From positions 4,360,986 to 4,424,985 of the forward strand of contig OZ223209.1 in the NCBI GenBank assembly GCA_965140415.1: a stretch of 64,000 nt of DNA, in the 5' to 3' direction. Positions 1 to 64,000 of the stretch are shown one piece after another; position 1 is the first letter of the stretch, and each line of letters opens with the position of its first letter. Source of the stretch: Myxococcota bacterium. GTDB taxonomy: Bacteria; Myxococcota_A; SURF-8. Below the pieces are notes generated by a model. That model saw only the letters and a program-made list of their open reading frames with translations. It was not told where the DNA came from and ran no database searches. Made by a program: the position numbers and the translations under genes.

Positions 1-167
1 CCGTCAGCCTGGCACGCCCGCTGATCTGCGAACCGCATCTTGCCAAGCGCTGGCAACAGGGTGACCATGCTCCCGCCAAATGTTTAAGCGATTCGCGCTG
101 CTTTGTGGCCGGATTGAAAGGCGGGATTCAATGCACCACCGCCAAGCAGAAACCGCAAGAAGGGTAA
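1..167 (+). CDS. 3' end of an NADH:flavin oxidoreductase (Old Yellow Enzyme family)-like gene, truncated by the window edge
   Basis: Frame 3 is open from the window edge to TAA at 165-167. The translation VSLARPLICEPHLAKRWQQGDHAPAKCLSDSRCF resembles, from memory, the conserved C-terminal ARPLIxxPxLxxRW segment of OYE/2,4-dienoyl-CoA reductase-type flavoenzymes. It is too short for the ORF track. Confidence 0.5.
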   Translation, partial: VSLARPLICEPHLAKRWQQGDHAPAKCLSDSRCFVAGLKGGIQCTTAKQKPQEG

Positions 168-574
168 GTTTCCAATATCCCAGAATGATGGGTTTCCTGA
201 TCTTGCCTCTTCTCGTGATATAGGCAAGATCGGTTGTAATCCGACTTGCTGTTAATTCCTACCCCGCTTTCATTCAACTGGGTGCATCACAAGAAGTTGC
301 AAACCTGTATGATTTTAGGGTGGCGCGGGCTAAGCCGCAGGCTTGCCCGTGTTAAAGAGCCACATGGGCAAGCTCCGTTTCTCTTCGCTTGTCCAATAAT
401 TCCCGTCGCTTGCATTTGACTGACCTTTTCCCTTGCACTATCCAACCAAAGCAGGGACAATAAGAAAATCAAGTAGTGAACTGGACGGGAGGCAGTAGCA
501 ATCGGCTTGTTGTATCCGAAATGTGTCTTCCGATCGAAACAGAACCGGCAACTGAACCGCATTGGGAGGAAACG

Positions 575-997
575 ATGCCGATCAAGGCTTTTTTCGTGAC
601 ACTGTTTGTTATGTTCGTTTTATGCGCCTGCGGCGACAAAGTCGATCCCGGTGATGCCGTGACCCTTCCGGATGGAGATGGAACGGAGCAGGCGAACTGC
701 ATCGCCTATCAAAGTCGCATCAAGGATATCCTCGACGCGCGCTGCATCTCCTGTCATTCTTCGGCACTTGTGGGTTCCGATCGCAATAGCGCTCCGGCGG
801 GTTACGACTACAATACCTATTCCAACACCGTCGCCACCGCCGATTCCGCCAATAGCGCCATCCAGAACGAATCCATGCCCAAAAACGGAAGCATGCCGGA
901 GTCCGAACGCGCCGACTTTCAATCCTGGATCGAATCTGGCACTCCTGGTATTTGCACGACAGGCAGTGACGGAGATCTGGACAGCAGCGAAGAATAA
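575..997 (+). CDS. Small lipoprotein with a c-type haem-binding motif (CXXCH) and DGD motifs
   Basis: This is an internal ATG of the 476..997 ORF, preceded by GGAGGA at 565-570. The N-terminus MPIKAFFVTLFVMFVLCAC has a lipobox-like VLCAC. It carries CISCH plus downstream Met-Pro (ESMPKNGSMP), as in class I cytochrome c and planctomycete-type cytochrome domains. Confidence 0.65.
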   Translation: MPIKAFFVTLFVMFVLCACGDKVDPGDAVTLPDGDGTEQANCIAYQSRIKDILDARCISCHSSALVGSDRNSAPAGYDYNTYSNTVATADSANSAIQNESMPKNGSMPESERADFQSWIESGTPGICTTGSDGDLDSSEE

Positions 998-1063
998 CCC
1001 CTGTTTATCACTCACCTCCATCCTATCGAACTTGTTGGGTGATATAAAAGGAGACGGATTAAA

Positions 1064-2074
1064 ATGACGATGCCCACCAAAATCATGGCGCTGTTTTCAT
1101 TGCTGGCGTGGCTGCTGTTATACAGCACTCCGATTTACGCACAAACCCCGGAGGCGGAACAAGAACCGTCAACTTCCGATTTGGCCGCAGCGGAAGAAGC
1201 CACAACCCAAGTATCCACATCCCCAACTCCTGCGCAGGCAAACGAATCGGAGGATGAAGAAATCGAAGTCGTCGATGACGTCGAGGATGTCACGCAGCAA
1301 CCGCCGCTGTACAGTTCCGAAGCCTGGGCCGATAAAACCGCCTTTCCTGCCATCGAACGGGGCGTCAACCTGGCTACCGCACGCACGACCAAACGCAATG
1401 CGGTCTTGATCGTCATCGATCATCGTACGAATCAGGCGTTCACCAAAAACACCTGGCGCGATTATTTCGGTCTGGATGCCGGAAAGCTGAAAATCGGGAT
1501 CGGGGTTCGTTACGGCATTCTGGACAATCTGGATATGGGTATTTATCGACTGGGCGGCGCACATGAAATCTTCGATGCCTATGAACTGGATCTGCGCTAC
1601 CGATTTCTAAGTCAGCAGGATTATCACCTGGATATGGCCGTGCGGGCGGGTGTGACCTGGTTTTATCAACCGGATCGGGATGACGCAGTCGGCGGTTTCG
1701 GCCAGTTGATGCTCAGCCGCGAATTCTTCAACCGGCTGCTGCTTTCCGCCAGTGCCCTGTTCCACTCCGAATCTTCCTACCAAACGAAAAAATCCACAGA
1801 CGATGAATGGAGTTTCGCGGTAGGCGGACTAGTAGAAATCCGCCTGATCAAATGGCTGGCCTGGAATCTCGAAGTGATCGGCGGAGTGGCGGGCTATCAC
1901 GAAGAATACCCCAATTTCTCCTCCGCGCTGAAGTTCATCACCAGCATGCATACCTTTTCCCTGGTTTTATCCAACACCCAGTATCTCAATGCAGACGGCA
2001 TCGTCTCCGGCTCGCACCGCGACTGGGACAACCTGGTGGTCGGATTTCAGATCACTCGTGAAATCACTTTCTAG
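1064..2074 (+). CDS. Putative outer-membrane beta-barrel protein
   Basis: AAGGAG lies upstream of the ATG. The signal peptide MTMPTKIMALFSLLAWLLLYSTPIYAQ is followed by an acidic low-complexity linker. The C-terminal ~230 aa show an alternating hydrophobic pattern and the protein ends in ...ITREITF (terminal Phe, typical of OMPs). Confidence 0.6.
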   Translation: MTMPTKIMALFSLLAWLLLYSTPIYAQTPEAEQEPSTSDLAAAEEATTQVSTSPTPAQANESEDEEIEVVDDVEDVTQQPPLYSSEAWADKTAFPAIERGVNLATARTTKRNAVLIVIDHRTNQAFTKNTWRDYFGLDAGKLKIGIGVRYGILDNLDMGIYRLGGAHEIFDAYELDLRYRFLSQQDYHLDMAVRAGVTWFYQPDRDDAVGGFGQLMLSREFFNRLLLSASALFHSESSYQTKKSTDDEWSFAVGGLVEIRLIKWLAWNLEVIGGVAGYHEEYPNFSSALKFITSMHTFSLVLSNTQYLNADGIVSGSHRDWDNLVVGFQITREITF

Positions 2075-2089
2075 GCAATGGAGGTTCCC

Positions 2090-2491
2090 ATGTTGACACG
2101 TCGCTTGTTTCTGCTCGGTTCCGCCATCAGCGCAGTGGCCGCCTGGTTCTATTCACCACTGGTTTCTGCAAAAGCGAAAAAGCTGGCCCTGCCGTTAAGC
2201 AAAGCTCCCAAACTCAGCAGTGTAGAGGGCTGGGCGGTTTTAAAGATCAAAGGAAAAGAGATTCTGTTTATTCGGAATTCCGAAACATCGGTCACAGCGC
2301 TCAGCGCGCTATGCACGCACAAAAACTGCCAACTCTCCTACGATCCCAAAGAAAAACACATTGCCTGTGCCTGTCACCGCTCCAGTTTCAATCTCGAAGG
2401 CAAACCACTTGGCGGACCGGCCAAAAAGCCGCTGGCCAACTATCACGCCAAGCTTTCAGGCGAAAGGATTCTCTTTGAACTCGAAGAATAA
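2090..2491 (+). CDS. TAT-exported Rieske [2Fe-2S] domain protein
   Basis: MLTRRLFLLGSA is a twin-arginine signal. The Rieske motifs CTHKNC and CACH are separated by 16 residues. GGAGG lies 5 nt upstream of ATG 2090; ATG 2078 is an alternative start. Confidence 0.85.
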   Translation: MLTRRLFLLGSAISAVAAWFYSPLVSAKAKKLALPLSKAPKLSSVEGWAVLKIKGKEILFIRNSETSVTALSALCTHKNCQLSYDPKEKHIACACHRSSFNLEGKPLGGPAKKPLANYHAKLSGERILFELEE

Positions 2492-2516
2492 GTCATATCA
2501 TTTTTTCCCAAGGCCA

Positions 2517-3098
2517 TTGTTTGTTGTTGTTTGCACGCTGGCAGTTTGCCTTGCTTTTCTAACGTCGTCGGCAACGACACTCGTATTTGCAGAAGACAAT
2601 GAGGACGTGGAAGAAGTCCTGGATGTCGAAGAGGTCGAAGTCGCGCCCTCTTCACAGGAACGGACCAACTCTGCATTGCCGGATTCAATTCTCAGCACAT
2701 TGATTCACTCGCTGCACCGACCGCTCGTTCATTTTCCGATTGCCTGGCTGATCCTGCTGTTCTTTGTCGATGTCGCCACCTTCGGGTTTCACAGAAAATG
2801 GGAGAAAGCCGGCTATTATCTGGGCTGGGCAGCATTGGTGGCCTTTGTTCCCGCTATACTCAGCGGCTGGCTGCGCTCGCAACAGATGCCCGTTTCCGGG
2901 GAAACCTTGGAAATGCTCCTGGAGCATCGCAACCTGGCGTTAGTAACCATGGTAACGCTTTCCGCTTTGGTCGCTTGGCGACGGCTTCACAAAAACCACA
3001 TGAATGCAAAACAGCAGGCAATCTACATGATTCTACTATTGATTGCGGTTTCACTCGTACTGGAAACTGGCCACCATGGCGGAAAATTGCTTGGATAA
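2517..3098 (+). CDS. DUF2231-like integral membrane protein (frequent partner or fusion of Rieske domains)
   Basis: This is the same frame as ORF 2361..3098, but the listed ATG overlaps the Rieske gene by 131 nt. The first plausible start after the Rieske stop is TTG 2517. The HRPLVHFPIAWL motif, four hydrophobic helices and C-terminal HHGGKLLG are as I recall for DUF2231. The start codon is uncertain. Confidence 0.6.
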   Translation: MFVVVCTLAVCLAFLTSSATTLVFAEDNEDVEEVLDVEEVEVAPSSQERTNSALPDSILSTLIHSLHRPLVHFPIAWLILLFFVDVATFGFHRKWEKAGYYLGWAALVAFVPAILSGWLRSQQMPVSGETLEMLLEHRNLALVTMVTLSALVAWRRLHKNHMNAKQQAIYMILLLIAVSLVLETGHHGGKLLG

Positions 3099-3166
3099 TC
3101 AAACAAATACAGTCTTAGCGCTTTAGAATATCGCTAGCCCATTCAGCGAAAAGCTTGCAAAAAGCC

Positions 3167-3196
3167 TTGTCGAAGCGCCCAGGCTCCTTTTATACT
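3167..3196 (+). promoter_or_regulatory. Possible sigma70-like promoter (TTGTCG-N18-TATACT) upstream of the DUF5989 micro-ORF
   Basis: TTGTCG at 3167-3172 and TATACT at 3191-3196, about 40 nt upstream of ATG 3237. This is a pattern match only. Confidence 0.25.
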
Positions 3197-3236
3197 ATGG
3201 CCTCTGAAATCGTCGAGTCATATGGAGTTTGACAAC

Positions 3237-3395
3237 ATGAGTTCACCTTCGTTACTGAAAGAATTGTGGATGTTCTTACGGGTCAGGAAGAAATTCTGGA
3301 TGGCCCCCATCATCCTGACATTGTTGCTTCTGGGTGCATTGATTCTCTTTTCCGAGAGTTCCGCATTGGCACCGTTTATTTACGCGCTGTTTTAA
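3237..3395 (+). CDS. DUF5989-family small membrane protein (52 aa), absent from the ORF track
   Basis: The ORF runs from ATG 3237 to TAA 3393-3395. Its translation is MSSPSLLKELWMFLRVRKKFWMAPIILTLLLLGALILFSESSALAPFIYALF. The LKELWxFLRVRKKFWxxPIIxxLLLLGxL...APFIYxLF pattern matches this widespread micro-protein family as I remember it. Confidence 0.75.
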   Translation: MSSPSLLKELWMFLRVRKKFWMAPIILTLLLLGALILFSESSALAPFIYALF

Positions 3396-3442
3396 ATCGC
3401 TCGAAGCAAGCGAATCACTTCTATCGCGCGATACTGGTAAGC

Positions 3443-3919
3443 ATGGACGAACTCCGCTTTATCTGCGACGCCATGCTGGGACGGCTGGCGAACTGGCTGC
3501 GTATTCTCGGCTATGATACCGTTTTCATTGCGGATATTGCCGATAACGAATTGATTGCAATCGCCGAAACGCAAAAGCGTGTGCTGCTAACTCGCGATAC
3601 GCACCTGCTGAAACGGAAGCTTTTTCGTTCACTGTCACACGGATTCATTTCCAGCAATGATTTCCGAGAACAAGTACGACAAGTTATAGCAGAATGGCAA
3701 CTGACGAAAGCGCACATCGGCACGCGTTGTTTGCGTTGTAATGAAGTGTTGCAGCAAACGTCGAAAGCCAGCGTACAGAACGTGCTGCCGTTTTTCGTCG
3801 CCGCTACGCAAACACAATTCAAGCGCTGTCCGCGCTGTCGCCGCGTGTATTGGCCTGCCACACATCATGAATCATTCCAACGCGAAATCGACGCCATGTT
3901 CACGGACTGCGATTTCTAG
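3443..3919 (+). CDS. Mut7-C RNase domain (DUF82, PIN-like plus zinc ribbon) protein
   Basis: This is an internal ATG of ORF 3266..3919, which would otherwise overlap the micro-ORF. MDELRFICDAMLGRLANWLRILGYDT...LLTRD plus the C-terminal CLRCN...CPRCRRVYW zinc ribbon are hallmark Mut7-C features. Confidence 0.8.
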   Translation: MDELRFICDAMLGRLANWLRILGYDTVFIADIADNELIAIAETQKRVLLTRDTHLLKRKLFRSLSHGFISSNDFREQVRQVIAEWQLTKAHIGTRCLRCNEVLQQTSKASVQNVLPFFVAATQTQFKRCPRCRRVYWPATHHESFQREIDAMFTDCDF

Positions 3920-4032
3920 GAAAATCCGGAATAGAGCTTTTCACTATCAGGAAACTTTTGACAGCCCACGCCACTTTTAGGTAGACTCTGCGGCGAATCA
4001 CCTTTCGACCTTTTCTCATGCAGGAGAACGTC

Positions 4033-5988
4033 ATGAAATTCTGTACGCTTTTAACACTTGTACTTACCATTCTCGCTGCACCGTTCTTGCTGCTGGCGGA
4101 TGCGTCCGGCACTTGGGAATTGCAGTTTTTGAATTTCAATCAGGGTAACGTGTTTAACGCCATGGATGCCGCCGATGCGGATGTAATCGTCGCCAGCGGA
4201 GTGGAAACCAATTCGCAAGGCGGACAAGATCCGGTCGTCAAACGTTCGATCAATGGCGGCACCACCTGGAACGCCGTTCAAATCCCGACCAATGGCGGTT
4301 TGTTTCCGGCGATGTTCACCGAAATTCAGATGATCAACAAAGATATCGGGTTTGCGGTCGGCTCGGAATTCGGTTTCACCGGCAGCGTCGCAGGACCAGC
4401 CTGGAAAATCACCGGTATGGGAGCGACCTGGGAACCGCTCGTCACACTGGATGCCAACTACCATCCGATGTGCTCCCACATTTTCTGCCTGAACGAAACC
4501 CATTGCTGGCTCACCTGCCTGGATGGTGAAATCCTGTACACCGCCAACGGGGGAACGTCTTTCTCTTCGGCCACGATTTCTCAGACCGATCTCGAACCGG
4601 GTCCGATTCACTTCATCGATGAAAACCATGGTTGGGCGGCTTTTGGTTTGTCTGAAGGCGAGGATGATGAACCCAGCACCGTTCTGAACCGTGGTACGAT
4701 TTACAGCACCTCAAACGGCGGTGTGGACTGGCAACAGTTAACGACCGACCAGCCCTATGTATACTACCAGATGGACTTCGTCAATACACAGGTCGGCTAT
4801 CTTTCCGCCTCCGATGACAACTACGCCTACTTGTTGAAAACCAGCAACGGCGGTGTAGACTGGTTCGTGCTGCCGTTACCATCCGAAATTCAGGGACAGT
4901 TCGGTACTTCTCCGTTGTGGCTGGTCAGCGATTTGAAATTCTTCGATGAAAACACCGGCTGGGTGGCTGTCAGCTACGGTACACAAGAAGGAAGCGTGGG
5001 TAACACCTTGTATATGAAGTACACCGAGAACGGCGGTTTAAACTGGTTCGATCATCAGATCATCAACCCGCAGGACAGCAGCGCCATCGGCGGACATATT
5101 CTGGACTTCGATTTCATCGACGAGCACTTGGCATTCGCTGCCGGTGAAATGCAGGTAATCGCGAAATACGAAGATGGGCAGTACGTCCCACCTGATGGCG
5201 ACTCTCCGACCGACGGCGATGGTGTAACCGATGGCGATGGCAGCGATGGCGATGTGGATCAGGAAAAAGAGCCGCTGTATCATGGTGGTCCCGGCGAACC
5301 CTGCCCGATTCCCGGCTCCGAGCCAGATTTCGACATTCAACGCTGCGACGCCGAAAAAGGCTCACCATTATGCGCCTGGCGCGATTCGGCGGAAACCTTC
5401 TGTACCGCTTTCTGTCAGAAAAACGAAGACTGCCGCCCGCTAAGCGCCGATGCGCAGTGCAAACCGGTAACGTTGGAAGGCCAGAGCAAACACATCTGCC
5501 TGCTAAAGGGAGAATACATCACCGACTATTCCGGCGACTGGTACGGCTACTGGCGTCCGCTGTTGGGCGAAACCTGCGCCGATAGTGACCCGCTCTGCGA
5601 TTTGAATTACACCGGAAAGATCTGCATCAATGAACCCAGTGTCACTCCCTTCTGCTCGACGTTATGCCTGACCGACGACGACTGCCTGGGCGGCTTCATC
5701 GAAACGGTCTGCTGCAACGGCAACGCAGGCGGCGGGCAGCTTTACTGCCGTTACGGCGACTTGTGCGAAGAGCCGGAACCCACAGACGGCGACGGCAGCA
5801 CCGATGGCGACAGCAACACCGACGGCGACAGCCCAATCGGTCCGGGACCGGTTACGGATGGCGACGATGGCGGCTCGTCTGAAGACGGCGGCAGCAGTGG
5901 CTGCATGCAATCGCCCGAGACTTCCATGCTGCTGTTCGGATTGCTTGCGCTCTCCATCCTGTTCATCAGGAGAAAAGCACGAATCTGA
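4033..5988 (+). CDS. Secreted BNR/Asp-box (Ycf48/sortilin-like) beta-propeller protein with DGD repeats, a Cys-rich region and a MYXO-CTERM-like C-terminal sorting tail
   Basis: AGGAG lies upstream of ATG 4033, followed by signal peptide MKFCTLLTLVLTILAAPFLLLADA. Five SxNGGxxW-type repeats are present (SINGGTTW, TANGGTSF, TSNGGVDW twice, TENGGLNW). There are TDGDG repeats. The tail is SSGCMQSPETSMLLFGLLALSILFIRRKARI. Confidence 0.85.
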   Translation: MKFCTLLTLVLTILAAPFLLLADASGTWELQFLNFNQGNVFNAMDAADADVIVASGVETNSQGGQDPVVKRSINGGTTWNAVQIPTNGGLFPAMFTEIQMINKDIGFAVGSEFGFTGSVAGPAWKITGMGATWEPLVTLDANYHPMCSHIFCLNETHCWLTCLDGEILYTANGGTSFSSATISQTDLEPGPIHFIDENHGWAAFGLSEGEDDEPSTVLNRGTIYSTSNGGVDWQQLTTDQPYVYYQMDFVNTQVGYLSASDDNYAYLLKTSNGGVDWFVLPLPSEIQGQFGTSPLWLVSDLKFFDENTGWVAVSYGTQEGSVGNTLYMKYTENGGLNWFDHQIINPQDSSAIGGHILDFDFIDEHLAFAAGEMQVIAKYEDGQYVPPDGDSPTDGDGVTDGDGSDGDVDQEKEPLYHGGPGEPCPIPGSEPDFDIQRCDAEKGSPLCAWRDSAETFCTAFCQKNEDCRPLSADAQCKPVTLEGQSKHICLLKGEYITDYSGDWYGYWRPLLGETCADSDPLCDLNYTGKICINEPSVTPFCSTLCLTDDDCLGGFIETVCCNGNAGGGQLYCRYGDLCEEPEPTDGDGSTDGDSNTDGDSPIGPGPVTDGDDGGSSEDGGSSGCMQSPETSMLLFGLLALSILFIRRKARI

Positions 5989-6010
5989 TGTGAGTTCGCT
6001 GAGTTTTAAA

Positions 6011-6040
6011 GGACCGGCCTTACCCGCCGGTCCTTTTTTT
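6011..6040 (+). terminator. Rho-independent terminator
   Basis: GGACCGGC-cttaccc-GCCGGTCC is followed by TTTTTTT, 23 nt after the stop at 5988. Confidence 0.8.
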
Positions 6041-6109
6041 ACATAGTTTCATGATGTTATCCATACCACTCATGCTATCATTGGCCGCGCAGGCGCTTCG
6101 TTCTTTTCC

Positions 6110-7099
6110 TTACTCCTCCACCGGTTGGCAGGGGGCGTTGCTCCAGGTGAAGCCGTTTAGCAGCGGCGTGCCGGTCGGGTCAGAATCGACCTTGTAGAGA
6201 GCTACGGGGCTGTTGGGGTAGATGGGGTCATTGATACCAGGAACATTCTGATTCGACCAGGTGATAATGCTTGTTGATTGTTCGAAAACCACCACCCAGT
6301 CCGTATTCTGAATATAGCGTGCTTCACCGGGCTGCAATACATACCAGCATTGTTCGTGCTTGACCCACAGCTCATGGTAATACCTTTTTTCCCCATCCGC
6401 CTGCGTGCCGCGTGTTTGACTGCAAATGCGATGAGGGAGGATCTCCATGTCAGCCGGGTGCTGCAAACCTTCCGCAATAGGAGCCGTGCTGGTGTTGAAA
6501 ATGTGGTATACGAGTTCATCTTCAACGTATAAATCCAGCCAACCCAAGCCCCAATCCCGTTCCTGCCACATCACGATTTTCACGTTCTGTCCGGTTTGCA
6601 GGTTGGGATTCAAGCCTGCACCAAGCAAACCAAAAGACCAAACGGTTCTTGATTGATCCTCGAAAGAGAACCAATATCTTGAACCTTGATCGTATGGGTA
6701 GTCCCCGCTTATTCCAGAAATGGAACTCGATTGAGATCCGCAGAATCCTGTCCGTTCCGGTTCGGTGCCGACATCGCTGATGGGACCGTTGAACATGTAA
6801 GCATCTTCGCCATAATCCTGATCGCCATAACCGAGCCAGTCCTCTGGCCTGTCCAGAACCTTCCAACAGGCTGTCAGTCTTCTAGGAACGACATATTCCT
6901 CGCAATTGCCTTCGTACAAATCCAACTCTGCTTCCGGTTCCTGCTCTGCATCGAAATTCTCAGTGAAATCCGTGTCCAAATCGCCATCGGTTACAATGTC
7001 GCCATCGCTATTTGTATCCGATTCGTTGCAGTCACAAAAAAGCAGCGCGATGATTCCTGCAAAAAAGAATACTTTTAATCGGTTACATTGCATGTTCAT
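6110..7099 (-). CDS. Hypothetical lipoprotein (DGD motif, acidic linker)
   Basis: MNMQCNRLKVFFFAGIIALLFCDC is a signal with a Cys lipobox, followed by SDGDIVTDGDLDTD. I recognise no family for the remainder. Confidence 0.6.
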   Translation of the reverse strand: MNMQCNRLKVFFFAGIIALLFCDCNESDTNSDGDIVTDGDLDTDFTENFDAEQEPEAELDLYEGNCEEYVVPRRLTACWKVLDRPEDWLGYGDQDYGEDAYMFNGPISDVGTEPERTGFCGSQSSSISGISGDYPYDQGSRYWFSFEDQSRTVWSFGLLGAGLNPNLQTGQNVKIVMWQERDWGLGWLDLYVEDELVYHIFNTSTAPIAEGLQHPADMEILPHRICSQTRGTQADGEKRYYHELWVKHEQCWYVLQPGEARYIQNTDWVVVFEQSTSIITWSNQNVPGINDPIYPNSPVALYKVDSDPTGTPLLNGFTWSNAPCQPVEE

Positions 7100-7431
7100 C
7101 CCTTTACGCTATATGGCAGTGCTTGAATTCATTTATCGATATCAACCGCAATGTCATTGTCCGCGCAGGCGGACAATCCATTGATTTTATTTAAGAACCT
7201 GGATTACCTGCCTTCGCAGGTAATGACATGGACCTCGCTAAGTTCAAATAGTAACCCGTATAGTCGGACTTTCGTCCGTAACATTGTGTTTTGCTTACAG
7301 AATACGATTGGACAGCATGTCTGTCCGATAAAAGAAAATCGTGATCGGCTCTCGTGGCGAGTATGTAACAAGTACCATACACGATGGGAGCTTGTCAAGC
7401 AGCTTCATTCAATAGTGATTCATGTATTGTT

Positions 7432-7603
7432 TATAGGCTGCCTCTAAAAATAGCTATTCGTCGCGAGAACGCATCCTTTGCGAGACCGGGCGTTTTTCGC
7501 AATCCGCAGGCATATCCTGTAGATACGTCGAGGATTGAGAGAAACGATCCGGGCCGGAAAGTGGCGTTCGTAGCAGAATATGGATTTTTAGAGGTAGCCT
7601 ATA
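7432..7603 (+). other. 172-nt rod-like imperfect inverted repeat (candidate structured sRNA or MITE)
   Basis: A 20-bp closing stem pairs 7432-7451 with 7584-7603 and has one G-T position (7440/7595). Co-linear inner helices pair 7455-7459 with 7576-7580 and 7467-7472 with 7564-7569. The element lies in an 850-bp non-coding gap. Strand was assigned only from the G-U argument. Confidence 0.35.
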
Positions 7604-7945
7604 GTAAAGTAAGCATTCAAACATCTCAAGTAACAACGAGCCAGTCCACATCTCCCTCTTTTTCTCCCTGTTATATCTACTTTTAACTTGAACTTATATA
7701 GTATGCCGAATATACTATGCACCGTATTTCTATGAATGTCGACTCGCCACAATTTTCACGGGATAAAATTCCTTTATGAGGTAAAGGGTTTGGCTTGTTC
7801 ATACGATCAAGCCACATCGATTGTCGGTCAAAAGTACATCATCACGGAACGTACCTGTCTTGACGAACGACTGACACCCTCGACTCATGGATGTGAATAC
7901 ATGAAGGACTCGGTTGTACAGCCCTTTCGGTCAGGAGGTAAGACG

Positions 7946-10801
7946 ATGAGCAGAATCAATCGAAACTGGTTCCTTTTTGCAACGATGCTGATAATGTCCC
8001 TGTTTGCATTCGGCTGCTGGGGAGAAGACGAGAACGAAGTCGATCCCTGCACGCGCGACGCACAATGCCCTAATAGCGAACGTTGCGTAGAAGGCGTCTG
8101 CACTCCGGTAGATGATCCGTCCGATGGAGATGAAGAAGACACGCGCGACTGCCAAACCGGCGAAATCGATTCCTGCCCCTGTTTAGGCGGAACGACCGGC
8201 TCCCGCCTCTGCCAGCAGAACGGGACATGGGGAAGTTGCAATTGCCCTGCGCCACCGGATGGCGATGCAACCGATGGCGACACTGCTGACGGCGATAAAG
8301 CCGATGGTGACTTCACCGACGGCGATGCAATCGACGGCGACCACACCGACGGCGACAGGGACTTCGACTGGGACGATATCGATTGGTGTATCGATGGAGA
8401 CTACTGGGTAGACGGCGATGCCCCCCCAGTCGATGGCGATGCCGATTTCCAGCCTCCGGATGGCGACGATCCGGTTGATGGCGACAGTATCCTTCCAGAC
8501 GGTGACCTACTGGATGGGGACTATACGGACGGAGACCAAATTGTCGATGGCGACGAGCCTCCGAACTACATCTACACCTGCGACGGCAACAACGTTCTTC
8601 GTCAAGACCCGAGTATCGGCAACTGGGAGTTCTTATATAATTGCGAAGAGTATTACATGGTGTGTGAAAACGGTGCCTGTACCACACCGAATCCGGGAGA
8701 CGAAGACGTTCCCAACTATTGCAGCCACGATCTCGAATGTCCTGCCGGCTATGCCTGCCACGATGAATTGAACGAGTGTCGTCCCCTGGAATGCCAGTAT
8801 CATCAAACCTGTCTGGGACAGTACGGCAACGGTTTCACCTGTCATTCCGATGGCTTATGTTATCTCGATTGCCTTTACAATGAGGATTGCCAGAGCGGCT
8901 ATAGCTGCGTGCAGGGCATCTGTCGTGCCAGCAATGATTGCAACCCGACCATCGATCATCTCATCATTGCCGAAGGCGATGGTGTGATCAAAACAGGAGT
9001 GAGTAAGTCGCTTTCCGTACGAGCAGTCGATATCTACGGCAACTTGGTCAACCATGCCCTGGCATTCATCTGGGAAAGCGATTCGCCAAGCGTGGTGAGC
9101 GTAAACGCCAATGGAGAAATTACCGGGCAATCTGCCAATGGCACTGCCACCATCAGCGCGCGTATCTCCTGTAACTCACTGGCAGTAGCGCAGGTCAGCT
9201 ATACCAACTACACCGTATCTAGCAGCGGACTTCGAGTGATCGCAATCGACACCATAACCGGTCTGCCTGTTTCAAACGCTACCGTACTTGCAGTGCAGGG
9301 CGAAACCCCTTACAGTCAAACGACCGTGAACGGCCAGGCAACATTCAACAATCTGGATTGCGGCAATACCGCCTGCGACGTGCATATCCTACATCCGGAT
9401 TACAGCTATGTCAGCGCATTCGGTCTGCAAAACAACGATCTGTATTTCCCGCTTCAGCCGAACCGGGATCTATCGATTGCGGCGGGAGTCAAAGGAAATC
9501 TCGATTTCGAACCCATCCCTGATATCATTCGGCAAGACATCGACTCCGGAGCCGCAGCCTTTTCCATTACCGGAGACTGGGCCGACATCGCCTATGAAGA
9601 TCTGCTCGGTGAAACCGTCATGACCCGCCTGAGACTCGGATCGGTTTTCGATGATATCGTCCCCATCGACAGCGCACGTGAATCCTACCTTCACGATGAT
9701 CCGATGTTCGAACAATACCGGGCGCTTGCGCAACCCGGAGCCAAGGCATTGTGGGGGTTTGCCGGATCTTTCAGTTTAAATGACATTATTACAATTGTAA
9801 CCTCAGTCATGGGAGACGAGTTTGATCTGATCCTATACCAGCAATTAATGAGCCCAATGCTGGAAGACTATTACTTCGACGTTCAGCCCGGCTTCGATCT
9901 CCAACCCGAACCGCGTCTGTTCGATGCGGAAGACCTGAACGGAAATAACAGCACCACCGACATGATACCCGATTACGCCGCACTGGATGATGTCGGCGGA
10001 ATTCTCCGGGCGGAATTCGTCCAAGGCCAGCGTATCGCGCTTCAATTCGGTGATTTGCCCGACATGCAGAGTGGTTGCGGTGACAGCGTATTCGCCATGA
10101 TCGCGGCCAACGAGGCGGGAAGCGGTCTGACGCCGCAAGGATTCACCTGGGGACTGGATGATGATGCGGAAGACTTCAATCCCGGAGATTGCAAAGTCGG
10201 TTCCGAAAATAATGGAGTCTTCACCCTGCCCAGCAGCATCTCCGGTTCGATTTTGCAGCCGGAAAATTACACGATAATGGGAATGGCGCTTTCCTTATCC
10301 GGAATCAATATCGAGCAGGACCAAATGATGGCTTCGATGGTCATAGGCCCCGGTATCGACCTCCCCAGCTTCGCCCGATATGTGGATCATTCCGTAGTCT
10401 TCAAGCGCTTCGCCTCGCTGCCGCTTACAGCCCAGATGCCGGAATTCCTGGACATTCCACTTTCCGCGCAGTACGACTATACCAATGAGGCGCACACGTT
10501 ACAGACAGATGCCGTGGCGGGTGCGTCTTTCTACCGGGCGCTGCTGTTCAGCGAAGATGAATCGAGCCAGCAGCGGCGTTGCTGGCAGGTTTACTGGCCG
10601 GCGGACCGGCAGAGCGTCAGTTTCGAGCAACCGGAAGGTGCGCAACAACGATTGGTCGATTTGCTCGGATTTTCGAGCGTGCAGGCGTTGAAACTGACCG
10701 GGCAAGTGAACTACCAGTATCTGATGCAATTTAACGACTTGAACCTGGATCAACTTAACCATGTCTTACAGGCGTATTCACAACATCCCGTACAGGATTA
10801 A
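7946..10801 (+). CDS. Large cysteine-rich lipoprotein with a DGD-repeat array, a Big_2-like Ig domain and a carboxypeptidase-regulatory-like domain
   Basis: This is an internal ATG of ORF 7736..10801, preceded by AGGAGG at 7933-7938. MSRINRNWFLFATMLIMSLFAFGC carries the lipobox. I count 16 DGD tripeptides within ~100 aa. IIAEGDGVIKTGVSKSLSVRAVDIYGN...VVSVNANGEITGQSANGTATISA is Big_2-like. Confidence 0.8.
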   Translation: MSRINRNWFLFATMLIMSLFAFGCWGEDENEVDPCTRDAQCPNSERCVEGVCTPVDDPSDGDEEDTRDCQTGEIDSCPCLGGTTGSRLCQQNGTWGSCNCPAPPDGDATDGDTADGDKADGDFTDGDAIDGDHTDGDRDFDWDDIDWCIDGDYWVDGDAPPVDGDADFQPPDGDDPVDGDSILPDGDLLDGDYTDGDQIVDGDEPPNYIYTCDGNNVLRQDPSIGNWEFLYNCEEYYMVCENGACTTPNPGDEDVPNYCSHDLECPAGYACHDELNECRPLECQYHQTCLGQYGNGFTCHSDGLCYLDCLYNEDCQSGYSCVQGICRASNDCNPTIDHLIIAEGDGVIKTGVSKSLSVRAVDIYGNLVNHALAFIWESDSPSVVSVNANGEITGQSANGTATISARISCNSLAVAQVSYTNYTVSSSGLRVIAIDTITGLPVSNATVLAVQGETPYSQTTVNGQATFNNLDCGNTACDVHILHPDYSYVSAFGLQNNDLYFPLQPNRDLSIAAGVKGNLDFEPIPDIIRQDIDSGAAAFSITGDWADIAYEDLLGETVMTRLRLGSVFDDIVPIDSARESYLHDDPMFEQYRALAQPGAKALWGFAGSFSLNDIITIVTSVMGDEFDLILYQQLMSPMLEDYYFDVQPGFDLQPEPRLFDAEDLNGNNSTTDMIPDYAALDDVGGILRAEFVQGQRIALQFGDLPDMQSGCGDSVFAMIAANEAGSGLTPQGFTWGLDDDAEDFNPGDCKVGSENNGVFTLPSSISGSILQPENYTIMGMALSLSGINIEQDQMMASMVIGPGIDLPSFARYVDHSVVFKRFASLPLTAQMPEFLDIPLSAQYDYTNEAHTLQTDAVAGASFYRALLFSEDESSQQRRCWQVYWPADRQSVSFEQPEGAQQRLVDLLGFSSVQALKLTGQVNYQYLMQFNDLNLDQLNHVLQAYSQHPVQD

Positions 10802-11507
10802 CCGGCACAACACATCGATTGCCCGGTGGTTTCGCTCTTTTACAAATCTACTCGTTATAGCCTTCTGCTTCAGTGGCTGGCTTTTAGCTTGCGGTTCGGA
10901 TAAAGCCGAACCCGAATGCTATGGCAGTGCCGATTGCCAGACCGGACAGATCTGCATCAACGGCGTTTGCAGCGGAAGCAGCACGGGAGACGGTGACAGC
11001 GACCAAAGCTGCGAGGAGGGAGACGCTACCATCTGTACCTGCGCCAATGGCGCTCCCGGCTTGAAAGAATGCCTGGCCAGTGGAAGTTGGGGAAGTTGCG
11101 AATGTGAAATTTCCCTTTCAGACGGCGACGATGAAACCAACCCCTACGTTCCCGATGGCGATGAAGACGACCAGGAAAGCGATTTGCTTTGCGTCCCCTA
11201 CTCCCTGCGACTTTGCACCTGCAATTCGGGAGCGTCGGGAACTCAATTCTGCCTGGAAGATGGTCAAAGCTGGGACATCTGCCGCTGCTCGTCTAGCACA
11301 GATGGCGACGATGAAAGCAGCGAACTCGATGCAGAACCGGAAACAGTCTGCCTGCCCGACGAGGTTCGCTGCGATGGCGACCGCTTGATGGGCTGCGTCG
11401 ATGGCGACTGGCAACTCGTTCGCAACTGCGGTTTTGAAGGACTTATTTGTTTGGATAACGCCTGTCAAAACGAAATTGACGGCGACGAAGAAACGGATTC
11501 GAAGTAA
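10761..11507 (+). CDS. Cysteine-rich lipoprotein with DGD motifs
   Basis: The lipobox is WLLACGS. It has repeated C-x-C modules (CYGSADCQTGQICINGVCSG) and DGDDE motifs. The listed ATG overlaps the upstream gene by 41 nt, and I saw no ATG/GTG/TTG closer to the signal peptide, so the start is uncertain. Confidence 0.6.
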   Translation: MSYRRIHNIPYRINRHNTSIARWFRSFTNLLVIAFCFSGWLLACGSDKAEPECYGSADCQTGQICINGVCSGSSTGDGDSDQSCEEGDATICTCANGAPGLKECLASGSWGSCECEISLSDGDDETNPYVPDGDEDDQESDLLCVPYSLRLCTCNSGASGTQFCLEDGQSWDICRCSSSTDGDDESSELDAEPETVCLPDEVRCDGDRLMGCVDGDWQLVRNCGFEGLICLDNACQNEIDGDEETDSK

Positions 11508-11527
11508 AACAACCGCTTTTACCCGTT

Positions 11528-12229
11528 TTACCCACGTTTACCTTGCAATAACTGCTGAATAATCTCACGCGCGGATTGAGACTGCGGCGGGGGTTGCATG
11601 CGCTCGTTAATCAAGTCGGCCACGGTTTGGGCGGTCCAATCGGGAGAGACTTCGTGCTTAGCTGACGTCTCTTCATCGCTCTGTTGACCGCCTTCTTTTT
11701 GCCCACTCGAAGCGGACGAATCGGAAGCATCTTCTGATTTTAAAGAATTGTCAGCATTCGGACTCTGTGCGCGTTCGCGTTCGTACGCATCATAGGCCTC
11801 GGCCAGCAAGTCGCCTTTTTCCACCAGCCGCTGGGCAGTACCGGCCTTGTCGTCCACCAACTCGTCGAATTCCTCCAGCAACTCGCCGATATCGCCGTTG
11901 TCACCGTTGTCACCATTCTCTTCCAGGCTTTCATCGTCCGCCTGTACCACGACTTCCGGCTGCGGCTCTTGTTGCTCATCGAACTCACCGGAGGTAAGCT
12001 GATGCACCATTTTCCGGTGCGAACGCCGCATGATCGCAATGACTTTTTTTTCCAGCTTGTCGGGCTCCAGCTCCAAGTGCTCGTTATACTTGGTTTTTAC
12101 AGACGCCAGTATCGTGCCATCCAAAAACAGATGTGAAATCACATGACCGTATTTCGGTCCGGAATCCTCCGTTTGGATATGGTAGATTTTTTCGTTTCTT
12201 TTGATATTGCTGTTGAGACCCGGAATCAT
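11528..12229 (-). CDS. Hypothetical protein: conserved N-terminal YHIQTEDSG-type domain plus a long acidic disordered tail
   Basis: The N-terminal KIYHIQTEDSGPKYGHVISHLFLDGTILASVKTKY resembles a domain I recall from Myxococcota hypothetical proteins (YHVQTEDSG...). The remainder is E/D/Q/S-rich. Confidence 0.6.
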   Translation of the reverse strand: MIPGLNSNIKRNEKIYHIQTEDSGPKYGHVISHLFLDGTILASVKTKYNEHLELEPDKLEKKVIAIMRRSHRKMVHQLTSGEFDEQQEPQPEVVVQADDESLEENGDNGDNGDIGELLEEFDELVDDKAGTAQRLVEKGDLLAEAYDAYERERAQSPNADNSLKSEDASDSSASSGQKEGGQQSDEETSAKHEVSPDWTAQTVADLINERMQPPPQSQSAREIIQQLLQGKRG

Positions 12230-12409
12230 GTGCGCCCTCGGAAGAGAGAAGAATACCTTAATACGAACATCCGCTATTCTTCGGTATACTTGGATGCGGG
12301 AAAGCCGTCAATCGTTTCTTTTAATCGTTTCAGTATCCGAACAATCGAAACGATGCGGGAAACTCCCCCAAATTCGTTCTCTGTCATCGAATCGGGGAGA
12401 CAAGCACAC

Positions 12410-14638
12410 CTAACGCCGTTTGTGCCAACGCCGGGATCGACTTCCAAGCCAACCACCTTTTTGCTGTTGCATCAATTCTCTAAGCTTCGTGGCGGCTCGC
12501 TCCTGGCTGATTTTCCCACTCAGCAAATCATTCGTGATGTTATCCGCCTGCACGGTTCGCCAGATGCTGGCCACGAAATCGAATAACATCTCGATTTGTC
12601 GCGCACCCCATAGCGCCGGAGACAAAGCCCGGTGCTCGTGTAAGCCTTTGGCCGCTTCCGAGTACACCCCATTCAAGCGATCATACAATTTTCGCAGAGC
12701 GGGCCGCAAAGGCTCCCAGGCGGCGCTGGTCTGATCCAGCAGACTTTCGATCTTCATCAGTGCGGCGTGGCTGTCCATCACACCATAGTCCTCAAACGAC
12801 ATCAACTGGATGATCGCATCCTGCCAGTCATCCGGATTCTCGGTATCAAAACGCCCCAGTTGGGTCAACACACGATCGTATGCCTGCCAACGATACACAA
12901 TCTCCAGACCCGGTCCTTTGATGTTCTGCATTCCCATGATTTTAGCATGATAGCCCGGCGGCACCTGACCCGCGATAAAGTGAATCAGCGGATCGCCCTT
13001 GATGGCGGAATCTCTTAGAACGACGACACTGCGTAAAACCTGCTCGACAAGGCGCTTACGATACTGGCGATTCAACTGTTCGATAGCGCCATTGGAAGCG
13101 CCTTTCTCTTCGAATAGCTGTTGCAAGTCCCTGGCGATTGAATCCATCACCAGATGTCTGGCGGCGGTTTCGGCAAGAAACGGAAGGCTTGCGGAACCGA
13201 CTGAAAATCGGAATTCCTTGTCCTGCAACAAAATGGACTCTACTTCCTGTAGCGAATGCCCCTTGATCTTTCTATGCTGCGCTTCACACCAGTTTTCCCA
13301 CTGCTCTTCGCTCCACTTACCGATGCGGTCGCTTTCGGGTAGTTGCTCAAACATCATCCGAATCGCAGTCAGAGCATCGGAATCCAGCCGCATGGCCGTG
13401 CATATCATTTCCAAACGTTTTTCAGCCCGTGGCCGTTCCCGCTCGGGATCGTTCTTGAATTCCGTAATGTCAATGAGCGCCCACTTTCCGTAGCGCAGTT
13501 TCAACTCGTTATTGATAAACCCACGCATACCGCGAACGTTCGATCCGACCACGATGTAACGATGGGCGAACACATCTTCAACGAGAATGCGGGCAAACAC
13601 CTGAGACCGGCTGATGCGATCGGCACGGTTATTGATCAAAGCCACCGCCCAACGATTTAGATCCCCTTCCTGCCCAATGCGTTCGAAACCGGTTCGTCTC
13701 CAATTGTTCATGAAACCGGCGCGTTCGTTGGCCGACATGCCATTAACGAACTGCAACCAGCGCCCGGAAACTTCGGCCTGCGGAAATACGCGCAGCACTC
13801 CTATTTCCGGCACGACCCGTTCGGTCATTTCCACCAGTGCCTGCTCGCGATCGATTCCCAACTCCTCCGCCAATCTCAACACCAATGCCACGTTGGCGGG
13901 ATGTTCCTCGTAAGGAAAGCGCTGCATCATCATGCGTGGCACCAATAAAGGATCGCGTTCATTGACCACCATCAACTCGCTATCCATACGCCGCGCCTCT
14001 TCCTTTAACAACGGAAGCATCTGCACTTCGGTCGTCAGCACTTTTCCCTTTTTCGGAATGAAGTGCGAGATCACCTGGGCGACATCGAAACCGCTTGGAC
14101 CTTGAATATCCTCGTGGTCGGGATAGGCATTGGTGATGGTGGTGTAATCATCGCGCATCCACTGGCGCTGGAGAATTTCGACATAACGTTGGTTTAATGC
14201 CATGCACTCCCACAAAAACACCTGGGAATTGCTCTTTGCCGCCAAAGACAACAGCTTTTCCTGTTCCCAAATGGAAGCCTTGTCGTAAGGTCGGAAGATG
14301 TAAAGCTCCAAAGGATCGCGTCCGGGCAGCGAACGAATGAACATGGCCGAGGAACCGGTGGTCTTGGCGACTACATGGCTATCCAGACTCGCGAAAAGCG
14401 CAGCTTTCAATCGCTCGGTGCCGCTTTTTCCCCGCGTTCCCCAACCACCGATCACCAATGGTACTTTTGCCCGACTTCTGTAAATCCTCTGAAATGCAAA
14501 GGAATGCCGAGCAAGAAAATAAAGTGCCACGAGTAACGTAAAGACCATCAAGCTGAAAATAAGATTACCGGTGGGCGACAGGAAGTAACTCAAATAGGGA
14601 CGAATGGCCAGTTCCAAGCTGGTGTATAGATCTTTCAC
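12410..14638 (-). CDS. PgsB/CapB-like amide ligase (Mur-ligase fold) with an N-terminal membrane anchor and a ~340-aa C-terminal extension
   Basis: GTG start within a GTGA overlap with the upstream stop. Blocks align by eye with remembered B. subtilis PgsB:
- GGWGTRGKSGTERL vs INGIRGKSTVTRL
- VAKTTGSSAMFI vs VGKTTGTDARMI
- WECMALNQRY vs SECMAVNPDY
- AYPDHEDIQGPS vs VLEDHMDVMGPT
- QFVNGMSANE vs HFVNGFAAND
- INNRADRISRSQ vs MNCRADRVDRTQ. Confidence 0.85.
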   Translation of the reverse strand: MKDLYTSLELAIRPYLSYFLSPTGNLIFSLMVFTLLVALYFLARHSFAFQRIYRSRAKVPLVIGGWGTRGKSGTERLKAALFASLDSHVVAKTTGSSAMFIRSLPGRDPLELYIFRPYDKASIWEQEKLLSLAAKSNSQVFLWECMALNQRYVEILQRQWMRDDYTTITNAYPDHEDIQGPSGFDVAQVISHFIPKKGKVLTTEVQMLPLLKEEARRMDSELMVVNERDPLLVPRMMMQRFPYEEHPANVALVLRLAEELGIDREQALVEMTERVVPEIGVLRVFPQAEVSGRWLQFVNGMSANERAGFMNNWRRTGFERIGQEGDLNRWAVALINNRADRISRSQVFARILVEDVFAHRYIVVGSNVRGMRGFINNELKLRYGKWALIDITEFKNDPERERPRAEKRLEMICTAMRLDSDALTAIRMMFEQLPESDRIGKWSEEQWENWCEAQHRKIKGHSLQEVESILLQDKEFRFSVGSASLPFLAETAARHLVMDSIARDLQQLFEEKGASNGAIEQLNRQYRKRLVEQVLRSVVVLRDSAIKGDPLIHFIAGQVPPGYHAKIMGMQNIKGPGLEIVYRWQAYDRVLTQLGRFDTENPDDWQDAIIQLMSFEDYGVMDSHAALMKIESLLDQTSAAWEPLRPALRKLYDRLNGVYSEAAKGLHEHRALSPALWGARQIEMLFDFVASIWRTVQADNITNDLLSGKISQERAATKLRELMQQQKGGWLGSRSRRWHKRR

Positions 14639-16704
14639 GATTGTTCCTCCAGTTCAAAGAACGAGCGAACATCAGGCAGATCCAAATCGACCTCGACTCC
14701 AAACAACTCGTAACGATAGGGTTCAAATGAAATGCTGAAACCGAGCCGACTGCGTAGCGCCTCGATATAATCGATTCGCTTGGGTCGTTCAAGCTGCTGC
14801 ATGGCATCATAGCGTTTGCGATTATACCATTCGTAATCAAAGTTCAATCGCTGCCTGGCGCGCAAACGCGAAAAGACTCCCTTGGGTTGTTGCACCTTTG
14901 TAATGCCGCAAGAACTATAAAGGGAAACCTCCTTGGAGGCTTCGAGGCAATCGTCTGGTAACGGCAGATAGCGCCCCCATCCTCCCATTCGTTCCACCAA
15001 TACGCGCTCGCCGGGAATGGTGGTCGGGTTGACTTCCGCCAGCCGTTCCGGGTGAGCCCGATGCGCAAAGCCATAAACCCGTCCGCGCGTATGCACGGTG
15101 TCGGAACGCATGTTGGGTCGCAGATGGCGAAACTCGTGCAATAATCTCCAAAGTTTGCGCCGAAAGCGCTCGCCTCGCTGCACTTTCAGCTTCCCATTTT
15201 TCACCGTGGCATACAAACCGGCGTCTGTTCTGGTCAAGCTGGCCATGATCCGCACCGCCTCGACGGCAGAGACTCCCTCTGGCAGCGCAACTTGAAATCG
15301 CTTTCCCCAATCCGTCTTTTCAGCCAAAGAGAATATCCGGTCCCGCAAATCTGTAAGAACGGGATCGATCCCGATTCGAATTTCTTCCAGTAACCCGGCA
15401 ATCCGTTCCGTCTCTCCCGCTTCCTCACGAGCAACCAGGCGTTTGACCAAAGCCTGAACGAGTTTTACTTTTACCGCCTCGCTGTTTTCACCCTCCAAAT
15501 CAAGAACCAGCCGCGCACATTCCTGCTGTGCAATCATGCGCACGACATCATTGGTGTCGCGACTCGCCCACCATCCCAAATAAGCAACCGCTTCATTCGC
15601 CTGACTATCGCCGGCGTTGATTTGGCGCAACAGGCGAGAAATCGTCTCTGCCAGGCGCGCGCGAATCGTGTACACCGAATCCGTCCTGGCGTTTTCCGCC
15701 TCGGCGATTTGCAGCAAGATTTCCAACCCGCCAATCGCCGTAAGCCGATCGCAGGCTTCAACACAAGCCAGTCTGGTATATTCGCTCGCATCGGGACGAT
15801 CGGCCAACTCGGTCAATTCCTTCAAGACCTGCTTTATCGGAACATCCGAATCCGCTAATGCGTGCACCGCATGGGCGCGCAGCAGGTAGCGGTCTCCCGA
15901 TTCATCACCATCGCGCAATATGGGTAGCAGGTGCGTAAGAACGGCCTCTGTCCCCAGTCTTCCCATCAGATCGACCAGAGCAACTCGCACCCAGCGATCT
16001 TCTTCGACATTATTCAATAGCGACAGCAGCTCCTCGCCGTGTCGACTGTATATGCGCTGCTGCAACTCCGGCAACAGGTCAAGTATGGCCAGTATCACTC
16101 TCACCGCCGCCCTGCGAGCCTGTGCCTGACCTTCCCTGTTCAGGTAGTCGATCAGCGATGCGATGGTATTCTGGGCCAGTTCGCTGCCTGAAGGCGAATG
16201 AAGCGAATCGACATTCGCATCGATGGGCCGATATAAGCCTTCCAAAGCTTCCAGCGCCACGATCTGGCGCACCCACAAGGCCCAGCGTCCGATGGTCAGG
16301 CGTTCTTCCATCGCTTCCCAGTCTTCACTGGGAGCACTTTTCTTCCACTTGTCTCCCCACTCCGGCCACAGGTCCGGGCGCTTTCGAATCGTGTCTTCCA
16401 GAATGCTGCGACGTTCTTCTTCATCGGTCGCACGATAATACAACCCACGCCAGCGACGGATATTCTCGTATAATTCCTCTTCTGCCCCATGCCACTGCAC
16501 CAGCAGACGAAGCAGCGTCACGTGCAACGCCCGTGCGACCTCCTGCGGTTCCTTTTTGCGCACACCCGCAGGAATCGACAACGTCACGGAAAGATCCTGC
16601 GCAACCTGTTCCACCGCCTCCGGGTTCAAACGCGCAGTGATGGGCCGAATCAGGCGGACCAGTTCCACACTCCAATCGATTTTGCCTCGTGCTTCGGCTA
16701 CCAT
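14635..16704 (-). CDS. Hypothetical cytoplasmic alpha-helical (HEAT/ARM-like) protein
   Basis: A 689-aa ORF with no signal peptide. It has helical-repeat-like segments (LLPILRDGDESGDRYLLRAHAVHALA..., ACVEACDRLTAIGG). Its start overlaps the upstream stop by 7 nt, and its stop overlaps the PgsB-like start. Confidence 0.6.
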   Translation of the reverse strand: MVAEARGKIDWSVELVRLIRPITARLNPEAVEQVAQDLSVTLSIPAGVRKKEPQEVARALHVTLLRLLVQWHGAEEELYENIRRWRGLYYRATDEEERRSILEDTIRKRPDLWPEWGDKWKKSAPSEDWEAMEERLTIGRWALWVRQIVALEALEGLYRPIDANVDSLHSPSGSELAQNTIASLIDYLNREGQAQARRAAVRVILAILDLLPELQQRIYSRHGEELLSLLNNVEEDRWVRVALVDLMGRLGTEAVLTHLLPILRDGDESGDRYLLRAHAVHALADSDVPIKQVLKELTELADRPDASEYTRLACVEACDRLTAIGGLEILLQIAEAENARTDSVYTIRARLAETISRLLRQINAGDSQANEAVAYLGWWASRDTNDVVRMIAQQECARLVLDLEGENSEAVKVKLVQALVKRLVAREEAGETERIAGLLEEIRIGIDPVLTDLRDRIFSLAEKTDWGKRFQVALPEGVSAVEAVRIMASLTRTDAGLYATVKNGKLKVQRGERFRRKLWRLLHEFRHLRPNMRSDTVHTRGRVYGFAHRAHPERLAEVNPTTIPGERVLVERMGGWGRYLPLPDDCLEASKEVSLYSSCGITKVQQPKGVFSRLRARQRLNFDYEWYNRKRYDAMQQLERPKRIDYIEALRSRLGFSISFEPYRYELFGVEVDLDLPDVRSFFELEEQS

Positions 16705-19700
16705 TCACTCACCCATTCTCGATGCGGATCGATTTGCCAGGCTGCGAAATCTTCGCCCGGCAAGGAGTCGCGCAGGCCCCTGTCCGTTGAAAATGCAAAA
16801 CCAAGACCGGCAAAAAATCCGTGCTGGAGGCGATCCGGGTAGAAGTCGTACGAAATCTCCGGGGCAACACGCAACCAGCTAAGCGGCCAGAAATTGTATC
16901 GTCCTTCCAGATGCACCTGATGCCGGTACAACCAGCCATCCCGATCGGCGTCGTCTGCAAGCGGTTGGAACCCATAATAGATCTCGCCCTGGAATCTGCC
17001 GAAAGCGATCTGATCGCCAATTCGCAACGCGAACCGGTCAGGCGAGTAGAAATCGTCGTTGGTGATGTAGCGCATGGACATAAACAGGCTGTTGTTAATC
17101 CAAGGCTGCCATGCCATACGCAACCCGGCAAACAATCCGTAAGGATGATCCTTTCCATAGGGAGAGTAGACGTCCTCATCCATGTAATCCGGCACTTTGC
17201 GTAAGGTCCAGTCGTTCAAGCCCTGCCACTTCCAGAACGCACCGATTTCCGGTGTTAAAGAGAAACTGGAATTCGGCTCGAATCTGCGCCCGATACTGCC
17301 ACTGAGCCGATTACCGCCAGCCAATCCCGTTTGAGTGTCCTGAACGGCGAACCGATTGGACAAGCTTATCCGCAATTCCGGTCCAGGAGTGATCCAGTAT
17401 AGCTTTCCTTCAAGCAGGCTGGTCGGAGCCTCGTCTAACCGGAAGCGGCCCTCCGCCGCCATCGCCAGCCACAGATCCGCCCCTTCGACCCGACGTTTAT
17501 ACCCGAGCCGCGTGGACAAATAGTGGTCGACCTCTTTAATCGGGCCGGTTTCATCGCGCAGTTCTCTACGTACACCCACTAAAAACGACAGCGTCCCCAT
17601 ACCGCTGTCATAGGACACCGGATAGTCTTCCATCAAACGTAATGGAGTGGTAGTGGAAACCGGCATTGAGGCGGTGGCGGTTTCCGTTTTCTTGGACTTC
17701 CGCCGATCTTCCAAACGAACTCCCTCGCCGCGATCCGCTTCCCGGGTATACAGTCGCAGTAACGCCGTAGACTGATTGGTCGGCCCAATCACGATGTGAT
17801 AGTTTTCCGCATCTTCCAACCATAGTTGACGGCTGCCATCGGACATGATCTGGAACGGCTCTACCGAATTTCCGTTCGTCCGAACCTGCACATCCACGGC
17901 AGAAGCGACGCCCGATCTTTCAAAGGAATCGACACGCAGAATCGTCGGACCCAACAAATGGAAACTCACCGGGCGCGCCGCGCTTGCACGCACTAACGAT
18001 GTCTGCACGACCGGCAATAACCAGTACACATCGCCATCTTGTTGCGTCGGAATCCCTGCGACCTGCCGATCCACACCGAAACGAACGGTCGTTGCCGGAG
18101 TGTACAGATGCGAAGCAGGCCAGTGGTACAACTCAAGAATGTAATCCCCCGCTGTGGCCAAAGGTCTTTTCAACCTGCGCACTTCGCCTCGTTTAAGGTC
18201 CACGGTTTCAACGGAGACGCCATTCAACAACATCTCTATACGACAGGCTACAGGCGCATCGTGTACGGGCGGCGAAAACTGATAGCAACCGACCTCCATT
18301 ACGGCGTTGGCGGACCCATCCACCGGAAGATGCACGGAGATCGAAGAACCGGGTAACAGCATTTCCGCTGCGCCAACCTCTTCTTTCATACCCAATATCG
18401 CTTTCAGTAACGCCAGGTAGTTTTCATGCGCCTGGGGCAACAGGCGGGCTGCCTCTTCGCTGATGCGTTCCACCCCATCCATGCGCTCCACTCCGGCAAG
18501 CGGTTCCCAGTGGGTCGCCGACCAGAGCAGCGGGAACCACAGCCCCAAAGCGTCCCAATGCGTCTGCTCGTTCCAGCGTGCGGCACGTTGCAACATCGCC
18601 CGGAAAGACGATGGAACGGGTTCGCCTGCTCCCACTTTTTGTGCGGCTGTTTGTATCCACCACGGTAAACAACCGGTATGCGACACACCTTTGAGCACCA
18701 AATCACTACAGGTGAGCATAGACTGCTCGTTACGCCCCTTTTCTACCTGCTTGACAAAACGTCGCCGCAGTTTCTCGCTCGCCGGACCGTGTCTCTCACC
18801 AACATCCACAGTAGCCGATAACGGAAGCGGTTTCTCGAAAGTAGCCGTACGATTGCAATAGCCGCGATCCAGCCGCTCCCTCAATCCAAGCATGCGCTGC
18901 TCGTTTTCCTGAGTTTTTGACACTTCGGCAGCGGCTCGCATCAGGTCTTCGCGAGCAAATTTCGTGTGCCCCAACCGACACAGGCAATCCGAGCGTTGCA
19001 ACAACCATTCACCACGTTGCTCGTTTTTTTCCGCTGGGAGGGCAGCCAGTTTCTCGCTTAGCGACTGTACCTCTTTCAACCGGCGGAAATAGTCAGACGT
19101 GCTTTCCTGCTTCGCAGTAGCAGTCACCTCCGGTTCGTTAACTCCCTCCAGTGGCCGGGGCATACGCAGCAGCATGCGAACGTGCCAGGCCTGCCGTGCA
19201 GCAGGGTCCATCCGCACGCGAATGCGCTCGGAGCAATCCCCGGTCTGGAATGAAATGGAAACGGGTTGTGAAACGAAGGCATTGGGGCGGTTTGCCAATG
19301 GATAGCGGATACCGCTCGAACCGGAATTAACCTGTAATTGTACTTCTCTTGCTCCCATGCCCACGGTAAAGGTCACGGCCTCATCGGCGGAAGCAGTCGT
19401 GGGCGGGAATGCCTGGAACAGGGCATAACCACTGTATCCTTCCCTGGGAGCCTCGAAAACTACATCCTCTCCCGGCTTCACTTCCCAGGCCTGCACCAGC
19501 TTGGCTCCAGCCACTTGATCGCTTTGCCGTTCGATCATGCGCACCTGCATCCAGACATCCACGTCGTTGCGAGTCATCACGCGGACGGGCACGGAATCCG
19601 CCACCAGCACTCGATGCAATTGAACGGGAGCCGTCGAGGTTAGCCAGACCGGCGTTTCATCGAAACGCAACTGTGCTCGCGCGTCTTTACCGGACGTAAT

Positions 19701-21473
19701 CAGAGTCAAGGATCTTGCCACATTCGGTGCAAAACGAGAGGAGGTCAGCGTCGGTTGCTCTCCCAAACGCACAAGCGACAATCCTCCCGGCAGCGCATCG
19801 CTTTCAGGATATAGGGAACGCTGCTGGAAAACATACTCGCCGTGGTTGAATTCGTCTGCGGGCGGTTCCAGTTGTTGCCATATCGAATCGAGATACCACA
19901 ACTCACGTAAAGCACTGATCTGCTCCGTGCTTGCTTCTCCCTTTCGTAACGACGGCTCCAGTTGCCAGCCGGGATAGTAATAGCTGAACTGCGTGAAAAC
20001 ATGCTCCACCTGCTCGCGCCGGAACTGTTCCCCGCGTCGATCTTCCCAGGTCATCGATTCATGCGGCACGTCTACATCAAGCAACTGTAACCCTTGCTCC
20101 AATTCGGAAACGGTAAGAATCTCTCCTTCCGCCGAACAGTGATCCAAACGAAACGCGATCAGCTTCAGTATTTCTTCAGAGAATGCGGATTGATTGATCA
20201 AATGGCCATAATGCAGTTGCGCCACGTCGCATTGACCCAGGCGAATCGCCTGTTCGGTCTTTTCGAAGCAGGAGAACGAATCATGATCGTCGGAATAAAG
20301 AGCGTTCAGATTCTCTTCCCCATGCGCGGCATCTTCAATATGGCGTTTGTGCGTGCCGCTCTGAATGGACCACCAGGAGGCACGGCCACTCAACTCAACA
20401 TGAAATCGGTGTTCGCCGGGAGGCACAAACACTTTGATCGTATCCCGCTTACCTAAAACGGCTCCCAAAGGCGAACGCAGTAGCGGAGCTTCTATCATCC
20501 ATTCGTTTTCCGAATACGGTTCCCGATCCGGATACACCGGAATCGCATGTTCGAAAACGGAATCGCCATCTCGACGGACGCTCAATAAGGTTTCTTCTAA
20601 AACAGGCGTCGGCTCCAGCCTTACTTCCGGGCGGTATCGAATTTGCAATACGGCGGGACCGGTTGCGGTAAACTCGAAGGGCCGCTGCCCTCGGCAATAT
20701 TGCAGTTCCTGATCCTCATCTTCCAACAGGTCGAAACATTCTTTGCCCGCCAGCTTTGACAGATCCACCACGTCATAGGCCCATTCCATCATTGGACGCT
20801 GACGGCTGACCTCCCAGATCGCCTGCTGTTGCAGAAACAACCGCACTCGTTCCGGTTTTACCTGTTCTGCCAGACCGCTGAAATGCACCCATTCCGATAA
20901 AAACCATAAGCGATCCGCAAGACTGCTCTGCACGGTCAACGGAGAATTTTCAGGGCGACCGGGTCGTAAGGCCGCCCGTTGCGCCCAATCCTTCAAACCT
21001 TCCTCGTAGTGCTCCCACACATAACTCCCAGAAACGGTACTGGCCATCCCGACCTTTAGCGAGGCATCTTTCCTACTGATCTGCCGACACATGATGGCCG
21101 GATCGCCCGGCATGCGCAAAAAGGCATCCGCCTGCAAAGTCTGTCCGTCTTTTTCCGTCGGGTACCAGGCCACGCCCTGCCCGTCCAGGGAAAGCCGGAT
21201 ATAGGGATTCTCATCCGAGTCGGCAGCCGGGCTGAAAAGCAGGATGTTACTGGAAGTCGATTCGGCACATAAGTAACGACCGGCTTTGGCTTTATAGGGA
21301 CGCAGCGCTCTAAGCGCTTTTCCGCTTGCGGGATCGAGTGTTTCATTCAACGTGAATGTACGAACCGGAGCGACGAGCAACGTGGGGTTCTCTGTTTGAG
21401 CAGACAACGGCATCGCACTGCAAAGCAGCAGCCAATTAACTGCAAGACAAATTGTCCACCAAAGTCGTTTCAC
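16698..21473 (-). CDS. Giant secreted protein (about 1,591 aa) with a beta-barrel-like C-terminal region
   Basis: GTG 21473 gives MKRLWWTICLAVNWLLLCSAMPLSAQ with AGGTGG 9 nt upstream; the listed ATG 21515 would overlap the upstream gene. The last ~300 aa have alternating aromatic/hydrophobic beta-strand patterning and end in ...REWVSEW. Confidence 0.7.
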   Translation of the reverse strand: MKRLWWTICLAVNWLLLCSAMPLSAQTENPTLLVAPVRTFTLNETLDPASGKALRALRPYKAKAGRYLCAESTSSNILLFSPAADSDENPYIRLSLDGQGVAWYPTEKDGQTLQADAFLRMPGDPAIMCRQISRKDASLKVGMASTVSGSYVWEHYEEGLKDWAQRAALRPGRPENSPLTVQSSLADRLWFLSEWVHFSGLAEQVKPERVRLFLQQQAIWEVSRQRPMMEWAYDVVDLSKLAGKECFDLLEDEDQELQYCRGQRPFEFTATGPAVLQIRYRPEVRLEPTPVLEETLLSVRRDGDSVFEHAIPVYPDREPYSENEWMIEAPLLRSPLGAVLGKRDTIKVFVPPGEHRFHVELSGRASWWSIQSGTHKRHIEDAAHGEENLNALYSDDHDSFSCFEKTEQAIRLGQCDVAQLHYGHLINQSAFSEEILKLIAFRLDHCSAEGEILTVSELEQGLQLLDVDVPHESMTWEDRRGEQFRREQVEHVFTQFSYYYPGWQLEPSLRKGEASTEQISALRELWYLDSIWQQLEPPADEFNHGEYVFQQRSLYPESDALPGGLSLVRLGEQPTLTSSRFAPNVARSLTLITSGKDARAQLRFDETPVWLTSTAPVQLHRVLVADSVPVRVMTRNDVDVWMQVRMIERQSDQVAGAKLVQAWEVKPGEDVVFEAPREGYSGYALFQAFPPTTASADEAVTFTVGMGAREVQLQVNSGSSGIRYPLANRPNAFVSQPVSISFQTGDCSERIRVRMDPAARQAWHVRMLLRMPRPLEGVNEPEVTATAKQESTSDYFRRLKEVQSLSEKLAALPAEKNEQRGEWLLQRSDCLCRLGHTKFAREDLMRAAAEVSKTQENEQRMLGLRERLDRGYCNRTATFEKPLPLSATVDVGERHGPASEKLRRRFVKQVEKGRNEQSMLTCSDLVLKGVSHTGCLPWWIQTAAQKVGAGEPVPSSFRAMLQRAARWNEQTHWDALGLWFPLLWSATHWEPLAGVERMDGVERISEEAARLLPQAHENYLALLKAILGMKEEVGAAEMLLPGSSISVHLPVDGSANAVMEVGCYQFSPPVHDAPVACRIEMLLNGVSVETVDLKRGEVRRLKRPLATAGDYILELYHWPASHLYTPATTVRFGVDRQVAGIPTQQDGDVYWLLPVVQTSLVRASAARPVSFHLLGPTILRVDSFERSGVASAVDVQVRTNGNSVEPFQIMSDGSRQLWLEDAENYHIVIGPTNQSTALLRLYTREADRGEGVRLEDRRKSKKTETATASMPVSTTTPLRLMEDYPVSYDSGMGTLSFLVGVRRELRDETGPIKEVDHYLSTRLGYKRRVEGADLWLAMAAEGRFRLDEAPTSLLEGKLYWITPGPELRISLSNRFAVQDTQTGLAGGNRLSGSIGRRFEPNSSFSLTPEIGAFWKWQGLNDWTLRKVPDYMDEDVYSPYGKDHPYGLFAGLRMAWQPWINNSLFMSMRYITNDDFYSPDRFALRIGDQIAFGRFQGEIYYGFQPLADDADRDGWLYRHQVHLEGRYNFWPLSWLRVAPEISYDFYPDRLQHGFFAGLGFAFSTDRGLRDSLPGEDFAAWQIDPHREWVSEW

Positions 21474-21493
21474 GTTATACGCCACCTTTGTCC

Positions 21494-24097
21494 CTAGCGT
21501 CCTGCCGATTTCCAAATCATGTATCCCTGTCCGACTTTCGGTTTCTCGACGGACGCGAATGCACGAACCCAGACTTCCCCCTGCCCTTTCAGCGTCAGGC
21601 GCAGCTGATGTCCGCCTGCCGCCGCTTCTTCAAACAGCGTCATCATAAATACTTCCGGCTGGCGAACCGTTTGCGAACGGGCGGCATCCAACACGGCGGA
21701 ACTGGTCGGAGCGATCATCAACTCCAACTCCTTATTGGCCGGTGTCACACCGGTCGAAATCGCCCAGCTTTTCAAGCGCGGTGCTCCCCGATCCAGTAAG
21801 CCGCTTAAGCGGGTTGCGCTGCGTTTTTTACCCACGCCATACGCCAGTACATTAATCGTTCGTTTGCCGCGCCCGGAATGCGAAACCGGAAGCAACATGG
21901 AACCGTCTTTTTGCAACCGGCAAACCGTGCGCATCGCAAAAACATCCGCCCACGGAGCCTGCTTGACCGGCAGGTTGATCCAGTAACGCCCACCCTGTGA
22001 AGGTGCATGGAGCAGAACCTGATGTTCCCCACTTGCAACACGTTCGCTTAGTTCACCAACGACCATTCGAGCAGGACCGCCGGTTACCTTCTTGGTTTCC
22101 CATGTCAGACTAACCAGTTCTCCCAGTCGTTCGGAATTCCCCAGATCGTAACGCAGCATTACAGGACGCCCCAGGTAATCCTCCGGCACCGTCACATCGT
22201 AGTTCTGGCCCGGTCGAATTTCGGTGAACGTTCCATAACTCCAGGGCATCTCCCGCTCGGCTGGATCTTTTAAAGGCTCCAGCAACCCGGAACAGGTGGG
22301 AGTCCCCTGCGGTTGCAGCACTTCGTAGAAATTCGTCAACGATTCCTCGCCCGGCACAGGCAGATCCAATCGAGGCTGGGCGGCAATCCGCACCCTGCGC
22401 CCTTGTTTTATAAGACGCTTTTCAGCCAGCGGCGGAACCGCCATCCAGCGGGAACGCGCGAAACTCTCGTTGCGCCAGCGATACGGTTCAACGTTTACAG
22501 CATACGCTTCGTCGAGTTGTTCCTCGCAATACAGACAACTTGGAGTCTGCACGATCACATCCACCGTTTCGGGCGAAGAAAGTCGCAGGGTATACTGACC
22601 TTCGGGAAAACGCAGAAAGCCCACCTGGGCATCACCGACAACCTGCGGGCTGGCCGGGTCCATGTCCGGATAGGATTCAAGCGCAGAAGGCAATGTAGTC
22701 GCCTGCATCTCGCCCGCGTACTTGACCTCTCCCTGCTGATCCACAACCTCGACCCCGATTGTGAACTGCGTTTCGCCTTTCTCCTCCGGCGTCATGGCCA
22801 GATAAGCCAACAGGCGCACGCTATCTCCTCTTCGTTGACCCGCATACAGTGGATACTCAACCGGCGACTGGCCAGGCAGAATGCGCGTAGCGGTAAAAGT
22901 TCTTGCCTTCGGTTGAATCAACGAAGCCGAATCTCCCACCAGTGGAGACGGCAACCACGTGACCTCTCCCAATACCGAGTCTCTCTCCCCCTTTTCCAAT
23001 AGAGGCGCGATCGACAGGTAATTCTCGCTTTGATTGGTGAGTGTCAGAGTCGTGGGTTGCGATTCGCTATAGCTGAATTCACCAAGCTTTCGAAAAGCTC
23101 CGCCCACGAGTTTGGTAGAAAGAGAACGGTCTTTCACCTGATCCGGCGCTATCAGCCATTGCAGCGACACAGTAGCGTCTATTGGTCCCGCCGGTGGTTC
23201 CGGTTCGGGTTTGCGAGCAGCCTGCTCGGCAAAGGACAAAGGTGCCGCCATTATCCGAGCTAGAACAGATAACGTCACCGGTCCACGCAGCGTAATCGCC
23301 AGCGCCTGCCCGGGAGCAAGCATGGAACCGGCAGTATCTTCAGGAAGCGGATCGGGACGTCTGTAGGTCGTCACAAATACCTGTGAAGTGGTGTAATCTA
23401 CCCCGCTCATACCCAAGGCCGTTAAGCGTTGCCAATCTTTGGACAGCAGCAGCTCGCGCTCCAAAGCGGTCAAATCACGCCAGTCGCTGCGGAAAATCCG
23501 TTCCGCCTGTCGGAACCTCTCCTCCGCCGTCAACGACAATTCCAGGCTGGTAATCTCCAGAATCGAGCGAGGTTGCGTGCGATACGCCCTTACAAACAAC
23601 GTTGCGTTAGGCCAACCAAGCAACTCCACCTGCATCGCGCCTTTTTCCTGCGGCACGTCCAAAGGCATATGCACCACCGTCAAGCGGTCATCGGTAATAG
23701 GATCGCCTTCGTTATTGAATGCGCATTCCTTCAACCAGACACCGTCTCTAAGTTCATCCTTGCTTTGCCGCGTTTCCACCCAGTATTCATGCGACCAACT
23801 TTCCGTCTCGCCCTGCTCCACAATGGAAATCCGCATACCGTAGGTGTAGGTTTTGTCCGGATCGTAAACCGAATTCTCCGGCAATTTCAAATGAGAAATC
23901 AGGCGCACATCACGATCGGAAGCGAATACGCCTAAAGACAGCGGGTTTTCCGGTGTCACGTCGTAATAGAGGATCGATTTGGCATTCGCCAGTTTCCAGT
24001 CCCAGGGATTCTGCCGTAGCAGATAATCTTTCGCGCCGAAAAGCATGATGGTAATCAGCACCAGCGCGAGCAACAACGGGCCCAGAATGCGCATCAT
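21494..24097 (-). CDS. N-terminally anchored periplasmic protein of unknown function (867 aa)
   Basis: MMRILGPLLLALVLITIMLFGA is a single N-terminal hydrophobic helix. I recognise no family. Its ATG overlaps the upstream stop as ATGA. Confidence 0.65.
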   Translation of the reverse strand: MMRILGPLLLALVLITIMLFGAKDYLLRQNPWDWKLANAKSILYYDVTPENPLSLGVFASDRDVRLISHLKLPENSVYDPDKTYTYGMRISIVEQGETESWSHEYWVETRQSKDELRDGVWLKECAFNNEGDPITDDRLTVVHMPLDVPQEKGAMQVELLGWPNATLFVRAYRTQPRSILEITSLELSLTAEERFRQAERIFRSDWRDLTALERELLLSKDWQRLTALGMSGVDYTTSQVFVTTYRRPDPLPEDTAGSMLAPGQALAITLRGPVTLSVLARIMAAPLSFAEQAARKPEPEPPAGPIDATVSLQWLIAPDQVKDRSLSTKLVGGAFRKLGEFSYSESQPTTLTLTNQSENYLSIAPLLEKGERDSVLGEVTWLPSPLVGDSASLIQPKARTFTATRILPGQSPVEYPLYAGQRRGDSVRLLAYLAMTPEEKGETQFTIGVEVVDQQGEVKYAGEMQATTLPSALESYPDMDPASPQVVGDAQVGFLRFPEGQYTLRLSSPETVDVIVQTPSCLYCEEQLDEAYAVNVEPYRWRNESFARSRWMAVPPLAEKRLIKQGRRVRIAAQPRLDLPVPGEESLTNFYEVLQPQGTPTCSGLLEPLKDPAEREMPWSYGTFTEIRPGQNYDVTVPEDYLGRPVMLRYDLGNSERLGELVSLTWETKKVTGGPARMVVGELSERVASGEHQVLLHAPSQGGRYWINLPVKQAPWADVFAMRTVCRLQKDGSMLLPVSHSGRGKRTINVLAYGVGKKRSATRLSGLLDRGAPRLKSWAISTGVTPANKELELMIAPTSSAVLDAARSQTVRQPEVFMMTLFEEAAAGGHQLRLTLKGQGEVWVRAFASVEKPKVGQGYMIWKSAGR

Positions 24098-27000
24098 GGC
24101 AGCACCTCCCCGTTGCAGACTCCGGCACCCTGGCCATACCGCAGCGTGTTGAGTTCCAACTCACCGGTGGTATTGATTTCCGCATCGCTTGCAGCAGGGC
24201 TTTCCATACGAACGACACAGCGCGGACCTTGATTGTCCTGCACGAGTAACAAGAAATATTTTCCGCTGCACGAATCACGCAACAGGCTCGGGAGCACGTC
24301 TCCCTTCCCTGCCTTTTCGGATATCGCTTTTAACAGCGAGACGTTTCGCAAGCGGGAAAACTCGTTTGCCAATTCCAGTGTTTCTTTCAATGTCGCGGAA
24401 GCCGGTTGTTCAGCGGGAATTTTTAAAACGTCTTCCATGCTGCTGGAAACCAGCGGATAACCGAGATCGCGAATGGTGGCGACCCAGCGAGCGATTTGCT
24501 CGCCGCCTGGCTGCTGCATTCTCACCTCCGCATTCACCCACAGTACCGCCGCCGATTGCGGGTCCAGCGATGCGGAATAGCGCAGTTGCAGATCATCCAC
24601 GCCCTTCAATCCAAGCTGGTATTTGTCTCCCGCATACAACTGCCATTTCAAGCCCTCCAGATCCAGATCGTGCAGCAGATCGTTCATCATCATCGAACGC
24701 GGCGAGCGCTCCGGCAGATCCATGGCAGCGGAAATCAACACGTCTTCATCAATCGGTCTGACTTTCGAAATGCCGCGAACGATCAGCACCCATGGCGTAG
24801 TCGCGCCCGGCTTAACGGGATAGGCTGCCCGATGCGCGGCATGGAATGGATTGACGACATTCTCCAACCTCGTGATGTCCGCCAGCCCGTCGCGTCGCGC
24901 CTGTAAATCCGCCGTAGCGACATACAAAGCCGACGCATTCAAGCGTCCATACAGATCCATGGCCATCTCGGCCACTCCGGTTTCCAGTAGCGGTCTGGGA
25001 ACTTCGATGGTCCAGCGAGACGATCCCGCGCGGAACAGGTAGGCTCCCCAATGTCTCTCGCCATGCGCTTCATGCAACAGCACTTCGAATCCCTTGCGCC
25101 CTTCCGAGCGAAAGAGGGACAGCTCATAACCCAATACCGAAGCACGCTGCTTGATCAAGGTCAAGCTCAGCCGCATATCGGTCTCACTGCGCTTATAGTT
25201 CAGTAGTTCACGCCGCAGCGGTCGAATGATCGCGTTTTCCAAGTAGGTCATCTCAATCGGCATCGGCGTTCGATACGCTTCCGAGTATGGCGGTGCAATC
25301 GCCTCTTCGTCGGAGTCGAGCAACTCGCGCAACGTCGCCAGGCCGGATTGCGACTGCTCCTGCTCGCTCGGCTCGCTTGTCGGCCATAGGTTAAGCAATT
25401 CCTGTTCGTTCAACACCAGTTCCATAAACTCGATATCCGCGCGGTTTCTGGCCGGATTCTTTTTCTCGTACGGATCGAAACGAATGCTGTAGGTTGGAAA
25501 ACGATTTTTCAACTCCGTAAGCGGCATGGCCTCCGGAACACGCTGCTGCACGTAGGCGACCGTCGGTCCCGGACTCGTGCGAATCTGCACGACGGCCTGT
25601 TTTGCGAGCAGTTCGTGTGCAACGGAAAATGGCGATCCCACCGCATGCAGCACCGACCGTTCACGAGGACGGAAAGAGCGCCAGCCGTTTACGAGCAACC
25701 CGCAGGCATGCACGGAAGGGAATATCGCCAGCGCGGCGTCCAGAGCCGCCGCTTCTTCATAAGGATACGGCACTTCAAGCAACACCCCGTCTTTGCAGCC
25801 GGGAACGAACACAACGGTGCCCCAGCCTTGCAATTGATGCAGCGGACTGTCCAGCGGCTCGCGCAATACGATCAAGGTGGTTTCCGGATCGTCCGGAAGT
25901 TGCGTTCGAACAACTTCCAGGTGCAGGCGCTTCAAGTCTTCGGTAAAGCTCTCATCCAGAAATTGGTTTCCGCGTACGATATTCTTGTTCAATACCAGGT
26001 TACGCACTCCGGCCAATACTCGCTGATAGCGCAGTCTGGCCGCAGCCGAGGTGGGACGGAAATCCTCCGGCAATACTGCAAAGGTCTGCACGGAGGCCAG
26101 ATGTAGTTGCAGCGGGTCCGCATCGAGCAATTGCGATTCGGCATGCGCAACCGAGGACTCGGCCACACCTTCAGCCACAAAGAGCTTATCCACCTGAAAC
26201 AGAGCCAAGCCGACGATGTTTCCGAAAATGAACGCCAGAAACGAAGTCAATAAAGTCGGACCGATCACCAGCGACCAACTGCGGCGCTCCCAGATATTCA
26301 ACGCAACCAGACTGGGCAGCAAATAACCGAAGCCGAACAGATCGGATACGCGAAAACCGGGAGCAGTTTCGGTAAAATAGTACCCGAGCATGAACTTCAA
26401 TCCCAGCCCTACCGTAAAAATCAGAATCAGTCGCCTGGAACCTTCCAGATTGCTGCGCATGAAAATCGGCAGCGAGGCGATCATCCAGGCGATTCCAGCC
26501 ACCAAAGAAGCTTCGACCAGCGTGGCTGCAACCTTTATCGGCATGTACCAGGCCACGGCCAACAGGGCCGGAATCATGATGCCGTTGAAATCCCAGCCCA
26601 GTTTCAAATTGAAACGAGCCGCCAGCATCATACCGACGATCAGTGTAATGTAAATTTTTGGAGAGCTGGCAAAGTCCAGCGCCAGATCCTGGAAAGTCAA
26701 TTCGAAGTTTGCAATGGAAAAATTCGTATTGGGAATCAGCAGATATACCAGAATCAAATAGGTCAAAACGACCGGCGTTCCCACCTGTATCGCTCCACGC
26801 ACGAATCCTGGCTTCCACATCGCGTGCGCCGTCAGCGGAACGATGACCAGGCCGATTCCGTATAGATGGCTCACCGCCTCCAGCGGCAGACCGAAAAGCT
26901 GCACGGTCCAGTCCGAAAGCGACTGGAAAAACCACGCCTCATAAAACAGGCGCACCAATAGACTGATAATGAAAAAGGCCAGAAAACGATCGCGACCGAA

Positions 27001-27267
27001 CAAGCTGTGCCACCAACCGAACCGGCTCAATAGTTCCGATAAGGTGTAAACCACCACATAGGTGGTTACGATTTCCATGCAGATCACCAAACCGGCTTGC
27101 GGCGCAATGACAAAAACCGAAGCCAGGTATCCGCTAACCACCAGACCGGCAAAACTCCAGCCCAGCGACTCGGTGAAGAAGGCATGGATCAGCAACCCGA
27201 TATAAATCGGAATCAGAATCGAGTTATCCAGCCCCCGAGAGGGGAAAATGGCAAGAACGTCTTCCAC
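24094..27267 (-). CDS. Tandem PgsC/CapC-like membrane domain fused to a ~700-aa soluble region with two internal repeats
   Basis: GTG start 6 nt after the upstream stop. Residues ~15-180 and ~205-360 each resemble B. subtilis PgsC from memory (FAGLVVSGYLASVF vs PAGLVVPGYLGLVF; FGRDRF vs YGRRKF; GIGLVIVPLTAHAMWKPG vs GIGIIVPGLIANTIQKQG; the second copy has NGIMIPALLA...GSRR...GFGYLLPSLVALN). The soluble part carries two similar modules (GWGTVVFVPG..LLEVPYPYEE and HWGAYLFRAG..TIEVPRPLLE). Confidence 0.8.
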   Translation of the reverse strand: MEDVLAIFPSRGLDNSILIPIYIGLLIHAFFTESLGWSFAGLVVSGYLASVFVIAPQAGLVICMEIVTTYVVVYTLSELLSRFGWWHSLFGRDRFLAFFIISLLVRLFYEAWFFQSLSDWTVQLFGLPLEAVSHLYGIGLVIVPLTAHAMWKPGFVRGAIQVGTPVVLTYLILVYLLIPNTNFSIANFELTFQDLALDFASSPKIYITLIVGMMLAARFNLKLGWDFNGIMIPALLAVAWYMPIKVAATLVEASLVAGIAWMIASLPIFMRSNLEGSRRLILIFTVGLGLKFMLGYYFTETAPGFRVSDLFGFGYLLPSLVALNIWERRSWSLVIGPTLLTSFLAFIFGNIVGLALFQVDKLFVAEGVAESSVAHAESQLLDADPLQLHLASVQTFAVLPEDFRPTSAAARLRYQRVLAGVRNLVLNKNIVRGNQFLDESFTEDLKRLHLEVVRTQLPDDPETTLIVLREPLDSPLHQLQGWGTVVFVPGCKDGVLLEVPYPYEEAAALDAALAIFPSVHACGLLVNGWRSFRPRERSVLHAVGSPFSVAHELLAKQAVVQIRTSPGPTVAYVQQRVPEAMPLTELKNRFPTYSIRFDPYEKKNPARNRADIEFMELVLNEQELLNLWPTSEPSEQEQSQSGLATLRELLDSDEEAIAPPYSEAYRTPMPIEMTYLENAIIRPLRRELLNYKRSETDMRLSLTLIKQRASVLGYELSLFRSEGRKGFEVLLHEAHGERHWGAYLFRAGSSRWTIEVPRPLLETGVAEMAMDLYGRLNASALYVATADLQARRDGLADITRLENVVNPFHAAHRAAYPVKPGATTPWVLIVRGISKVRPIDEDVLISAAMDLPERSPRSMMMNDLLHDLDLEGLKWQLYAGDKYQLGLKGVDDLQLRYSASLDPQSAAVLWVNAEVRMQQPGGEQIARWVATIRDLGYPLVSSSMEDVLKIPAEQPASATLKETLELANEFSRLRNVSLLKAISEKAGKGDVLPSLLRDSCSGKYFLLLVQDNQGPRCVVRMESPAASDAEINTTGELELNTLRYGQGAGVCNGEVLP

Positions 27268-27273
27268 CCGCGC

Positions 27274-36132: not shown

Positions 36133-37416
36133 TTACAGCTTGGCTCCGGCGCTGAAAGCACGCAGGGGAGCGGTCGCCTTTTTAATCCAGCGTGGCGTTT
36201 TGCTTTTTGTCGCTTCCGGTTCCGGAATCGGCAGTGCGATCGTATAGCAATCATCCTGTACGGAAGGCAGCGAGTTGACGAAAGCGGCCAGGTCGGTATT
36301 GCGTTTGTTGCTGCGACCTTCGTAGGTTTGCAAACGTTCTTGTACGATCTCGAAAGCGACGCTGAAACCATGCGTCATGTTGCCTTTGAGCATGCTTTTA
36401 TTGTGCCACAAGTTGTACGCAACGATGCGCAAGGCTTCGCTGTAAAGCGAGAGCCAGGAACTGCCGTGGCCTTCGTGACGAATGTAGGCGGCCTGTGGTT
36501 GTCCCTGCTGCAACAATTGCAGAAAACGTTGGGCCGGGTCGTAGGGCTCGTGGGAGCGATATTGAACGACGGTCACCACGCGATCCAGATTGCGCAGGTG
36601 AGCGTCGGAGCCTGCCAGCGCGATTTGAGGTTTGCCGTTGGCGGATTCGAGCAGATCGAGATACGCCAGCGCCTGGGCTTTTCCCTGGCAATGTTCGCGT
36701 ACCTGTTTCGAATTTTTACAGGCGGTATTATGAAAAGCAACCCATTTCGCCAAATAAGGATAAGTCGAATCCGGGAAACCGCCGTTTAGCACTTCGACCG
36801 CGCGTGCGTTGACCAGCAGTTTCTGAAGCTGCTCGAAGGTCAAATCGTTTCCATCCATGGGATGCGGAACGGCGTAGGCGTAGCCGTGCGATTCCACGAA
36901 TTCAAGCACGAGTTCAAAAAGCGCTTCCGGCGCTTCGTCCGGGGCGCAGGCATCGTACAAGAATTCCAGATCCTGCTGAACCAGGCCGTAATGCTGCCGG
37001 TTTTCCGTTTGGCGCAATTGCGGCGGTCCGTAAACAATAATCTCCGGTGCGCGCAGCCAACTGCCGTCCTCGCCCTTGACGACGCAGCTTATTTCCGCGC
37101 CGACAATGACACTGCTGTATGTCTCGGCCAGTCGCAGATTGGAAGGATGCAGCACGTGAGCGCGTTTGGACATGTGATCGGTGATGCACATCACGTCGAT
37201 ATCCGACTCATGCCCGGAAGCGAATTTCTCCAGCATATGGAAGGAAATCAGCGCCTCTTTCCAGTAAAGGTCGTCGGCCCGTTCCTCTCCGACCAGGCGA
37301 CAGATGCCGTCGCGCACGTATGGATATAGCGGGCTGGCGGGTCCGTCGGAAGCCTGGCTATGCAGGTGTGTGATAAGCCGGTGTGTCTGTTTGTTTGGTT
37401 CGTGGTGTTTGATCAT
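36133..37416 (-). CDS. PHP-domain (polymerase/histidinol-phosphatase-like) metal-dependent phosphoesterase
   Basis: THLHSQASDG near the N-terminus, ITDH, and GSDAH later are typical PHP metal-ligand motifs. The C-terminal ~130 aa are unassigned. Confidence 0.65.
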   Translation of the reverse strand: MIKHHEPNKQTHRLITHLHSQASDGPASPLYPYVRDGICRLVGEERADDLYWKEALISFHMLEKFASGHESDIDVMCITDHMSKRAHVLHPSNLRLAETYSSVIVGAEISCVVKGEDGSWLRAPEIIVYGPPQLRQTENRQHYGLVQQDLEFLYDACAPDEAPEALFELVLEFVESHGYAYAVPHPMDGNDLTFEQLQKLLVNARAVEVLNGGFPDSTYPYLAKWVAFHNTACKNSKQVREHCQGKAQALAYLDLLESANGKPQIALAGSDAHLRNLDRVVTVVQYRSHEPYDPAQRFLQLLQQGQPQAAYIRHEGHGSSWLSLYSEALRIVAYNLWHNKSMLKGNMTHGFSVAFEIVQERLQTYEGRSNKRNTDLAAFVNSLPSVQDDCYTIALPIPEPEATKSKTPRWIKKATAPLRAFSAGAKL

Positions 37417-37814
37417 GTCCCAACTGACTGTATGTATTCGTTTGGCGTTCGTACAGCTACGGAGTCCGAAGCTACTTCGTCAAATGCCAACATGTGAAAG
37501 ATAATGCTGCCACGGCGCCGTATCGGAAGCCATGACGAGAACTTTTTGAAAGTGTGATACACGTCGCAAGCAATTTAGGCTCGCGCGAAAGTATGAACGA
37601 TTCTGCTTTGTTCGAACGGGAAGGAAATGGTTGATCTCCTTGTTGAATGCAGGTAAACCTCCCCGCTGAATCCAGAATATTTTAACTATCGGAATGCAAA
37701 AAGTCAAGGCAAATGCACTGGTTGGTGTAAATCGAAGCAGTAGCTAAGGGGCTGGCCCTCCGTTGGAGCAGTGGCTCCAGTCCTGCTCCTAGTGCTTGTC
37801 TTGGGCAAGCCCCC

Positions 37815-37849
37815 AAAACCAAAAACGGCGCAGAGAGTGACTCTGCGCC
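37815..37849 (-). terminator. Rho-independent terminator downstream of plsC
   Basis: On the minus strand, GGCGCAGAG-tcact-CTCTGCGCC is followed by GTTTTTGGTTTT. Confidence 0.7.
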
Positions 37850-37871
37850 GGGAATTCAAACTGTGTGTGTA

Positions 37872-38672
37872 CTACGCTGCGGGCAGCGGTTTTTGATCGC
37901 GGGGCAGACGTTCGCGGAACAGTTCCCAGACTTCCATGATTTTCTCGTCCATGTTTTCCAGGGTCCAGTCGCTGGTGTCGATGGGAGGCAGCACTTCCAT
38001 CGTAACCGGAACGGGTTTGACCATCAACGAGCCGGGTTTCCAGCAATGATGCGCGCCGCTGACGACGAAGGGAATAATCGGCAGGCCGGTTTGAACGGCC
38101 ATGTGAGCGAAGCCCTTTTTAAAGGCTTTCAGGCGACCGTCGCGCGAGCGGGTGCCTTCCGGCCAGATAAAGGCGCTAAGCCCGTTTTCCTCCATATATT
38201 CGCTCATTTCACGCATGCTGTTTTTGGCTTTATCCGTATTGCTGCGATCGATGACCAGATGGCCGGAGAGCGCGTAAACCTGTCCGAAAAAGGGAATACG
38301 CAGGATTTCTTTTTTCGCGACGCCGCTGGTGCCGGGAGGCGTGCGGCTCATGGCGAGAAAAAGGTCGAGCACGGAAGTATGATTCGAGATGTAGATGCCG
38401 GGGGTTTTCTTTTTCAATTGTTCTTTGTTGATGATTTTCAGCTTGCAGCCGGAGATGGTCACCATGCCGCGCCCGGCGAAATTTCCGAAGCGGCTGGTGG
38501 CGCGCAGTCGCAGCAGGCGGCTGGGCAAAATCAGCAATAACAACATGAAATGAAGCGTAAAGGTCACCGCCATAAACGAAAAGCCAACAACGGCCTTTAA
38601 TAGGCTGATCAGGCGCTGCCAAGTTTTAATCAGGATATTTGGGTTTGCAATCGTAATGCCGAGATCGCTCAT
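37872..38672 (-). CDS. plsC: 1-acyl-sn-glycerol-3-phosphate acyltransferase
   Basis: Acyltransferase motifs NHTSVLD, FIWPEGTRS and the IPFV block. Internal ATG 38672 is preceded by GGGAGGAAG. Confidence 0.85.
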   Translation of the reverse strand: MSDLGITIANPNILIKTWQRLISLLKAVVGFSFMAVTFTLHFMLLLLILPSRLLRLRATSRFGNFAGRGMVTISGCKLKIINKEQLKKKTPGIYISNHTSVLDLFLAMSRTPPGTSGVAKKEILRIPFFGQVYALSGHLVIDRSNTDKAKNSMREMSEYMEENGLSAFIWPEGTRSRDGRLKAFKKGFAHMAVQTGLPIIPFVVSGAHHCWKPGSLMVKPVPVTMEVLPPIDTSDWTLENMDEKIMEVWELFRERLPRDQKPLPAA

Positions 38673-38810
38673 AATCTTGCTTCCTCCCGTTTGCGCCATG
38701 TTGCAGCACAGGGCAATTTCGTTGACACTCGCCAGGCATCATAGCGCATCTTGGAAAGGCGCATTGTAAAAGTAATGTAAAAATAGGAAATATGGGATGA
38801 AAGAGAAGTG

Positions 38811-38985
38811 ATTACAATGAGATAAAGATTCAGGGCATGTCGGGCAGATGTCTTGCCCAACATGAATTTGAAAAGGTCGGGGTAAGAAATTCTCGACGAT
38901 TACAATGAAAGATTCAGGATCGGTCGGGAAAAAATCTTGTCCGATGGAAATTGGGAAATGTCGGGGTAAAAATTGCCCCGACTTC
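38811..38985. repeat. Two diverged tandem copies of an ~88-bp unit, each carrying GTCGGG-type hairpins
   Basis: Both units start ATTACAATGA (38811 and 38899) and align by eye over most of their length. The embedded hairpins are at 38836-38864 (10 of 11 bp) and 38960-38982 (GTCGGGG...CCCCGAC). Confidence 0.65.
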
Positions 38986-39018
38986 CTTCCACGGGAATTG
39001 AAGGTTTCAGCCATCTTT

Positions 39019-40440
39019 TCAGCGGCGTCTTCCTTTTCCTTTTTCCTTCTGCTTCGGTTCGGCCTGTGTCTTCACTTCTTCAACCGTTTGTTGGTCAGGA
39101 TATGTGACTTCATCATACCTGTAGACAGACCATGCTCCACTTTTCCAGTAGCAATCCACACCATCCCGCTTTTCTCCTTTTTGTACTTTAAAATTTATTG
39201 GGATTCTGTATGTCGTGCCTTCGGGTTTGGTTTCCGCGCCAAACCCGGAAACGGAAAACGTGCCTATACTATTGTAACGGTTATTATACTCATTATCCAA
39301 ATAATAATAAGTCCCCGAAATTTCATTCGGACGAACATTGCCGAGATCCGTCGAGGAAAATTCAAGCAAAAGCCGTATGGACTTCTTGTCCGTCGATGAC
39401 GAATTCTTTTCCACCAACATCAGGCTCGGGATTTGCAGGATTTCCGGGGAAAGGGACAACAATGAGTAGCGGGCTTCTTTGCCTTTTTCTGTCTCGCCGC
39501 TGACCTTCTTTTCCTCTCCGGGCAGCAGAGTCAGAAAATAGGTTTGCCACACTTCGATCTGGAGGAGCATTTGAACTGCGACCTTGCCGTTATTCTTGAT
39601 GATGAGATCATATGGATTGGAAAAGGCCGGGCTGAATTTCTTTGTGTAGGAAACTTTCAAGGGCACCGACTTTTTCAGCCGGGCATCCACTTCTTCCATC
39701 CACGGCTTCAGATACGCGTTCAGGCTTTTATTAATTGGTGAATGCGGATGCGATTTCATCAATTCCGCCGCCGCCTTGGGATCGCGGCTTTTAACAACAT
39801 CGGCATAGGCTTTCGCGAGATCCGCCGGAACTACAAACAGATCGACCAGCGTTTTTTTTGTGTCGATTTCCGGCTTTTTCGGACATGCAAAGCTGCGCTT
39901 GCATTGTTTGCCTCGTCCCGAATACTTAGGTTTCTGACTGCATCCTGTGCCCTTGACATTGATCGCTTTTACGAACTTCTTTCCCGGCTGAATAAAAGTC
40001 ACCTCGTAAATAGTGGTGGTTTTCCCTTTCGGCATCTTGTGTTCCAGAAACGCCAAGGGATATTTCGTTGTATTGATTATCGTCTGTGTGTGTTTAAAAG
40101 CCGTGTAGAAAGTGGGAGGGACACCGGAACCGCAGATTTGAAGAGCTTTCGCACTCTCTTCCATCATCCAGGTTACGTGAAATTTTTTACTGCCTGCCGG
40201 TGCAAGCTTGTTGGTGATCTTGATTTCTCCCGGTAGAACGTCCTTCATCAAGCGATAGGCTTCGCCAGCATCTTTCTCGGTCGGATTCGCTTCGATAAAC
40301 GTCATATAGGCGTCCACGGTATTTTCGCGTGTTACATCTTCGAAACTCATCGGAGCCTGCTCATCCTGACTCCAGGCAAACGATAAAAAGGAGAACATCG
40401 CAACACTCGCTATTACGGCTACCCTGTTCATGAATCGCAT
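39019..40440 (-). CDS. Secreted hypothetical protein (Lys-rich, visibly AT-richer gene)
   Basis: The signal peptide is MRFMNRVAVIASVAMFSFLSFAWSQ. I recognise no family. Confidence 0.6.
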   Translation of the reverse strand: MRFMNRVAVIASVAMFSFLSFAWSQDEQAPMSFEDVTRENTVDAYMTFIEANPTEKDAGEAYRLMKDVLPGEIKITNKLAPAGSKKFHVTWMMEESAKALQICGSGVPPTFYTAFKHTQTIINTTKYPLAFLEHKMPKGKTTTIYEVTFIQPGKKFVKAINVKGTGCSQKPKYSGRGKQCKRSFACPKKPEIDTKKTLVDLFVVPADLAKAYADVVKSRDPKAAAELMKSHPHSPINKSLNAYLKPWMEEVDARLKKSVPLKVSYTKKFSPAFSNPYDLIIKNNGKVAVQMLLQIEVWQTYFLTLLPGEEKKVSGETEKGKEARYSLLSLSPEILQIPSLMLVEKNSSSTDKKSIRLLLEFSSTDLGNVRPNEISGTYYYLDNEYNNRYNSIGTFSVSGFGAETKPEGTTYRIPINFKVQKGEKRDGVDCYWKSGAWSVYRYDEVTYPDQQTVEEVKTQAEPKQKEKGKGRRR

Positions 40441-40876
40441 AGTTGCACCCTTTCATGAGAAAGAAATTCAGAAAATCGATACTAAACGGAATGCAGCCAA
40501 TCTATGCTTTTTCAACAGGTTGTCAATCAAAATATTCGAAGAGACAGATAGAAGGCTGATTTGAAGTCGGATATTGCCCGACGCTGCGGCAGATGGCCTT
40601 TTTGGACGCTAACCGACCGGTAAACGTACACTAAATGACCGCTAGATGAACGTAAACGCGCAGTGCTCCAAACGCCGATGCTGCCTGCTGTTATCTCGTA
40701 CTGCGATGCACTCCGACGCGCTGCCTCATGCGGCGTGAAAGTGCACTGTCATGCACCGGTCATTTAGTGCTTGTTTGGTGTTGGTTTCCCGGTCAAACAG
40801 GTGCTTTTGCGTACCGACTCGGACAGGGGATTCCATCGGGCTTGCATCGTTGAAAAAATAGCGATTGAGATAGCCG

Positions 40877-40912
40877 AAAAAAGCGACGGGCGTCATCGAG
40901 ACGCCCGTCGCT
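40877..40912 (-). terminator. Rho-independent terminator downstream of the flavodoxin-like gene
   Basis: On the minus strand, AGCGACGGGCGTC-tcgat-GACGCCCGTCGCT is followed by TTTTTT. Confidence 0.8.
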
Positions 40913-40934
40913 CACAAGTCAAATGATAGCGGTT

Positions 40935-41414
40935 TTACCCGGCCAGCTTTTTCGTCAGGGTCGCCGTCTGTTCGCCGTAACGTTGACATTCGCGCAGGCC
41001 GGCGTCGTCGGGAGCGTGAACGGCCACCGGGCCGTAATGACTGCCTGCTTGCAAGCCTTGAACCACCATGCCATGTACCAATAGGCCGCTTAAAATGCCC
41101 ATGATCGTCGTTTCGTTGCCGCCCGCCGGACCGCCGGAAGACGTGAATGCGCCGCCCACTTTGCCGTTTAAGCGCCCGAAAACTTTGATGCTTCGATCGA
41201 TCAGATCTTTGACTTCGGCGGCCATTTGACCGAAGTAGGTGGGGCTGCCTAAAATAATGCCGTCAGCCTGTTGCAGATCCTCGATGCTGGTATCGGCGAT
41301 GGTTTTCAGTTCGACTTCAACACCGTCTACGCTTTTTGCGCCTTCGGCAATGGCGCGAGCCATTTTTTCCGTATTGCCGGATTTGGTGAAATAACTGATC
41401 AGAATGCGTGTCAT
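40935..41414 (-). CDS. Flavodoxin-like fold NAD(P)H:quinone oxidoreductase (WrbA-related, short form)
   Basis: MTRILISYFTKSGNTEKMARAIAEGAKSVDGVEV..GIILGSPTYFGQMAAEVK parallels the remembered WrbA N-terminus ([29 protein letters not shown]...IFGTPTRFGNMSGQMR). GGAGG lies upstream of ATG 41414. Confidence 0.8.
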   Translation of the reverse strand: MTRILISYFTKSGNTEKMARAIAEGAKSVDGVEVELKTIADTSIEDLQQADGIILGSPTYFGQMAAEVKDLIDRSIKVFGRLNGKVGGAFTSSGGPAGGNETTIMGILSGLLVHGMVVQGLQAGSHYGPVAVHAPDDAGLRECQRYGEQTATLTKKLAG

Positions 41415-41558
41415 AGTTCCTCCAAACAATAATGATGTGCGGTGATAAAACGCGCCACGGACTAGCTAATTGATCAACGGCAGACTACGACAAAGCCGGG
41501 CGAGTGTCCAGGGCGTTTGGTGGCTTAATTCAAAACTTCATGAAACCGGCTTGTGCGA

Positions 41559-41948
41559 CTAGCGGCTCAATGCGTCCTTCGCGAGCTTGATGTCGTCGGC
41601 CTGGATTACGCAGGTGGCGGATTTGCTCTGGTCGTCGCCGACAATGTAAACACCCTCGATATTGACGTGCGCTCGTTGCAATTTTGCAAGAATACGCAGC
41701 AGGCTGCCTGGAGCGTCTTTTACGGTGACGATCAACACGTCCTGCTTGGAATAGGAGGTGTTTTCCTGTTTCAGGATATTCTGAAAGCTTCCGGGATCTT
41801 GCGGTACCAGGCGCATAATGGCGCCGTCTTTCGAGGCGAAAGTGGCAGCGGCAGTCAGGTTCAGGCGCTTGACTTTGTGCAACAGCTTTTTCAGTTCGCC
41901 GGGTTTATTGGTAAGAAAGATACTGAACTGCTTGGCTAGCTTGACCAT
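41559..41948 (-). CDS. ACT-domain protein
   Basis: Two ACT-like units: FSIFLTNKPGELKKLL and VLIVTVKDAPGSLLRILAKL..AHVNIEGVY. Confidence 0.6.
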   Translation of the reverse strand: MVKLAKQFSIFLTNKPGELKKLLHKVKRLNLTAAATFASKDGAIMRLVPQDPGSFQNILKQENTSYSKQDVLIVTVKDAPGSLLRILAKLQRAHVNIEGVYIVGDDQSKSATCVIQADDIKLAKDALSR

Positions 41949-42128
41949 GGGCAAGAATCCTTTTTCCTACAGGTAATTGAAGCTATCAGTATAGCCGAAA
42001 ACCTCTGTTGGGTCGAAATGTTTTCCGTTTCGGCATGTTTAGAAATCACCGATGGGAATAATGCGCCGGGCTTCTTCGTCCATCAGCAAGGGGAGTGAAA
42101 GAACAATTTGGAAACAGGAGAATTTACA

Positions 42129-42416
42129 ATGAAGGTTTCATATAAAATCGATGGACGTGAGCATAGCAGCAAAGATTATTCCGAGCAGCAGTTGCGTAAT
42201 ACCGATTTGATGGATGCGCTGCTCGATGTCTCTTCCAGCAATCTGCAAGAGGCGAAAGTCTATGTATCCATCGAGAATGGCGAGGAAAAACTGGTGGGTA
42301 CCTCCAACGGGCAGAGCCTGTTCGATGTGTTAAACGAAGTCGGTAATGGCGATTTGAAACGGAATTTCGTCGTTGAAATGGTGCCGGACAAGCGCACCTG
42401 TGGTCCGAAATTCTAG
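42129..42416 (+). CDS. Small hypothetical protein (95 aa)
   Basis: AGGAG lies upstream of ATG 42129. I recognise no family. Confidence 0.45.
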   Translation: MKVSYKIDGREHSSKDYSEQQLRNTDLMDALLDVSSSNLQEAKVYVSIENGEEKLVGTSNGQSLFDVLNEVGNGDLKRNFVVEMVPDKRTCGPKF

Positions 42417-42600
42417 AGGAGATATTACTCATTCCTGTCCATCGAGTAATCTGGATGTGCCATGGTCTCACGGAATGGAAATTCCGGGAGGCCGTGTGTA
42501 ACCGTATAGAAACACACAGCCTTCCACGATCTTCGACCGCGTAACACTATGGCACTTTTTCGCCGATTATGCGGCCCATAACGACCATTACCTAGTACAG

Positions 42601-42669
42601 GTCGGCCATATTTCATGCCCGACACAAAGGGAAATCAATATTGTCGGTCAGAAAATATGCCCGACCTAC
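42601..42669. repeat. Two adjacent REP-like hairpin elements
   Basis: 42601-42623 is GTCGGCCAT-atttc-ATGCCCGAC (8 of 9 bp paired). 42635-42669 is the 35-bp element shared with 36062-36096. Confidence 0.65.
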
Positions 42670-42680
42670 TCTGAAATCTC

Positions 42681-43304
42681 TCAAAACTTCAATGCCGGGC
42701 CAAACAATGCGCCGAAGTCCGTGTAGAGTTGACGAATCCAGCGTTGATGCAGCAGCACGTGCGCGGTAAGTCCCACTGTTGAATTGAAATAATGAACGTA
42801 GCCCAGCCGCAGCAACCAGCCAGCCCCGATGCGAGATTCCTGGTAGCCGTCTTTTGCCAAATAGCTCCACGCCACGCCACCGCCCGCGCCAAGATACAAA
42901 CCTTTTACCAGCCGATAACGAACTTCAATCCCAGCCGTATGAAAACTGGAGGTCGCATCTTCCCAGGGATGAAACTTGTTTCCGTAGTTCAGCCAAAGCG
43001 ACCAGTCTTCCCCAAGTCCCAATCCGGCTCCGGCGCTGAAGAGCATTTCGGCGCTTTGAGAATGATTGGAAAACAAGCCGCCCGCACCGAGTTGCGCTTC
43101 CAATAAAACGGTAACGAATCGCGGCTGCGTTTCGGCAGAAGCATCCGAAAGGACTTGTTGCTCCTTTTGCTCGCCCGACTCCGGTCTCCCCGATTGCGCA
43201 TGCAGATCCATCGGCCAGATCAACAAACAGAGCGCCACTAGCAGGCACACGGCCCCAAAGCCGCCAAGATCTTTCAGTTGTTTGAAACAGGCTCTTTGAT
43301 TCAT
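42681..43304 (-). CDS. Small outer-membrane beta-barrel protein
   Basis: Internal ATG 43304; the listed start would run through the RND terminator and gene end. The signal is GGFGAVCLLVALCLLIWPMDLHAQ. It has Gly/aromatic beta-strand patterning and a C-terminal ...GPALKF. Confidence 0.6.
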   Translation of the reverse strand: MNQRACFKQLKDLGGFGAVCLLVALCLLIWPMDLHAQSGRPESGEQKEQQVLSDASAETQPRFVTVLLEAQLGAGGLFSNHSQSAEMLFSAGAGLGLGEDWSLWLNYGNKFHPWEDATSSFHTAGIEVRYRLVKGLYLGAGGGVAWSYLAKDGYQESRIGAGWLLRLGYVHYFNSTVGLTAHVLLHQRWIRQLYTDFGALFGPALKF

Positions 43305-43337
43305 ACAGGCATTGTATCCCGAATATTGCGCATTGGC

Positions 43338-43372
43338 AAAAAAAAGACCGCACAGCGTGAAGCCATGCGGTC
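43338..43372 (-). terminator. Rho-independent terminator downstream of the RND permease gene
   Basis: On the minus strand, GACCGCA-13 nt-TGCGGTC is followed by TTTTTTTT. Confidence 0.65.
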
Positions 43373-43407
43373 CAAGGGAAGACGTGGCAAATCCAAAGGG
43401 GATGGAA

Positions 43408-46400
43408 TCAGGATTCCGCCACATCGGGGGTATTGACAGTTGCTTCCACTTCCGCCGATTCTTTTTTGCCAAGCAGCAGGCGAGCCAGGCGGCTGTGCTC
43501 CAGATCGTCGATCAGCGTGTAGACAACCGGAATCACGACCAGGGTCAACACGGTCGACGCGATCAGACCGCCGATCACCGCCACCGCCATGGGAGCGCGC
43601 ATTTCCGAACCCAGTCCGTTACTTAACGCGACCGGCAACATACCGAAAACCATGGCGCCGGTGGTCATCAAAATCGGACGTAAACGAGTGGGTCCGGCCT
43701 TCAATAAGGCCTCTCTCCGGCTGAATCCATCGCGCCTGCGCAACGTATTGGTGTAGTCGATCAGCAGAATCGCATTTTTCGTCACCAATCCCATGAGCAT
43801 GATAATTCCGATCATGGAAATAATACCTAGCGCCTGCTTGGCCAGCAGCAATCCGGCGAGTGCACCGATCAACGACAACGGCAGCGACAGCATGATGGTA
43901 AACGGTTGCAGGAAACTTTCGAACTGGCTGGCCAGCACCATATACACGATGATGATCGCTAAAAACAGCGCCACCGACATATGCTCGAAGTTTTCCTTCA
44001 TGAACTTGGCTTCGCCTTCCCATTCACGCATCAGATGCTTGGGAACCACTTTTTCCGCCACGGCATTGATTTTCTGTACGGCATCGCCCAATGGCAAAGT
44101 CGTATCCAGGTTTGCCAGCACCGTGATTTCACGCTGGCGCGCACTGCGGTCGATCTGTGTCGGACCGGAGCCGACGTAGATATCGGCGGTATTGGCCAGT
44201 GACACGAGCTGGCCATTGGAAGAGCGGATCTTCAACATGCCCAACTGTTCTTCCCGTTCACGATCGGTTTCCGCCAATTGCACCCGGATTTCGTAGTCCT
44301 CGCCAGAGTCTTTGTATTTGGAGGCTTCGACTCCGGCCACAAACGCACGCAAGGTCTGGCCGACCTGGGCGGTCATCAAACCGAGATTCGCAGCCCGTTC
44401 GCGGTCGATATTGACTTTAAGTTCCGGCTTGCTCGCTTCGAAGGTCGTATCCAGATCGACGACGCCGGGAATGAGCTTGATTTCATCCGCCAGTTCGCGT
44501 GTCACGCGGTCCAGTTCTTCCAGATCCCCACCACGAATGCTAAGCTGAATCGGCGCACTTCTAAACCCACCGGAAGAAGCAAAGGCATCGACATCTTCAA
44601 CGGTGATGGTGGCTTCCTCGGAACTGGTCAATTCAGCGCGAAGAAGTTCGATAAACTTGCCCTGCGAAATATCGCGCTCACCCTTACCGCACAGCTTCAC
44701 GTAGATCTGCGCAACGTTCTTCTTTTTCTGAGCATCGGAACCGACTGTTGTGACCGTACTTACCACCACATCACGGTGAGCGCGAACTTTTTCCGCCAAT
44801 TCGGAAGCCATCCGTTCGGTATGTTCGATGGTGGAACCCGTGGGCAATGTCAATACGACATTGATTTCACCCATATCCGCCCTCGTTTTCATTTCCGTAC
44901 TGATGAACGTTCCCATGTACAGAGAAAGGATAAAAATGGAGATGGCGGCAATTACCGTAGTCTTGCGATAGTTCAGCGCCAAACTGATGACCGAGCGATA
45001 ACCGGAGTCGATCCAGTTAAGGAATCGTTCGATGGCATCGTATACCTTATTCTGGCCCCCCTTCTTCAAGAAGCGGGAACTGAGCATGGGCGTTAGCGTG
45101 AATGAGACGAACAGTGACAGCAACACGGCGACCGTAACCGTCAATCCGAACTGATACATAAATCGTCCGATGATACCACCCATAAAGGCCACCGGCACGA
45201 ACACCGCGACAATGGATAAGGTAGTTGCAAGAACCGCCAGCCCGATTTCGTCGGTCGCAAAAGCAGCCGCTTCACGCGCTGACATGCCCTCTTCCATGTG
45301 CCGGTAGATATTCTCCAGCACAACGATGGCGTCATCGATCAAAATACCGATGGAGATGGAAAGCGCCAGCATCGTCAAGGTGTTGAAGGTGAAATCCATC
45401 ACGTAGATAAAGGTGAATGTTCCGATAACCGAGGTCGGAATGGCAAGCGCGCTGATAATCGTGCTGCGTCCGTTTCGCAGGAAGAAGAAGATGATCACCA
45501 CGGCCAGAAACGCGCCGAAAATCATATCGAACTGCACGTGCTCGATGGACGTCTGAATAAAGGGCGTACTGTCCGCTGCGATGATTACCCGCCAGCCATC
45601 CGGGAAAGCGGGTTGCAATTCGGCCAGGCGCTCTTTCAGTTTTTCCGCGACAGCAACGGTATTCGTACCCGACTGCTTGAGCACTTTCAAAGTAACGGCG
45701 CGCGTTCCATCCAGTTTGGCGGCGGATTCACGCTCTTCCAGACCATCTTCCACCGTGGCGATATCCGCGATCCGAATACGCCTTCCCTGCTGCTCAACAA
45801 CAGTCAGGTTGCGGATTTCGTCCAGATTCTGAAACTCGCCATCTATTTTCAGTACGAATTCGGTGTCACCGGCAGTAACCCGTCCGCCAGGAATACTCAG
45901 ATTGCTGGCAGCCAATACCTGCACGATATCCGTAACCGCCAGGTTCCTCGCTTCCAGTTTACGGGGATCGACCCAGACTTTGATTTCGCGTTCCTGTCCA
46001 CCGATGATGTCGATACTACCGACACCTTGAATTTGCTGGATCTGCTCTTTGATTCGCTTACGGGCGAATTCCGTAACTTCGCTGATCGTTCCGGGTCCAC
46101 TGACCGCAAGGGTCATTACCGGGATGGCGTCCATGTCGAATTTTTCGACTTTGGGAGATTCGATTTCCGCAGGCAGATCCGGCAGAATACGTGAAATCTT
46201 ATCCCGAACATCCTGAATGGCCTGTTCGGCATTGACTTCCATTTCGAACATGATGATTACCTGGGAAACGTTCTCCGCGCTGATGGAGCGCAGCGAACGA
46301 ATACCGTTGATGGTGCTCACCGCTTCTTCGAGTTTTTCGCTGATCTCGGTTTCCACAGTCTCCGGGTCGGCGCCGGGATAGATCGTTAATATCGTGGCAA

Positions 46401-46530
46401 CCGGGAATTCAATATCCGGGTACAAATCCACGCCGATACGCGGATAACTCACCGCACCAAACACCACGATAGCCAGAATAACCATCGTGATGAAAACGGG
46501 GCGTTTGATCGATACATCAGAAAGGACCAT
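43408..46530 (-). CDS. RND efflux permease (AcrB/MexB-type, HAE1-like)
   Basis: A 1,040-aa protein. The N-terminus [42 protein letters not shown] is the canonical AcrB-family start. It has the 12-TM architecture with two large periplasmic loops. Confidence 0.95.
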   Translation of the reverse strand: [1040 protein letters not shown]

Positions 46531-46541
46531 CTGTGCCCCCC

Positions 46542-47669
46542 TTAGATTTGCTGCTTAGGCTGGATGTCTTGACCATCCTTCAAATCGTCGACGCCGCTGA
46601 CAATCAACTGATCGCCGCTGGACAATCCCTTGTTCACCAGCACGCGCTCTCCCTGGCTTTCCCCCAGAGTCACAAATACCACCTGAGCCTGTTCGCCTTT
46701 GGCGAGGTACACAAAGCTCTTGTCGTTGATGTCGCGCTTGACGGCGCGCACCGGCACGAGAATCGCCTGATCCACGCGATTGCGTTCCAGACGAATTCGG
46801 CAGAATGCACCAGCCTTGATGTCTCCAGTAGGATTGTCGATGCGCAGCCGCACTTCGAAATTCTGCGCGCCCTGCTGAATACGATTACTGGCGAAGATGA
46901 TTTCGCCGGTGGTTTCCTTATCCGCGTAACCGATCGTGATCTTAGCCTTGTCGCCTTTTTTCACGTGGGCGGCAGCGTCTTCCGGCAGAAACGCCTGCAC
47001 TTCCAAAGAGGAGGCATCCACGATCTTGATCAAGGGCGTCAACGGCATGGAGGGCGCGTATTCGCCGATTTCTTTCAGGATCATGTCGATCACCCCATCA
47101 TAGGGGGCTTTCAATACGGAGTCGGACAGCGCCTTCTGCGCCTGTTCCAAACCGCTTTCCGCCATCTGCAACTGAGCCACGGCACCATCGTACTGCGCTT
47201 TGACACGATCGTAATTCGACTGCGAGGTCGCACTGGATTCAAGCAGTTGACTCATGCGGTCCAGTTCCAGCTTCATTAAATCGGCCTGCGTCCGGGCGGC
47301 CTCGCGGGCGGCTGTGGCTTGCTTGACGCCCAACGAATACCCTCGCTGATCGAAGCGCACAAGCACTTGCCCCTTCTTCACGACATCACCTTCTTTGACC
47401 CGGATTTCTTTAATTGTACCAGGCACTTCGCTGCTCAAAAAACTTTCCCGGAGAGGAAGAGCCGTACCGGTCACTTCGATTTCCGAGGTAAACGGCTCCG
47501 TTTTCAGTTCGATTACACTGACCAGCTTACCTTTTTGATCCAATACCGCCGCCTGGGCCGGAGATTCGACTTTCGCCGGCTGGCAGCTCAACAACACAAA
47601 GGACAGCAGCATCATTGCCAGTAATGCACTGTACCTCGTTTCCACTTGTGTTTGCCTTGGATGACTCAT
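46542..47669 (-). CDS. RND periplasmic adaptor (membrane fusion protein) lipoprotein
   Basis: Lipobox VLLSCQ. It has a biotinyl/lipoyl-like hairpin (VPGTIKEIRVKEGDVVKKGQVLVRFD), a coiled coil and beta-barrel segments typical of the AcrA/HlyD_D23 family. AAGGAG lies upstream. Confidence 0.9.
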   Translation of the reverse strand: MSHPRQTQVETRYSALLAMMLLSFVLLSCQPAKVESPAQAAVLDQKGKLVSVIELKTEPFTSEIEVTGTALPLRESFLSSEVPGTIKEIRVKEGDVVKKGQVLVRFDQRGYSLGVKQATAAREAARTQADLMKLELDRMSQLLESSATSQSNYDRVKAQYDGAVAQLQMAESGLEQAQKALSDSVLKAPYDGVIDMILKEIGEYAPSMPLTPLIKIVDASSLEVQAFLPEDAAAHVKKGDKAKITIGYADKETTGEIIFASNRIQQGAQNFEVRLRIDNPTGDIKAGAFCRIRLERNRVDQAILVPVRAVKRDINDKSFVYLAKGEQAQVVFVTLGESQGERVLVNKGLSSGDQLIVSGVDDLKDGQDIQPKQQI

Positions 47670-47706
47670 GCTCCAAACTCCTTGCTCTGGTTGGTTCTTT
47701 TCGAAA

Positions 47707-49122
47707 TCAATTTAACAGATCGTTGCCCATGCTGAGCATGAGAGCGGTTTCAGCAATCTTGACGTTCATTTCCGCAACAATCAGGTCGTTTTCCGCTTTG
47801 ATCGCCTGGGTCTGGGTACCCAGCAAATCGGTGGTCGTCGCTTCCTGCACTTCGTAGCGCACTTCCTCGATTCGCAGGCTTTCCTTGGCTTGTTTCAACT
47901 GCGCGCTGGCAACTTCCACTTCTTGCAGAGCTTCTTTGAGATCCAGGCGCTTCTGTTCCACCTGCAAGCGTACACCGTCGGTAGCCGCTTGCAGACCGTA
48001 GGTGGCGATGTCGTGCTGGGCGTAGGCGCTTTTCGCTTTGTAGAAATCGGCACCCCACTCCCAGATGTCCCAACTCAACACCAACCCGCCGAAATAGGCG
48101 TGTTTTTGCGACATGTCTCCCAAGCCGCCTGCATATTCATACTGGAAGACGGCATTCAGTTCCGGCAACATGGCCGCGATAGCCGCATGTTTGCCCGCTT
48201 TGGCCGCTTCTTTCTGATGTTGGATGGCTTTCAGCATGGGATGGGTTTGCACCGCCGTACTTTTCTGAGCCTGCAACGAATCGTTCAACAACTGCGTTCC
48301 GACCTGTTCTTCATATACCGGAATCAGTGGAGAATCGAAGCTGCGGCCCATGTACATGTTCAGCGCAGCCTTAGCCAGTTGAATGCCCTTTTCCACCTGG
48401 AAAATATTCTTCTGGATTTCGGCTTTCTGGACCTGAACTTTCAACAAAGCGTTACGCTCGACCAACTCGGCTTCCATGTAAGCTTCGACCTGCTTTTCGT
48501 AGGCTTCCACCTGCTTGTACGCACTTTTCACGGTTTCGAGCATGCGGGTAGCCGAAATCAAGCTGTAATAGGCTTTTGACACGGTGCCTTCGATATCCTG
48601 GCGTTTGGTGTCCCGATTGTAGCGGGCGGCGTCCGTTAACTCGTCGTTGGCCCAATATCCGGAGTAAATCTGGTACAGTTGCGTAAGCGGCTGGGCGACG
48701 GTCACCTTGGCGCCATAAGTAAGCTGCTCGCGCAGCACCATGCTGGTATCCGCCGTCAACAAGGGCTGCAACTGCGCCTGAGTATCTGCCGACAGAAACG
48801 GTCCCATTTCTTCGAACACCGCGCCCAGTGGTCCCATGAAGTCTCCAAGCATGTCGCTTGTAAACTCATCACCCCAGTACAGGAGATTCGCTTCCGCGCG
48901 CACCATCGGCAAGAAACGTCCGCGAATGCTGTTCCGCTCGCCAAGCTGTTTCTCGACTTCGGCGTTTGCTGCCTTCAACTGGCTGTAATTACTAACGACT
49001 TCATTCAGGCATTGCTCCAGGGTCATTCGTTCGGCCCATGCCTGATTCGCGGGAAAAACAACCGTTAGCAGCAATACAACAATCAGCCACATCGGAATTT
49101 TGATCCACACTTTCCGCTTCAT
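47707..49122 (-). CDS. TolC-family outer membrane efflux protein
   Basis: A signal peptide is followed by LTLEQCLNEVVSNYSQLKAANAEVE and a duplicated OEP repeat pattern. ATG 49122 lies 2 nt after the TetR stop. Confidence 0.9.
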   Translation of the reverse strand: MKRKVWIKIPMWLIVVLLLTVVFPANQAWAERMTLEQCLNEVVSNYSQLKAANAEVEKQLGERNSIRGRFLPMVRAEANLLYWGDEFTSDMLGDFMGPLGAVFEEMGPFLSADTQAQLQPLLTADTSMVLREQLTYGAKVTVAQPLTQLYQIYSGYWANDELTDAARYNRDTKRQDIEGTVSKAYYSLISATRMLETVKSAYKQVEAYEKQVEAYMEAELVERNALLKVQVQKAEIQKNIFQVEKGIQLAKAALNMYMGRSFDSPLIPVYEEQVGTQLLNDSLQAQKSTAVQTHPMLKAIQHQKEAAKAGKHAAIAAMLPELNAVFQYEYAGGLGDMSQKHAYFGGLVLSWDIWEWGADFYKAKSAYAQHDIATYGLQAATDGVRLQVEQKRLDLKEALQEVEVASAQLKQAKESLRIEEVRYEVQEATTTDLLGTQTQAIKAENDLIVAEMNVKIAETALMLSMGNDLLN

Positions 49123-49124
49123 GT

Positions 49125-49712
49125 TCAATTCCTCTTTGTTAATCCTTCAAAGATTAGATCCAGATACTCTTTTACTTTTTGTCTTCCCTGCTCGAATGTC
49201 ATGTTTCCCATGAAAATCTGGTTCAACGCTTCATCCATGGAAATATTCAACAATTCCGCCGCTACCGTAGGTCTCCGGCAGGCGATTTCATTACGCTGTA
49301 CACCTTCTAGAATCACTTCAGTAAAGACGTCCACCGCCTGTTTATGATGAAACTTCAGGCCTATCTCGATTTCACTTTTCATTTCCAGCCAGATCTCGGG
49401 AGAAATCGCTTTGCCATCCAGGATACGGATCGTGCTATCCAGAATGCTGTCGAACATCTTTTCGAACGTGTCACGCACCGTCTCGCCAAGCTGCCGCGCC
49501 TTGTCCATTCGAATGAAATGGCTTTCGGCGATCCGATTGATACAAGCTAAAAACAGCTCCCGCTTGCCGGGAAAATATTTGTAAATAGCTGATTTTACTA
49601 AACCTAAGTCACCTGCAATATCCTCTAACCGGCACCTGCGAAATCCATTGTGGAAAAAGTACCGTTCCGCAGCATCCAATATCTGTTCTCGTCTCATGTT
49701 TTCCGTGCTCAT
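49125..49712 (-). CDS. TetR/AcrR-family transcriptional regulator
   Basis: The N-terminal HTH is REQILDAAERYFFHNGFRRCRLEDIAGDLGLVKSAIYKYFPGKRELF. It is the first gene of the efflux operon. Confidence 0.9.
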   Translation of the reverse strand: MSTENMRREQILDAAERYFFHNGFRRCRLEDIAGDLGLVKSAIYKYFPGKRELFLACINRIAESHFIRMDKARQLGETVRDTFEKMFDSILDSTIRILDGKAISPEIWLEMKSEIEIGLKFHHKQAVDVFTEVILEGVQRNEIACRRPTVAAELLNISMDEALNQIFMGNMTFEQGRQKVKEYLDLIFEGLTKRN

Positions 49713-49907
49713 CTTACCACCTGGTGACCAAGTGAACAATTCGTTCATTTGTTCACTATTGCAATAAAAATGTCAAGCGTTTTTTTGTTGAGTAATATTT
49801 TCATGAGAGTAAGCCGGAAGAATAAGCGCACACACCAGCTTATGCCCCAATCGACAAGAGATTGCAGGTCGGGTCAGATGACCCTTTGGATGGTTCAAGG
49901 CTCCCGT

Positions 49908-51231
49908 CCACATCTGTCCGGTTAACTTTAACGCAAACCACAGTAACTATCCAGTATCTTTAACAAAAACACCTCTTTCAATGTGCTTGCGATAGATTTT
50001 CGTTCTCGTGCAAAATGGACTTGTTTTCCATGACCCATTTGCAGGAGGAGCATATGCCTCAAACTGTCTTTTCGCAAGTACTTGATTACTTGCCCAATTG
50101 GCATTTCAGACGTTGTGTCCACCGCTATCAGGGGAACAAGCGCATTCGTACCTTTTCCTGCATGGATCAATTCATCTGCATGGCATTCGCGCAGTTGTCT
50201 TACAGGGAAAGTCTGCGCGACATCGAAGCGACCTTGCGTGCGTTGGGATCAAAACTCTACCGAATGGGGGTTCGAGGAAAAGTATCTCGAAGTACACTGG
50301 CCGACGCCAACGAGCACCGCGACTGGCGTATATACGAAGATCTCGCGCAACCTCTGATACGGCGCGCTCGCACACTGTATGCGGACGAAAAGCTCGGCGT
50401 CGATCTGGATGCCACCGCTTACGCTCTGGACACCACGGCCATCGATTTGAGTTTGTCTCTTTTTCCCTGGGCCAAATTTACACGTCACTATGGATCGCTC
50501 CGACTGCATACGCAGATGGATCTGCGCGGACGAATTCCTACCTTTATTTCCATTACAGACGGTAAAAGCCAGGACAAGCGTCTGCTGGATATTCTGCCCC
50601 TGGAAGCGGGTGCTTTTTACATCATGGATCGCGGATATCTGGATTACAAGCGGATGTATAAAATCAATCAAGCAGGAGCTTTCTTTATTCTTAGAGCACG
50701 AAAGGATACGCACACAAAAAAGATTTATTCTCGTCCTGTTGATAAAAGCACAGGTTTGAGAACAGACCAAACCGTTTCTCTTGTTGATCGCGCTTCCCTC
50801 AAGCGTTACCCCGACCAGTTGCGGCGTATCAATTACACCGATCCGGAATCGAAAAGCCGATTTGTCTGGCTGACCAACGCTTTCGATCTGCCATCGGAAA
50901 CGATTCCGGACTTGTATCGGCTTCGTTGGAGCATCGAAGTGTTTTTCAAATGGATCAAGCAGAATCTACGCATCAAGGCGTTCTACGGGACCAGTGCCAA
51001 CGCGGTGAAAACGCAGGTATGGATTTCGATAACAGTTTACCTTTTAGTGGCGATTTTGAAAAAGGATCTGAATCTCGAGCACAGTTTGATGACGATTCTA
51101 CAGATTTTGAGCGTCACACTTTTCGAGGAAAGCCCCATTTTACAGGTACTGAAGGCAAATGGTGATTCAGCGAAATCCCCCCCTTTCGGTAAACAGTTGG
51201 AATTATTCAATAGTTAACCGGACAGATGTGG
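49908..51231 (+). mobile_element. IS4-family insertion sequence, copy 1 (1,324 bp)
   Basis: Perfect 19-bp terminal inverted repeats: CCACATCTGTCCGGTTAAC at 49908-49926 and its complement at 51213-51231. It has a single transposase ORF whose stop codon lies inside the right IR. Confidence 0.9.
50054..51217 (+). CDS. IS4-family DDE transposase (387 aa)
   Basis: AGGAGG lies upstream of ATG 50054. DDE context is ALDTTAIDL and FYIMDRGY, with the YRLRWSIEVFFKWIK Y-(2)-R-(3)-E-(6)-K signature of IS4-family enzymes. Confidence 0.9.
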   Translation: MPQTVFSQVLDYLPNWHFRRCVHRYQGNKRIRTFSCMDQFICMAFAQLSYRESLRDIEATLRALGSKLYRMGVRGKVSRSTLADANEHRDWRIYEDLAQPLIRRARTLYADEKLGVDLDATAYALDTTAIDLSLSLFPWAKFTRHYGSLRLHTQMDLRGRIPTFISITDGKSQDKRLLDILPLEAGAFYIMDRGYLDYKRMYKINQAGAFFILRARKDTHTKKIYSRPVDKSTGLRTDQTVSLVDRASLKRYPDQLRRINYTDPESKSRFVWLTNAFDLPSETIPDLYRLRWSIEVFFKWIKQNLRIKAFYGTSANAVKTQVWISITVYLLVAILKKDLNLEHSLMTILQILSVTLFEESPILQVLKANGDSAKSPPFGKQLELFNS

Positions 51232-51302
51232 ATATAATCCTGATCCATCGCAAGAGATACTGTCCCGACCATGAAGACAAACGCAAGGAGCAGGACGGGA
51301 GC

Positions 51303-52610
51303 CCACAGCTGTCCCGCTAACTTCCAGGTTCAGCGCTACAACTACTTATTATTACAGATTGAATTTGTGATTATCAGGTGTCCGCGATAGTTTTTCTGCA
51401 TTTCGAATAGTCAAGAAATGCAGGAGATCAAAATGACACAGACTGTCTTTTCGCAAGTGCTCGACTATTTGCCGGATCGCCATTTCCGCCGTTGTGTCAA
51501 TCGCTATCAGGGGAACAAGCGCATTCGTACCTTTTCCTGTATGGATCAATTCATTTGCATGGCATTTGCCCAGCTGGCCTACCGCGAAAGCCTGCGCGAT
51601 ATTGAAGCGACCTTGCGGGCTATTCAGCTGAAACTTTATCACATGGGTCTGCGTGGAAAAGTCTCTCGCAACACACTGGCCAGAGCGAATGAAAAACGCG
51701 ACTGGCGCATTTACGCAGATCTCGCTCAGCCCCTGATACGGCGCGCCCGCGCGCTGTATGCGGACGAGAAGCTCGCCGTCGACCTAGACGCCACCACCTA
51801 CGCGCTCGACACGACAGCGATTGATTTGAGTTTGTCGCTTTTTCCATGGGCCAAATTCACGCGATACAATGGATCATTGCGTCTTCACACGCAAATGGAC
51901 CTTCGCGGACGGATTCCCGCCTTTATTTCCATTACGGACGGCAAGAGCCATGACAAGCGTTTACTGGATATTCTGCCTTTGGAAGCGGGCGCATTTTATA
52001 TCATGGATCGCGGTTATGTCGATTACGGACGCATGCATCGCATCCATCGGGCGGGAGCCTTCTTCATTCTTAGAGCCAGCAAGAACACCAGCACAAAGCG
52101 AATCTATTCACACCCCATCGACAAGAGCTTGGGATTGCGCGCCGATCAGACCGTGAGCTTCGTGGACCGTGCTTCCATTCGACGCTATCCGGATCATGTG
52201 CGGCGAATCAACTACATCGATCCAGAATCGAACACCCGATTTGTCTGGCTGACCAACAACTTTGATCTTTCTTCGGAAACGATTCCGGACTTGTACCGGC
52301 TGCGGTGGAGTATCGAAGTGTTTTTCAAATGGATCAAACAGAATCTGCGAATCAAGGCGTTTTACGGTCGCAGCGCCAATGCGGTAAAGACACAAGTGTG
52401 GATTTCGATTACGGTTTATCTGTTGGTTGCGATTCTGAAAAAGGATCTGAATCTCGAGCACAGTTTGATGACGATTCTACAGATTTTAAGCGTCACGCTT
52501 TTCGAGGAAAGCCCCATTTTACAGGTGCTAAAGGCAAACGCCTCCCTGCCTACCAATATCCCTTTTGGTAAGCAGTTGGAATTATTCAATAGTTAACGGG
52601 ACAGCTGTGG
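51303..52610 (+). mobile_element. IS4-family insertion sequence, copy 2 (1,308 bp, or 1,326 bp if the 28-bp inverted repeat is counted)
   Basis: The IRs are CCACAGCTGTCCCGCTAAC at 51303-51321 and its complement at 52592-52610 (1 mismatch). Complementarity extends 9 bp outward (GACGGGAGC at 51294-51302 and GCTCCCGTC at 52611-52619). Confidence 0.85.
51433..52596 (+). CDS. IS4-family DDE transposase (387 aa), paralogue of 50054-51217
   Basis: It has the same length and motifs as copy 1. Most positions are identical by eye, and the C-terminal third is nearly identical. Confidence 0.9.
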   Translation: MTQTVFSQVLDYLPDRHFRRCVNRYQGNKRIRTFSCMDQFICMAFAQLAYRESLRDIEATLRAIQLKLYHMGLRGKVSRNTLARANEKRDWRIYADLAQPLIRRARALYADEKLAVDLDATTYALDTTAIDLSLSLFPWAKFTRYNGSLRLHTQMDLRGRIPAFISITDGKSHDKRLLDILPLEAGAFYIMDRGYVDYGRMHRIHRAGAFFILRASKNTSTKRIYSHPIDKSLGLRADQTVSFVDRASIRRYPDHVRRINYIDPESNTRFVWLTNNFDLSSETIPDLYRLRWSIEVFFKWIKQNLRIKAFYGRSANAVKTQVWISITVYLLVAILKKDLNLEHSLMTILQILSVTLFEESPILQVLKANASLPTNIPFGKQLELFNS

Positions 52611-52637
52611 GCTCCCGTCTTGAACCTTCGGCTTTCG

Positions 52638-52657
52638 GTCGGGGCTCCTGTCCCGAC
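52638..52657. repeat. REP-like hairpin (GTCGGGGC-tcct-GTCCCGAC)
   Basis: An 8-bp stem including one G-T pair, immediately right of the IS pair. Confidence 0.5.
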
Positions 52658-52846
52658 CACAAAGACAAAAGTCAAACGACGCTTGCCCATGTGACCCTCG
52701 AACACGGGCAAACCTGCGGTTTAGCCCGCGCCACCCTGACTGTTGAATACACAAGCAAAAACGGCAGGCTTACGCTCCGCCGCTACAGAAGTCAAAAAGT
52801 TGTATCGTCTAAAATAATGAGGAACCGCGATAGACCGGAGTTGGGC

Positions 52847-53653
52847 TTAGCCAACCGACAGCATAGAAGAAATCCTATCGGGAGTACAGGTTTCCAAGAT
52901 GCAACGATCCACGGCATAGCAGTATTTCGAGAATCCCCGTTGCTGCAATTCGAAATGCTGGATCATGCGCAGCACCCAGCGCGGAACATCCGTTTCCGTT
53001 TTGATTTCCAGCACGACGGGAGAATCGTCTTCGTTGCACGAAGCCGTTTCGGCATCGTCGAAGTAGACAAAGGTGTCATCCGTTAGGAAGTTAGTATCTC
53101 CATGCGTTGCGCGGGAGGAAATCCCCCGGTCGAAGGTGATTCGACAGTAGTTCTCGTAATCGCTGATATAGGGTTCACGACTGTAACGAACGTGTATAAC
53201 CGGAGCGGCGCCATATCGTAGAACCGCGTTTTCAAACGACTCACGCAAATTGCTCTTGATGACCGCACCGGGGCGCTCGCCGTTTTCCACCATCCGGCTC
53301 GCGGCTTCATCGAAAATGCCTTCCCAGCGATCGTATTCGATTCTGCGTCGCGTCTTCCAGGTAATCTTTTGAAGCTTGTGCTTCACCTCGAGCCACAGGT
53401 ATTTACCCGGCTCGTTGCCGTAAAAACGCACCCGCAACTTGAAGCGATTGAACTGCTTGAATTTCGTATCGTAGTAGAAGCGCAGATCCGGTGTGTCGAA
53501 ATAGAAATTGTTCACGTTGTAGCGATTATCCGGCCCGGCATAGGAATCCGGCGAGCACATGCACTGGATATAATCCCGAATCGCCCGAGCTTTAGACTCG
53601 CTGATGAGGCACTTCGTTTCGTAACGACTGATGACAACTCGTTCATCCTTCAT
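52847..53653 (-). CDS. VTC-domain (CYTH-like, polyphosphate-polymerase domain) protein
   Basis: ISRYETKCLISESKARAIRDYI...YNVNNFYFDTPDLRFYYD...FKLRVRFYG...YLWLEVKHK matches the remembered bacterial VTC-domain pattern (RYE.K..., SLYFDT.D..., KLR.R.Y, LE.K.K). GAGGTGG lies upstream. Confidence 0.8.
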   Translation of the reverse strand: MKDERVVISRYETKCLISESKARAIRDYIQCMCSPDSYAGPDNRYNVNNFYFDTPDLRFYYDTKFKQFNRFKLRVRFYGNEPGKYLWLEVKHKLQKITWKTRRRIEYDRWEGIFDEAASRMVENGERPGAVIKSNLRESFENAVLRYGAAPVIHVRYSREPYISDYENYCRITFDRGISSRATHGDTNFLTDDTFVYFDDAETASCNEDDSPVVLEIKTETDVPRWVLRMIQHFELQQRGFSKYCYAVDRCILETCTPDRISSMLSVG

Positions 53654-53673
53654 GATCCACCTCGATGTAAATC

Positions 53674-54948
53674 CTACTTGGTCAATGAACGCTCGCTTTG
53701 CACCCCTACTATAGTAGACACATTGATGGCTTCAATTGTTACATCGTAAACCGCTTCTTTGAGCATGATTTTCATTTCAATATCCGAAATCTCCAGATCT
53801 AGGATCTCATCCTGTGGCAGTTGCTGCGACTTCGCCTGCTGGATCAGTTGCTCCATTTCACCAAGCGACACTTGTGCCTCTTGCTTCAAAGCCTGATATT
53901 CCCCAAATGCCTGCCGGTATTTCACCATTGCCTTTGAGAGATCCCGGTCGACTTTCGTCTGCTCGGCTTCATGGAAAAGCGAGAGGTTGTTTCGTTCGAT
54001 TTTCGTGGAGCGCAACTTTCCGAGATTCCAGTTGAACAGGGGCACCTCGATTCCCAATACCAGTTCACCCCAATCCGTCTTTTGACTTTCGTAGTGATAG
54101 TTCGCCTCGACGAAGGAAAACCAGGGAATGAGCTTGAAGCGTTCCGCCCGGTAACGACTTTGCGCCAGAGCCATCCTTCGCTTGGAAAGCTCCGCTTCCG
54201 GGCGATTGGAAAACGCCACGGTTTGCAGTGTCTCATCATCCAGCACAAGTTCCACCGGCTCGGATTCAATTACGGTCACGTTCTCTGAAACGCCAACAAG
54301 CCTGGCGAAATGCTTTTTGGTTTCGCTATAGCGACCAGCAATTCCCATGGCCTCGCGCTTGGCCTTGACGAAACGCCGTCTGGCCTTCATGCGATTCCCA
54401 AGCGAACGACTACCTAATTCGCAAAACTTGGAGACGATTTCATTTCGACGTTCTTCCAACTCCTGCTTGCGCTGTGTCAACTCCGTAAGAGATTGCAATA
54501 GAACCAGTTCCGCATAGGTTTCGCGAATGTCGGAGATCACGTCCATCTTCAAGTCGAAGGCATCGACCCGTTCTTCCCAAAGATCGACCTGACTTTCAGC
54601 CTGCTTCTCACTCAACTCGCCGATTCTCGGCAAACGCCAGCGAAGGCCGATTTGGAATTCCTGATTGTCCACGCTCGAATCGAAATACTTCGTGGAAAGA
54701 TCGCGAAAGCGAAGTTCGGGGTTATCGACTTCGAAGCGGGAAAAGTCGGCGACTTTCTTTCTTGCCAGGACCTGTGCGTTTGCCTTGTTGAGTTCGGCAC
54801 TTTTTTCAAGTCCTCGTTCAATCGCAGCGGCTTCGGTAATGACGTTTGTACCTTGTTCGGCAGAGGCCGCCAGACTCGGAAGCAGCAGAAACGCAACGAA
54901 TCCGACCAGCACTGCTTTTTGTAGTGTTGCGTATGTCATGACGATCAC
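53674..54948 (-). CDS. TolC-like outer membrane efflux protein
   Basis: The signal peptide (LLLPSLAASAEQ) is followed by an OEP-type helical repeat pattern (AAIERGLEKSAELNKANAQVLARK...). GTG 54948 overlaps the HlyD stop as GTGA; ATG 54939 is an alternative start. Confidence 0.75.
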   Translation of the reverse strand: MIVMTYATLQKAVLVGFVAFLLLPSLAASAEQGTNVITEAAAIERGLEKSAELNKANAQVLARKKVADFSRFEVDNPELRFRDLSTKYFDSSVDNQEFQIGLRWRLPRIGELSEKQAESQVDLWEERVDAFDLKMDVISDIRETYAELVLLQSLTELTQRKQELEERRNEIVSKFCELGSRSLGNRMKARRRFVKAKREAMGIAGRYSETKKHFARLVGVSENVTVIESEPVELVLDDETLQTVAFSNRPEAELSKRRMALAQSRYRAERFKLIPWFSFVEANYHYESQKTDWGELVLGIEVPLFNWNLGKLRSTKIERNNLSLFHEAEQTKVDRDLSKAMVKYRQAFGEYQALKQEAQVSLGEMEQLIQQAKSQQLPQDEILDLEISDIEMKIMLKEAVYDVTIEAINVSTIVGVQSERSLTK

Positions 54949-56162
54949 AACTTGGTGTTGGAGGAATCGGGTGCGGCCTCCGGTTTTGCGGCATCACTTG
55001 CAGCAGGAGGCAGCATTTTCGGTTCGTTTTCCACAGCCTTCGACGGAAGCGGCTCCGAAGGGCTCTTGTTGTAGCTGTCCAACAAAGCCTGGGTGGAAGC
55101 CGGAATTCCGCTTAACAATTTCACCTGGGCGGCCTCACCCGGCACAAGGTTGTCGCCGTCGTCTATTTTCACTCGGAATTTTCTGGCCCAGTAGATCAGC
55201 TTTCGAAATGCCAGCCGCTCGGGAATCGACGAATAGCTCGGGTCCACAAACACGACGGTTCCGCCTGCGGCATACTGCCCCGTACGATGCGGATAGATAC
55301 CGACACGTTCACCAAGGCGGGGAATGGTATCGGATGTTTCCGGCACATAAGCATCGATGAATTCGGCATCCGGTTCTTCAACCGTTAGAATCGTGGCAAA
55401 CGCCTCGACGGAATCGCCCGGCAGGTAGTTGATTTTCACCACGCGCCCCTCGCAGGGGGTGATGACCTTGATTCGGTTCATGCGGGTATCCAGGATTTTC
55501 AACCGCAAGCGAATTTCATGGATGCGGTCCATACGGTCACTCAACATCGACAGCACCACCCGCTCGCCTTCGCTCTCGCCCCAACTCGACCGGGACGTTT
55601 TCTTGGAAGAAGACGTTTTGTTTCTTTCCGTGCTCTGCGACTGAATGAAACGGGTCAGCGTATCGCGCCGGATGATCAAATTCGAAAGTTCCTCGGGACG
55701 CCCCAAGCCCTCTTTCTGCGCAGCCGTCAAGCGTTCGATTTCTCCATTGACTGCGGCCAGTTCCGCTTTCTTCATTTCAAGTTCCGAGCGCCACTGTCCC
55801 AAACGCGAGGCATCCGTTTCGCTTTGCAGACGGAGTTTTTCGTATTCCAACGAAAAGCGACTGCGGTCGGCTTCCATCATGTCTTCCAGGCGCACCAGTT
55901 CCTGCTCCAACCACTCTTTTTCCGCTTCCAGATCGGTGCTGTCCAACGTTACGAGCAATTGATTGGCCTGCACTTGATCGCCCAAGGTGACGAAAATGCG
56001 GTCGATGCGACCGGATTCCTGGGCGCTCAATTTATGGGTGCGCGTTTCCACTACACCGATGAAATCGATGTCGATTGCGAAAAAGTAGTACATCACGGCA
56101 GATAAAATCGCGATCAATCCCCAGGCTACCCAAAATACATTCTGTCTTTTTAAAGCTTTCAC
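54945..56162 (-). CDS. HlyD-family membrane fusion/adaptor protein
   Basis: It has an N-terminal TM helix, a lipoyl-like hairpin (ESGRIDRIFVTLGDQVQANQLLVTLD), a long coiled coil, a beta-barrel segment and a disordered Pro/Ala/Ser tail. GTG start with AGGTGA upstream. Confidence 0.8.
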   Translation of the reverse strand: MKALKRQNVFWVAWGLIAILSAVMYYFFAIDIDFIGVVETRTHKLSAQESGRIDRIFVTLGDQVQANQLLVTLDSTDLEAEKEWLEQELVRLEDMMEADRSRFSLEYEKLRLQSETDASRLGQWRSELEMKKAELAAVNGEIERLTAAQKEGLGRPEELSNLIIRRDTLTRFIQSQSTERNKTSSSKKTSRSSWGESEGERVVLSMLSDRMDRIHEIRLRLKILDTRMNRIKVITPCEGRVVKINYLPGDSVEAFATILTVEEPDAEFIDAYVPETSDTIPRLGERVGIYPHRTGQYAAGGTVVFVDPSYSSIPERLAFRKLIYWARKFRVKIDDGDNLVPGEAAQVKLLSGIPASTQALLDSYNKSPSEPLPSKAVENEPKMLPPAASDAAKPEAAPDSSNTKL

Positions 56163-56169
56163 GATTCAC

Positions 56170-56850
56170 CTACACTTCCACGGTTGTCTGTTGATTCAGG
56201 TACGACAACCCTCGGATACCTTCGATTTTTTCAAGTTCAGCCAACAACCGGTCGCAGTCGCGTTCATTATTGAAGCGCACCTGGTAGGCATAATCCATCA
56301 TTTCGCCCTGCGCCACGCTCCGCTTGGTAACCAATGCAAAATGACTTGGTATGCTTCCGATGATTTCGGCTACCTTTGTGGAACTGTCATTTCCGGAAGG
56401 CGCTTGAAAACGAACCAGGCCGTCGTGATTGCGTCGCTGCCCGAAAGAAGTGGCCTGCATGATGACCGCCGCAAAGGCAAACATGGCGGCTCCGACAACG
56501 GCGGTGTGATAACTCTGCACACCGCAAGCAACACCGACACCCAGAGACGCGAATAAAAACACCAGATCGCGTGGGTCGCGCAAGTTGGTTCGGAAACGGA
56601 TAATCGCCAGCGATCCGACAATACCGATGCCGCGTGCGACGTTATCACCGATGGCGATCATGATCAGACTGGCGATCATGCTGCCTAAAACCATTGCCTG
56701 TAGTAAATTGCTCGACCAGGACAAGCCTTTGAAGGTTTTTTCGTATACCTTGGCCAACAAGCTGGACAACAAAAAGGCCAGTAATAATGACAGCATCGTG
56801 TGATGCCATTCCAATTTTACCGAACCGAAGCTGAGCAATAAACTTTCCAT
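56170..56850 (-). CDS. DUF4956-domain membrane protein
   Basis: About four TM helices carry the hallmark GIVGSLAIIRFRTNLRDPRDLVFLFASLGVGVACG block. A soluble C-terminal domain follows. Confidence 0.8.
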   Translation of the reverse strand: MESLLLSFGSVKLEWHHTMLSLLLAFLLSSLLAKVYEKTFKGLSWSSNLLQAMVLGSMIASLIMIAIGDNVARGIGIVGSLAIIRFRTNLRDPRDLVFLFASLGVGVACGVQSYHTAVVGAAMFAFAAVIMQATSFGQRRNHDGLVRFQAPSGNDSSTKVAEIIGSIPSHFALVTKRSVAQGEMMDYAYQVRFNNERDCDRLLAELEKIEGIRGLSYLNQQTTVEV

Positions 56851-56906
56851 CTTCTTCTCGCTTTTCTTCCATGCACAACTTCAGGCATAGCCGTGCAAGC
56901 TACCGA

Positions 56907-57563
56907 TTACATCCAACGCTCCAGATGGGAACGCGCCTGCTTTATGTACAAGGGATTTCCAGTCGCCGCGAAGCCGTTGACCTCCTCAAACGGGAAGTTC
57001 TGGGCTGCAATCGACCCCATTGCAAAAATATCGTCTATAACACCCTTAAAATCGGCATCAAAGACAGAATCATCACCTTTTAAAACCGCCACACGAAAAT
57101 TGCCTATCCCCTGGCTTGAAGATTCTCCGCAATCGGAAACATCAGCTTCCCACTCTATCCACTTTTTCAAATCACCAAGGCGACCGACATCCGGTTTCAT
57201 ATAGGTATAATGGTTAGCATCCGTTTGAAGTGCAGTCCAGGACAAAATGACTTGAAGCGCTCCAATTAGATCCTGAATTTCTTGCACTTGCTTTTCACGG
57301 AAGGAAAAAGTGGGATGATCCATATCTTCGGGAAAACACTCCCGAATCGTGCCGATGACGATCAGCGAAACGACCTTTTGGATAATTATTCGACGTATTG
57401 TGTGACTATTCAACACGAAGGGTTCCATAATCTTTCTCATCCAGCTCCAACACCCGTATTCACAGGCAATTCTTGCATCGACACTGCAACCACCGCCATC
57501 TTTGCAAAAATAAATATACTCACCTAATCTTAAGACTTTCTTAAGCATTGTTAGATATATCAT
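56907..57563 (-). CDS. Hypothetical protein in a visibly AT-rich segment
   Basis: A 218-aa ORF with no recognised motif. The start is uncertain (several in-frame Met). There is no signal peptide. Confidence 0.4.
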   Translation of the reverse strand: MIYLTMLKKVLRLGEYIYFCKDGGGCSVDARIACEYGCWSWMRKIMEPFVLNSHTIRRIIIQKVVSLIVIGTIRECFPEDMDHPTFSFREKQVQEIQDLIGALQVILSWTALQTDANHYTYMKPDVGRLGDLKKWIEWEADVSDCGESSSQGIGNFRVAVLKGDDSVFDADFKGVIDDIFAMGSIAAQNFPFEEVNGFAATGNPLYIKQARSHLERWM

Positions 57564-57631
57564 ATTTTGATAATGTTTTTTTAACGATTCAATAATAATT
57601 GTTGAATCCTCGGACTAAGGAACGGCTCGCC

Positions 57632-58300
57632 ATGACAGATACGATTCTCCTTATCGAAGATGATGAGGAACTGGGCAGTCAAATCGTCGAACATCTTCGG
57701 AAAGCCGGATTCTGGACGATCTGGAAGAAGGAAGGAGAACGGCTGTTAGAGAATGCTGCACCCGAATTCTCGCTGCTGATTCTAGACTTGATGCTGCCTG
57801 GAACCTGGGGGATCGACATTCTCAAGCATCTGCGTAGCTACTCGGACGTTCCCGTTCTGGTATTGAGCGCGCGCAATCAAACGGCAGACAAAGTCCGGGC
57901 ATTTAGACAAGGCGCGGATGATTACATGACGAAGCCTTTCTGGCCGGAAGAGTTGATCGAGCGCGTTCGGGCGAGATTACGTCGTCCGGTCATGCAAAAA
58001 GAAGGACCGGTGGAAATCGATTCACTGACCATCGATGTCGCAAGACGCGAGATTACGAAAGAGGACAAGCAGATCGACTTGACCCGTGTCGAATTTGACC
58101 TGCTCGCGGCCTTGGTCCACAGACGCGGTGAAGCGGTGACCCGGCGTTGGCTGGTGGACAACATTCTCGATCCGGATAAGGACGGCACCGAGCGCACACT
58201 GGACGTTCACATTTCGCATCTCAGAAAGAAACTGACCGTCGATAACCTGATCGAGACCGTTTGGGGAATCGGCTACCGCCTGAAAACGGAAAAGAATTAA
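57632..58300 (+). CDS. OmpR-family response regulator
   Basis: Receiver motifs are ILLIEDDEEL, LLILDLMLPG and ADDYMTKPF. The winged-helix region is LTRVEFDLLAALVHRRGEAVTR...VHISHLRKKL...IETVWGIGYRL. Confidence 0.95.
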   Translation: MTDTILLIEDDEELGSQIVEHLRKAGFWTIWKKEGERLLENAAPEFSLLILDLMLPGTWGIDILKHLRSYSDVPVLVLSARNQTADKVRAFRQGADDYMTKPFWPEELIERVRARLRRPVMQKEGPVEIDSLTIDVARREITKEDKQIDLTRVEFDLLAALVHRRGEAVTRRWLVDNILDPDKDGTERTLDVHISHLRKKLTVDNLIETVWGIGYRLKTEKN

Positions 58301-59913
58301 TGACCCTGCGCCTTCGCCTAGCTTTGACCACCCTGTTGGTGGGACTTCCCGTACTGATCGGGTTCTGGGTCGTGCAGTATTACTTTGAGGAACGTTTAGA
58401 CAAAGAATCCATTTCCCAGTTCGTACTGGCGTACATGCAAAGCGGGGGCCGTGAAGAGTGCGAAGCGAATCCCGCTTTGTGGAACGGTGGAAAGCTTGGC
58501 CGTATGCCTTCGATGTCCGATAATCACCCCCCCGAGATGCCGATGAATCAAGACGACCCTGCCGACCCATGGAACCGGGACCCCGGCGGCGGACCTCCGG
58601 GCGATATGCCTCCGAATCGAGACGACAGAAATCCGCCTCCACACAAAATGGATGGGATTTACGCCTATAACGCAGGGTATCAGTCCAGCAATAAAGACGC
58701 GCCTTCATTGGCCACAGAATTGACCGAACAGATCGAAGCAGGAGACAGCGTCGCCCAGCGCCTGATCGAAGATAAGCGGATGCAGTGCCGCCCGCCAAAC
58801 TGCAGGCAGATTTTTTTTAGACCACATCCACCGAACGGACCAAAGAAGCCCATGCTGCGCGAAGTGCTGATCCGCATGCCGTGGAACGAGGGTCCCTGCG
58901 CACGCATCCTGGTTCGACGTCCCGCGCCGCCGTTTATCCATCGCGCAGGCCGCATCATTCCCACCACTCAAATCTGGCTGCTTCCGTTTTTCGCCGTGCT
59001 GGCGGCGCTGCTGTTTTCCATCGGTCCGGTCGTAAAACGGATTCGTTTACTGACGCTCGAAGTTCGCGAATTCGCCAAGGGACAATACAAACCGACGGTA
59101 ACAGTAAAAGGAAAAGACGAAATCGGCGAACTGGCTCGCGCTTTCAAAGTCGCTGGGGAAGAAATCCGTACGCAGATCGCCAAACAGGAACTTCGGGAAC
59201 GGACACTGCGCAACTTCCTTGAAAACACCACCCATGACGTCATGATCCCGCTGACGGTATTGCAAGGCCACTTAAGCGACATGATGGAGCGCACACACGG
59301 CGCTGAAGAAATGGATGCAGACCTGGTCAGTTCCGCCATGAACGAGGCGCAATACATCTCCTCCCTGATCGAAAATCTGTTGATTGCGGCAAAGATCGAA
59401 GAGGGTGAACCGAGCCTGCACTGGACACAAGTCAACATGAATTCGTTGATCGAGCGAGTGATCGGACGCCATCAGCCGATCGCCCGGCCCAAGCTGGTTA
59501 CGCTTGAATATGCGGTTCCCGAAATACCGTTGATTGTAGACGGAGACATTACCTTCATCGAACAGGCTGTGAATAATATTGTTTACAATGCAATCAATCA
59601 CAATCTGCCGCAGGGCCATGTGGCCGTGGTACTGGAACCGGAAGGAGCAGATGACTTCATATTGCGTGTTATCGACGACGGTCCCGGCATTGCCGAAGAA
59701 GAACTTTCCAGACTTGTAGACCGCTGGTTTAGAGGTAACGCCGCGCGAAGTCGCGGAACGAAAGGCCAGGGCCTGGGTCTGAGTATCGCCTATCAACTTG
59801 CCAAACTGCACCATTGGAGTTTCGAGCTGAGTCGTTCCTCTTTCGGAGGATTGCAGGTCGAACTTGCAGGAAAACGCATAAGTAACGAGGATCACTCCAG
59901 CAATTCCGAATAG
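58300..59913 (+). CDS. Sensor histidine kinase (HAMP-HisKA-HATPase) with a proline-rich periplasmic domain
   Basis: The ATG overlaps the regulator stop (TAATG). There are two TM helices. The H-box is NTTHDVMIPLTVL, the N-box NAINHN, and the G-boxes DDGPGI and GQGLGLSIA. Confidence 0.9.
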   Translation: MTLRLRLALTTLLVGLPVLIGFWVVQYYFEERLDKESISQFVLAYMQSGGREECEANPALWNGGKLGRMPSMSDNHPPEMPMNQDDPADPWNRDPGGGPPGDMPPNRDDRNPPPHKMDGIYAYNAGYQSSNKDAPSLATELTEQIEAGDSVAQRLIEDKRMQCRPPNCRQIFFRPHPPNGPKKPMLREVLIRMPWNEGPCARILVRRPAPPFIHRAGRIIPTTQIWLLPFFAVLAALLFSIGPVVKRIRLLTLEVREFAKGQYKPTVTVKGKDEIGELARAFKVAGEEIRTQIAKQELRERTLRNFLENTTHDVMIPLTVLQGHLSDMMERTHGAEEMDADLVSSAMNEAQYISSLIENLLIAAKIEEGEPSLHWTQVNMNSLIERVIGRHQPIARPKLVTLEYAVPEIPLIVDGDITFIEQAVNNIVYNAINHNLPQGHVAVVLEPEGADDFILRVIDDGPGIAEEELSRLVDRWFRGNAARSRGTKGQGLGLSIAYQLAKLHHWSFELSRSSFGGLQVELAGKRISNEDHSSNSE

Positions 59914-59969
59914 CAACGGCGAGCTTAATTTTCACTGAAAAAATTAATTCGTTTGAGTGCGTTTAGTGC

Positions 59970-59998
59970 TTGCAAATCCATTTTCGACTAGATATAGT
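59970..59998 (+). promoter_or_regulatory. Candidate sigma70-type promoter TTGCAA-N17-TATAGT
   Basis: TTGCAA at 59970-59975 and TATAGT at 59993-59998 with exactly 17-nt spacing, upstream of the radical SAM gene. This is a pattern match only. Confidence 0.4.
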
Positions 59999-60134
59999 AA
60001 GGGTGAGGGTGACATTAACCACCCGTCGGGGAGCTTTACATCATTGATTTTGTTTTCTGGTTTTGTTCCTTGCATTTTCGTGTTCGATGAATTTTGAAGT
60101 CCTGACGGGTATCGCAACAAGCGCGGGCGCTACC

Positions 60135-61169
60135 ATGGACGAGGTCATTGGCAGAAATTCCGAGGGGTTGCAGCATTCTAGGCGAAGGGAAGCTGTCAGC
60201 AGCACCACTTCGAACCAATTATCTATCAATGAAATTCTAAATCTTCTTCACACTCCCTTAGACATTTTAGAACTGCAAGCTGAAGAAATCACAAGAGATC
60301 AATTTCAGGGGCGGGTAATGCCGATGGCGTCCATCTCGTTCAGCAACTACTGCAAATTGAATTGCTCTCATTGTCGCTATCGCAAAGATCATCAGGAATT
60401 ACAACGATTTCGGATGATTCCGGAAAACATCATCAACACAGCAAAACAAGTTGTCAACCAGGGAACGAGCCGCATTCTGCTGCGCAGCAGCTACGATGTC
60501 GCCTACTCCAGCGAAATGCTCAGTTCCATCATTCGAGAGATCTCTTCTCTGGGTCCGGTATCGGTACATGCTCAATTCGGAACGAGACCTCATAAAGATT
60601 ATAAAGACTGGAAAAAAGCCGGCTTGTACGGATACGCCTTACGTTTTGTGACCAGTTCCAAAAAGCTGATGCGCTGGCTTTGCGACCGTGACTATCCTGC
60701 ACAACCGGAAGTTGATTTAGGTGTTTTGAATCGACTCGGTGTTTTTTTGGCCTGTGGCTCCACTCTTGGGCTGCCACGCCAGAGTTTGGAAGACATTGCA
60801 ACGGATCTTGAACTTTTCGCCAGACATTCCGTGGACATGCTGATCCTTACGCCCTTCACTCCGCATCCCATGACACCGCTTGCACTGGCTCCGGCAATGC
60901 CCTCCGGTCTGTATCGAAGAGTGATGGCCGTCGCTCGTATTCTGATTCCGGAAGTGGATATCTTAGTCAGCGAGAACGCCATAGCCAGCCGCATTGACAT
61001 GGAAGACCTGCTGCGCATCGGAGCGACTTCCATTCTGATCAATGCCCTCCCAAACGTGTATGAAGACCGGGATGTACGCACCTCGTATCGACAACAGGCG
61101 GTTACCTTTAAAGATCGCCTCGATTTTTATACCGCCCGAATCGAAAGCGCCGGTTTTACATTCGTCTAA
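60135..61169 (+). CDS. Radical SAM protein, HydE/BioB/PylB-like
   Basis: ISFSNYCKLNCSHCRYRKDH carries the CX3CX2C cluster motif in the context typical of HydE/BioB-type enzymes, preceded by the LSINEILNLL...L..AEEITRDQF helix. The start is uncertain: ATG 60135, or the upstream TTG listed at 60063. Confidence 0.75.
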   Translation: MDEVIGRNSEGLQHSRRREAVSSTTSNQLSINEILNLLHTPLDILELQAEEITRDQFQGRVMPMASISFSNYCKLNCSHCRYRKDHQELQRFRMIPENIINTAKQVVNQGTSRILLRSSYDVAYSSEMLSSIIREISSLGPVSVHAQFGTRPHKDYKDWKKAGLYGYALRFVTSSKKLMRWLCDRDYPAQPEVDLGVLNRLGVFLACGSTLGLPRQSLEDIATDLELFARHSVDMLILTPFTPHPMTPLALAPAMPSGLYRRVMAVARILIPEVDILVSENAIASRIDMEDLLRIGATSILINALPNVYEDRDVRTSYRQQAVTFKDRLDFYTARIESAGFTFV

Positions 61170-61499
61170 GTAGCTGAATCAAGGTTCTAATCCACAAGAC
61201 CCACCATCAAGGAAGGGATTCCCTTCCGCCTTACGTCACCTGCCACGCATCATATAGCGGTGGGAGGCATGGGCGAACCGTAGGTTGCCCATGCGCCGGA
61301 ACAAGAACACGGGCAAGCTCCATTCCATTCCGCTTAGCCACGTGCCACCCTTTGCCATGGCCACCCGTCCGGGGAAGGGAAAAGGAAGGTCAAGCTTTCG
61401 CAACCCCACTCGAAATCAACAGATTCATTCGGCAAGGTTGCCTTTTTCTAAAACAACCCGCATAATCGAAGCAGACTTTCCATTATTGCAAGGCAGGTG

Positions 61500-62939
61500 A
61501 TGGACGTGCGAACGAAAACTCTGATACTTCTCTTTGCATGGATGCTGCTGGCATATGGCTGCGGCTCGGATACGGACAACACACCGGGAGATTCGGATTC
61601 ACTGACTCCCGCCGATCAGGACTCCGATGTGATCTGGCCACCGGATGGCGATACGGATGACGATACGGATCAAGCCGGTTGCGAACAACTGGGCTGCGAC
61701 AATGGCCGCTATTGCGACCCGCAGGACGGCTTATGCAAGGTCTGCACGGAAGATCGTCAGTGCGGCGACCCGGACCCGTTGACCGGCATTACGCCGCTTT
61801 GTCTGGATGGCGTGTGCAAAGATCTGGTCTGCTCCGGCGTGATCGAACCGGTTGCTCCGGAAGACGGCGCCTCGTTGCCGGTCGATCCGCTAGCCCCTAG
61901 TTTCAACTCCCAAGGGATTCTTTCGGTAGAAAACCGCCTGGTTTTCCCGATTGGCGTGCAGGGCATACACCCGGATAAATACGAACAGGTCAAAGGCTGG
62001 GGTGCGAACCTGGTTATCAGCAATCGCGATTGCTGCCTGGATGTACGCGACTACAACTACCAGCTTGACACCGTGCTGGGTGATTTGGCCGGTGCTGGCG
62101 AGGCCGATCTGTTTGCGGCGGTACGACCGATCTGGCCGCCGGATTCGCTGAATCATCCCGATCAACTCTGGCTGATGAAATCGGTCCGCAATCGGAACAA
62201 TCGGGTGCCGCTGCTCTTCTGGATGGGTGCGGATCGACCCGAAGCCGCCGGATTTACTTCCAATGTGGATGAGTTGGCCGATTTCGTTCGGGATTCCACC
62301 ACCACCCATAAACCCTTCGCGGTGGCCGAAGATCCAGGCTTTGCCGTGGAAGCGGTTGAATCGTCTGCCGATTTATTGATCGCCACCATCGATCCGACGT
62401 CGGTTGCACCGGGTGCAGAAATCGCACGTGTTCGCGTGAAAACCGACAAGCCGATCTGGGCCAGAATTCCGGCTGCCGGTTTGTCCGCGCAGCGTCTTTA
62501 CGCTTTAGCCATTCACTGTCTGGCGGCGCAGGTCACCGGACTGATTTTCGAAGTGGACAACGAAGATTCCGCCTCTGCCATTCCCGATGCAGCGGCTCTA
62601 CAATCCGCAATTCGGAAACTGCGTGACCGCACATCCTATTGGCTCTCGCAGCCGGTCAGCGGCCAGGTTGACGTGTCGCCGCAGTCGCCGGAAATCGGGC
62701 TACACGTCATTCACTATGAAGGTAAAGTCTGGCTGGCAACGCTGGTCAATACCGGCACGACGGAGAAAACGCTAACCGTTACCTTGCAGACGGAAAAGCT
62801 CCCCTATTGCTATGGCGTGGAAGAAGAAGATCAACTGCTGCATCTGAACAAGGTGAAGGAACAAGAGATAATCTTACCTGCTAATGGCGTGCAGGTACTG
62901 CAATTCAGCGAAGCCGCCTCTCCCGGTGAGAGCCGCTAA
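61500..62939 (+). CDS. Cys-rich/DGD lipoprotein with an unassigned C-terminal domain
   Basis: MDVRTKTLILLFAWMLLAYGC carries the lipobox. It has PPDGDTDDDTD and Cys modules (CDNGRYCDPQDGLCKVC, CLDGVC). I do not recognise the remaining ~330 aa. Confidence 0.7.
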   Translation: MDVRTKTLILLFAWMLLAYGCGSDTDNTPGDSDSLTPADQDSDVIWPPDGDTDDDTDQAGCEQLGCDNGRYCDPQDGLCKVCTEDRQCGDPDPLTGITPLCLDGVCKDLVCSGVIEPVAPEDGASLPVDPLAPSFNSQGILSVENRLVFPIGVQGIHPDKYEQVKGWGANLVISNRDCCLDVRDYNYQLDTVLGDLAGAGEADLFAAVRPIWPPDSLNHPDQLWLMKSVRNRNNRVPLLFWMGADRPEAAGFTSNVDELADFVRDSTTTHKPFAVAEDPGFAVEAVESSADLLIATIDPTSVAPGAEIARVRVKTDKPIWARIPAAGLSAQRLYALAIHCLAAQVTGLIFEVDNEDSASAIPDAAALQSAIRKLRDRTSYWLSQPVSGQVDVSPQSPEIGLHVIHYEGKVWLATLVNTGTTEKTLTVTLQTEKLPYCYGVEEEDQLLHLNKVKEQEIILPANGVQVLQFSEAASPGESR

Positions 62940-62963
62940 CGGATCGAAAACAGGAGGAAAAGC

Positions 62964-63731
62964 ATGTTCGAATCCATCGTGCGAAAATTCTTGTATTATC
63001 CGTTGGTTTTAAGACCGGATGCTCCCCTGCCCGCTTACGCGCGCGATGCCCGGGAAATATTTTGCGAAGCATCAGACGGAAACACGATCCACGGCCTGTA
63101 TTGGCCCGCACGATCGGGACGACCGACGATCCTGTTTTTGCATGGCAATGCACAGTCCGTGTACGAATGGGCGCTGATTCGTGAAGAGTTGGAACCGCTG
63201 GATTGTGGCCTGTTGCTGATCGACTATCCCGGCTATGGAAAAAGCAGCGGACGCCCAAGAGAAGAATCCCTTTACGCCGCCGGAGAAGCCATGCTGAACT
63301 GGCTGTTGGAGGAACAGTCCATTTCTGAAAACCAGTTGATTCTGTTCGGGAAATCCTTGGGCGGCGGCGTTACGACGAAACTGGCTCCCGGTCGTTGCTT
63401 ACTTGGCGTGGTACTGGAATCCACTTTCCGTTCGATTCCTTCGGTAGTGGACAAACTCATTCCCATGCTGCCTGCGGATGCCGTATTCAAATCCGAACGC
63501 TATGCTTCGATAGAACGAATCGACCACATCACAGCGCCGGTGCTGGTCGTTCATGGCGAAGAAGACGAACTGATTCCACTGGCGGAAGGCCAGGCCTTAT
63601 TCGAAAAAGCCAACCCACCAAAAGACTTCTACCTTGTGCCCGGAGCCGGTCACAACGACGTGTCCATGATTGCAGGTGCCGCCTATGGAAAACGCCTGCG
63701 GCAGTGGCTGGACTCCATTTTCCCAGAATAA
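62964..63731 (+). CDS. Alpha/beta-fold hydrolase (BEM46/ABHD13-like)
   Basis: HGNA oxyanion region, nucleophile elbow GKSLGG, the acid region VVHGEEDELIP and the His region PGAGHND. Confidence 0.85.
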   Translation: MFESIVRKFLYYPLVLRPDAPLPAYARDAREIFCEASDGNTIHGLYWPARSGRPTILFLHGNAQSVYEWALIREELEPLDCGLLLIDYPGYGKSSGRPREESLYAAGEAMLNWLLEEQSISENQLILFGKSLGGGVTTKLAPGRCLLGVVLESTFRSIPSVVDKLIPMLPADAVFKSERYASIERIDHITAPVLVVHGEEDELIPLAEGQALFEKANPPKDFYLVPGAGHNDVSMIAGAAYGKRLRQWLDSIFPE

Positions 63732-63906
63732 GCGGATTAGCTGATTTCCTTTTACGTAGAACTGACTTGTCAACTCTGAGATGTAAACTTTTATTTGGAA
63801 TTGTTTTTATTTAGGGAAGATTTCAGGTTCAATTGTTCTCTTTTAAGCGGGGACGGAGTTGTGGACAAACAATCGGTTCTTCGGAAAAAAGGGAGAAAAG
63901 CGGGTC

Positions 63907-64000
63907 ATGAGCACGTACACTGCACTGACGGAAAAAGGCGAATCATTTGAATTTTCAGGTGTTTTACTTGATGAAGAATTCGAAGAGCATCAGGTGGAAA
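63907..64000 (+). CDS. 5' end of an unidentified ORF running off the window
   Basis: ATG 63907 is open to the window end (MSTYTALTEKGESFEFSGVLLDEEFEEHQVE...), with a weak GGGAG about 12 nt upstream. Confidence 0.25.
   Translation, partial: MSTYTALTEKGESFEFSGVLLDEEFEEHQVE

Follow-up and report, generated by a model that had tools for sequence, protein, structure and literature searches.

A conserved tandem CapC/PgsC protein fused to two inactivated hydrolase-like domains in a six-gene envelope operon

Results

Organization of the locus

The open reading frame at 24094..27267 on the minus strand of the 64-kb window (the whole stretch of DNA analysed here) encodes 1057 amino acids between a GTG start and a TGA stop, with bounds exactly as in the ORF list. 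Homologs aligning over the full length back the GTG start, and a Shine-Dalgarno-like stretch, AAGGGGAG, lies ~9 nt 5' of it. The protein consists of two fused CapC/PgsC copies and two inactivated PGA-hydrolase-like domains, and its AF2 model as a whole reached a pLDDT of 82.7 and a pTM of 0.66. The features of the gene and its neighbours are given below in the order of transcription, with the basis of each assignment in brackets.

31093-31977, minus strand: FGE-sulfatase-like lipoprotein (Pfam)
29317-31068, minus strand: S53 sedolisin-like lipoprotein (Pfam)
27274..29316, minus strand: 680-aa CHASE2-like membrane sensor, lying 6 nt 5' of the fusion gene (PF05226, E=1.4e-23)
24094..27267, minus strand: whole fusion gene, two CapC units plus two pseudo-PghP-like modules (ORF list, full-length homologs, AF2)
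26692..27267, minus strand: CapC/PgsC unit 1, residues 1-192 (PF14102 match of the unit alone, PgsC alignment, conservation)
26143..26691, minus strand: CapC/PgsC unit 2, residues 193-375 (PF14102 match of the unit alone, hhalign against unit 1, alignment)
25843..26142, minus strand: low-confidence linker (residues 363-377), then N-terminal helical and beta-hairpin subdomain of soluble module 1 (residues 376-475; AF2 DSSP/pLDDT, hhalign)
25333..25842, minus strand: core of soluble module 1, residues 476-645, degenerate PghP/FGase/M14-like alpha/beta (hhalign, site table)
25753-25776, minus strand: module 1 motif EVPYPYEE, residues 498-505 (coordinates)
24493..25170, minus strand: soluble module 2 including the N-terminal subdomain, residues 700-925, degenerate PghP/FGase/M14-like (AF2, Foldseek, site table)
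24982-25005, minus strand: module 2 motif EVPRPLLE, residues 755-762 (coordinates)
24097..24492, minus strand: C-terminal tail, residues 926-1057 (hhalign, weak)
21494..24097, minus strand: F820, 867 aa, its start overlapping the stop of the fusion gene (family HMM, E=6.2e-23)
16698..21515, minus strand: F1100/F700 fused, 1605 aa (family HMMs, E=2e-38 and 1.6e-39)
14635..16704, minus strand: F1400 N-terminal part, 689 aa, HEAT repeats (family HMM, E=4e-42; HEAT_2, E=8e-8)
12410..14638, minus strand: probable split-off F1400 C-terminal part, 742-aa membrane protein (size and synteny)

The architecture is not peculiar to the present genome. It belongs to a large conserved family of ~1050-1100 aa proteins, found in 494 species-level genomes (of ~185,000 species) from many Gram-negative phyla; homologs matching over the full length are 1040-1110 aa long. 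The genes around the fusion are conserved as well. One near-invariant order dominates across the loci compared: CHASE2-like, fusion protein, ~820 aa (F820), ~300 aa (F290), ~1780 aa barrel-like and ~1400 aa HEAT. The partners in the window matched the HMMs of the operon families with E=1e-23 to 1e-54. The CHASE2-like family, which the product of 27274..29316 matches with E=1.3e-54, lies upstream of the fusion gene in 44/59 loci. F820, present in 64/65 loci, starts with a signal or anchor segment and matches no known domain. F1100 (53/55 loci) and F700 (44/45) are joined in the window into a protein with a signal peptide and a barrel-like C-terminal ~400 aa ending in a terminal Trp, and the N-terminal part of F1400 has no signal peptide. 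Judging from size and synteny, the product of 12410..14638 is probably the C-terminal part of F1400, split off; the relative L085 has the same pair (691 + 738 aa) at the following position, and tblastn detected matches to this product in three loci. The S53 and FGE-sulfatase-like genes (29317..31977), 5' of the operon, are subclade-specific: the pair recurs in L085 and L086, and S53 occurs in 12/83 loci only. No literature on the fusion protein or the six-gene operon was found, and this envelope operon with the fusion protein as its core is undescribed so far.

The setting differs from that of a Bacillus-like PGA synthetase, which the sequence-only reading had implied. No gene for PgsB, PgsA or an ATP-grasp protein was found in the 64-kb window or in the operon at 88 other loci, and neither the operon nor the window encodes an amide ligase or another enzyme making gamma-glutamyl polymers. 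The system is therefore no canonical PgsBCA synthetase. The same absence leaves a variant of the Bacillus synthetase unsupported, as does the score of the fusion protein against the PgsC equivalog model TIGR04011, 65.7 bits, below the cutoff of 96.45.

Two CapC/PgsC units in one chain

PF14102 matched the whole protein in two stretches (E=1.1e-37), and each half exceeded the gathering cutoff of 27 when searched alone: unit 1 scored 78.6 bits (E=6.8e-22, model positions 1-117 of 119) and unit 2 scored 66.4 bits (E=4e-18, positions 1-115 of 119). The two units also aligned with each other in a profile-profile comparison (hhalign, E=2.7e-5, 121 columns). A covalently linked CapC pseudo-dimer, as proposed from the letters alone, is thus borne out, and all of the landmark motifs named at that time were located: GLVVSGYL at residues 41-48 and GRDRF at 91-95 in unit 1, GIMIPALL at 229-236 and GSRRL at 276-280 in unit 2. 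In the alignment to PgsC, unit 1 keeps the PgsC-type motifs (GLVVSGYL, FGRDRF, GIGLVIVPLTA), and those of unit 2 have diverged (GIMIPALL, EGSRR, FGFGYLLPSLVA). Each unit bears one near-invariant membrane Glu, E65 and E252, respectively. No membrane family fitted the units better than CapC, the nearest others, DUF1761 (E=0.005) and MHYT (E=0.04), being far below threshold.

Compared with PgsC of the Bacillus PgsBCA(E) complex, both membrane halves are full-length CapC domains, and unit 1 shares the motifs GLVVPGYL, G-R-x-[RK]-F and G-x-x-[IV]-V-x-L-x-A-N. The differences are two joined copies in place of a single ~150-aa protein, ~680 additional residues, the extra conserved membrane Glu residues, Gram-negative hosts, and a gene that never adjoins pgsB/pgsA and lies in another conserved operon.

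A duplicated soluble region with a degenerate zinc-hydrolase site

The second half of the protein is also duplicated, as the sequence-only reading had suspected. Using profiles built from 38 homologs, residues 376-690 aligned to residues 691-1057 with a probability of 99.8% (hhalign, E=2e-27, 190 columns, 16% identity), and single-sequence BLASTP recovered the repeat at E=2e-4. Since the repeat is recovered by profiles at such low identity and only at this E-value by BLASTP, the duplication is ancient and not a recent DNA repeat. The two peptides singled out earlier fall at residues 481-513 and 739-772. In each module an extra N-terminal subdomain of two helices and a hairpin is found. Residues ~960-1055 aligned weakly to this subdomain of module 1 (E=1.6e-5, 96 columns, 9% identity), which is no more than suggestive of a truncated third copy of the subdomain in the last ~100 residues of the tail.

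Sequence profiles of the modules retrieved nothing from PDB or Pfam, PF05908 included, and the fold assignment comes from predicted structures. The full-length AF2 model matched the PGA hydrolases 21dc, 5onj and 3a9l best among PDB entries (probability 0.99-1.0, target TM ~0.5). Module 2 modelled alone (pLDDT 87.7, pTM 0.88) was searched with Foldseek against PDB and BFVD; the 11 PDB matches with E<1e-3 were all M14/M20/M28-type zinc peptidases or PghP/YndL, followed by nucleoside phosphorylases from E=1e-3. PghP and YndL gave the best TM (0.47-0.52) and RMSD (~5 Å), although by E-value PghP could not be told apart from the other zinc peptidases with this fold. The best match for the modules is, accordingly to these models, the PghP/YndL, N-formylglutamate amidohydrolase (FGase) and M14-like zinc-hydrolase fold, as had been guessed, and the tie to PghP in particular (MEROPS M86, PF05908) is weak.

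The same guess included a hydrolase activity for the modules, which the site residues contradict. Across the 38 homologs, the first zinc-ligand position is occupied by A/R/Y in module 1 and mostly by R in module 2 (R758), and the third by Arg (R563 in 36/38 for module 1, R831 in 37/38 for module 2). The position of the catalytic Glu is variable in module 1 and Trp in 38/38 for module 2 (W910); only the Glu at the second zinc position is kept (37/38 and 36/38). With other residues in place of the catalytic Glu and of zinc ligands 1 and 3, both fused modules look like catalytically degenerate pseudo-enzymes. The substituted site, which includes an invariant P-x-P, E505/E762, R563/R831 and W910, is strongly conserved and therefore under selection rather than decaying. 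The strand that ends in the zinc motif in PghP ends in the conserved motif in the modules.

A secreted, putatively active paralog

F290, present in 62/63 loci, is a stand-alone paralog of the modules (hhalign, probability 98.7%, E=4.4e-16, 199 columns) that carries signal peptides and two conserved Cys. Its profile returned nothing significant from PDB or Pfam. Against the PghP family profile it aligned over 166 colinear columns at only moderate significance (E=0.008); the score of 25.9 compares with a mean of 15.1 (sd 3.0, max 23.1) for 40 column-shuffled nulls. In this alignment H114, D118, H151, H177, E255 and R261 fall on a zinc His, the zinc Glu, His78, the other zinc His, the catalytic Glu165 and Arg171 of PghP, in the same order and spacing apart from H-x3-D in place of H-x4-E. 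On this alignment F290 retains the full PghP catalytic set, and it is putatively an active enzyme. No F290 is present in the window, and thus the catalytic partner of this operon is either encoded elsewhere in the genome or lost.

Discussion

The C-terminal modules probably reside in the periplasm, given that their paralog F290 is secreted, that the operon partners carry signal peptides, and that the C-terminus of PgsC is PhoA-positive (PMC7490850). The balance of K+R agrees with an N-out model of six segments per CapC unit (10.4 inside vs 2.3 outside); with four crossings per unit there is no charge bias (5.8 vs 6.4). The AF2 model places helices at residues 44-54 and 56-83, and the single residue between them would suit a kink better than the hairpin needed by the six-segment model.

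We tentatively propose, at somewhat short of even odds, that a conserved six-gene Gram-negative envelope system has the fusion protein as its inner-membrane core, where it combines a conduit with periplasmic pseudo-hydrolase binding modules. The CapC pseudo-dimer would form the membrane conduit, the same kind of channel unit that two PgsC would make in the Bacillus synthetase. The pseudo-modules would act as non-catalytic binders that keep a peptide or polymer, acidic and probably gamma-glutamyl-linked, at the conduit mouth, and may also dock and regulate F290. PgdS and CapD trim or release PGA in Bacilli, and F290 could trim or release the substrate in an analogous manner. The trans-envelope path would be completed by the large partners in the periplasm and the barrel-like protein in the outer membrane, and the CHASE2-like protein may gate the whole system.

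The direction of transport could be the reverse, albeit we consider this unlikely. The barrel would admit an external gamma-glutamyl or acidic polymer, F290 would cut it in the periplasm, and the dead modules, as tethered substrate-binding proteins, would pass the oligomers to an ion-coupled importer formed by the CapC units. One retained metal-site Glu together with a gained conserved Arg suits the capture of a carboxylate-rich ligand, near-invariant membrane Glu residues such as E65 and E252 are often found in proton-coupled carriers, and an operon lacking a ligase is natural for catabolism or uptake; moreover, PghP-family hydrolases have been proposed to be selected in non-producers living on environmental PGA (PMC4497714). 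Nevertheless, the four very large structural-looking proteins go far beyond the needs of uptake, and the operon is kept in the present genome with no F290 nearby. PgsC, to our knowledge the only CapC-domain protein with a known function, is part of a synthesis/export complex.

Equally improbable in our judgement is a role in remodelling the cell wall, with F290 being a periplasmic amidase on the gamma-D-Glu stem peptide of peptidoglycan, the dead modules regulating or positioning it, and the CapC units acting as a membrane transducer. The system spans the envelope, and the fold class includes MpaA (4axv), a gamma-D-Glu-mDAP amidase; it ranked 22 in the full-length PDB search, and by structure and by motif PGA hydrolases and FGase fit better. 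Known activators of amidases include degenerate LytM factors, namely NlpD and the FtsEX-bound EnvC, and an inactive membrane-fused paralog beside an active secreted one would fit such activator logic, a dead hydrolase paralog at the inner membrane controlling or positioning an active hydrolase. The likeness is one of design, as those systems have a LytM fold, an ABC-like membrane partner, a peptidoglycan substrate and no homology to the fusion protein. Searches of the operon partners for peptidoglycan-binding domains (LysM, SPOR, OmpA-like) were negative, and the patchy distribution of the family is unlike that of core cell-wall machinery.

There is only a slight chance that the protein is simply a PgsC subunit working with PgsB and PgsA from another locus of the genome. 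NCBI's name says so, PGAP and JGI label many members of the family 'PgsC/CapC', the PF14102 matches are strong, and unit 1 retains PgsC motifs. However, its TIGR04011 score falls short of the equivalog cutoff, pgsB and pgsA are missing from the window, the gene is fixed in a different, invariant operon, and no additional family is conserved beside it in 83 loci. In addition, lucinid symbionts, Gram-negatives with a PGA pathway, use an ordinary CapB + CapC pair (PMC11168628). Slighter still is the chance that the modules are active enzymes with a new metal-independent or differently ligated site made of Glu, Arg and E-V-P-x-P: its residues are highly conserved, but all three residue classes that mutagenesis found necessary in PghP (PMC6506827) have gaps in the modules, with the general base and two of the three metal ligands gone, and an intact paralog lies beside the fusion in nearly every operon, the usual signature of a pseudo-enzyme paired with its enzyme.

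For the proposed conduit with binding modules, a close parallel in design is RloB of P. aeruginosa, a 7-TM protein bearing an inactive transglutaminase domain in the periplasm, which acts together with RloC, an ATP-grasp protein, and RloA, a secreted peptidase (PMC11957051). The folds (transglutaminase and retropepsin vs PghP-like) and the membrane domains are unrelated; the rlo operon encodes a cytoplasmic ligase, whereas the operon described here has none, and for rlo no large partners in the periplasm or outer membrane have been reported. Both nevertheless would pair a polytopic inner-membrane protein bearing a dead periplasmic peptidase-like domain with a secreted active peptidase (predicted in the case of F290) encoded in the same operon, with poly-glutamate chemistry suspected (PMC11957051), and RloB/RloA may be regarded as a precedent for this arrangement.

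A tandem CapC duplication fused to a duplicated soluble region

The open reading frame proposed in a sequence-only reading of the window was recovered at its expected position:

24094-27267 (-): fusion protein of two CapC units and two soluble modules, GTG start, 1057 aa

The start lies 6 nt past the stop of the upstream gene and is preceded by a AAGGGGAG stretch, and alignments of full-length homologs begin at residue 1. All motifs and peptides quoted in that reading were found at the expected residues. The reading had also proposed that the CapC domain is repeated in tandem, and this is the case. Pfam CapC (PF14102) matches the whole protein in two stretches (E=1.1e-37), and each half alone passes the gathering cutoff of 27: unit 1 (residues 1-192) scores 78.6 bits over model positions 1-117 of 119, and unit 2 (residues 193-375) 66.4 bits over positions 1-115. 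No rival membrane family competes with CapC for this region. The fusion protein belongs to the CapC domain family through both of its units, which match one another in a profile-profile comparison (E=2.7e-5).

For residue comparisons we used as alignment reference, and for that purpose only, a sequence that we take to be B. subtilis PgsC; its sole check is a score of 131 bits on PF14102. The three PgsC signatures appear in the two units as follows:

GLVVPGYL: retained in unit 1; GILIPALLA in unit 2
GRRKF: FGRDRF in unit 1; EGxRK in unit 2
G-x-x-I/V-V-x-L-x-A-N: retained in unit 1; FGFGYL in unit 2

Both units carry a near-invariant Glu within a membrane helix (E65 and E252), and the aligned position of the reference sequence holds no Glu. 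A tblastn search with unit 1 against 72,556 plasmids, aimed at capC of pXO2, gave zero matches. The AF2 model of the whole fusion protein is confident (pLDDT 82.7, pTM 0.66) and displays one helix pattern occurring twice, the copies being joined by an acidic amphipathic helix (residues 186-201). Foldseek with the full-length model found no match in the PDB for the membrane region, nor did phmmer find any PDB match for the whole protein.

The soluble part is likewise duplicated, as had been suspected: with profiles built from 38 homologs, residues 376-690 align to residues 691-1057 over 190 columns (probability 99.8%, E=2e-27, 16% identity). Both the CapC and the soluble duplications are real and ancient. 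In addition, the tail (residues ~960-1055; 24097-24492, -) bears a weak likeness to the N-terminal subdomain, two helices plus a beta-hairpin, that stands ahead of each module (E=1.6e-5 by hhalign; 9% identity), which is suggestive only of a truncated third copy of that subdomain.

Four lines of evidence point to a periplasmic location of the C-terminal modules. First, a stand-alone paralog of the module encoded in the same operons, F290, is secreted, as it carries a signal peptide. PhoA fusions to B. subtilis PgsC placed its C-terminus on the outer side of the membrane and residue 73, which immediately precedes GRRKF, on the inner side (PMC7490850). In the fusion family, the N-terminus and the linker between the units are nearly free of Lys and Arg (0.26 and 0.11 per sequence, respectively), and Lys/Arg clusters sit before the last helix of each unit. 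Under a model with the N-terminus outside and six membrane segments per unit, Lys and Arg count 10.4 inside versus 2.3 outside; under a model with four crossings per unit there is no charge bias (5.8 versus 6.4), and the positive-inside count is uninformative. The helices at residues 44-54 and 56-83 are one residue apart in the AF2 model, which suits a kink better than a hairpin and calls for caution with the six-segment model.

A large family distinct from PgsC

The fusion architecture is not a one-off but belongs to a large family. Searching 5.8 billion proteins with the fusion protein yielded 324 matches, the best 120 of which are almost all 1040-1110 aa long with equal coverage. Their hosts include Corallococcus, Pyxidicoccus, Methylococcaceae, Crenothrix, Nitrosomonas, Legionella yabuuchiae and Planctomycetes, and the closest relatives of the window protein (51-60% identity) come from uncultured Myxococcales or 'Deltaproteobacteria' MAGs. 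When each GTDB species was represented by a single genome, the scan detected the family in 494 species, among them Myxococcota, Desulfobacterota (cable bacteria included), Campylobacterota, Zetaproteobacteria, Magnetococcales, Thiomargarita, Beggiatoa, Hydrogenophilales and Pirellulaceae. Searched exhaustively as an HMM, the profile of the soluble module retrieved 2465 proteins at E<=1e-3; among the best 150, every protein shows the same architecture or is a fragment thereof, and each has two module stretches.

Many family members are labelled 'PgsC/CapC' by PGAP and IMG. Nevertheless, the fusion departs from a functional PgsC in three of the four testable respects, namely (i) equivalog score, (ii) size and architecture, and (iii) linkage to pgsB and pgsA. 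It reaches only 65.7 bits on the PgsC equivalog model TIGR04011 (NCBIfam), below the cutoff of 96.45. PgsC is a stand-alone protein of ~150 aa, whereas the fusion protein holds two CapC domains and ~680 further residues in one chain of 1057 aa. No pgsB/capB or pgsA/capA accompanies the gene: Mur-ligase/PgsB, ATP-grasp and CapA/PgsA domains are absent from all scanned window ORFs of at least 150 aa, and Mur-ligase, ATP-grasp and CapA domains are absent from the called genes of five homolog loci. The label 'PgsC/CapC biosynthesis protein' given to proteins of 1050-1100 aa is a widespread annotation problem, as such proteins fail the equivalog model and lack synthetase partners. Gram-negative bacteria with a genuine poly-gamma-glutamate (PGA) pathway possess an ordinary pair of CapB and CapC (PMC11168628), which underscores that the long form is something else.

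Soluble modules with a PghP-like fold and a degenerate site

A comparison of the modules with PghP-like, M14-like and transglutaminase-like folds had been suggested, and Foldseek recovered the PghP alpha/beta fold. The top PDB matches of the full-length model were PghP of phage PM1 (21dc), YndL/PghL (5onj) and PghP of PhiNIT1 (3a9l), with probabilities of 0.99-1.0 and target TM of ~0.5, followed by M14-like carboxypeptidases, succinylglutamate desuccinylase, MpaA and pyroglutamyl peptidases. When module 2 was folded by itself (pLDDT 87.7, pTM 0.88), it had 11 PDB matches below E=1e-3, every one a zinc peptidase with the phosphorylase/hydrolase-like fold (M14-like, DapE catalytic domain, M28, PghP/YndL), and nucleoside phosphorylases came next, from E=1e-3. 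By E-value PghP is not separable from the other zinc peptidases of this fold. The geometry was best for PghP (21dc) and YndL (5onj), at probability 1.0, TM 0.47-0.52 and RMSD ~5 A versus 8-12 A for the other matches, and a PghP-type protein was also the top match in BFVD. At the sequence level, the module profile found no PDB sequence at E<=10, Pfam (PF05908 included) matched none of 26 module sequences, and a comparison of the module profile with the PghP family profile was not significant (E=0.5).

Only two residues are invariant in both modules, namely the prolines of the motif E-V-P-x-P-x-x-E (residues 498-505 and 755-762). The Glu ending this motif (E505/E762) and an Arg ending a later strand (R563/R831) are near-invariant in both. 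M14 metallocarboxypeptidases carry an HxxE...H zinc motif; the modules instead read P-x-x-E, with an invariant Pro (P502, P759) at the His position and Arg at the distal His.

We mapped the PghP/PghL active site onto the modules through module-F290-PghP profile alignments, taking the reference residues from PMC6506827.

Active-site positions in the two modules (38 homologs)
Zn1: module 1, A 17, R 11, Y 4, H 2; module 2, R 23, H 6
Zn2: module 1, Glu 37/38; module 2, Glu 36/38
Zn3: module 1, Arg 36/38; module 2, Arg 37/38
Catalytic Glu (PghL Glu165, carboxypeptidase A Glu270): module 1, variable (V/E/D/R/M/I); module 2, Trp 38/38
Equivalent of PghL Arg171: module 1, unconserved; module 2, retained (R916, 37/38)

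The earlier speculation that the modules could supply a missing hydrolase activity is not supported, as two of the three metal ligands and the general base are gone. The fold is common to the modules and PghP, but the His-Glu-His triad is absent from both modules, the catalytic Glu is lost and the sequence models fail to recognise them. Because ligands and general base have been lost yet the substituted site is strongly conserved, the modules bear the signature of pseudo-enzymes, in which the former active site may have been given a new selected role, most simply the binding of a ligand or partner. At most they would act as a PghP deprived of its chemistry. The assignment to PghP itself depends on fold matches with a TM of ~0.5 and on a profile alignment of moderate significance.

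An intact paralog of the modules

F290, a protein of ~300 aa, is a homolog of the module by hhalign (probability 98.7%, E=4.4e-16, 199 columns) and is encoded two genes downstream of the fusion gene in almost every operon. Besides their signal peptides, F290 proteins have two conserved cysteines. The module motifs EVPxPLxE and QVR correspond to QAPHSFxD and QLHGF of F290, respectively. Zinc is bound by His41, Glu46 and His102 in PghL and by His40, Glu45 and His103 in PghP; PghL also requires His77/78 and Glu165, the latter equivalent to Glu270 of carboxypeptidase A, and Arg171 handles the substrate carboxylates (PMC6506827). With a PghP family profile made from the PM1 PghP gene and collected relatives, the F290 profile aligned over 166 colinear columns (E=0.008) in the following register:

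H114: first zinc His
D118: zinc Glu
H151: His78
H177: second zinc His
E255: catalytic Glu
R261: Arg171

F290 retains the functional residues, all six being invariant or at least 90% conserved (H151 at least 90%). The alignment score of 25.9 exceeded all of 40 column-shuffled controls (mean 15.1, sd 3.0, maximum 23.1), which aligned over a median of 17.5 columns, and unrelated operon proteins gave E=0.2-0.7 in the profile comparison. The match to a single PghP sequence was not significant (E=0.11). Pfam gave a single faint PF05908 match (E=0.17) in one of 13 members, and the sole match of the F290 profile among PDB sequences, Musashi (E=1.5), was spurious. Given the residue register and the beaten shuffled controls, F290 is, as predicted from sequence, very probably a zinc amidohydrolase of PghP/FGase type that resides in the periplasm.

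Operon of the fusion gene

We compared the neighbourhoods in Corallococcus, Legionella, Crenothrix and 80 reference-genome loci by tblastn and family HMMs. The dominant gene order is CHASE2-like, CapC fusion, F820, F290, F1100/F700 and F1400, the F names denoting partner families. Counted over loci with enough flank, the families were present as follows:

F820: 64/65 loci
F290: 62/63 loci
F1100: 53/55 loci
F700: 44/45 loci
CHASE2-like: 44/59 loci

Unbiased clustering of all 2198 ORFs in the loci revealed no further conserved family and no ligase, and no additional family near the fusion gene was kept in more than 14 of 83 loci. We ruled out that the other operon proteins are hidden copies of the module (E=0.2-0.7); their single-linkage merger with the fusion protein and F290 thus does not come from a shared module domain. 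In the window, the gene boundaries of the operon overlap or lie 6 nt apart:

27274-29316 (-): CHASE2-like protein, by Pfam and family HMM
21494-24097 (-): F820, N-terminal signal or anchor sequence
16698-21515 (-): F1100/F700 fused, 1605 aa, N-terminal signal or anchor, ending in Trp (...REWVSEW)
14635-16704 (-): N-terminal part of F1400, 689-aa HEAT-repeat protein without signal peptide
12410-14638 (-): probably the C-terminal part of F1400, 742 aa, N-terminal membrane segment

F1100 and F700 are two genes (~1100 and ~700 aa) in Legionella and Crenothrix; most genomes, and the window as well, encode them as one protein of 1600-1800 aa, usually ~1780 aa. What is conserved is the C-terminal ~400 aa, a stretch that has the look of an outer-membrane barrel. 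F1400, a HEAT-repeat protein that spans 1370-1530 aa in Corallococcus, Legionella and Crenothrix, seems to be split in the window (12410-16704), and its product may be the sole cytoplasmic component of the system.

Two genes with lipoprotein-type signals lie directly upstream of the CHASE2 gene on the operon strand:

29317-31068 (-): S53 sedolisin-like peptidase (Pro-kumamolisin activation domain and subtilase)
31093-31977 (-): FGE-sulfatase-like protein

The pair also occurs in two loci of the closest relatives (L085 and L086), and the S53 gene is found in only 12 of 83 loci, so the two are subclade-specific accessory genes. In these two loci F290 (E=1e-50) has left its usual slot between F820 and F1100 and is divergently transcribed upstream of the operon (L085, 2329-3282, -; L086, 4261-5214, -). 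We sought F290 across the whole 64-kb window, including this upstream position, and did not find it. Upstream of the FGE gene, where the relatives hold F290, the window has a 231-aa OMP-like ORF and a 722-aa protein with four HEAT/PBS-lyase repeats (33041-35209, +). Our literature search found no paper on the family, the modules or the operon, nor any with PF14102 in such a context or CapC together with CHASE2.

Possible function and significance

The system joins a pseudo-dimer of fused CapC units to two degenerate PghP-like modules, and adds a secreted paralog with intact residues and an invariant set of large envelope partners; its operon holds no ligase. Taken as a whole, these parts are best read, albeit tentatively and short of what we would call probable, as an envelope-spanning system in which the CapC pair would form the membrane conduit. 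At its periplasmic mouth the dead modules would capture a peptide or polymer that is acidic and probably gamma-glutamyl-linked, dock the active hydrolase F290, or do both; F290 in turn would trim or release that peptide or polymer. The large partners and the barrel-like protein would carry the path on to the outer membrane, and the CHASE2-like protein would regulate the system. We infer the substrate, the direction of transport and the topology. The closest functional precedent we found is in P. aeruginosa, where RloB, a polytopic protein of the inner membrane, carries an inactive transglutaminase domain in the periplasm, RloA is a secreted active peptidase and RloC an ATP-grasp ligase (PMC11957051). 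The rlo operon thus encodes a ligase, whereas the operon of the CapC fusion encodes none.

Uptake would employ the same parts in reverse, with the dead modules as tethered binding proteins; the conserved substituted sites would suit ligand capture, and we regard this reading as unlikely. Just as unlikely is peptidoglycan remodelling with pseudo-enzyme regulators in the manner of FtsEX-EnvC, which would accommodate degenerate modules beside an intact secreted paralog, the PghP-type register of F290 pointing elsewhere. A canonical PgsC acting with an unlinked PgsB would agree with the CapC membership of both units and with the database labels, but equivalog score and architecture speak against it, and we consider it very improbable. 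That the modules are active through a new catalytic site, for which one could cite the conservation of the substituted positions, is hardly credible given the lost ligands and general base.

Returning to the export-type conduit, a broader and more doubtful proposal is that the operon encodes an unrecognised Gram-negative trans-envelope machine for a surface polymer of gamma-glutamyl type (or another acidic peptide) without a PgsB-type ligase. If true, the polymer would be assembled, exported or anchored by a new synthesis or translocation mechanism with a dimeric CapC fold as its central membrane element. We rate the constituents as known kinds (a CapC conduit, a PghP fold) in a new and widespread context. 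We know of no established role for PgsC in the poly-gamma-glutamate synthetase and of no PgsC structure; a natural covalent CapC-CapC fusion kept in ~500 species speaks for a CapC fold that functions as a dimer and offers a stable single-chain target for structural work. To our knowledge, the CapC and PGA-hydrolase folds are the only two specific for gamma-glutamyl polymers, and the fusion together with the live operon copy links them. This linkage occurs in organisms that, as far as we know, are not known PGA makers, i.e., myxobacteria, cable bacteria, giant sulfur bacteria, methanotrophs, nitrifiers, Zetaproteobacteria, planctomycetes and a Legionella species. No domain is recognisable in four of the operon's six proteins, of up to 1800 aa, which marks a sizeable blank in the knowledge of the Gram-negative envelope.

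Other features of the window

An unusual cluster (52847-56850) includes a VTC-domain gene and is followed by a two-component system:

52847-53653 (-): VTC-domain protein (polyphosphate-polymerase-type domain)
53674-54948 (-): TolC-like OEP
54945-56162 (-): HlyD-like adaptor
56170-56850 (-): DUF4956/MgtC-like membrane protein
57599-59913 (+): two-component system

Two tandem paralogous IS transposase genes (DUF4372 and DDE_Tnp_1) adjoin a TetR-regulated RND efflux operon:

50015-51217 (+) and 51418-52596 (+): IS transposases
49125-49748 (-): TetR
47707-49128 (-): OEP
46542-47669 (-): HlyD
43408-46530 (-): AcrB

Two unrelated single genes encode a Mut7-C RNase-domain protein (3266-3919, +) and a protein with a weak radical-SAM match (60063-61169, +).

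Follow-up and report, generated by a model that had tools for sequence, protein, structure and literature searches.

What could be made by an operon that places a periplasmic adaptor and a TolC-like outer-membrane channel between the two members of a polyphosphate-polymerase-like pair? The question is raised by a minus-strand cassette of four genes, DUF4956, adaptor, OEP and VTC (56850..52847), in a Myxococcota bacterium; positions refer to the stretch of 64,000 nucleotides of contig OZ223209.1 that was analysed (the window). The cassette and its neighbours upstream are as follows.

52847..53653, minus strand: VTC-domain protein, 268 aa (Pfam VTC, 129.2 bits against a cutoff of 23)
53674..54948, minus strand: TolC-like outer-membrane factor of the OEP family, 424 aa (Pfam OEP, 55.6 bits against 22, in two stretches)
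54945..56162, minus strand: HlyD/EmrA-like membrane-fusion (periplasmic adaptor) protein, 405 aa (Pfam HlyD_D23, HlyD_3 and Biotin_lipoyl)
56170..56850, minus strand: DUF4956 inner-membrane protein, 226 aa (Pfam DUF4956, 47.4 bits against 30.6)
56907..57563, minus strand: orphan ORF, 218 aa (no Pfam or NCBIfam match)
57599..58300, plus strand: OmpR/PhoB-family response regulator (Pfam Response_reg and Trans_reg_C)
58261..59913, plus strand: HAMP-HisKA-HATPase sensor histidine kinase (Pfam domains), partner of the response regulator

Layout, conservation and surroundings of the cassette

The four tightly packed ORFs lie precisely where the original prediction had placed them, and their junctions were re-read from the sequence: 7 nt separate the stop codon of DUF4956 from the GTG start of the adaptor gene, the adaptor and OEP genes overlap by 4 nt (GTGA, with an alternative ATG 9 nt downstream), and a 20-nt gap containing GAGGTGG lies between OEP and VTC. 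The 4-nt overlap recurs in related loci. The domain assignments were upheld as well: the DUF4956 and VTC models of Pfam both matched above cutoff, as did HlyD_D23 (41.8 bits against 30) and OEP for the HlyD-type adaptor and the TolC-like channel said to lie between the pair.

Conservation of the linkage in other genomes had been named as decisive, and the same four-gene order was found to be kept over at least eight phyla (Myxococcota, Latescibacterota, Gemmatimonadota, KSB1, Neomarinimicrobiota, Calditrichota, Ignavibacteria and Bdellovibrionota), with cultured Bdellovibrio among the carriers. It is the same in all 80 loci of a genome scan based on DUF4956; nine more loci, taken from public assemblies that are mostly metagenomic, agree as well, some of them lying on contigs that the scan had also returned. 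Order and strand agree in the 70 non-redundant loci that have both DUF4956 and VTC on the contig, one of which (L069) is without an OEP gene; on shorter contigs the order agrees as far as the contig extends. Distance matrices of the four proteins over 60 loci correlate with r = 0.83-0.90, mean pairwise identity being highest for DUF4956 (64%), followed by VTC (51%), the adaptor (40%) and OEP (37%).

A conventional transporter overlooked in the operon would have spoken against the prediction. No ABC, RND or MFS gene is present in the window operon, none recurs beside the cassette in the neighbour clustering of about 85 loci, and the Pfam-annotated cassette neighbourhoods hold none within or adjoining the cassette. 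The only recurrent companions in that clustering are a two-component system and LTD/CotH proteins.

In the window, the response regulator is transcribed divergently from the cassette and is 68% identical to the regulator adjoining the cassette of the relative L086, whose histidine kinase is 51% identical to that of the window over 525 aa. Ten loci have a homologue of the regulator, which scores under all NCBIfam equivalog cutoffs, and 11 a homologue of the kinase at a distance of up to 8 kb from the cassette, and the regulator is likely dedicated to the cassette. The 218-aa ORF has no homologue among the ORFs of related loci L001-L085, while two of its segments, 172-204 and 205-216, match segments 557-589 and 703-714, respectively, in a 716-aa PPDK_N protein of L086; a PPDK_N-domain gene lies directly upstream of DUF4956 in some Myxococcota relatives. 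Judged by these matches, the C-terminus of the ORF is the decayed remnant of such a gene, and the ORF itself probably has no function in the system. Downstream of the cassette are two genes of IS4-like transposases and, past these, a separate and self-contained TetR-OEP-MFP-RND operon (49748..43408). The window cassette, with two IS elements on one side and a gene remnant on the other, is a minimal version, which has neither an LTD/CotH gene nor a propeller and retains its cognate two-component system.

The VTC and DUF4956 proteins

The VTC protein, in which no hydrophobic segment, signal peptide, SPX domain or transmembrane domain was found, is predicted to be a soluble cytoplasmic Vtc4-like triphosphate-tunnel polyphosphate polymerase. 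The Pfam match spans positions 2-232 of the 235-position model, and a PDB search with a profile of 52 homologues returned only Vtc4 and Vtc2. With the AlphaFold2 model (pLDDT 87.8), the top 13 Foldseek matches were tunnel domains of Vtc4, Vtc2 or Vtc3 (best E 5.6e-13, TM-score 0.58-0.67), and ranks 14-35 were TTM folds annotated as triphosphatases, adenylyl cyclases and thiamine triphosphatases. A loss of the basic catalytic residues from the tunnel would have spoken against a polymerase, and the set proved intact. Vtc4 residues K200, R264, R266, K281, Y359, R361, E426, S457 and K458, whose roles in binding triphosphate and Mn are known from published work, correspond to K14, R74, R76, K91, Y157, R159, E216, S242 and K243 of the window protein, and all nine are invariant across the 52 homologues, K14 falling at an alignment gap in one. 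The equivalent of K458 is thus included, a position at which Vtc2 and Vtc3, both inactive, have Leu or Ile. The window copy served as the reference sequence of this alignment and of that of DUF4956. TTM enzymes are chemically varied and include triphosphatases and cyclases, so polymerase activity and its product cannot be proven from sequence alone.

The DUF4956 protein has five predicted transmembrane helices (residues 15-39, 47-67, 71-88, 93-110 and 114-133 of an AlphaFold2 model with pLDDT 77.6) joined by short periplasmic loops, and a cytoplasmic ACT-like C-terminal domain of β-α-β-β-α-β topology (residues 144-219). A Foldseek search with the model matched ACT-like domains only, among them the C-terminal domain of MgtC (2LQJ), and no solved structure matched the membrane part. 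MgtC/SapB proteins, the nearest family, have a like architecture of about five helices followed by an ACT-like domain; the sequence likeness is weak, spans TM2-TM5 and stays below cutoffs (Pfam 20.5 against 31.4; NCBIfam 20 against 255, E = 3e-4). No transport activity is known to us for MgtC, and we know of no link between MgtC and VTC, adaptors or export. An invariant motif, GDNxARGIGxVGSLAxxRFRTNLRDPRD, runs through the homologues of DUF4956. We propose this protein as the membrane conduit and the docking partner of the VTC enzyme. No VTC-DUF4956 fusion occurs among the best 150 representatives of the 5,782-cluster family, and physical coupling therefore draws no support from fusions.

The adaptor, the outer-membrane channel and secreted companions

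The top NCBIfam match of the adaptor is EmrA/EmrK (TIGR00998, 59 bits against a cutoff of 390.8), and the top PDB sequence match of the adaptor of the closest genome relative, L001, which is 63% identical to that of the window, is EmrA (4TKO). A single hydrophobic segment (residues 9-38) provides an N-terminal membrane anchor. EmrA represents the adaptor class for inner-membrane partners with little periplasmic mass, and an anchored adaptor nearest to EmrA fits DUF4956 with its short periplasmic loops. The subfamily is small, with 35 clusters in 5.8 billion proteins, and all members with inspected surroundings belong to a cassette of this kind. The window adaptor is a short form: of 80 adaptors, 55 end in a C-terminally fused phytase-like β-propeller, giving proteins of about 685 aa, and the other 25 are without it. 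In four short-adaptor loci (L088, L018, L020 and L021) the propeller is encoded by a separate gene after VTC.

The outer-membrane factor begins with a signal peptide (N-terminus MTYATLQKAVLVGFVAFLLLPSLAASA-EQ) and matches the TolC family TIGR01844 of NCBIfam under the curated cutoff (E = 2e-5). At the OEP position of the Bdellovibrio cassettes lies a gene to which hhalign assigns a probability of only 11% for OEP. No electropositive adaptation of the conduit was seen in the net charges of the OEP proteins (median -6) and of the window adaptor (-7), or in the basic Ser/Thr-rich hairpin loop of the latter, whose charge is not conserved (median +1, positive in 36 of 60).

Among 48 well-flanked loci, 29 have LTD proteins next to the cassette, with a CotH kinase domain in 22 cases, and in L031 an LTD/CotH-like gene lies within the operon. 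The proteins bear lipoprotein or signal peptides, or Por_Secre_tail domains of the T9SS. Nearby LTD/CotH genes are absent from the remaining 19 loci, which include all those of Bdellovibrio and L001.

A proposed exporter of phosphate polymer and its alternatives

A polymerase pair combined with an adaptor and a channel, with no ordinary pump, suggests a machine that makes and exports a phosphate polymer. We favour the reading, with about an even chance of being correct, that the cassette encodes one envelope-spanning, synthesis-coupled exporter, the polymer most likely being inorganic polyphosphate; this reading draws on sequence comparison and analogy. The original prediction had taken VTC and DUF4956 as the inner-membrane component of a tripartite conduit. 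Synteny, the catalytic residues and the lack of a pump speak for this, while extrusion through DUF4956, the adaptor and OEP is a step that we infer from synteny, residues and analogy; the inferred part also takes in the VTC-DUF4956 and DUF4956-adaptor contacts, the DUF4956 pore, the identity of the polymer, the direction of transport and its use outside the cell. The prediction knew of no described system of this kind, and we likewise found none in the literature.

The precedent for coupled synthesis and translocation is the yeast VTC complex (Vtc4/Vtc3/Vtc1), a vacuolar polyphosphate polymerase-translocase. The window protein has the same catalytic tunnel domain, in which every residue that binds triphosphate or Mn is kept, and the proposed logic, polymer synthesis coupled to passage through a membrane channel, is alike. 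In contrast to the yeast complex, the window VTC has neither an SPX sensor domain nor a fused Vtc1-type (3-TM) membrane domain, its membrane partner is a separate and unrelated 5-TM and ACT protein, and export would cross two membranes by way of the adaptor and the TolC-like channel. As in EmrAB-TolC, MacAB-TolC and HlyBD-TolC, a TM-anchored HlyD/EmrA-type adaptor is encoded beside a TolC-family factor. For tripartite efflux and type I secretion, a review names ABC, RND and MFS as the inner-membrane families; the partner in the cassette belongs to none of these, the adaptor and OEP are far under all curated NCBIfam subfamily cutoffs, and most adaptors of the family carry the C-terminal propeller.

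Pairing of VTC with DUF4956 is usual in bacteria, and the role of the pair is not established in the literature, as had been stated. In monoderms the two occur with CotH, beside Pel polysaccharide loci in streptococci, clostridia and bifidobacteria and also in NELoc-2 of C. perfringens. The authors describing this trio did not propose export, and those of the S. intermedius study assumed that polyphosphate remains cytoplasmic. The cassette has the VTC-DUF4956 pair in common with the trio and, in many relatives, a secreted CotH-like kinase; it differs in the adaptor and OEP genes between DUF4956 and VTC, and the window copy in having no CotH. Adaptor or OEP genes are not reported among the accessory genes of monoderms, as expected if both serve to cross the outer membrane. 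The proposed logic also resembles the alginate system Alg8-Alg44-AlgK-AlgE, in which chain growth at the inner membrane pushes a polyanion out along a dedicated route through the periplasm and the outer membrane, and in which Alg44 has an MFP-like periplasmic domain. The polymerase of the cassette is, however, a soluble tunnel metalloenzyme rather than a membrane glycosyltransferase, its outer-membrane part is TolC-like rather than a β-barrel porin, and the polymer would be inorganic.

The same hardware might instead pass polymer or phosphoryl groups to a periplasmic or surface acceptor (protein, glycan or lipid), with transfer by CotH-type kinases or the propeller, in a pathway of extracytoplasmic phosphorylation or surface modification. 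The secreted CotH/LTD companions, the adaptor-fused propeller on the periplasmic side and the vicinity of the Gram-positive trio to Pel loci are in line with this, and a secreted kinase has to draw on a phosphoryl donor other than ATP, which is confined to the cytoplasm. We nevertheless consider it unlikely, as an LTD/CotH gene is missing from the surroundings of the cassette in the window and in 19 of the 48 well-flanked loci and, to our knowledge, ATP is the only known substrate of CotH (that of B. subtilis). Still less probable is an otherwise ordinary tripartite pump in which DUF4956 transports a cation, a metal-phosphate complex or some other small substrate, and VTC is a cytoplasmic regulator or energy module, acting as a triphosphate/ATP hydrolase or a polyphosphate-based gate rather than as a polymerase that makes the cargo. 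The MgtC-like architecture with its ACT-like regulatory domain, the TTM hydrolases and cyclases among the structural matches of VTC and the ordinary electrostatics of OEP and adaptor would suit such a pump; the invariance of all Vtc4 catalytic residues, among them the counterpart of K458 that is specific to the polymerase, the closer resemblance of the model to Vtc4 than to hydrolase TTMs and the presence of the same pair beside secreted kinases in monoderms argue against it.

Orphan MFP and OMF genes that borrow partners are known, TolC of E. coli being an example, and two independent, co-regulated modules are thus conceivable: VTC and DUF4956 for intracellular or membrane-bound polyphosphate, adaptor and OEP for a pump encoded elsewhere. 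The cassette of L069 without OEP and the cytoplasmic polyphosphate assumed for S. intermedius would agree with this division. Given the nesting of adaptor and OEP between DUF4956 and VTC in overlapping or near-abutting ORFs at every locus over at least eight phyla, an adaptor subfamily confined in every examined context to the cassette, and no recurrent pump gene nearby, it is the least probable account of those considered. Only slightly more credible, and still very unlikely, is that the window copy, whatever the role of the family elsewhere, is a decaying relic that no longer functions. The IS4-like elements where relatives have LTD/CotH or propeller genes, the PPDK_N remnant upstream and the adaptor without propeller hint at decay, whereas all four ORFs are full length, the invariant DUF4956 residues and the VTC catalytic residues are all present (the window copy being the alignment reference), the cognate two-component system is intact, and cassettes with a short adaptor and without CotH are common in other lineages.

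In the favoured synthesis-coupled exporter, the VTC tunnel enzyme would polymerise polyphosphate from ATP at the cytoplasmic face of the inner membrane, docked on an oligomer of DUF4956, for which the invariant Arg-rich cytoplasmic loop RFRTNLRDPRD is the candidate site. DUF4956 would take the role of the transmembrane ring of yeast Vtc1/3/4, and polymerisation itself would power translocation, so that no ABC, RND or MFS motor would be needed. The EmrA-like adaptor and the TolC-like channel would then conduct the chain across the periplasm and the outer membrane, with the cassette under the control of the adjoining OmpR-type two-component system. The exported polymer of many relatives would probably be used by the secreted LTD/CotH kinases or handled by the propeller of the adaptor; from the window copy, which has neither, it may simply be released or displayed.

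Composition and conservation of the cassette

The original prediction described four tightly packed minus-strand genes, and the coordinates and junctions of all four ORFs were recovered exactly as claimed. The domain assignments also held, each protein scoring above the curated Pfam cutoff.

Cassette genes in the window, with Pfam scores
56170-56850, minus strand: DUF4956 (47.4 bits against a cutoff of 30.6)
54945-56162, minus strand: adaptor, an MFP of the HlyD family (HlyD_D23, 41.8 bits against 30; HlyD_3, 24.2 against 22.2)
53674-54948, minus strand: OEP, with two repeats (55.6 bits against 22)
52847-53653, minus strand: VTC (129.2 bits against 23)

DUF4956 and the adaptor lie 7 nt apart, adaptor and OEP overlap by start and stop in GTGA, and the 20 nt between OEP and VTC hold a GAGGTGG ribosome-binding motif. 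Simple hydropathy and inspection of the N-termini predict a polytopic DUF4956 protein, an adaptor with a single N-terminal transmembrane (TM) anchor, an OEP with a cleavable signal peptide, and a soluble VTC protein with neither signal peptide nor hydrophobic segment. A promoter and terminator scan of 52400-57700 gave counts not above the shuffled expectation, and the PADLOC defence models did not match any of the four proteins. The adaptor lies below all NCBIfam subfamily cutoffs, EmrA/EmrK being the best (59 bits against 390.8), and the OEP reaches 23.7 bits with the NCBIfam TolC model (cutoff 225). A hairpin loop in the window adaptor, basic and rich in Ser/Thr, was considered as a conduit feature and dismissed for lack of conservation (positive charge in 36 of 60).

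Only 35 homologue clusters of the adaptor were found among 5.8 billion proteins, and all four whose context was looked up lie inside the same cassette. When 185,579 species-representative genomes were scanned with a DUF4956 profile, 140 stretches matched; the best 80 loci were kept, and all their ORFs were scanned with custom HMMs. The order DUF4956→adaptor→OEP→VTC and the strand are constant wherever the locus is long enough, and VTC and DUF4956 share one operon in the window and in every related locus. The linkage of the four genes is thus conserved over 70 non-redundant loci, namely those having DUF4956 and VTC both on the contig. By their record titles, the loci belong to Myxococcota, Latescibacterota, Gemmatimonadota, KSB1, Neomarinimicrobiota, Calditrichota, Ignavibacteria, and cultured Bdellovibrio with complete genomes. 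A look-up of the window VTC protein gave no existing record, while the relatives point to Myxococcota as the source of the window. Mean identity over 60 loci decreases from DUF4956 (64%) through VTC (51%) and the adaptor (40%) to the OEP (37%). Among the individual loci, one cassette (L069) has no OEP gene, and another (L041) has a second VTC gene upstream, at 4302-5180.

In the Bdellovibrio loci (L074-L085), the gene between adaptor and VTC, for example 12417-13568 in L079, encodes a helical protein of 383 aa that has a signal peptide and matches no Pfam family. Its resemblance to the cassette OEP profile is faint (hhalign probability 11%, E=0.0027), and it may be a highly divergent outer-membrane component or a different one.

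The VTC and DUF4956 proteins

A VTC profile was built from 52 homologues, and the window protein and yeast Vtc4 were aligned to it. Searched against the PDB, the profile matches Vtc4 and Vtc2 only.

Catalytic residues of yeast Vtc4 and their equivalents in the window VTC
Vtc4 K200: window K14
Vtc4 R264: window R74
Vtc4 R266: window R76
Vtc4 K281: window K91
Vtc4 Y359: window Y157
Vtc4 R361: window R159
Vtc4 E426: window E216
Vtc4 S457: window S242
Vtc4 K458: window K243

All nine residues are identical in the window VTC and invariant in the 52 homologues, except for a gap at K14 in one of them; Vtc4 R373 and K428 are also conserved in the homologues. According to a cryo-EM study, these residues of Vtc4 bind triphosphate and Mn2+ and are needed for the synthesis of polyphosphate (polyP), and K458 is the single residue that separates active Vtc4 from inactive Vtc2 and Vtc3. 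The basic catalytic residues of the tunnel are therefore retained, the K458 equivalent included. In a Foldseek search with the AF2 model of the window VTC (pLDDT 87.8), the top 13 matches were tunnel domains of Vtc4, Vtc2 and Vtc3 (E down to 5.6e-13, TM-score 0.58-0.67), with hydrolase-type TTMs ranking behind them. Unlike eukaryotic Vtc4, the window protein (268 aa) consists of the VTC domain alone, lacking the N-terminal SPX and the C-terminal Vtc1-type TM domain; where the eukaryotic VTC complex has a Vtc1-type membrane domain, the operon has a separate DUF4956 protein. From the alignment and the model, the window VTC is a putative Vtc4-type polyP polymerase.

The AF2 model of DUF4956 (pLDDT 77.6) has five TM helices and a C-terminal β-α-β-β-α-β domain. 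Foldseek matched it to ACT-like domains only, the C-terminal domain of MgtC included, and found no match to the membrane part. The protein shares with MgtC/SapB its architecture only, whereas its scores are below the family thresholds (Pfam, 20.5 bits against 31.4; NCBIfam, 20 against 255), so that these weak matches support a remote kinship of the sequences and not membership. With the topology inferred by the positive-inside rule, an invariant GDNxARG motif is predicted at the periplasmic end of TM2/TM3 and an invariant RFRTNLRDPRD motif in the cytoplasmic TM3-TM4 loop. The family numbers 5,782 clusters at 50% identity, and the window subfamily forms a small, tight clade inside it.

Neighbourhood of the cassette

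Tripartite efflux and type I secretion systems share with the cassette the HlyD-family adaptor and the TolC-like outer-membrane factor, but the cassette lacks their energised inner-membrane transporter, for which a review names the ABC, RND and MFS families. Pfam found no ABC, RND or MFS gene in the window operon, and there was none in or beside the cassette in the Pfam-annotated gene lists of nine independent contexts. ORFs outside the cassette and up to 8 kb from it were also all clustered across ~85 loci; just two kinds of neighbour recur, a two-component system and LTD/CotH proteins. The predicted absence of a conventional transporter is thereby borne out for the operon and for recurrent neighbours. 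An ABC ATPase of Bdellovibrio was rejected as the cassette pump, since it is encoded on the other strand and occurs in this genus only.

Features flanking the cassette in the window
43408-49748, minus strand: complete, conventional TetR-OEP-MFP-RND efflux operon (AcrB-like RND, 1040 aa), adjoining the transposase pair
50015-51217 and 51418-52596, plus strand: tandem pair of IS4-like transposase genes (DUF4372 and DDE_Tnp_1), downstream of VTC
56907-57563, minus strand: orphan 218-aa ORF, directly upstream of DUF4956

The RND operon comes with an adaptor and a channel of its own and so is not the pump missing from the VTC cassette, of which it is independent. The transposase genes share 80% DNA identity, with no further copy in the window; they occupy the site just downstream of VTC where relatives have LTD/CotH or propeller genes.

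Such accessory functions take several forms in the related loci. A C-terminal domain of ~285 aa is fused to 55 of 80 adaptors; the other 25, that of the window among them, are short forms. The domain has invariant acidic residues and is akin to Pfam Phytase-like, DUF6929 and DUF6910; its profile found no sequence relative in the PDB. In some loci with short adaptors, a separate gene follows VTC.

Separate genes after VTC in short-adaptor loci
L088, 10802-11536: annotated as SdiA-regulated/Phytase-like β-propeller
L020, 11792-12991: homologue of the L088 gene
L021, 4062-4922: homologue of the L088 gene
L018, 3961-4763: homologue of the L088 gene

These genes are the separate counterpart of the propeller domain borne by the adaptor of most other loci; a search for standalone propellers with the fused-propeller HMM gave no hits, and the two are tied by the Pfam Phytase-like family only. 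In 29 of 48 well-flanked loci, LTD-domain proteins are encoded within 3.5 kb of the cassette, mostly on its strand, and a CotH kinase domain is found in 22 of these 29. In one locus (L031), an LTD/CotH-like gene (10920-12965) is inserted in the operon itself, between DUF4956 and the adaptor. Lipoprotein peptides, signal peptides or T9SS sorting domains on the LTD/CotH proteins show that these act outside the cytoplasm. Neither CotH nor LTD was matched in the 64-kb window, and tblastn found no remnants of CotH or propeller genes there. As the accessories are also missing from the closest genome relative (L001) and from all Bdellovibrio loci, the four genes constitute the core.

Upstream of the cassette, the last 45 residues of the orphan ORF align in two colinear blocks with aa 557-589 and 703-714 of a PPDK_N-domain protein of 716 aa, whose gene lies immediately upstream of DUF4956 in a metagenomic relative (L086) and has homologues in L015, L035 and L064. 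By this match, the C-terminus of the ORF looks like the remnant of a decayed PPDK_N gene with an internal deletion. In L086 (3831-9197), as well as in L015, L030, L035 and L064, four extra same-strand genes precede DUF4956, encoding an acidic-linker lipoprotein, two weak DUF1554-like proteins and the 716-aa PPDK_N (ATP-grasp) protein; the last had no match in L030. These genes of some Myxococcota relatives may be a lineage-specific extension of the cassette system. Beyond the orphan ORF lie a divergent OmpR-type response regulator and then a HAMP histidine kinase, 68% and 51% identical, respectively, to the pair beside the L086 cassette, and homologous pairs occur within 8 kb of the cassette in ~10 other loci. 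Identification of this system as PhoBR was rejected, the similarity being generic and below cutoffs, and phosphate sensing is not claimed. Radical-SAM genes were seen near the cassette in the window (60063-61169, plus strand) and in the Myxococcota loci L002 (4168-5418), L004 (16009-16821 and 20094-22094) and L086 (1-1002), and they form no widely conserved neighbour cluster across the loci.

Proposed polyphosphate export and its alternatives

The best-supported reading, to which we give about even odds, is that the cassette is a synthesis-coupled polyP exporter. The VTC protein would synthesise polyP where a DUF4956 oligomer faces the cytoplasm; the oligomer would conduct the growing chain, as the Vtc1/3/4 ring was found to do in the cryo-EM study of the yeast complex; and the EmrA-like adaptor and TolC-like channel would carry it over the periplasm and the outer membrane. 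In this reading, DUF4956 is a putative pore in contact with VTC and the adaptor. In monoderms, the VTC/DUF4956 pair occurs with no adaptor or OEP reported among its accessory genes, whereas in diderms of many phyla both are inserted between the pair, a contrast which argues that they serve the crossing of the outer membrane. An extracytoplasmic use or processing of the product is suggested by the phytase-like propellers and by the secretion of the CotH/LTD proteins. The conduit interpretation held up in the computational tests of the original prediction, with no transporter missed, the linkage conserved and no catalytic residue lost; the cassette is best viewed as a VTC polymerase joined to a tripartite conduit, with the even odds attaching to the synthase-exporter mechanism.

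Several points stand against a synthase-exporter. An electropositive adaptation of the conduit was sought and rejected, the net charge and pI of OEP and adaptor being ordinary; no VTC-DUF4956 fusion occurs among the best 150 of the 5,782 family representatives; and the Bdellovibrio gene is a doubtful OEP. The polymer may instead be delivered to an acceptor and not freely secreted, to be weighed with the extracytoplasmic accessories of related loci and with their absence from the window. The cargo may also be a different one, with VTC as a regulator or energiser; here the ordinary charge of the conduit and the full set of Vtc4 residues needed for polyP synthesis have to be considered together.

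Another explanation is that there are two modules, co-regulated but independent. The pairwise-distance matrices of the four proteins over 60 loci correlate at r=0.83-0.90, to which the species phylogeny common to all contributes, and such correlated distances fit one co-inherited module. Finally, the cassette of this genome may be a non-functional relic; it adjoins an apparently decayed ORF, and its own genes retain their domains and the catalytic residues of VTC.

Bacteroidota may pair DUF4956 with a different outer-membrane component, since DUF2490, an outer-membrane β-barrel family, is its neighbour in B. thetaiotaomicron. A published table gives DUF4956 and neighbouring DUF2490 of this species (BT3498-BT3499) as one co-regulated, iron-responsive pair (PMC10434189). 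A CotH-VTC-DUF4956 trio has been noted, without an assigned function, beside Gram-positive Pel loci and in C. perfringens NELoc-2. In a 2024 preprint, the streptococcal trio was modelled as a secreted kinase, a cytoplasmic Vtc4-like polymerase with catalytic residues, and a membrane protein of four TM helices and an ACT domain; its authors supposed that polyP stays cytoplasmic. The window shares the VTC and DUF4956 operon with this module but lacks an adjacent CotH-like kinase gene. Apart from the uncharacterised Gram-positive trio, the literature searched gave no account linking VTC or DUF4956 to membrane-fusion or TolC-like proteins; as the original prediction had supposed, the system appears to be undescribed.

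A more far-reaching reading, which we regard as unlikely, is that a polymerase-driven, type-I-like conduit exports polyP out of the cell as a phosphoryl and energy donor for secreted CotH kinases and phytase-like propellers, the Gram-positive trio being its single-membrane version. If true, it would mean ATP-independent extracellular phosphorylation in bacteria and a previously unrecognised secretion route.

Bdellovibrio should be genetically tractable, and the version of the cassette in its cultured, complete-genome strains, for example at CP168971:2848163-2868798, offers experimental access; the catalytic residues for control mutants have all been identified in the window VTC. If the export interpretation is true, the cassette would be the first tripartite envelope-spanning system with a polymerase as its engine in place of an ABC, RND or MFS transporter, and the first dedicated bacterial export route for an inorganic polymer. 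It would give the widespread bacterial VTC/DUF4956 pair a testable function, account for polyP reaching the bacterial surface or medium, and possibly supply phosphoryl groups to secreted CotH-type kinases outside the cytoplasm.
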